NCBI RefSeq assembly: GCF_055900595.2 | Contig: NZ_CM148325.1 | DNA: 64,000 nucleotides | Strand: one strand, 5' to 3' | Shown here: piece by piece, positions 1-64,000 of the stretch | Numbering within the stretch: the first letter of the stretch is position 1 | Layout of the letters: each line of letters starts with the position of its first letter | Translations under genes and position numbers: made by a program | The notes under the pieces: model-generated | Databases searched by the model: none | The model's input: the letters and a program-made list of their open reading frames with translations, nothing else | Told to the model about the DNA's origin: nothing

Positions 1-9890: not shown

Positions 9891-11657
9891 TTATTCCGTG
9901 ACTTCCAGCGTGGTGAAGGCAAACTTCTCGCCATCAAACAGCCCCTGACTGGTTAGTTTCAGCGCGGGGATCACTGGCAGGGAAAGAAACGCCATCTGAA
10001 TAAACGGCTCATCCGGTAACGGACCACATTCACGGGCGGCGGCTTTCAAGGCGTCAATTTGCTCCGCCAGTGACTGCGCCGTGTCGGTGCTCATTAGCCC
10101 GGCAATGGGCAACGGCAGATGACTTTGTACCTGGCCGTTACGTACTACGCATAGTCCGCCGCCATCCTGAATCACCTGATTGACCGCCAGCGCCATCTCT
10201 TCGGCACTACGACCGATCACCACAATATTATGGCTGTCATGGCTGACCGTCGCAGCCAGCGCGCCTTCATTCAGGCCAAAACCGCCGAGCAAACCACAGG
10301 CTGGAGCCAGTCTTTTCCCGTAACGCTCAAGTACGGCAATAAAGCACACATCATCGCGATCAAAACCATTTTCGCTGTAGACGCTAGAGCGGGAGTGCGT
10401 AATCAATTCGTTATGGATGACGTCAATGACCCGATAGCGTTTTCCAGGCGTAAATTGCAGGGCAAAGTCGCTGGCGGAAACTGGCTGGCGGGCAATGGTA
10501 TTGCCATACGGCGGAGCGGATTGTGCCAGTCTCGCTGACTCTTCCGCTTGTAAGGTTTGTGCATCAATCGGTTCGCCTTTCACCAGTACCTGCTGCACCG
10601 TGACCTTACGCGCATCGCTCAACAGGACGATATCCGCCTGCTTGCCGGGTGCCAGTAAGCCGAGATGATTCAGACCAAAATGGCGTGCTGTCGACCAGCT
10701 GGCGACGCGATATGCCACATGCAGCGGCACATTGTGTTGTTCGATCAGGCGACGAATTAAGGCATCGATATGTCCTTCATGGGCGATCTCCCACGGGTTA
10801 CGGTCATCGGTGCAGAGCATACATTGCGGGCTGTTAAATTCGTTGATCAACGGTGCCAGCGCGTTGAGATTGCGGGCAGCGGACCCTTCGCGGATCATCA
10901 ACGACATGCCGAGTTGTAACTTCCGGCGACCTTCTTCCAGCAGATAACTTTCGTGGCAGTTTTCAATACCCGCAGCAATATAGGCATTAAGTTCTTTACC
11001 GCCCAAACCCGGGCAGTGACCGTCCAGCGTCAGGTGGCGAAATGCGTCCAGTTTATCGAGCAGCGCATTCTGTCCGCTAATTACGCCAGGGTAATCCATC
11101 ATTTCAGCAAGGCCGGTAACCTGCGGATGGTCACGCCAGGCGAGCATCTGTTCAAGTGTAAAACTGGCACCGTTAACATCGCAGCCTTCCAGGGCAGGTA
11201 CGCAAGAACTGACCTGCAAATACTGGTTTTGCCTTGCCTGTTCGGCACAGCGGGCAAACCAGGCGAATCCGGCTTCGCCCATCACGTTGACGATTTCATG
11301 GGGGTCGCAAATAACGGTCGTCAGGCCGCGCGGCAGGGTGGCGGTTTCAAAAGTAACCGGCGTCATCATGCTGGATTCAATATGCAGGTGAGCATCAATA
11401 AACCCTGGCACCGCCGTTGCGCCGCGCGCATCAATCCGCTGCAAAGCCGGAGCGTCAGCATATTCTGCGCCAACACCGGCAATGTAACGTCCTTTAATCA
11501 CAATTGGTCCGGAAATTTCTCCGCCATTGATCAGATCGAGAATAGAGACATTATCAATAATATAATCGGCAACAGCGTCGCCACGGGAAACGGCTAACAA
11601 TTCCTGGTATTCAACCCGGCTAATGTGATGAAATTTATGGTTAATGGAATTATTCAT
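9891..11657 (-). CDS. ade: Adenine deaminase, 588 aa
   Basis: Metal-dependent amidohydrolase-type translation of correct size; convergent with uhpT. Confidence 0.9.
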
Positions 11658-11831
11658 ATTTTTCTCATTTTGATTTTATCAATTTGATTATTATTTATCA
11701 TAAAGAAACGTCGCGAGATTATTAAAGAATATCCATTAATGTGCAATTGAAATGTGATAATTATCACTGAACCGTTGTTGTCATTTGTTTTACAAAAGCA
11801 AGGGATTAAATCTCCTCCAATGGACAAAAAA

Positions 11832-13166
11832 ATGAATAATGACAATACCGATTACGTGAGTAATGAATCAGGGACGCTTTCGCGATTATTTAAACTACCT
11901 CAGCATGGGACCACCGTCCGCACAGAATTGATTGCGGGGATGACCACTTTTTTAACCATGGTGTACATCGTTTTTGTGAACCCGCAAATCCTCGGCGCGG
12001 CACAAATGGACCCGAAAGTGGTGTTTGTTACCACCTGTTTGATTGCCGGTATCGGCAGTATTGCGATGGGGATATTTGCTAACTTACCCGTGGCGCTGGC
12101 TCCGGCAATGGGACTGAACGCCTTCTTTGCGTTCGTGGTCGTGGGGGCGATGGGTATCTCCTGGCAGACCGGGATGGGCGCAATATTCTGGGGCGCAATT
12201 GGGCTATTTTTGCTCACGCTGTTTCGCATCCGGTACTGGATGATCTCCAACATTCCATTAAGTTTACGTATTGGTATCACTAGCGGAATCGGATTATTTA
12301 TCGCCTTAATGGGGTTAAAAAATACTGGTGTTATTGTCGCCAATAAAGACACCCTGGTGATGATTGGTGATTTAAGTTCTCACGGTGTGTTGTTAGGTAT
12401 ATTAGGGTTTTTTATTATAACCGTGTTGTCATCTCGTCATTTTCATGCCGCGGTGCTGGTCTCTATTGTGGTGACGTCTTGCTGTGGATTATTTTTCGGT
12501 GATGTTCATTTTAGCGGCGTCTATTCCATTCCGCCTGATATTAGCGGCGTCATTGGTGAAGTGGATTTGAGTGGCGCATTATCACTTGAACTCGCCGGTA
12601 TCATTTTCTCCTTTATGCTGATCAACCTATTTGATTCATCAGGAACATTAATCGGTGTGACTGATAAAGCTGGCTTAATAGATAGTAACGGTAAATTCCC
12701 TAATATGAATAAGGCGCTGTATGTTGATAGCGTCAGTTCGGTGGCGGGCGCGTTTATCGGCACCTCGTCTGTTACCGCCTATATTGAAAGTACTTCTGGT
12801 GTGGCAGTTGGTGGTCGAACGGGGCTGACTGCGGTCGTGGTCGGCATTATGTTTCTGTTGGTTATGTTTTTCTCGCCGCTGGTGGCAATGGTCCCTCCTT
12901 ACGCCACCGCCGGAGCGTTAATCTTTGTTGGCGTGCTGATGACCTCAAGCCTGGCGCGCGTTAACTGGGATGATTTTACCGAATCAGTACCTGCATTTAT
13001 TACTACGGTGATGATGCCCTTTACTTTCTCGATCACCGAAGGGATTGCGCTTGGCTTTATGTCGTACTGCATCATGAAGGTGTGCACCGGGCGCTGGCGC
13101 GATCTGAACCTGTGTGTGGTGGTGGTTGCAGCTCTGTTTGCTCTGAAGATTATTTTGGTGGATTAG
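11832..13166 (+). CDS. adeQ: Adenine permease (NCS2/AzgA family), 444 aa
   Basis: Multi-pass permease divergent from ade; start chosen at MNNDNTDYV (alternative ATG at 11820). Confidence 0.85.
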   Translation: MNNDNTDYVSNESGTLSRLFKLPQHGTTVRTELIAGMTTFLTMVYIVFVNPQILGAAQMDPKVVFVTTCLIAGIGSIAMGIFANLPVALAPAMGLNAFFAFVVVGAMGISWQTGMGAIFWGAIGLFLLTLFRIRYWMISNIPLSLRIGITSGIGLFIALMGLKNTGVIVANKDTLVMIGDLSSHGVLLGILGFFIITVLSSRHFHAAVLVSIVVTSCCGLFFGDVHFSGVYSIPPDISGVIGEVDLSGALSLELAGIIFSFMLINLFDSSGTLIGVTDKAGLIDSNGKFPNMNKALYVDSVSSVAGAFIGTSSVTAYIESTSGVAVGGRTGLTAVVVGIMFLLVMFFSPLVAMVPPYATAGALIFVGVLMTSSLARVNWDDFTESVPAFITTVMMPFTFSITEGIALGFMSYCIMKVCTGRWRDLNLCVVVVAALFALKIILVD

Positions 13167-13218
13167 TAACTGGCGAGGGTTTCCAGATATCATGAGTTCT
13201 GATTACGCAGGAGAACTC

Positions 13219-13671
13219 ATGATCTGGATAATGCTCGCTACGCTGGCGGTGGTGTTTGTAATTGGTTTTCGGGTGCTGACATCCGGGGCCAGAAAGGCGA
13301 TTCGCCGTCTCAGCGATCGGCTGAATATTGATGTCGTACCCGTGGAGTCGATGGTTGATCAAATGGGAAAGTCAGCCGGTGAGGAATTTTTACGTTATTT
13401 GCATCGCCCGGATGAGTCGCACCTGCAAAACGCCGCGCAGGTGTTGCTCATCTGGCAAATTGTCATTGTCGATGGAAGCGAACAGAACCTGCTGCAATGG
13501 CATCGGATTTTACAAAAAGCCCGTCTTGCCGCGCCGATTACCGATGCTCAGGTCAGGCTGGCGCTGGGTTTTCTGCGCGAAACCGAACCTGAAATGCAGG
13601 ATATTAATGCTTTTCAGATGCGCTATAACGCATTCTTTCAGCCTGCTGAGGGCGTTCACTGGCTGCATTAA
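13219..13671 (+). CDS. yicN: Conserved protein YicN, about 150 aa
   Basis: Small ORF with a single N-terminal hydrophobic segment, in the expected position after adeQ. Confidence 0.7.
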   Translation: MIWIMLATLAVVFVIGFRVLTSGARKAIRRLSDRLNIDVVPVESMVDQMGKSAGEEFLRYLHRPDESHLQNAAQVLLIWQIVIVDGSEQNLLQWHRILQKARLAAPITDAQVRLALGFLRETEPEMQDINAFQMRYNAFFQPAEGVHWLH

Positions 13672-13716
13672 AACCGTTTCGTCTTATTAGCCTACAGACC
13701 GCGCCTGAGCTGGTGG

Positions 13717-13746
13717 GTGGATAAGGCGTGCACGCCGCATCCGGCA
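13717..13746. repeat. REP-like palindromic element
   Basis: GGATAAGGCGTGCACGCCGCATCCGGCA resembles the enterobacterial REP consensus. Confidence 0.5.
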
Positions 13747-13786
13747 TCGGAACTGACAGTAGGTGAACGCATTATCTACGTTCTAT

Positions 13787-14110
13787 TTACAGCAGCACCT
13801 CCAGCCCGTGTTTTTGCACAATGCTGAGCAGTTTTAATGAAATGCCATTGGGGCGTTTAGCGCCACTTTCCCATTTTTGTACAGTTGAAACGCTGGTATT
13901 GAGATAGTGAGCGAAGACGGGCTGACTCACTTTTAATTTTTCCCGCAGTGCTTTTATCTCAACAGGTTGTAAGTCTTGCACGCTGGTCAGGCAGGCTTTG
14001 TCAAAAGTACGCATCGTTTCGGCAGAAATAGCATCGACGCTGGACAATCCAGCAGCTGCGCTGTGAATAGCCTCAAATGCAGGACTTTTAAATTTAGTTT
14101 TTGCAGTCAT
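13787..14110 (-). CDS. XRE-family HTH protein, putative antitoxin (HigA-like), 107 aa
   Basis: C-terminal HTH-like segment (VSQPVFAHYLNTSVSTVQKWESG); overlaps the upstream toxin-like ORF by 17 nt. Confidence 0.7.
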   Translation of the reverse strand: MTAKTKFKSPAFEAIHSAAAGLSSVDAISAETMRTFDKACLTSVQDLQPVEIKALREKLKVSQPVFAHYLNTSVSTVQKWESGAKRPNGISLKLLSIVQKHGLEVLL

Positions 14111-14453
14111 AGCAGATCTCTGTCAGTTCTTTAGTGTTAATCATTGCTGTTAGTTGGGCTTTCGTCAGGAAGGCATAATGCTTTGCAAGTTCACGAAACC
14201 CAGCCAGTTCCTGACTATTGATGTTCGACATATCCTGTTTTGCATATAAAAACGTGTAAAACCAATTGCTTCCCCCTTTTGCCAGAATAATTGCACGCTC
14301 ACGATTTTGGTGAAGGCGCTTTTTAAAAACGCCACCACCAAGTGCATCAGCTTTACCTTGCTCCGTTTCTAAAATGGCCCGGCACAACTCTTCATCTGTT
14401 ATTGCATGAGACCTGGCTTCCCTTGCAAACCATTTGGTTTTAAACACGCGCAT
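14094..14453 (-). CDS. RelE/ParE-superfamily toxin-like protein, 119 aa
   Basis: Small basic protein (MRVFKTKWFAREAR...) upstream of and overlapping the HTH partner; toxin-first order as in HigBA modules. Confidence 0.65.
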   Translation of the reverse strand: MRVFKTKWFAREARSHAITDEELCRAILETEQGKADALGGGVFKKRLHQNRERAIILAKGGSNWFYTFLYAKQDMSNINSQELAGFRELAKHYAFLTKAQLTAMINTKELTEICYDCKN

Positions 14454-14680
14454 ATCGTTGAGGTCCTGTTATTAAAGTATATCACCAAGTGCAATACTTT
14501 ATCTCTTATTCCCAACCCAATCGCGAAAATGCATATCAGCTTGCCCTATGATTTTTATTTCTTCGAGCAGCCTCGAACTTTTCCCACAACACCGTAAAAG
14601 TTGCAAAAACGTTAAATGTGTCACACATTTCAATGTTAAAGTGGTCAGCTTTTCCTCTGAAACATGCCACGGGTAACACC

Positions 14681-15865
14681 ATGAGTGAATTTATTGCCGA
14701 AAACCGCGGCGCGGATGCCATCATCCGACCGAACTGGTCCGCCGTTTTCTCGGTAGCGTTTTGCGTCGCCTGCCTGATTATCGTTGAGTTTTTGCCCGTC
14801 AGTTTGTTGACGCCAATGGCCCAGGATTTAGGTATTTCGGAAGGGGTTGCCGGGCAATCGGTGACCGTGACCGCCTTTGTGGCAATGTTTGCCAGTTTGT
14901 TTATTACCCAGACAATTCAGGCCACTGACCGCCGCTACGTTGTTATTTTGTTTGCCGTTTTGCTGACGCTCTCCTGCTTGCTGGTTTCCTTTGCCAACTC
15001 ATTCAGTTTGCTTTTAATCGGTCGTGCCTGTCTGGGGTTGGCACTCGGCGGGTTCTGGGCGATGTCGGCGTCGCTGACCATGCGTCTGGTACCAGCGCGT
15101 ACGGTGCCGAAGGCGCTGTCGGTGATTTTCGGCGCGGTTTCTATTGCGCTGGTGATAGCCGCGCCGTTGGGTAGCTTTTTAGGTGAGCTTATCGGTTGGC
15201 GCAATGTCTTTAATGCGGCGGCGGTGATGGGCGTGCTGTGTATTATCTGGATTATCAAATCATTGCCTTCGCTGCCTGGCGAACCCTCGCATCAGAAGCA
15301 AAATACTTTCCGCTTATTACAGCGTCCGGGCGTGATGGCCGGGATGATCGCCATCTTCATGTCTTTCGCCGGGCAGTTTGCTTTCTTCACGTATATTCGT
15401 CCAGTGTATATGAATCTCGCAGGATTCGGCGTGGATGGCTTAACGCTGGTGCTGTTGAGTTTTGGTATCGCCAGCTTTATCGGCACGTCGCTTTCGTCGT
15501 TCATTCTTAAACATTCGGTAAAACTGGCCTTAGCAGGTGCGCCGTTAATACTGGCTCTGAGTGCGTTGGTGCTGACGTTGTGGGGAAGCGATAAAATCGT
15601 GGCGACCGGCGTTGCGATTATCTGGGGGCTGACTTTTGCTTTAATTCCCGTTGGCTGGTCAACGTGGATCACTCGCTCACTGGCCGATCAGGCAGAAAAG
15701 GCTGGGTCTATTCAGGTGGCCGTTATTCAGCTTGCCAATACCTGCGGTGCGGCAATCGGCGGTTATGCGTTGGATAACATTGGTCTGACTTCGCCGCTGA
15801 TGTTGTCCGGCACATTGATGTTGCTTACCGCGCTGTTAGTCACCGCAAAGGTGAAAATGAAGTAA
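14681..15865 (+). CDS. nepI: MFS purine ribonucleoside efflux pump NepI, about 394 aa
   Basis: 12-TMS MFS translation; start chosen at [10 protein letters not shown]. Confidence 0.85.
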
Positions 15866-16066
15866 CGTATTTACAGGAGGGGTTACTGCTGTGGTGGGAA
15901 CACTCTCCTGTTCTTCCCCTGATAACCATTGATCAGGCATTGTTCTTATCTTGTTGTTATTTCCATTCTTCCGCCTGTATTCATCATTTGCTAATCATGA
16001 ATCATCATTTTCCCTCATGTTAAAGAAAGGTCATTTAATCTGAACGCATAGCGGCAGGGATGACAA

Positions 16067-19000
16067 ATGACAGGGAAAGCGCATGGGAACGGTAATCGTT
16101 GGGGCGATAACAGCGTATGTGGATTGGGGGATCGTTTACGTCGTCTGACCGCCGGTCTTTGCCTGATAACGCAAACTATTTTCCCTGTTATAGCTGCTGC
16201 TCCTACGCATGTTAACCCTGCGCATTCGGATACTGCCGCGTCACTGATCCTGTCGAACGTTAAAACTATTCCATACACCTTGGGGGCGTTGGAATCGCCA
16301 CCAACGGTCGCGGCACGCTTTGGTATTACCGTTGATGAATTACGTCGCCTGAATCAGTTCCGTACATTTGCGCGGGGCTTTGACAATGTGCGTCAGGGCG
16401 ATGAGATAGATGTACCACTCATCAACAGTAACAGCCCTGAAGCGCGCACTCTGAAAGCAATGCAGATGGAGCGCGACGGTAAAGATCCACAAATGCAGGT
16501 CGCGGAAGTGGCGCAACAAAGTGGGACACTTTTAGCGCGCGATATGGACAGCGAACAGGCTGCGAGTATGGCGCGTGGCTGGGTGGCTTCTTCTGTGTCT
16601 GCGCAGGCGACAGACTGGCTCAGCCGCTGGGGAACTGCCCGGGTATCTCTGGGTGTTGATGAAGATTTCAGCCTTAAAAGCTCTTCATTTGAATTTCTCC
16701 ATCCCTGGTACGAAACGCCAGATAACCTGGTCTTCAGCCAGCATGCACTCCACCGTACGGATGATCGCACTCAAACGAACCACGGTATCGGCTGGCGTTA
16801 TTTCACATCGAGCTGGATGTCGGGCATAAACCTGTTTATCGATCATGACCTGAGCCGCTATCACACCCGAACCGGGATGGGCGTTGAATACTGGCGCGAT
16901 TACCTGAAACTGAGCGGCAACGGTTATCTGCGCCTCAGTAACTGGCGTAGTGCACCGGAACTCGACAATGACTATGAAGCACGTCCGGCGAACGGGTGGG
17001 ATCTTCGCGCCGAAGGCTGGTTACCGGCCTGGCCGCAGCTGGGCGGCAAGTTGGTCTATGAACAATATTATGGCGATGAAGTGGCGCTGTTTGGTAAAGA
17101 CGAGCGACAAAATGATCCTCACGCGATTACCGCAGGTTTGAGTTACACCCCCGTTCCCCTGATCTCCTTTAGTGCCGAGCAACGGCAGGGCAAACAGGGA
17201 GAAAACGACACCCGAATTGGTATGGAGTTGACGTTGCAACCCGGTCATTCACTGCAAAAACAGCTCGATCCGGCTGAAGTTGCAGCACGACGCAGCCTTG
17301 CGGGCAGTCGCTATGACCTGGTCGATCGTAATAACAATATTGTCCTCGAATATCGCAAGAAAGAGCTGGTGCGGTTGACGCTGACCGATCCGCTGAAAGG
17401 CAAGCCGGGGGAGGTTAAATCGCTGGTTTCTTCCTTACAAACCAAATACGCGCTGAAAGGTTATGACATCGAAGCCGCTTCCTTGCAATCTGCGGGCGGG
17501 AAAGTTGCTGTTTCCGGCAAGGATATTCAGGTCACTATTCCACCCTACCGATTTACGGTAATGCCTGAAACCGACAACACTTACCCAATAACAGTTATAG
17601 CGGAAGATTCGAAAGGGAATTTCTCCCGGCGTGAAGAAAGTATGGTGGTTGTAGAAAAACCCACACTAAGCCTCGCTGATTCAACGCTTTCTGTCGATCT
17701 ACAAATTCTGCTTGCGGATGGAAAATCAATCTCAACGCTGACCTATACCGCGCGAGATTCCAGCGGCAAGCCTATCCCGGGTATGACATTAAAAACCCAT
17801 GCGAAAGGTTTGCAAGATTTCGCCCTAAGCGAATGGAAAGACAACGGTAACGGAACCTATACCCAGTTAGTTACCTCCGGGAAGACGTCAGGCGCGTTGT
17901 CGCTGATGCCACAATTTAACGGCGACGATGTTGCTAAAACACCAGCGCTGATTGCCATTGTGGCTAATATGGCATCCCGAGCGGACTCCATGATTGAAAC
18001 AGACCAGAATAATTACGTCGCGGGTAAGCCGATAGGCGTAAAAGTGACCCTGAAAGATGAGAATGGCAACGGGGTTACCGGAAGAAAAGAACTTCTTAAA
18101 CAGGCTGTTAAAGTAGACAACACGAAGACTGATGCTGTTAGTGCCTGGACGGAAGAAAGTGAGGGAGTTTACAAAGCAAACTATACGGCCCATCTCATTG
18201 GCGACAAATTAACGGCCCAGCTGACGATGCCCGGCTGGCAAACCAAGCATTCGGATGCGTTCAGTATTGCGGGTGATAAAGATACCGCCAAAATCGCTGC
18301 GATGCAGATCACCGCGAATAACGCAGTCGCCAGACGCGATCACAATACCGTCGCTGTGACGGTCAGGGACGTGCATCAAAATTTACTGCAGGGACAAAAT
18401 GTTACCTTCACGGTCGTGAATGGTGCGGCGGTTTTTGCCGATCCAAATGGCGGTATTGTGACGACAGATAAAGACGGGATTGCCAGCGTTAACCTTGCCA
18501 GTGACCAGGCGGTAAACAGTCTTATCAAGGCCGAGATCAATGGCAGTAGTCAGTCTGTGGAAGTGAGCTTTATCACTGGCGATATCTCGCAGCTAACCTC
18601 CACCATCAAGACGGACGATGTGTCATACACCGCGGGTGGCAAGATAAAAGTGACAGTCACCCTTATGGATGAGCAGAAAAACCGGGTGACAGGGATGGCT
18701 TCGCTGCTGGCAGGTAGCGGCGTGGTCGAGGTGAGCGGTACAGATACAAATGAAACGGGTAACTGGAGCGAAGAGTCTGATGGCGTTTACACCACCACCC
18801 GAACCGCGAAGATTGCTGGCAATAGCCATTACGCCACGCTGAAACTATCGACATGGAGTAGCGTGCAGCAATCCGATGCGTATGTCATCCGCGAAAGCGG
18901 AGCTGTGCTGGCTTATTCCTCTATCGTTACCGACAAAACGACCTATACCGCAGGCGGTGCGATTAAAGTTACGGTAACGCTCAAGGATAGCTATGAAAAC

Positions 19001-22000
19001 CTGGTCGGGGGGCAACGAGACGCTATCAGCCAGGCTATCCAGCTGCCAAATACAAAAGCGGAAAGCATTACCTGGAATGAAGATCAAAAAGGCATTTATA
19101 CCGCAACGTATACCGCTTTACTTCCTGGCACCGGTTTAAAAGCACAGCTACAGATGTCCGGCTGGGCGAGCGCCCTGACTTCAAATGTTTACAGTATTAG
19201 TGGCGATGCCGCCAGCGCACAAATCGTCGCGATGCAAGTGACAACGGGTAGCCTGGATGTGCTGGCCAATGGTAGCGATCAACATACGGTGAATGTTCGG
19301 GTGGAAGATCAGTTTGGCAATGTGCTGCCAGAGCAGACCGTCACCTTTACGGTGACGAAGGGGGCGGCTGTATTTGCCAATGCAGGGCAGAGTGCAGACA
19401 TCAGGACGGATGTGCATGGCATGGCAGAGGTTGATCTGAGCAGTACCGTAGCGGATGCCAGCACTGTTGAGGCTAAGGTCAATCAAAGCAGCGATAGTAA
19501 AACGGTGAACTTCGTTGCTGATGTCAGCACGGCGCGTATTGCTGATCTGGGGGTAACGCAGGATAACGCGGTGGCAGACGGCGCGACAGAGAACATGCTG
19601 TGGGTGAAAGTCACCGACGCGTTTGGCAATGCGCTGGGCGGACAGACGGTCAGCGTCTCAGCGGACAACGGGACAGCGGTTGCCGCGACGGTTATCACCG
19701 GGCCGGACGGCACGGCGATAATCACCGTCACCAGCCAGATCGCCGGAGCCAGTACGGTCACTGCCAGCATCAACAACAGCAGTCTGAGTCAGAATGTGAC
19801 ATTTATCCCCGATATCAGCACCGCGAAGATCGCGGATCTGGTGGTCATTAAGGACGGCTCAGTGGCAGACGGTTCGACGGCGAACACGCTGCGGGTGAAA
19901 GTCACCGACGCGTTCGGCAATGCGCTGGCCGGACAGACGGTCAGCGTCTCAGCGGACAACGGGGCAGCGGTTGCCGCGACGGTTATCACCGGGCCGGACG
20001 GCACTGTGGAAACCTCCGTCACCAGCCAGACGGCGGGCATCAGTACGGTCACTGCCAGCATCAACAACAGCAGTCTGAGTCAGAATGTGACATTTATCCC
20101 GGATGTCAGCACCGCGAAGATCGCGGATCTGGTGGTCATTAAGGACGGCTCAGTGGCAGACGGTTCGACGGCGAACACGCTGCGGGTGAAAGTCACCGAC
20201 GCGTTCGGCAATGCGCTGGCCGGACAGACGGTCAGCGTCTCAGCGGACAACGGGGCAGCGGTTGCCGCGACGGTTATCACCGGGCCGGACGGCACCGTGG
20301 AAATCTCCGTCACCAGCCAGACGGCGGGCATCAGTACAGTTACCGCAACCATCAACAACAGCACTCTGAGCCAGAACGTGACGTTTATTGCTGATGTCAG
20401 CACGGCGAAGATCGCGGTGCTGGAAGTGACGCAGGATTACGCCGTGGCAGATGGTTCGACGGCGAACACGCTGCGGGCGAGGGTGACCGATGCGTTCGGT
20501 AATACGCTTGCCGGGCAGACGGTCAGCGTGTTGGCGGATAACGGCGCAACGGTCGCTCCGACTGTCATCACAGGGCAGGACGGCACGGTGGAAATCAGTG
20601 TCACCAGCCAGACGGCGGGCAGCAGTGCGGTCACCGCCAGTATCAACAGCAGCAGTCAGAGCCGGGACGTGACGTTTATCGCGGATGTCAGGACGGCGAA
20701 GATCGCTGATCTGGTGGTCACCCGGGATAACTCAGTGGCTGACGGCGCAATGGCGAACACGCTGCGGGTGAGGGTGACGGATGCGTTCGGTAATGTGCTT
20801 GCCGGGCAGACGGTCAGCGTGTTGGCAGGCAACGGTGCCACGACTGCTCCGACGGTCACCACGCAGCCGGACGGCACGGCGGAGATCTCTGTCACCAGCC
20901 AGACCGCCGGAATCAGTGCGGTCACTGCCAGCATTAACAGCAGCAGCCAGAGCCGGAACGTCACGTTTATCGCCGATGTCAGGACGGCGCAGATCGCGAG
21001 TCTGGAGGTGACGCAGGATAACGCCGTGGCTGACGGCGCAATGGCGAACACGCTGCGGGTGAGGGTGACGGATGCGTTCGGTAATGTGCTTGCCGGGCAG
21101 ACGGTCAGCGTGACGGCAGACAACAGCGCAACGGTCACTCCGACGGTCACCACACAGCCGGACGGCACGGCGGAGATCTCTGTCACCAGCCAGACCGCCG
21201 GAACCAGTGTGATCACCGCCAGCGTCAACAACAGCAGCCAGAGCCGGAACGTGACGTTTATTGCGGATGTCAGCACGGCGCAGATCGCGGATCTGGTGGT
21301 CACCCGGGATAACGCGGTGGCAGACGGCGCGACGGCGAACACGCTGCAGGTGAAGGTGACCGATGCGTTCGGGAATGCGCTGGGCGGACAGACGGTCAGC
21401 GTGACGGCAGGCAACGGCGCAACGGTTGCTCCGACGGTGATTACAGAGCCGGACGGCACGGTGGAGATCAGTGTCACCAGTCAGACGGCGGGAGCCAGTA
21501 CTGTCACTGCCAGCATCAACAGCAGCAGCCTGAGCCGGAACGTGACGTTTGTCGCGGATGTCAGGACGGTGAAGATAGCGGATCTGGTCGTTAGCCAGGA
21601 TAACGCGGTGGCAGACGGCGCGACGGCGAACACGCTGCAGGTGAAGGTGACCGATGCGTTCGGGAATGCGCTGGGCGGACAGACGGTCAGCGTGACGGCA
21701 GGCAACGGCGCAACGGTTGCTCCGACGGTGATTACAGAGCCGGACGGCACGGTGGAGATCAGTGTCACCAGTCAGACGGCGGGAGCCAGTACTGTCACTG
21801 TCAGCATCAACAGCAGTACCGCGAGCCGGAACGTCACGTTTATCGCCGATGTCAGCACGGCGCAGATCGCGAGTCTGGAGGTGACGCAGGATAACTCAGT
21901 GGCTGACGGCGCAATGGCGAACACGCTGCGGGTGAAGGTCACCGATGCTAACGGGAATGCACTTGCCGGGCAGACGGTCAGCGTCTCAGCGGACAACGGG

Positions 22001-39041: not shown

Positions 39042-41360
39042 ATGAAAATTAGCGACGGAAACTGGTTGATTCAACCTGGCCTCAATTTGATTCACCCGCT
39101 TCAGGTGTTCGAGGTTGAACAGCAGGGTAATGAAATGGTGGTCTATGCTGCCCCCCGTGATGTGCGTGAACGTACCTGGCAGCTTGATACGCCTTTATTT
39201 ACGCTGCGCTTTTTCTCCCCACAGGAAGGTATTGTCGGTGTACGGATTGAGCATTTTCAGGGGGCGCTGAATAACGGTCCTCATTACCCGCTCAATATTT
39301 TGCAGGACGTGAAGGTCACAATCGAAAACACAGAACGTTACGCTGAGTTTAAAAGTGGCAACTTAAGTGCGCGTGTCAGCAAAGGTGAGTTCTGGTCACT
39401 GGATTTTCTGCGCAACGGCGAACGTATTACCGGTAGTCAGGTGAAAAATAATGGCTACGTGCAGGACACGAATAATCAACGAAATTATATGTTTGAGCGG
39501 CTGGATCTTGGCGTTGGCGAAACAGTTTACGGTCTGGGAGAGCGCTTTACGGCCCTGGTGCGCAATGGCCAGACGGTAGAGACCTGGAACCGGGACGGCG
39601 GCACAAGTACTGAACAGGCGTATAAAAATATCCCGTTCTATATGACTAACCGTGGTTATGGTGTACTGGTCAATCATCCCCAATGCGTCTCTTTTGAAGT
39701 GGGATCGGAGAAAGTCTCCAAAGTGCAGTTCAGCGTTGAGAGTGAATATCTCGAATACTTTGTTATCGACGGCCCGACGCCGAAAGCGGTACTTGATCGT
39801 TATACCCGTTTTACTGGTCGTCCGGCGCTGCCGCCCGCGTGGTCCTTCGGCCTGTGGCTAACCACTTCATTTACCACCAACTACGACGAAGCGACGGTAA
39901 ACAGCTTTATCGATGGTATGGCGGAACGCAATCTGCCGCTGCATGTTTTCCACTTTGACTGTTTCTGGATGAAAGCCTTCCAGTGGTGCGATTTTGAGTG
40001 GGACCCGCTGACTTTCCCGGACCCGGAAGGGATGATCCGCCGCCTGAAAGCGAAAGGGCTAAAAATCTGCGTCTGGATTAACCCCTATATCGGGCAAAAA
40101 TCCCCTGTCTTTAAAGAGTTACAAGAGAAAGGTTATTTACTCAAACGCCCGGACGGTTCGCTGTGGCAGTGGGATAAATGGCAGCCAGGTCTGGCGATTT
40201 ATGACTTTACCAATCCGGATGCCTGCAAATGGTACGCCGACAAACTGAAAGGTCTGGTCGCGATGGGCGTTGATTGCTTTAAGACCGACTTTGGCGAACG
40301 TATTCCAACCGATGTTCAATGGTTTGACGGTTCCGATCCGCAGAAAATGCATAACCATTATGCGTACATCTACAACGAACTGGTGTGGAACGTGCTCAAG
40401 GAAACCGTTGGCGAGGAAGAAGCCGTCTTGTTTGCCCGCTCGGCCTCCGTCGGTGCGCAGAAATTCCCGGTACATTGGGGTGGCGACTGTTACGCTAACT
40501 ACGAATCAATGGCGGAAAGCCTGCGCGGTGGTTTGTCTATTGGCCTTTCTGGTTTTGGCTTCTGGAGCCACGATATCGGCGGCTTTGAGAATACCGCTCC
40601 GGCGCACGTTTACAAACGCTGGTGCGCGTTTGGTTTGCTCTCCAGCCATAGCCGTTTACACGGCAGCAAATCTTATCGTGTGCCGTGGGCCTATGATGAT
40701 GAGTCCTGTGATGTGGTGCGCTTCTTCACGCAACTGAAATGCCGCATGATGCCGTATCTGTATCGTGAGGCTGCTCGTGCGAACGCGCGGGGTACGCCGA
40801 TGATGCGGGCCATGATGATGGAGTTTCCGGACGATCCGGCTTGTGATTACCTTGACCGTCAATACATGTTAGGCGACAACGTGATGGTTGCTCCAGTGTT
40901 CACTGAATCGGGCGATGTGCAGTTCTACTTGCCGGAAGGTCGCTGGACACACCTGTGGCACAACGATGAACTCGATGGTAGTCGCTGGCATAAACAGCAG
41001 CACGGCTTCCTGAGTCTGCCCGTTTATGTGCGTGATAACACCCTACTGGCGCTGGGCAACAACGAGCAACGTCCCGATTACGCGTGGCACGAAGGCACGG
41101 CATTCCAGCTCTTTAATCTGCAAGACGGGCATGAAGCCATCTGTGAAGTGCCCGCTGCCGATGGTTCCGTTCTTTTCACCCTGAAAGCGGCGCGTACTGG
41201 CAACACAATTACTGTGAATGGTGCGGGCGTGGCGAAGAACTGGACGCTGTGCTTGCGCAATGTTGTGAAAGTAAATGGTCTGCAAGGCGGTTCGCAGGCT
41301 GAAAGTGAGCAGGGGCTGGTGGTGACGCCTCAAGGGAATGCGCTGACAATTACGTTGTAA
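39042..41360 (+). CDS. yicI: Alpha-xylosidase (GH31), 772 aa
   Basis: 772-aa glycoside hydrolase translation with GH31 catalytic-region motifs (WINPYI..., KTDFGE). Confidence 0.9.
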
Positions 41361-41371
41361 TCTATTGAAGA

Positions 41372-41405
41372 ATGCCGGATACGAATGGTTTTGTGTCGTA
41401 TCCGG
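41372..41405 (+). terminator. Hairpin downstream of yicI (CCGGATACGA...TCGTATCCGG)
   Basis: Inverted repeat 12 nt after the yicI stop; the T-run is weak. Confidence 0.4.
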
Positions 41406-41654
41406 TAAATAATCTCACATCTGGTAATAAATATTTCTTCCATCGTATTTGCGAGCATGATCACGATTATTCATCGCGAAAATGTGATCTGTGCTGAAAA
41501 ATATCCCTTAACCGCCTTGCTTTGTTTTATCACTGTCCGGATTACGGACAGATTTTAGTATTGTTGTGAAATTATTCTGCTTTATATTTACCCTCAGAGA
41601 TGGCAACTGAAGCTCTTCCTCATGGGGCTTCTTAATCTGTGATAAGGGTAAAAA

Positions 41655-43208
41655 ATGCAAATGATTACCTCGCGACAAAACAGATTATTACGATTCCTTC
41701 TACCACGAAGGGAATATACGACTATTGTTACGATTGCCGGCTATTTAAATGTTTCGGAAAAAACCATTCAACGTGATTTACGTTTACTTGAGCAATGGCT
41801 GGGGCAATGGAGAATAAATGTTGAGAAGCGTGCTGGCGCGGGTGTGATGTTAAGCGCGGAGAATATTGCTGATTTGCTGCATCTTGATCATTTGTTGGTG
41901 GCAGAATGTGAAGAGATTGATGGTGTAATGAATAATGCCAGGCGCGTTAAAATAGCGTCGCAGTTATTAAGTGAAACACCGAATGAAACGTCGATCAGTA
42001 AATTGTCAGAACGCTACTTTATCAGCGGAGCCTCTATTGTTAATGACCTGAGAGTAATTGAGTCCTGGCTTGCGCCGTTGGGGTTATCGTTGATCCGCAG
42101 CCCAAGTGGTACGCATATTGAAGGTAGTGAAGGGCAAGTCCGACAGGCAATGGCATTACTGATTAACGGCATTATTAACCATAATGAGCCGCAAGGTGTC
42201 GTGTATTCACGTCTGGATCCCGGAAGCTATAAAGCATTAGTCCATTATTTTGGAGAGGAAGAAGTGTTATTTGTCCAGTCATTGTTACTGGATATGGAAA
42301 ATGAATTAAGTTGGTCTTTGGGAGAACCTTATTACGTTAACATTTTTACTCACATCCTTATTATGATGTATCGCAACACGCACGGGAATGCGTTATCAAG
42401 AGAAGAAGATCAAACCAGGCAATATGATGAAAATATCTTTAATGTTGCCAGTCAGATGATTCATAAGATAGAACAACGAATTGCACATACATTGCCCGAT
42501 GATGAAGTCTGGTTTATTTATCAATATATCATTTCATCAGGTGTGGCGATTGATGGACAAAAAGATGTTAGCATTATTTCACATATGCAGGCCAGCAATG
42601 AAGCGCGTCTGATTACCTGGCGTTTAATTACGGTATTCAGTGACATCGTGGACTGCGATTTTAGTGAAGACAGCGCATTATATGATGGCTTGTTGGTTCA
42701 TATTAAGCCGCTGATTAACCGTTTAAATTATCGCATTCATATCCGTAATCCATTGCTGGAAGATATTAAAGCAGAATTAGCGGATGTCTGGCGGTTGACG
42801 CAATATGTGGTGAATCAGGTATTTAAAACCTGGGGTGAGAATGCAGTGAGCGAGGATGAAGTGGGTTACCTGACCGTTCATTTTCAGGCTGCGATGGAGC
42901 GGCAAATTGCCCGTAAACGTGTATTACTGGTCTGTTCAACCGGAATCGGAACTTCGCATCTACTGAAAAGCCGTATTCTGCGAGCATTTCCTGAATGGAC
43001 GATTGTTGATGTTATTTCAGCAGCGAATTTATCACAGGTTTTGCCTGACAATATCGAACTGATTATTTCGACCATTAATTTGCCTACAGTCACTATGCCG
43101 GTCGCTTATGTTACCGCTTTTTTTAATGATGCCGATATTAAGCGGGTCACTGAAATGGTGATTACGGAAAAATTACATCATGCGACGTCTCGGGTCGTTG
43201 AAATTTAA
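41655..43208 (+). CDS. PRD-containing transcriptional regulator (MtlR/LicR-like; HTH, PRD and PTS EIIB-like domains), 517 aa
   Basis: N-terminal HTH (TIAGYLNVSEKTIQRDLRLL) and C-terminal PTS-IIB-like segment (VLLVCSTGIGTSHLL); precedes PTS genes. Confidence 0.7.
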   Translation: MQMITSRQNRLLRFLLPRREYTTIVTIAGYLNVSEKTIQRDLRLLEQWLGQWRINVEKRAGAGVMLSAENIADLLHLDHLLVAECEEIDGVMNNARRVKIASQLLSETPNETSISKLSERYFISGASIVNDLRVIESWLAPLGLSLIRSPSGTHIEGSEGQVRQAMALLINGIINHNEPQGVVYSRLDPGSYKALVHYFGEEEVLFVQSLLLDMENELSWSLGEPYYVNIFTHILIMMYRNTHGNALSREEDQTRQYDENIFNVASQMIHKIEQRIAHTLPDDEVWFIYQYIISSGVAIDGQKDVSIISHMQASNEARLITWRLITVFSDIVDCDFSEDSALYDGLLVHIKPLINRLNYRIHIRNPLLEDIKAELADVWRLTQYVVNQVFKTWGENAVSEDEVGYLTVHFQAAMERQIARKRVLLVCSTGIGTSHLLKSRILRAFPEWTIVDVISAANLSQVLPDNIELIISTINLPTVTMPVAYVTAFFNDADIKRVTEMVITEKLHHATSRVVEI

Positions 43209-43234
43209 TGTCAGAATTTTATGAGGTATGACGA

Positions 43235-43705
43235 ATGGACATAACAAAAATCCTGAATACGAATCGCGTTATTTTAGATATGCAAGCGACGAATAAAGCG
43301 GAGGCGATTGAAGAATTAACTAATCTTCTCAAAAAAGATGGTGCGATCGATTGTCGGGAAACCTTTATTAAAGATGTCTGGCAGCGCGAAGCGGAAGGCT
43401 CGACTGGTTTTGAAAATCATATTGCGATCCCGCATGGTAAATCTTCAGCTGTGATTAATACTACGCTGGCAATTGGCCGTACCCGGCAGGATATTCCCTG
43501 GGAAACGCTGGATGGCAGTAGCGTGCGCTGTATTATTTTATTTGCGGTACGTCTTGAAGATCAAAATACCACCCATATCCGTTTACTTTCCCAGGTCGCG
43601 GGCGCGCTGGCGGATGATGACATCATAGAACAATTGTTAGTTGAGACGAGTCCGCAAAAAATCATTGATCTCTTTAGTCAGTATGCACAATCCGATGTCT
43701 GCTAA
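43235..43705 (+). CDS. PTS EIIA component, fructose/mannitol family, 156 aa
   Basis: EIIA-2-type translation with candidate phospho-His (IAIPHGK). Confidence 0.75.
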   Translation: MDITKILNTNRVILDMQATNKAEAIEELTNLLKKDGAIDCRETFIKDVWQREAEGSTGFENHIAIPHGKSSAVINTTLAIGRTRQDIPWETLDGSSVRCIILFAVRLEDQNTTHIRLLSQVAGALADDDIIEQLLVETSPQKIIDLFSQYAQSDVC

Positions 43706-43722
43706 ATAACAGGGAGTATGTC

Positions 43723-44037
43723 ATGAATATTGTCTGTGTTGCCGCCTGTACGGCGGGTATTGCTCATACCTATATTGCTCGTGAAAAGTTAATCAAAGGA
43801 GCAAAAGCTCTGGGCCATACCATTAAAGTTGAAACCCAGGGAACCATTGGTACAGAAAATGAATTACAGGCGGCAGATATCTCTGCTGCTGACGTCGTGA
43901 TTCTTGCTGTAGATGTGAAAATAAAAGGAGAAGAACGCTTCACCAATAAACGTATTGTGCGAGTAAAGACAGAGATTGTCATTAAATCGCCCGTTCAATT
44001 TCTTGAAAAGGTCGAAAAATCACTGGGAAACAAATGA
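43723..44037 (+). CDS. PTS EIIB component, fructose family, 104 aa
   Basis: N-terminal VCVAACTAGIAHTY active-site Cys motif. Confidence 0.75.
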   Translation: MNIVCVAACTAGIAHTYIAREKLIKGAKALGHTIKVETQGTIGTENELQAADISAADVVILAVDVKIKGEERFTNKRIVRVKTEIVIKSPVQFLEKVEKSLGNK

Positions 44038-44061
44038 TCCTTATACTGGAGGGATCTTAAT

Positions 44062-45153
44062 ATGAAAGACAATAAAATTCCGGTTTCACAGGAAATTAAA
44101 AAACATTTATTAACCGGCATCTCGTGGATGATACCCCTTATTGTGGCCGCCGGGATATGTATTGCGTTGGGGCAAGTTCTTGGCGGTACAGATGTTGGTG
44201 AAAAAACAGGAACAATCCCGTGGATGCTTAATCAGATTGGCGGCTGGGGAATGGGGCTGATTGTGCCGCTGATTAGCGCGGCAATTGCCTATTCTATTGC
44301 CGATCGTCCTGGATTTGCCCCGGGCCTGATTGTCGGCTTTCTCTGCGGGCAAATCCATACCGGATTTATTGGCGGTATGTTGGGTGGTTTCCTGGTGGGC
44401 TACACCATTTTGCTACTTAAACGCTATATCCGCCTGCCGCAGTCGATGCAAGGACTCATGCCAATCATGGTGTTGCCGGTATTAAGCACCATTATCGGTG
44501 GGCTGTTAATGATGACGCTGATTGGTAAACCCATCGCCTGGTTACAAGAAGCACTGATTCATTTGCTCGAGTCGATGCAGGGCGGATCGCGCTTCCTGAT
44601 GGGGGCCATACTTGGCGCGATGGCAACCTTCGATTTCGGTGGTCCGGTAAATAAAACAATGTCGTTGTTTTCCGATGGCTTGCTGGTCAGCGGCGTCTAT
44701 GGGCCAGAAGCCGTGAAATTTGTCGGCTCAATCATCCCTCCGTTTGGCATCACACTTTCGTTCTTACTGACACGCCATAAATACACCCGTGCGGAGCGCG
44801 AGGCGCTGAAAGCCGCGTTTCCGATGGGGATCTGCATGATCACTGAAGGAGTCATTCCAATCGCCGCGCGTGACTTGCTGCGAGTGGTGGGATCTTGTGT
44901 GGTGGCTTCTGCGGTAGCTGGCGGCTTGATCATGGTGTGGGGCGTGGAGAGTCCGGTTCCGCATGGCGGCCTGTTTGTTGTGCCTTTGTTCACCCATCCT
45001 CTGCTGTTTTGCCTGGCGCTGGGTATAGGCACGGTGATTTGTGGCGTGATGCTTTCACTCTGGAAGAAACCGGTAACGGAACGTGACGAAGAGTTTGACG
45101 AACTGAGCGATCAAAAGCTGAAAGATGAAGAGATCACTTTCACCCTCGAATAA
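44062..45153 (+). CDS. PTS EIIC component, fructose-like, 363 aa
   Basis: Multi-pass membrane protein directly after EIIA and EIIB. Confidence 0.75.
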   Translation: MKDNKIPVSQEIKKHLLTGISWMIPLIVAAGICIALGQVLGGTDVGEKTGTIPWMLNQIGGWGMGLIVPLISAAIAYSIADRPGFAPGLIVGFLCGQIHTGFIGGMLGGFLVGYTILLLKRYIRLPQSMQGLMPIMVLPVLSTIIGGLLMMTLIGKPIAWLQEALIHLLESMQGGSRFLMGAILGAMATFDFGGPVNKTMSLFSDGLLVSGVYGPEAVKFVGSIIPPFGITLSFLLTRHKYTRAEREALKAAFPMGICMITEGVIPIAARDLLRVVGSCVVASAVAGGLIMVWGVESPVPHGGLFVVPLFTHPLLFCLALGIGTVICGVMLSLWKKPVTERDEEFDELSDQKLKDEEITFTLE

Positions 45154-45164
45154 CCGGAGGCCCT

Positions 45165-46016
45165 ATGTTTGCCGATATGAAAAGTATGGTGATGAAAGCC
45201 TGGCATGAACATTACGCCTTGCTGGCGATCAACTGTATGAATCTGGAAAGTGCTCACGCAGCTATCCGCGTGGCGGAGAAGAATCGCGCTCCGATCATTC
45301 TCAATCTCTATCAGGGGCATCTGGCGCATTTTCCTGCACCCGTCGCGGCGGCAGTGGTTAAAACGCTCGCGGAATCTGCCTCAGTACCGGTCGCTCTGGC
45401 GCTTGATCATGGCAAAAATCCGGACTGTATTCGTCAGGCGTTTCGTGCTGGTTTCAGCGGATTAATGATTGATGCTTCTGCTTTTCCCCTGGAGGAAAAC
45501 GTGCGCCAGACCAGGGCGGTGGTGGAACTCGCCGCCGGCGCGCAGCTCTGCGTGGAAGGCGAACTGGGCCATCTGGCAGATGCGCCGCGTTACGACCAGG
45601 CCACCAATGCCGACCTGATGACGCAACCCACTGATGTGGAAACGTTTATCGCGCAGACAGGCATTGATCTACTGGCCGTCTCGGTAGGCACGGCGCACGG
45701 CATGTACGCGCCTGGTGTTGTACCTGCTATTGATTTTCAGCGTCTGGCGGAGATTTTCCACTGCTCGAGCGTGCCTCTGGCATTACATGGCGGTAGCGGT
45801 ACGCCGTTCGATCAGCTCCAGCTCTGTACGACGCTGGGGGTAGCAAAAATCAACGTGGGGGCGGCCATTTTTGAACGGGGGAAATCCGCGCTCCTGCATA
45901 CCCTCTGTCACGATATATCCATTGAACTGGTGGACGCGCTGAAAGCTATGGAACTGGCCTTCGAAGAAGCGGTTACACCGTATTTACAGGCGAGCGGCTC
46001 TATCGGCAAAGCCTGA
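45165..46016 (+). CDS. Class II ketose-bisphosphate aldolase family protein, 283 aa
   Basis: Class II FBP/tagatose-bisphosphate aldolase fold (ALDHG, LHGGSG motifs). Confidence 0.7.
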   Translation: MFADMKSMVMKAWHEHYALLAINCMNLESAHAAIRVAEKNRAPIILNLYQGHLAHFPAPVAAAVVKTLAESASVPVALALDHGKNPDCIRQAFRAGFSGLMIDASAFPLEENVRQTRAVVELAAGAQLCVEGELGHLADAPRYDQATNADLMTQPTDVETFIAQTGIDLLAVSVGTAHGMYAPGVVPAIDFQRLAEIFHCSSVPLALHGGSGTPFDQLQLCTTLGVAKINVGAAIFERGKSALLHTLCHDISIELVDALKAMELAFEEAVTPYLQASGSIGKA

Positions 46017-46096
46017 TTCATTTTCTGTCATGGCCTTTATGCCAGTGCAATAACGCACCGGCAGGGCGGACTACACGCTGAAACTGGAGATTTAAC

Positions 46097-46957
46097 ATGT
46101 TAGTTTCGATGAAAGAATTACTGCAACCTACCCGCCAGCACGGCTTTGCCATTGGCGCATTTAATGTGGCGGATAACTGTTTCCTTCGCGCAGTCGTGGA
46201 TGAAGCAGAAGCGACAAATACTCCGGCGATTATTGCTATCCATCCCAGCGAACATGATTTTGTGGGCGATGCCTTTTTCGCTCACGTTCGCGAAATCACG
46301 CAGCGTAGTCCGGTGCCGTTTGTGCTGCACCTCGATCATGGCGCCTCTGTGGAGCACGTTTTGCGGGCGATTCGCTGTGGATTTACCTCGGTGATGATCG
46401 ACGGTTCGCTGCTGCCGTATGAAGAGAACGTGGCGCTGACCGCAGAAGTGGTTCGCCTGGCTCATGCGGTTGGCGTGTCGGTTGAGGGTGAGCTGGGGAC
46501 CATCGGACAAACAGGAACGTCAGTGGAAGGTGGAGTTTCACAAGTGACCTACACTGACCCGGCGCAAGCCGCCGATTTTATTGCTCGTACAGGGGCCGAC
46601 ACACTGGCGGTAGCGATTGGTACGGCACACGGCATCTATCCGAAAGGGATGCAGCCGAAGCTGCAAATGGACATTTTGCGCGACATTGCCGGGCGCATTG
46701 ATATTCCATTGGTGTTGCACGGTGGTTCGGCAAACCCGGACGCGGAGATTGCTGAATCCGTTACGCTCGGCGTTGGCAAAATCAATATCTCCAGCGATAT
46801 GAAATACGCCTATTTCCAGAAAGTGCGTGAAATTCTCGCTAAAGAGAGCTGGTGGGACCCGAACGTCATCTATCCGGATGCGATTAGCGCGGCGCGGGAA
46901 GTCATTCGCCACAAAATGAAACTGTTCGGTTCGCTCGGTAAAGCATCACTGTACTAA
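46097..46957 (+). CDS. Class II ketose-bisphosphate aldolase family protein, second copy, 286 aa
   Basis: Paralogous class II aldolase (LDHGAS, LVLHGGS motifs). Confidence 0.7.
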   Translation: MLVSMKELLQPTRQHGFAIGAFNVADNCFLRAVVDEAEATNTPAIIAIHPSEHDFVGDAFFAHVREITQRSPVPFVLHLDHGASVEHVLRAIRCGFTSVMIDGSLLPYEENVALTAEVVRLAHAVGVSVEGELGTIGQTGTSVEGGVSQVTYTDPAQAADFIARTGADTLAVAIGTAHGIYPKGMQPKLQMDILRDIAGRIDIPLVLHGGSANPDAEIAESVTLGVGKINISSDMKYAYFQKVREILAKESWWDPNVIYPDAISAAREVIRHKMKLFGSLGKASLY

Positions 46958-47004
46958 GCCAGAAGGGCGGGGTGACCCGCCTTTTACGCAACAAGGAACG
47001 AGAT

Positions 47005-47937
47005 ATGCACTATCTGGGGTTGGATATTGGTGGGACCAAAATCGCCGCCGTCGTCATGGATGCGCATGGCTGGGAGATTCGCCGTTACCGCTGCCCGACG
47101 CAAAAGTCGACATATCAACAATTTGTCTCATGCGTTGTGGCGCTTATCGAGCAGATTAGGCGGGACGTTCAACGACCGATGCTGACAGGGATCGCCTTAC
47201 CCGGCAGTATCTCGCCACTCACTGGCCTGATTAAAAATGCGAATATTCAGGTGATTAACGGTCATGCGTTACAGGCTGATTTGCAGCAATTGCTTGGGCA
47301 ACCGGTGGTGATAGCCAATGATGGTAACTGTTTCGCGCTATCAGAAGCTTGCGACGGTGCCGGGCAAGATTATGATGTGGTATTTGGTATTACGCTTGGC
47401 ACTGGCTGCGGCGGTGGCATTGCCATCAAGCAACGACCGTTTATAGGGGCCTGGGGAAATGCTGCCGAATGCGGTCATATCACGTTGCCAGGCTATACGG
47501 AGCAGGAAGATGGTCCATCAGTCAGTTGCTATTGCGGCAAACACAACTGCGTGGAGTCGTTTGTTTCCGGCAGCGGTTTTAGTGAACGCTATCAACAGAT
47601 GACTGGTAACTTGCTCATTCCTGCGGCGATTGTCACCCTGGCACAACGTGGTGATGCTTGTGCCATGCAGCAGGTGGCACGTTTTCGCCAACAGCTTGCC
47701 CGCACGCTGGCAACCATCGTTAACGTTGTTGACCCTGGCGTGATTGTGATCGGCGGCGGGCTTTCGAATGTGGAACTGCTTATCACCGATCTGAACGCAG
47801 AAGTCGCTCCACTGGTTTTCACCGATCAATTCACCACTCCCATTGTAAAAGCGCAGCACGGCGACAGTAGCGGAATGCGTGGCGCTGCCTGGCTTGCTAT
47901 GCGCAACGGAGAAGCCAATGAAACGCTCACAAATTAA
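47005..47937 (+). CDS. ROK-family sugar kinase, about 310 aa
   Basis: N-terminal LGLDIGGTKIAAVV ATP-binding motif and Cys-rich zinc motif (CGHITLPG...CYCGKHNC); AAGGAA ribosome-binding site upstream of ATG 47005. Confidence 0.7.
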   Translation: MHYLGLDIGGTKIAAVVMDAHGWEIRRYRCPTQKSTYQQFVSCVVALIEQIRRDVQRPMLTGIALPGSISPLTGLIKNANIQVINGHALQADLQQLLGQPVVIANDGNCFALSEACDGAGQDYDVVFGITLGTGCGGGIAIKQRPFIGAWGNAAECGHITLPGYTEQEDGPSVSCYCGKHNCVESFVSGSGFSERYQQMTGNLLIPAAIVTLAQRGDACAMQQVARFRQQLARTLATIVNVVDPGVIVIGGGLSNVELLITDLNAEVAPLVFTDQFTTPIVKAQHGDSSGMRGAAWLAMRNGEANETLTN

Positions 47938-48598
47938 TTATGTTATTGATAAAGCACATGCCATTGCGCAGACCTTCCGCGTTTGTTTGCCAGAGTTCGC
48001 CTATTTTACGGTGGATGACTGGCTGCAGCGGGAACGGGATAACTGGCAAGAAGTAGTCGACTTACAGCTCGGTTGGGATATCACCGATTTTGGTCGTGGT
48101 GATTTCAACCAAACGGGACTAACACTGCTAACGATGCGCAACGGCGCGCTGGGGTCGGCGGCATATCCAAAACCGTATGCTGAGAAAATGTTGCAGATCC
48201 AACAAGATCAGCAGACTCCCTGGCATTTTCACACCCACAAAATGGAAGATATCCTCAATCGGGGCGGTGGAGACTTATGCATGCAGTTGGCCTGGGCCAA
48301 CGAAGCCAATCTCTGTGATGATCAACGAGTCATTACCGTGAGTGTTGATGGTCAGCGGCGTACCATGAAACCTGGTGAAACGCTGGTGCTAAAGCCGGGG
48401 CAGGGCATTTGCCTGCCGCCGCGTCTGTATCATCGCTTCTGGGCGGAAAAAGCGTTTGTTCTCGGCTGGGAAATTTCGATGGTAAATGATGACCAACACG
48501 ATAATTATTTTCTTGAGCCGGGAGGACGTTTTCCGGCGATAGAAGAAGATGAACCGGTGAAATGGTTATTGTGCAGTGAGTATGGAATTTTGCGCTAA
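47918..48598 (+). CDS. Cupin-type sugar isomerase (D-lyxose/D-mannose isomerase-like), about 226 aa
   Basis: Size and sequence resemble the D-lyxose isomerase family; start overlaps the kinase stop by 20 nt. Confidence 0.6.
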   Translation: MKRSQINYVIDKAHAIAQTFRVCLPEFAYFTVDDWLQRERDNWQEVVDLQLGWDITDFGRGDFNQTGLTLLTMRNGALGSAAYPKPYAEKMLQIQQDQQTPWHFHTHKMEDILNRGGGDLCMQLAWANEANLCDDQRVITVSVDGQRRTMKPGETLVLKPGQGICLPPRLYHRFWAEKAFVLGWEISMVNDDQHDNYFLEPGGRFPAIEEDEPVKWLLCSEYGILR

Positions 48599-48607
48599 TA
48601 ACGGGGA

Positions 48608-48644
48608 ACGCTAGCGCTGATATCCGCTAGCGTCCTTATTTTTA
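48608..48644. terminator. Bidirectional hairpin between the sugar operon and convergent yicH
   Basis: ACGCTAGCG-CTGATATC-CGCTAGCGT followed by a T-rich run. Confidence 0.5.
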
Positions 48645-50351
48645 CTGCACCGGCTCCGTCGACGTAACTTCACCACTGGAAACTGCGCCCGCATTCATGG
48701 TTTGAGTCACTTGCTGCTTTGTGGCATTCACGGCATGCAATTGCCCGCTAACCGTAGGTTTCAGCGGGACATTGACCTGAATATCGCCACTGGCGGTAAG
48801 CTGAATATTGCCGTCGCCAGTCAACGGTAGTTCAGGCCATCCCCACTGTTGCAAAATATTCACCGGCACACCGCGTCCATTCAGGCTGATATGGGTCTGA
48901 CGTTGTGGCGTTTGTGAAACACTGGCGGTGGCTTCCAGAATGCCTTTTTCAGTAAATGCACTCAGTTCGCTGATATTCACCGTGCTGCTGTTGGCAGTTA
49001 GCGCCAGCGACGGACGACGGACATCAACACGATTAAACGTTGCGGCGGCGGCATTCAGATTCGCCGAGCCACTCCAGACGCCCCATTTATGATCGGTAAC
49101 CAGCGTCAGATTGGCACCGTAACCATCGAGCGCGGTGAGCTGCCACGGGAAGTCAGGGTCGATATCAATGATCAGATTGCGGCTGGCGCTAAATCTCTTC
49201 AGTTGCAGGCTGTTTAACCAACCGGGTGTCGTTTCCATCCACAACTGTTGCCAGTTTTTTGGCAAGGTATATTCCAGTCCGGCAATTGCCGCATCATCAA
49301 GGATCAACATTTTCCCGTCACGCAACCAGTTCCCTGACGTTCTGACCATGCCCCCTTCCCAGCGGCTGGTGAACTGGCGCAGTGCTACGCCCTGCGGGGA
49401 AAATTCCGCGTTTATAATCGGGTCAAATAAATGCAGCGAACCATAAATGAACTCGCTGGCGTTCATCGACAGTTTGCCTTCCTGTGTCTGCCAGTCATCT
49501 TTACTGAAGGTCATGTTGCGCAAGCTGAGATCGAGGTCGGTCACCGCCCAGTCCGGACCTTGCAGACGAGCGTCAATGACTTCCAGGCGACCAATCTGCA
49601 ACGACGGGACAGAGCGTAATGGCGCAAAGAAGTCGGTTAGCGATTTTTCGCTTTGTAGACGGATATCCGCCAGCCGCAGATTTTCCACTTGCCAGCTGCC
49701 GTCGGCGTTACGCTGCGCGTTTCCGGTTAATGTCCCGCGGGCGATGTCGGCACCCAGGTTAGTCAGCGTAACGCGATCGTTATCAATACTGCCTTCAATC
49801 AGTACATTGGTGGCAGGAACATCATTGAGCGAAAGCGATCCGGCACTAAACTGAATCTGCGCCTTCGTACCCAGCACTTTACCGGCTTCTGGTGACCACG
49901 GAACCACGCCACCATTTACCCGCTGCGCGCTCAGTTTCCATTCGCTATTCGGGCTATTAAACGCCATATCACGCAGTTGCAGACGATCGGCTTTGAACGG
50001 TAGCGGCGCGGTCTGGTCGGTGAGATTCAGCGTCCCGTTTTCCAGTAGGATGGTATCGACATGGCGTGGTTCGGTCAGTTGGCGACTGCTTAGCGCAATG
50101 TCGACACTTTTTGCCACCAGGGTCGCGGGCTGACCATCACGACCAAACGTGACGTTCTCCAGCACGATATGAGATGGCGCGGAAAAACGGTGATCCATCG
50201 CCCCGAAGGCCAGATGATAGTCGCTATTCTCGGAAACCCATGCGCTGATATGTTCTGCTCCCCAGCGGGTTTGCAGAAGAAAATAGAGGCCAGCGATCAC
50301 CACTAACAGAGCGATGAGAATGTAGAGAAGCAGCTTCCCAATAAATTTCAT
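48642..50351 (-). CDS. yicH: AsmA-family protein YicH, 569 aa
   Basis: N-terminal membrane anchor plus long beta-rich periplasmic domain; start chosen at MKFIGKLLLYIL. Confidence 0.8.
   Translation of the reverse strand: MKFIGKLLLYILIALLVVIAGLYFLLQTRWGAEHISAWVSENSDYHLAFGAMDHRFSAPSHIVLENVTFGRDGQPATLVAKSVDIALSSRQLTEPRHVDTILLENGTLNLTDQTAPLPFKADRLQLRDMAFNSPNSEWKLSAQRVNGGVVPWSPEAGKVLGTKAQIQFSAGSLSLNDVPATNVLIEGSIDNDRVTLTNLGADIARGTLTGNAQRNADGSWQVENLRLADIRLQSEKSLTDFFAPLRSVPSLQIGRLEVIDARLQGPDWAVTDLDLSLRNMTFSKDDWQTQEGKLSMNASEFIYGSLHLFDPIINAEFSPQGVALRQFTSRWEGGMVRTSGNWLRDGKMLILDDAAIAGLEYTLPKNWQQLWMETTPGWLNSLQLKRFSASRNLIIDIDPDFPWQLTALDGYGANLTLVTDHKWGVWSGSANLNAAAATFNRVDVRRPSLALTANSSTVNISELSAFTEKGILEATASVSQTPQRQTHISLNGRGVPVNILQQWGWPELPLTGDGNIQLTASGDIQVNVPLKPTVSGQLHAVNATKQQVTQTMNAGAVSSGEVTSTEPVQ

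Positions 50352-64000: not shown

Follow-up and report, generated by a model that had tools for sequence, protein, structure and literature searches.

Which kind of gene pair occupies the space between yicN and nepI in this E. coli chromosome, and is it a newcomer there or an old resident? The locus lies on contig NZ_CM148325.1 (assembly GCF_055900595.2), in a stretch of 64,000 nucleotides that was analysed as a whole and that we call the window. An earlier note on this DNA had read two small overlapping genes as a HigBA-like toxin/antitoxin (TA) pair inserted between two genes that are neighbours in K-12. Our analysis keeps the first part of this reading and changes the second: very probably, the pair is a chromosomal type II TA operon of the HigB-2/HigA-2 family, with a mechanism derived from that family, and an old resident of the locus that K-12 has lost.

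Searches of the accessible literature with yicN/nepI and TA terms, with the RefSeq accessions and through TA catalogues returned neither a description of the E. coli pair nor any experimental work with it. Likewise, the pair is not described in the E. coli TA catalogues that deal with CFT073, with AIEC NRG857c and with a hybrid strain. We considered TA27 of NRG857c as a possible description of the same pair and discarded it, because its gene sizes differ.

Anatomy and annotation of the gene pair

The coordinates of the pair and of its surroundings are collected in Table 1. Two overlapping minus-strand open reading frames, a toxin candidate followed by an XRE-HTH protein, are found exactly where they had been reported, with the 17 nt in common that had been claimed. 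We regard both as real genes, far beyond what chance would produce, because the match of the toxin to the Pfam family PF06296 is full-length (E 9.8e-42, 142 bits; residues 1-113 against model positions 1-120) and that of the antitoxin to HTH_3 has an E of 1.2e-7.

Table 1. Features of the yicN-nepI region (positions in the window)
Feature	Position	Strand	Remarks
Toxin gene, HigB-2 family (PF06296 'RelE')	14094..14453	-	119-aa ORF
Antitoxin gene	13787..14110	-	107-aa ORF; C-terminal XRE-type HTH, residues ~46-102
Overlap of toxin stop region and antitoxin start	14094..14110	-	17 nt shared
Shine-Dalgarno-like AGGA	14464..14467	-	10 nt 5' of toxin ATG; from sequence
Probable operator	14473..14501	.	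29-bp near-palindrome TAAAGTATATCAC-CAA-GTGCAATACTTTA; 20 bp 5' of toxin ATG
Extended -10-like element TGATATACT	14476..14484	-	In right arm of palindrome; putative promoter, assigned by eye
Variable segment	13745..14586	.	842 bp; 43-bp filler instead in K-12-type genomes
REP element core	13719..13745	-	Pattern match, 0 mismatches; outside variable segment
adeQ ORF	11754..13166	+	Name from identical RefSeq region
yicN ORF	13192..13671	+	Name from identical RefSeq region
nepI ORF	14618..15865	+	Other side of pair; name from identical RefSeq region

The pairing of toxin and antitoxin as small co-oriented genes is kept in 8 taxa. Gene calls likewise give an overlap of 17 nt in Citrobacter, Salmonella, Klebsiella, Yersinia, Dickeya and the cryptic Escherichia clade, and one of 23 nt in Pantoea. 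From this arrangement we infer that the two genes are translationally coupled. The sequence ACAGGA, which contains the Shine-Dalgarno-like AGGA of the toxin, is kept in 7 of the 8 aligned taxa, Pantoea being the one that deviates.

RefSeq annotates a 117-aa form of the toxin that starts at a GTG at 14447. The ATG start with M-R is kept in other genera; the cryptic Escherichia clade has ATA at the position of this ATG and must use the GTG. In RefSeq the toxin is called "type II toxin-antitoxin system RelE/ParE family toxin", the antitoxin "helix-turn-helix domain-containing protein". Both exact protein sequences are present in at least 1000 public contigs.

The toxin: family, fold and active site

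The 119-aa protein had been proposed as a RelE/ParE-like toxin, and homology searches bear this out, giving a toxin family (PF06296) and a VcHigB2-like fold. The PDB sequence of V. cholerae HigB-2 (VcHigB2) falls into the same Pfam family (E 3.3e-8), which a 2025 survey describes as toxin-first, ribosome-dependent mRNA-degrading toxins, naming HigB2, RelE and StbE (PMC11980606). The broader HigBA-like identity stands as far as a RelE/ParE-superfamily toxin with an XRE-HTH antitoxin is concerned, and is refined to HigB-2/HigA-2 rather than to the HigB of Rts1 or K-12. Membership of the toxin in the Rts1/K-12 HigB families or in the ParE family was rejected, as Pfam gives PF06296 only.

The connection to VcHigB2 was made through Pfam and Foldseek, since plain sequence searches gave none. 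Against PDB sequences, neither phmmer with the toxin nor a profile of 23 sequences returned a match, and hhalign of the toxin with VcHigB2 gave a probability of 3%. No NCBIfam model matched the toxin either. The AlphaFold (AF2) model of the toxin, built with 23 homologues, reached a pLDDT of 86 and a pTM of 0.80. When this model was compared with the PDB by Foldseek, ranks 1-7 were all occupied by VcHigB2 (probability 0.99-1.0, TM 0.43-0.60), followed by HigB1 of M. tuberculosis and YoeB, with modest E-values (3e-3).

The catalytic residues of VcHigB2 have been mapped by mutagenesis to R51, R64, Y82 and K84 (PMC5416850). Three of these four align with R46, Y70 and K72 of the E. coli toxin, which are invariant or nearly so in the 23 homologues, with Y or F at position 70. 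The counterpart of R64 depends on how the two proteins are aligned: it is N63 by sequence aligners and R53 by strand topology and Pfam model coordinates. MAFFT and the pairwise aligners anchor on a 'GGS' motif and thereby skip a beta-strand; because this strand is present in both proteins, we regard the pairing of N63 with R64 as a misalignment. R53 is nearly invariant and opens the predicted strand 53-60, and on the basis of topology and Pfam coordinates it may be taken as the residue that corresponds to R64.

Beyond the shared fold, the model contains an additional C-terminal helix and strand (residues ~97-115, strand 110-115) that are missing in VcHigB2. There is a small probability that this extension defines a structurally unsolved majority form of PF06296 toxins, with a different mode of neutralisation.

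The antitoxin

The HTH domain of the antitoxin has its best PDB relative in V. cholerae HigA-2 (5jaa, E 8.3e-10), with residues 46-102 lying on residues 38-94 of HigA-2. In addition to HTH_3, Pfam reports the C-terminal part of MqsA_antitoxin over residues 29-101. The NCBIfam models for MqsA (TIGR03830, 41.1 bits) and NadS (41 bits) were both matched below their curated cut-offs of 61.8 and 60. On TIGR03830 only profile positions 47-119 are covered; as the match is confined to the C-terminal part of the model, the N-terminal zinc-binding part (CxxC) is missing. We therefore rejected an assignment of the antitoxin to MqsA, given the sub-cut-off score and the partial match.

The N-terminal ~45 residues precede this domain and are strongly conserved across the 8 taxa. 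No relative of these residues was detectable, and they have no sequence likeness to the N-terminus of VcHigA2. Their strong conservation fits a role in toxin binding, as in VcHigA2, and by analogy they are presumed to be the toxin-neutralising part. An AlphaFold model of a fused toxin-(GGGGS)5-antitoxin, based on 8 paired sequences, was all-helical with a mean pLDDT of 44 and is uninformative on the interaction.

The upstream region

An inverted repeat AAGTAT...ATACTT had been pointed out 5' of the toxin. It is present and longer than described: the arms (14473-14485 and 14489-14501) comprise 13 nt each, are complementary at 11/13 positions and are separated by a 3-nt spacer. A degenerate version of the palindrome pattern occurs once in the 64-kb window, against 0.01 occurrences expected by chance.

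We aligned the upstream regions of 8 taxa, namely E. coli, the cryptic clade, C. koseri, Salmonella, K. oxytoca, Y. enterocolitica, Dickeya and Pantoea. The block CAC-N3-GTG-n-TATA is invariant in 8/8 of them and is the sole strongly conserved one upstream of the ribosome-binding site. It coincides with the core of the palindrome, whose consensus is TAGCAC-N3-GTGCTA. The right arm of the palindrome contains TGnTATA(C/T/G)T in the aligned taxa, an extended -10-like element. The core is invariant also in the 3 taxa that carry the module at other loci; as the block is found with the module at these loci too, we count it as part of the module. Because its core overlaps the extended -10-like element, the palindrome is probably an autoregulatory operator. 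A scan of the region for consensus -35/-10 promoters and terminators found no canonical promoter and no terminator.

A possible sign of operator occupancy comes from Salmonella, where the pair next to nepI is presumably STM3777-STM3778, judging by the gene neighbourhood and by the gene order of LT2. The 215-bp intergenic region between nepI and the Salmonella toxin gene has a single CCWGG site, and the palindrome is centred on it. According to a 2026 preprint, nepI and STM3777, which have their upstream region in common, belong to the genes preceded by an unmethylated CCWGG (10.64898/2026.01.27.702048); such protection from Dcm hints indirectly that the operator is occupied in vivo.

Distribution in E. 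coli and the empty allele

In a set of 5426 complete E. coli genomes we found the pair in 1716, each time as a single chromosomal copy and never on a plasmid, and in these 1716 genomes RefSeq names the toxin as such. At least 1714 of the carriers have it at the yicN-nepI junction, and O157:H7 and O25b:H4-ST131 strains are among them. An empty allele is found in 3668 of the 5426 genomes, including K-12 and HS.

It is correct that yicN and nepI are adjacent in K-12: K-12-type genomes have 43 bp in place of the variable segment, whose bounds were set by BLAST and MAFFT against strain HS. In empty-allele genomes the 94 bp upstream of nepI are intact. The left edge of the segment abuts the REP element, which the earlier note had placed at 13717..13746 as a flank of the pair. 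The element is real, with its core at 13719..13745, and has one other copy in the 64-kb window. It is also present in the empty allele of HS and missing at the equivalent site of C. koseri; it belongs to the flank that carriers have in common with empty genomes and is a neighbour of the module.

The 43-bp filler was also searched for a deletion scar. It matches a stretch of the toxin gene at 16/19 positions, a score that 70 of 2000 shuffles attained, and a colinear 'spliced' alignment was equalled by 36 of 300, which is not significant; no scar is claimed. A 77%-identical copy of the pair in strain HS-02 has homopolymer runs throughout, and we discarded it as an assembly artefact rather than a divergent allele.

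Ancestry and selection

An orthologous pair, with proteins of unchanged size and a 17-nt overlap, occupies the nepI-[toxin-antitoxin]-yicN slot in the cryptic Escherichia clade, in Citrobacter koseri and in Klebsiella oxytoca. The Salmonella pair adjoins nepI and has a PTS/aldolase cluster, not yicN, on its far flank, and the module is found at other loci in Yersinia, Dickeya and Pantoea. Compared with C. koseri, the toxin is 72% and the antitoxin 85% identical; the corresponding values for YicN and NepI are 83% and 88%. Synonymous divergence (dS) from the cryptic clade amounts to 0.215 and 0.219 for the genes of the pair, 0.219 for yicN and 0.359 for nepI. The dN/dS ratio of both pair genes is 0.04-0.12.

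The concordance of dS with that of yicN, together with the low dN/dS, indicates that the module descended together with the neighbouring genes and that purifying selection acted on it. Furthermore, the occupied slot in the outgroups and a divergence that matches the flanks make the empty state of K-12 the derived one, that is, a loss. Within Enterobacteriaceae the module is therefore an old, vertically inherited nepI-yicN resident, lost from about two thirds of the E. coli that have been sequenced, K-12 among them.

Proposed mechanism

Considering the above results, the pair is most likely a working HigBA-2-type module. Gene anatomy, family membership, fold, operator conservation, purifying selection and distribution were computed for the pair itself, and the biochemical steps of the mechanism are taken from V. 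cholerae.

One promoter would give rise to the toxin and then to the antitoxin, the two being coupled in translation. A dimer of the antitoxin would bind the single palindromic operator via its C-terminal HTH and, as this operator overlaps the -10, its binding would repress the operon. At the same time, the antitoxin would wrap and neutralise the toxin with its ~45 conserved N-terminal residues. Upon depletion of the antitoxin, free toxin would enter the ribosomal A site and cleave mRNA, so that translation stops. The catalytic site of the toxin would be an Arg/Arg/Tyr/Lys set formed by R46, R53, Y70 and K72. What we infer for the E. coli pair from its V. cholerae relative thus comprises toxicity, cleavage of RNA, neutralisation and binding to DNA.

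Alternative explanations

We weighed four other readings of the locus, and none of them is favoured by the evidence. The molecular mechanism could be the one proposed above with phage, rather than stress, as its trigger, in which case the module would act in anti-phage abortive infection. RelE/ParE-superfamily modules have been discussed as defence toxins (PMC11980606), and the presence or absence of the pair is polymorphic within E. coli. However, a PADLOC search gave no match for the toxin and only generic HTH matches for the antitoxin, no defence genes are adjacent to the pair, and a module passed on vertically for so long at a single housekeeping locus does not resemble typical defence islands. 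We consider a role in phage defence unlikely.

The pair might also be a domesticated remnant, with a weak or inactive toxin, that persists owing to a regulatory action of the HTH protein on host genes such as the divergent nepI. A selfish module would not usually stay at a single site in four genera, and conservation is higher in the antitoxin than in the toxin (85% vs 72% to C. koseri). Moreover, pair and nepI have their intergenic region in common, and STM3777 was weakly growth-inhibiting, its overexpression having 'only slightly attenuated' growth in a paper that has since been retracted and that supplies the sole functional datum for this probable orthologue (PMC3868539). On the other hand, the dN/dS of the toxin is 0.06-0.12, and R46, R53, Y70 and K72 are kept. 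The operator, too, speaks against regulation of nepI: its distance to the toxin start is 20 bp vs ~180 bp to the nepI start, it accompanies the module to loci without nepI, and the 94 bp 5' of nepI are intact wherever the allele is empty. A domesticated remnant appears quite improbable.

There is likewise little probability that the module is a domesticated nepI-yicN fixture in Escherichia, Citrobacter, Klebsiella oxytoca and Salmonella, retained for a host function. If this were true, translation arrest, or else repression through the HTH, might be coupled to purine-nucleoside efflux by the divergent nepI instead of serving selfish addiction, and the loss toward K-12 would have hidden the module from the standard E. 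coli TA inventory.

The earlier note had described the pair as 'inserted', which would mean that some E. coli lineages recently acquired a small mobile islet at the yicN-nepI junction. The absence of the pair from K-12-type genomes agrees with this, as does the GC content of the segment (0.42-0.44 vs 0.50-0.55 in the flanking genes), and the other loci in Yersinia, Dickeya and Pantoea imply that the module has moved over deep time. The low GC is, however, also compatible with a foreign origin that predates the split of these genera. When junction occupancy is compared, the slot proves to be occupied in the cryptic Escherichia clade, C. koseri and K. oxytoca, with the pair beside nepI in Salmonella, so that this comparison leaves the insertion unsupported. 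The synonymous divergence of the pair equals that of yicN, and its identities to C. koseri (72%/85%) stand next to 83%/88% for yicN/nepI. We found no integrase or transposase beside the pair and no direct repeats flanking the segment, and the pair is never plasmid-borne and never present in two copies. The insertion is thus largely refuted, and we hold a recent arrival to be very improbable.

Finally, a toxin that acts as a ParE-type gyrase poison and not as an mRNA endonuclease would agree with the generic RefSeq name 'RelE/ParE family' and with the BECR fold common to both kinds of toxin (PMC11980606), but it is extremely improbable given that Pfam ParE (PF05016) is not matched and PF06296 is the only hit, that the closest folds (HigB2, HigB1 and YoeB) are all ribosome-dependent RNases, that a ParE structure first appears at Foldseek rank 46 (E ~1), and that the RelE-like Arg/Tyr/Lys residues are retained.

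Significance of the locus

The reading we prefer, a HigB-2/HigA-2-family operon, makes the pair an ordinary and already annotated kind of TA module, whose family mechanism has been solved in V. cholerae. As a discovery it carries little weight, since the RefSeq annotation of more than 1700 complete E. coli genomes already includes the toxin by name. Its use, a modest one, lies elsewhere. Because the module is missing from K-12, a K-12-based TA inventory skips it, and in a study of CFT073 only six type II loci were deleted, all of them named after K-12 systems. The module is nevertheless present in O157:H7 and ST131 genomes, although it stands outside such inventories.

Moreover, the locus offers a clean case of chromosomal TA genes that, operator included, have been passed down vertically across genus boundaries and are not mobile. 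This inheritance together with the operator makes it suitable for tests of why chromosomal TA modules persist.

Comparison with known systems

The likeness to MqsA- and NadS-type antitoxins is one of the C-terminal HTH (41 bits each in NCBIfam). The HigB/HigA pairs of E. coli K-12 (YgjN/YgjM) and of Rts1 resemble our pair in being toxin-first and in combining a ribosome-dependent RNase of the RelE superfamily with an XRE-HTH antitoxin. Their toxins, however, belong to the families PF09907 and PF05015, and in a Pfam scan neither of these matches the 119-aa protein. In addition, Rts1 HigB is without the C-terminal helix and the RelE-like active site of VcHigB2-type toxins (PMC5416850).

The closest characterised relative is HigB-2/HigA-2 of V. 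cholerae (VCA0468-0469; PDB 5JA8, 5JAA, 8A0X), which likewise is toxin-first and belongs to PF06296. VcHigB2 represents the closest solved toxin fold and the HTH of VcHigA-2 the best PDB match of the antitoxin. The V. cholerae pair resides in the superintegron, whereas the E. coli pair sits in a conserved gap between housekeeping genes. The two toxins are only ~20% identical, below what phmmer or hhalign detects, and that of E. coli has a shorter beta2-beta3 loop and the additional C-terminal helix and strand (~25 residues). Ribosome-dependent cleavage of mRNA is known for VcHigB2 (PMC5416850). The operator of VcHigA2, as footprinted, is a single inverted repeat that extends over the -10, TGTACGC-N5-GCGTACA (PMC11006873). 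The one found here is of the AGCAC-N3-GTGCT type; the two differ in sequence and spacing, and their architecture is parallel.

STM3777-STM3778 of Salmonella Typhimurium is a probable orthologue of the E. coli pair and is listed in TA catalogues as a RelE-superfamily locus. The pair by nepI in Salmonella is 70% identical to that of E. coli in the toxin and 80% in the antitoxin, and it consists, as in E. coli, of proteins of 119 and 107 aa whose genes overlap by 17 nt.

Results and discussion

Not every genome could be assigned to one of the two main alleles at the yicN-nepI junction. In the set of 5426 complete E. coli genomes, some 40 lack both the occupied allele, which holds the toxin-antitoxin (TA) pair, and the standard empty allele as in K-12; in one example, strain MS 57-2, the match ends at query base 608. 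Moreover, a few empty alleles share just about 96% identity with the common version, and the absence allele is thus not confined to a single sequence background.

The sole '77% identical' copy of the module, in E. coli HS-02 (NZ_CP172818.1, 3001..3625), is interspersed throughout with homopolymer stretches (T, C and G). Judged by its sequence, this copy, whose toxin gene is annotated as a frameshifted pseudogene, appears to be an artefact of consensus calling or assembly rather than a diverged allele.

Features of the nepI region in the window
Feature	Coordinates	Strand	Remarks
3225-aa ORF	16067..25744	+	many tandem Ig-like repeats; directly downstream of nepI
Perfect 8-nt inverted repeat, AAATGTGT-C-ACACATTT	14614..14630		~50 bp upstream of nepI start
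CACCAAGTGCA, 11-nt centre of the predicted operator palindrome	14483..14493		
CACCAAGTGCA, exact second copy	14336..14346		inside toxin gene

RefSeq annotates the toxin as a 117-aa protein starting at a GTG at 14447. In the window, an ATG two codons upstream of this GTG (14447..14453) shows better spacing to AGGA, and ATG-CGN at the toxin start is retained in other genera. The cryptic Escherichia clade has ATA in place of that ATG (2995..3003 of its locus, L010), which limits the toxin start there to GTG.

The centre of the operator palindrome recurs 147 bp away, at the codons of the conserved D-A-L-G-G motif of the toxin. About 0.1 exact 11-mer repeats would be expected in a region of such size. 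The Ala codon that creates the toxin-gene copy is absent in the other genera, and on this sequence comparison the recurrence of CACCAAGTGCA is probably due to chance, a weak internal half-site being the less likely reading.

The inverted repeat upstream of nepI may represent a nepI regulatory site. The block around it (about 14587-14680) is retained in the empty allele and partially conserved in C. koseri and Salmonella. Compared by eye, the repeat does not fit a PurR box.

Beyond nepI, the sequence of the 3225-aa ORF is identical to one annotated in RefSeq as iatC, encoding the inverse autotransporter adhesin IatC. Matches to the 5' part of this ORF were present in 754/5426 complete E. coli genomes; most showed 90-95% identity, and only 8 reached ≥99%. 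Strain Z0117EC0005, the best full-length match to the TA region, has an IS3 transposase and a CbtA-family toxin in the iatC position.

Orthologous pairs are also found in Dickeya and Pantoea (around 2046..3667 in loci L016 and L017), where they adjoin GATase (pabA-like) and aminotransferase (argD-like) genes; in Pantoea, a fic-yhfG pair directly adjoins the antitoxin gene. These shared pabA-like/argD-like neighbours suggest that the module has a second long-conserved chromosomal slot, outside Enterobacteriaceae proper.

What the first reader, a model, noticed from the sequence alone, without database searches (positions are those of the whole stretch)
41406..48644. Accessory PTS and ketose catabolism operon inserted between yicI and yicH
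Eight co-directional genes (PRD regulator, fructose-family EIIA, EIIB and EIIC, two class II aldolases, a ROK kinase and a cupin D-lyxose/mannose-type isomerase) lie between yicI and yicH, which I recall as adjacent in K-12. The combination of an isomerase, a kinase and two aldolases suggests catabolism of a rare ketose or pentose whose substrate cannot be named from sequence. The isomerase start overlaps the kinase stop, suggesting translational coupling.
Basis: partly seen in the sequence, partly recalled or inferred. Interest (0 to 1): 0.45.

Follow-up and report, generated by a model that had tools for sequence, protein, structure and literature searches.

The report
The known ExPEC frz sugar operon
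This eight-gene sugar-uptake and sugar-splitting cluster between yicI and yicH is real, but it is the frz operon published in 2009, carried by about 30% of E. coli genomes, and the sugar it acts on is still unknown.

Summary
Eight intact, co-directional genes fill the 7.28-kb gap between yicI and yicH: a PRD/Mga regulator, fructose-family EIIA, EIIB and EIIC, two class II aldolases, a ROK kinase and a cupin D-lyxose/D-mannose-type isomerase. In K-12 that gap is 52 bp.

The cluster is not new. It is the frz operon of extraintestinal pathogenic E. coli (Rouquet 2009). The BEN2908 genome paper places frz at yicH..yicI, and the published frz PCR primers match the window exactly, giving the published 843-bp amplicon.

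The locus has two states in E. coli: 1601 of 5426 complete genomes carry frz and 3818 have the empty junction.

"Inserted" is doubtful. Klebsiella aerogenes has the same eight genes at the same site, and frz divergence tracks that of the flanking core genes. This suggests an old resident lost from many lineages.

In the ten gene neighbourhoods read outside E. coli, the regulator, EIIABC and both aldolases are always present; the kinase and isomerase are optional.

No substrate assignment was found in the searchable literature. The likely mechanism is PTS uptake of a fructose-like ketose, cleavage by the aldolases, and MtlR-like PRD control. This is inferred, not shown.

The parts
41375..41405 (+). 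yicI terminator hairpin. It is shared with K-12 and marks the left edge of the frz-specific DNA.
   Evidence: Junction alignment with K-12 and the sequence itself.
41460..41487 (+). Conserved upstream inverted repeat IR2, TCAC[G/A]-N17-19-TGTGA. Candidate regulator or CRP half-sites; the function is inferred only.
   Evidence: Present upstream of the regulator gene in all 10 genomes checked, from Escherichia to Pantoea.
41534..41550 (+). Conserved inverted repeat IR1, TGTCC-N7/8-GGACA, with invariant arms and a variable spacer. It lies about 33 bp upstream of a TATATT hexamer (41583-41588). Candidate operator of the PRD activator (inferred). The simple scan also flags it as terminator-like.
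   Evidence: Found in 9 of 10 genomes. The arms never vary, so there is no covariation to support an RNA hairpin.
41655..43208 (+). PRD-containing transcriptional activator (the frz regulator). Domain order is HTH_11, Mga, PRD, PRD, EIIB-like, with no EIIA-like domain. It contains the published frz PCR amplicon, 42060-42902.
   Evidence: Pfam. H233, H349, H409 and C427 are invariant in 7 orthologues. Primer matches.
43235..43705 (+). PTS EIIA, fructose/mannitol family. Carries the IAIPHG phospho-histidine motif.
   Evidence: TIGR00848, 127 bits, above its cut-off. Motif read from the translation.
43723..44037 (+). PTS EIIB, fructose type. Has the N-terminal CTAGIAHT cysteine motif.
   Evidence: TIGR00829, 100 bits, above its cut-off. 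Motif read from the translation.
44062..45153 (+). PTS EIIC, fructose family permease.
   Evidence: TIGR01427, 312 bits, above its cut-off. It scores below every substrate-specific equivalog cut-off (FruA, FrwC-type, MngA).
45165..46016 (+). Class II (PF01116) aldolase 1. A divergent paralogue that scores below every NCBIfam equivalog or subfamily cut-off.
   Evidence: The LDHG, EGELG, GTAHG and LHGGSG motifs are conserved in 9 taxa.
46097..46957 (+). Class II aldolase 2, of the uncharacterised PRK08185 subfamily. It is 32% identical to aldolase 1.
   Evidence: NF006042, 525 bits, above its cut-off. PDB hits. Catalytic motifs conserved.
47005..47937 (+). ROK-family sugar kinase. Its closest model is the Mak-type fructokinase/mannokinase, but it scores below that cut-off.
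   Evidence: NF007108, 318 bits against a cut-off of 443. DIGGTK and CxCGxxxC motifs read from the translation.
47918..48598 (+). Cupin sugar isomerase of the D-lyxose/D-mannose family. Its start lies 20 nt inside the kinase gene.
   Evidence: E = 4e-64 to E. coli O157 Z5688 D-lyxose isomerase (3KMH/3MPB), with the HxH...E and second-His cupin metal motifs aligned. NF051472, 272 bits, below its cut-off of 350. Overlap.
48608..48643 (+). Terminator-like GC-rich hairpin followed by a T-run. It closes the operon and abuts the yicH stop codon.

Best explanation
This is the chromosomal frz operon of E. coli, an accessory carbohydrate module described in avian and human extraintestinal pathogenic strains.

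Shown here:
- It has the gene content, position and PCR signature of frz.
- All eight genes are intact.
- The locus has two states in the species.

Inferred regulation, by analogy with MtlR/LicR-type regulators:
- The HTH-Mga-PRD-PRD-EIIB-like regulator activates a weak promoter downstream of two conserved inverted repeats.
- HPr phosphorylation of a PRD2 histidine (H349 or H409) would permit activity.
- Phosphorylation of C427 or a PRD1 histidine by the idle Frz EIIA/EIIB would switch it off.
- The operon would therefore be induced only when its sugar drains phosphate from the Frz PTS and better PTS sugars are absent.

Inferred pathway:
- The EIIABC take up a fructose-like ketose and phosphorylate it, at C1 as the fructose family usually does.
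- The sugar phosphate is brought to a ketose bisphosphate. The second kinase could be the ROK kinase or a housekeeping kinase.
- The two class II aldolases split it into dihydroxyacetone phosphate plus an aldehyde phosphate.
- The cupin isomerase and ROK kinase feed a related free aldose or ketose into the same pool.

The substrate is not fructose itself and remains unnamed. Published phenotypes of frz (fitness under oxygen limitation and in late stationary phase, more ON-oriented fim switch) are downstream consequences.
For: Identity:
- The BEN2908 genome paper (PMC12928451) lists genomic region GR27, bounded by yicH and yicI, 7227 bp, as the frz operon. It is present in all the ExPEC and AIEC strains compared and absent from MG1655.
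- The frz primers printed in PMC6238794 match at 42060 and 42902 with no mismatch, giving exactly the published 843 bp.
- 1601 of 5426 complete genomes, including Nissle 1917 and ST131, carry at least 80% of the segment at 95-100% identity. 3818 genomes have the K-12 type junction.

Components: NCBIfam, Pfam and PDB assignments.

Regulator: domain order and invariant H233, H349, H409 and C427. Promoter architecture conserved in 9-10 genomes.

Enzymes look functional:
- Both aldolases keep the Asp-His, Glu and two further His motifs in 9 taxa.
- The cupin metal-binding motifs align with those of Z5688.

Phenotypes are as summarised in PMC8777976, PMC6238794 and PMC6727828.
Against: - No step of the pathway or of the regulation was tested here. 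The primary paper (Rouquet 2009, PMC2698472) is not held in the library, so I could not read it.
- The cluster has no PfkB-type 1-phosphofructokinase. ROK kinases normally phosphorylate free sugars, so the route to a bisphosphate is unproven.
- In Pantoea the module has no kinase or isomerase at all. These two genes therefore cannot be obligatory steps.
- Every substrate-specific NCBIfam model scores below its cut-off.
- A 2021 review files frz under unknown function.
Confidence: 0.85

Rival explanations
1. Direct ketose-1-phosphate pathway. The PTS product is itself the aldolase substrate. The two aldolases, possibly as a hetero-oligomer or with complementary stereochemistry, cleave a ketose 1-phosphate into DHAP and a free aldose. 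Where present, the cupin isomerase and ROK kinase salvage that released aldose (aldose to ketose to sugar 6-phosphate).
For: The six genes for the regulator, EIIA, EIIB, EIIC, aldolase 1 and aldolase 2 are present in all ten gene neighbourhoods read outside E. coli. The other two genes vary:
- ROK only in Brenneria, Gibbsiella and Mangrovibacter
- cupin only in Izhakiella
- neither in Pantoea

The cluster has no PfkB kinase. YdjI, a PF01116 enzyme among the PDB hits (6OFU), acts on a ketose monophosphate according to my recollection of the literature.
Against: Housekeeping FruK or Pfk could supply the second phosphate in every host, so the absence of a kinase gene proves little. Most characterised PF01116 enzymes use bisphosphates. 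No biochemical data exist.
Confidence: 0.2
2. Mainly a sensor. The Frz PTS and its regulator serve chiefly as a signalling device linking nutrient state to fim phase switching and stress fitness, with little or no net catabolic flux.
For: The reported phenotypes are fitness in late stationary phase and under oxygen restriction, and a bias of the fimS switch. They do not include growth on a sugar. No substrate is known.
Against: Five enzyme and transport genes keep their catalytic motifs and are conserved as paralogue-specific families across Enterobacterales, including plant-associated genera that lack type 1 fimbrial regulation of this kind. This points to selection for catalysis.
Confidence: 0.12
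3. A recent horizontally acquired islet, inserted between yicI and yicH in an ancestor of pathogenic lineages.
For: - It is absent from 70% of genomes.
- The regulator, EIIA and EIIB genes are 41-44% GC, against about 52% for the flanks.
- Salmonella Ituri carries the cluster on the other side of yicI.
- In Pantoea, Brenneria and Gibbsiella it sits at unrelated sites.
Against: - K. aerogenes has the same site and order, and a further taxon shares the right junction.
- The low GC of the first three genes is also seen in K. aerogenes, so it is a property of the genes and not a scar of recent transfer.
- Divergence of frz equals that of the flanks, both between genera and within E. coli.
- There is no integrase, insertion sequence or direct repeat at the junctions.
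Confidence: 0.25

Closest known systems
frz operon of avian ExPEC strain BEN2908 (Rouquet et al. 2009, J Bacteriol 191:4427; GR27 in PMC12928451)
   Same: Same locus (yicH..yicI), same size class (7227-7283 bp against 7281 bp here), the same eight kinds of gene, and exact primer matches with the published amplicon size.
   Different: Nothing of substance. This window carries a rarer allele: only 12 of 1607 records are at least 99% identical, and typical B2 strains are 98.3-98.7%.
E. coli O157:H7 Z5688 D-lyxose isomerase (PDB 3KMH, 3MPB)
   Same: The last gene of the cluster aligns end to end with Z5688 (E = 4e-64), and the cupin metal motifs are conserved.
   Different: It scores below the NCBIfam equivalog cut-off (272 against 350 bits). 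By my recollection Z5688 lies in a different genomic context without this PTS and aldolase set, and I did not check that here. Specificity may therefore differ.
PTS-dependent D-tagatose pathway of Klebsiella oxytoca and Bacillus licheniformis (TagT/TagH, TagK, GatYZ), recalled from the literature
   Same: A fructose-family PTS delivers a ketose 1-phosphate that ends in cleavage by a class II GatY/KbaY-type aldolase. AgaY/KbaY are among the best PDB hits of both aldolases.
   Different: That pathway uses a PfkB kinase and a GatZ-type non-catalytic partner. Here there is a ROK kinase, two catalytic-looking PF01116 paralogues, an extra cupin isomerase and a PRD activator.
Cryptic fructose-like PTS operons of K-12 (frv, frw, fry)
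   Same: They have split EIIA, EIIB and EIIC proteins of the fructose family with no known substrate. These are the best EIIB and EIIC equivalog models after FruA.
   Different: All scores are below the equivalog cut-offs. Those operons lack the paired aldolases, the ROK kinase and the cupin isomerase.
MtlR/LicR/Mga-class PRD transcriptional activators
   Same: HTH, Mga, PRD1, PRD2 and EIIB(Gat)-like domains, with an invariant PRD2 histidine and an EIIB-like cysteine in an LVCSTGIGTS motif.
   Different: It lacks the C-terminal EIIA(Mtl)-like domain. RefSeq labels it a 'BglG family antiterminator', but it has no CAT RNA-binding domain.

Membership tests
frz operon (E. coli ExPEC) | Located between yicH and yicI, about 7.2 kb, absent from K-12 | tested here: met
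frz operon (E. coli ExPEC) | Gene set: Mga-type PTS activator, three fructose-subfamily PTS subunits, two class II ketose-bisphosphate aldolases, a ROK kinase and a cupin protein. The list is recalled from the 2009 abstract, because the paper is not held. | tested here: met
   The gene list itself rests on memory, plus the 'carbohydrate metabolic operon' wording.
frz operon (E. coli ExPEC) | Amplified by the published frz marker primers, giving 843 bp | tested here: met
   Exact matches at 42060 (+) and 42902 (-), which is 843 bp
frz operon (E. coli ExPEC) | Transcribed as one operon; deletion lowers fitness and type 1 fimbriation | not testable with these tools
   Reported in the literature. 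Here there are only short gaps or overlaps between genes and a single terminator-like site at the end.
PTS fructose family (EIIA/EIIB/EIIC Fru) | Scores above the family-level model cut-offs; phospho-His and phospho-Cys motifs present | tested here: met
   TIGR00848, TIGR00829 and TIGR01427 all above cut-off. IAIPHG and CTAGIAHT motifs.
PTS fructose family (EIIA/EIIB/EIIC Fru) | Equivalog of a transporter with a known substrate (FruA, MngA, Frv/Frw) | tested here: not met
   All equivalog scores are far below their cut-offs
Class II ketose-bisphosphate aldolase (PF01116) | Zn-binding histidines and catalytic Asp and Glu motifs | tested here: met
   LDHG, EGELG, GTAHG and LHGGS are conserved in both paralogues in 9 taxa and align to AgaY D82/H83
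Class II ketose-bisphosphate aldolase (PF01116) | Equivalog of FbaA, GatY or KbaY | tested here: not met
   Below all equivalog cut-offs. Aldolase 2 belongs to the uncharacterised PRK08185 subfamily.
D-lyxose/D-mannose isomerase (cupin, PF07385) | Full-length similarity to a characterised member and conserved metal ligands | tested here: met
D-lyxose/D-mannose isomerase (cupin, PF07385) | Reaches the NCBIfam equivalog cut-off, which would imply the same specificity | tested here: not met
   272 bits against a cut-off of 350
MtlR/LicR-type PRD activator | DNA-binding HTH/Mga N-terminus, two PRDs and an EIIB-like domain with conserved His and Cys | tested here: met
MtlR/LicR-type PRD activator | C-terminal EIIA-like domain | tested here: not met
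   No PTS_EIIA_2 hit. The protein ends after the EIIB-like domain.
BglG/LicT antiterminator (the RefSeq label) | N-terminal CAT RNA-binding domain and a RAT/terminator leader | tested here: not met
   There is no CAT domain. GlcT and LicT models match only the PRD region and fall far below their cut-offs. The conserved upstream palindrome has invariant arms and shows no covariation.

The most novel reading that the evidence does not exclude
The ancestral unit is a six-gene module, found throughout Enterobacterales: PRD activator, EIIA, EIIB, EIIC and two always-paired class II aldolase paralogues. This module would define an undescribed PTS route in which a ketose 1-phosphate is cleaved directly by a dual or heteromeric PF01116 aldolase. 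The substrate might be a plant- or host-derived rare or higher-carbon ketose. The ROK kinase and cupin isomerase of Escherichia, Klebsiella and Salmonella would be later add-ons that salvage the released aldose. Naming that sugar would explain why frz improves ExPEC fitness.
Probability: 0.15. Interest if true: 0.6.

Novelty: already known. Interest (0 to 1): 0.22.

Why it matters
frz is widely used as an ExPEC/APEC virulence-associated marker, and published work links it to gut and serum fitness and to type 1 fimbrial phase switching. Its substrate has nevertheless not been reported in the literature I could search. The finding itself adds nothing new.

Two side results from this check could help anyone looking for the substrate:
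- The cluster looks like an old, frequently lost resident of the yicI-yicH site rather than a recent islet.
- Only the PTS, the regulator and the aldolase pair are universally conserved.

These results narrow the biochemical hypotheses and point to plant-associated relatives as comparators.

Tried and rejected
- **Primary papers not readable.** I tried Rouquet 2009 and Reperant 2011 by PMC id, DOI and PubMed id. Neither is held, so operon details rest on secondary papers and on my memory of the abstract.
- **No substrate in the literature.** Eight full-text searches for a substrate assignment (frz, FrzR, yicI/yicH with PTS, lyxose isomerase with ROK and aldolase) found none.
- **Antitermination rejected.** I considered a BglG-type antitermination mechanism because of the RefSeq label and a terminator-like hairpin at 41533-41551. 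The protein has HTH/Mga domains and no CAT domain. The palindrome arms are invariant with a variable spacer, which looks like a DNA operator rather than a covarying RNA stem.
- **CRP site not claimed.** I looked for a canonical CRP site (TGTGA-N6-TCACA) upstream and found none in any of ten taxa. The TCACG...TGTGA pair has the two halves in the opposite order to a CRP site.
- **A correction.** I first assumed the window came from strain Z0117EC0005, which is 100% identical over frz. It does not. That genome has an integrase island at selC and an inverted setC-yicS block that the window lacks.
- **Not attempted.**
  - Phylogroup assignment of the 1601 carriers: the tools give no per-genome typing.
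  - Structure prediction: it would not have identified the substrate.

Full report
**1. The observation**

The ORF list shows eight + strand reading frames with short gaps or overlaps between yicI (39042-41360) and the convergent yicH (48642-50351). A RefSeq genome that is 100% identical over the 7281-bp interval annotates the same eight genes.

- The first protein has HTH_11, Mga, two PRD domains and a PTS_IIB-like domain.
- The next three reach the family-level cut-offs for fructose-type EIIA, EIIB and EIIC.
- Two proteins are PF01116 class II aldolases. Aldolase 2 belongs to the uncharacterised PRK08185 subfamily, and aldolase 1 scores below every curated cut-off.
- The seventh is a ROK kinase nearest to Mak-type fructokinase.
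- The eighth aligns end to end with the O157 Z5688 D-lyxose isomerase, 3KMH (E = 4e-64).

The isomerase ATG at 47918, preceded by GGAGAA, lies 20 nt upstream of the kinase stop codon. In K-12 MG1655, yicH and yicI are separated by 52 bp.

**2. What it is**

It is the frz operon.
- The 2026 BEN2908 genome paper lists genomic region GR27, bounded by yicH and yicI, with a 7227-bp feature called the frz operon. It is present in all the ExPEC and AIEC strains compared and absent from MG1655, and the paper cites Rouquet et al. 2009.
- The frz marker primers printed in PMC6238794 match the window without mismatch at 42060 (+) and 42902 (-), inside the regulator gene. The product would be 843 bp, exactly the published amplicon size.
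- Secondary sources summarise the published phenotypes. The genes are transcribed as one operon. They promote survival in late stationary phase under oxygen restriction and growth in serum and gut. They also favour the ON orientation of the fim switch.
- A 2021 review still lists frz among genes of unknown or unclear function. Eight full-text searches found no substrate assignment.
- The primary paper is not in the library.

**3. Distribution in E. coli**

Of 5426 complete E. coli genomes, 1601 carry at least 80% of the segment at 95-100% identity. These include Nissle 1917 and ST131 strains. A further 3818 have an uninterrupted K-12 type junction. Together that is 5419 genomes, so the site has essentially two states. 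The allele in the window is uncommon: 12 records are at least 99% identical, and most are about 98.6% or 97.6%.

**4. Insertion or loss?**

Several results argue against a recent insertion.
- Klebsiella aerogenes has yicJ-yicI, the same eight genes in the same order, three extra genes (RpiR, GH4, EIICB), then yicH-xanP.
- A taxon of unknown identity has the eight genes followed by yicH-xanP-recG.
- Mangrovibacter has the cluster one gene away from yicI.
- Salmonella Ituri has it upstream of yicI.
- Between E. coli and K. aerogenes, Frz proteins are 65-94% identical and the flanking YicJ, YicI and YicH proteins are 86, 88 and 71%.
- The low GC content of the regulator, EIIA and EIIB genes (41-44%) recurs in K. 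aerogenes (44-47%, against about 60% in its flanks). It is therefore a property of the genes and not a sign of recent arrival.
- Within E. coli, frz genes are 95-99.7% identical and flanking core genes 96-98% between this window and Nissle or KOr021.
- No integrase, insertion sequence or target duplication is seen at the junctions.

I therefore regard 'accessory' as shown and 'inserted' as unproven. Old residence with repeated loss is at least as likely.

**5. Conserved core**

In all ten gene neighbourhoods read outside E. coli, the regulator, EIIA, EIIB, EIIC, aldolase 1 and aldolase 2 are present in that order. The last two genes vary:
- ROK kinase and cupin isomerase both present: Klebsiella, Salmonella and the unknown taxon.
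- Kinase only: Brenneria, Gibbsiella and Mangrovibacter.
- Isomerase only: Izhakiella.
- Neither: Pantoea-type loci.

The two aldolases are 32% identical to each other. Each keeps paralogue-specific signatures and the Asp-His, Glu and His motifs of class II aldolases in nine taxa.

The region upstream of the regulator gene keeps the same layout in 9-10 of 10 genomes: an inverted repeat TCAC[G/A]-N17-19-TGTGA, then TGTCC-N7/8-GGACA about 70 bp further downstream, then in most a TATATT hexamer.

**6. How it probably works (inferred)**

The regulator has the MtlR/LicR layout without the terminal EIIA-like domain. H233, H349, H409 and C427 are invariant.

By analogy with B. subtilis MtlR, recalled from the literature, HPr-dependent phosphorylation in PRD2 would license the activator. 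Phosphorylation of the EIIB-like cysteine or of PRD1 by the idle Frz PTS would silence it. The result would be substrate induction together with catabolite control.

The transporter should deliver a ketose 1-phosphate, and the aldolases should yield DHAP plus a second triose or aldose fragment. Neither aldolase nor the transporter reaches any substrate-specific model cut-off, so fructose itself is unlikely to be the substrate.

The route to a bisphosphate is the weakest step. There is no PfkB kinase, and the ROK kinase is dispensable in some genera. This keeps open a rival in which a ketose 1-phosphate is cleaved directly and the kinase and isomerase salvage the released aldose. I give that rival about 0.2. 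A purely sensory role gets about 0.12, because catalytic motifs are conserved across genera.

**7. Verdict**

The finding is a correct reading of a known, named and widely surveyed operon. Novelty: already known. Interest is low. The residual interest lies in the still unidentified substrate and in the conserved core and evolutionary picture described above.

Noticed in passing
window 16067-32779: A 16.7-kb block lies between nepI and yicS that K-12 lacks. It holds a 3225-aa inverse autotransporter adhesin (IatC model, with many repeats of about 291 bp), a HilA/EilA-family regulator, SipD/IpaD-like and SipB-like type III translocator homologues, and a SicA-type chaperone. It looks like the known eilA/air/eip island near selC (that name is from memory).
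   Followed up: partly
window 37263-37357 (tRNA-Sec) compared with NZ_CP098223.1 (L003): In the window, selC has no integrated island: setC follows directly, as in K-12. The complete genome closest over frz, dog strain Z0117EC0005, has an integrase island at selC and the setC-yicS block in inverted order between two copies of the same IS3 transposase. The window therefore comes from a different strain with the same frz allele.
   Followed up: partly
window 46097-46957: The aldolase 2 gene is only 95.2-95.7% identical to the Nissle and KOr021 alleles, while its neighbours are mostly 98-99.7%. This may be a recombination patch within the operon.
   Followed up: no
L004 13503-17671 (Klebsiella aerogenes): K. 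aerogenes carries an extra RpiR-type regulator, a GH4 glycosidase and a glucose-family EIICB between the frz isomerase gene and yicH. The yicI-yicH interval therefore collects sugar modules in more than one genus.
   Followed up: no
search result (E. coli genomes): One of the 1611 matching places lies on a plasmid record, and one genome has two places. Neither was inspected.
   Followed up: no
L008 (Brenneria) 4673-17753: In Brenneria the seven-gene frz-like module sits inside a nif (nitrogenase) gene cluster, between the nifEN-like and nifHDK-like genes. This is an odd place for a sugar operon.
   Followed up: no
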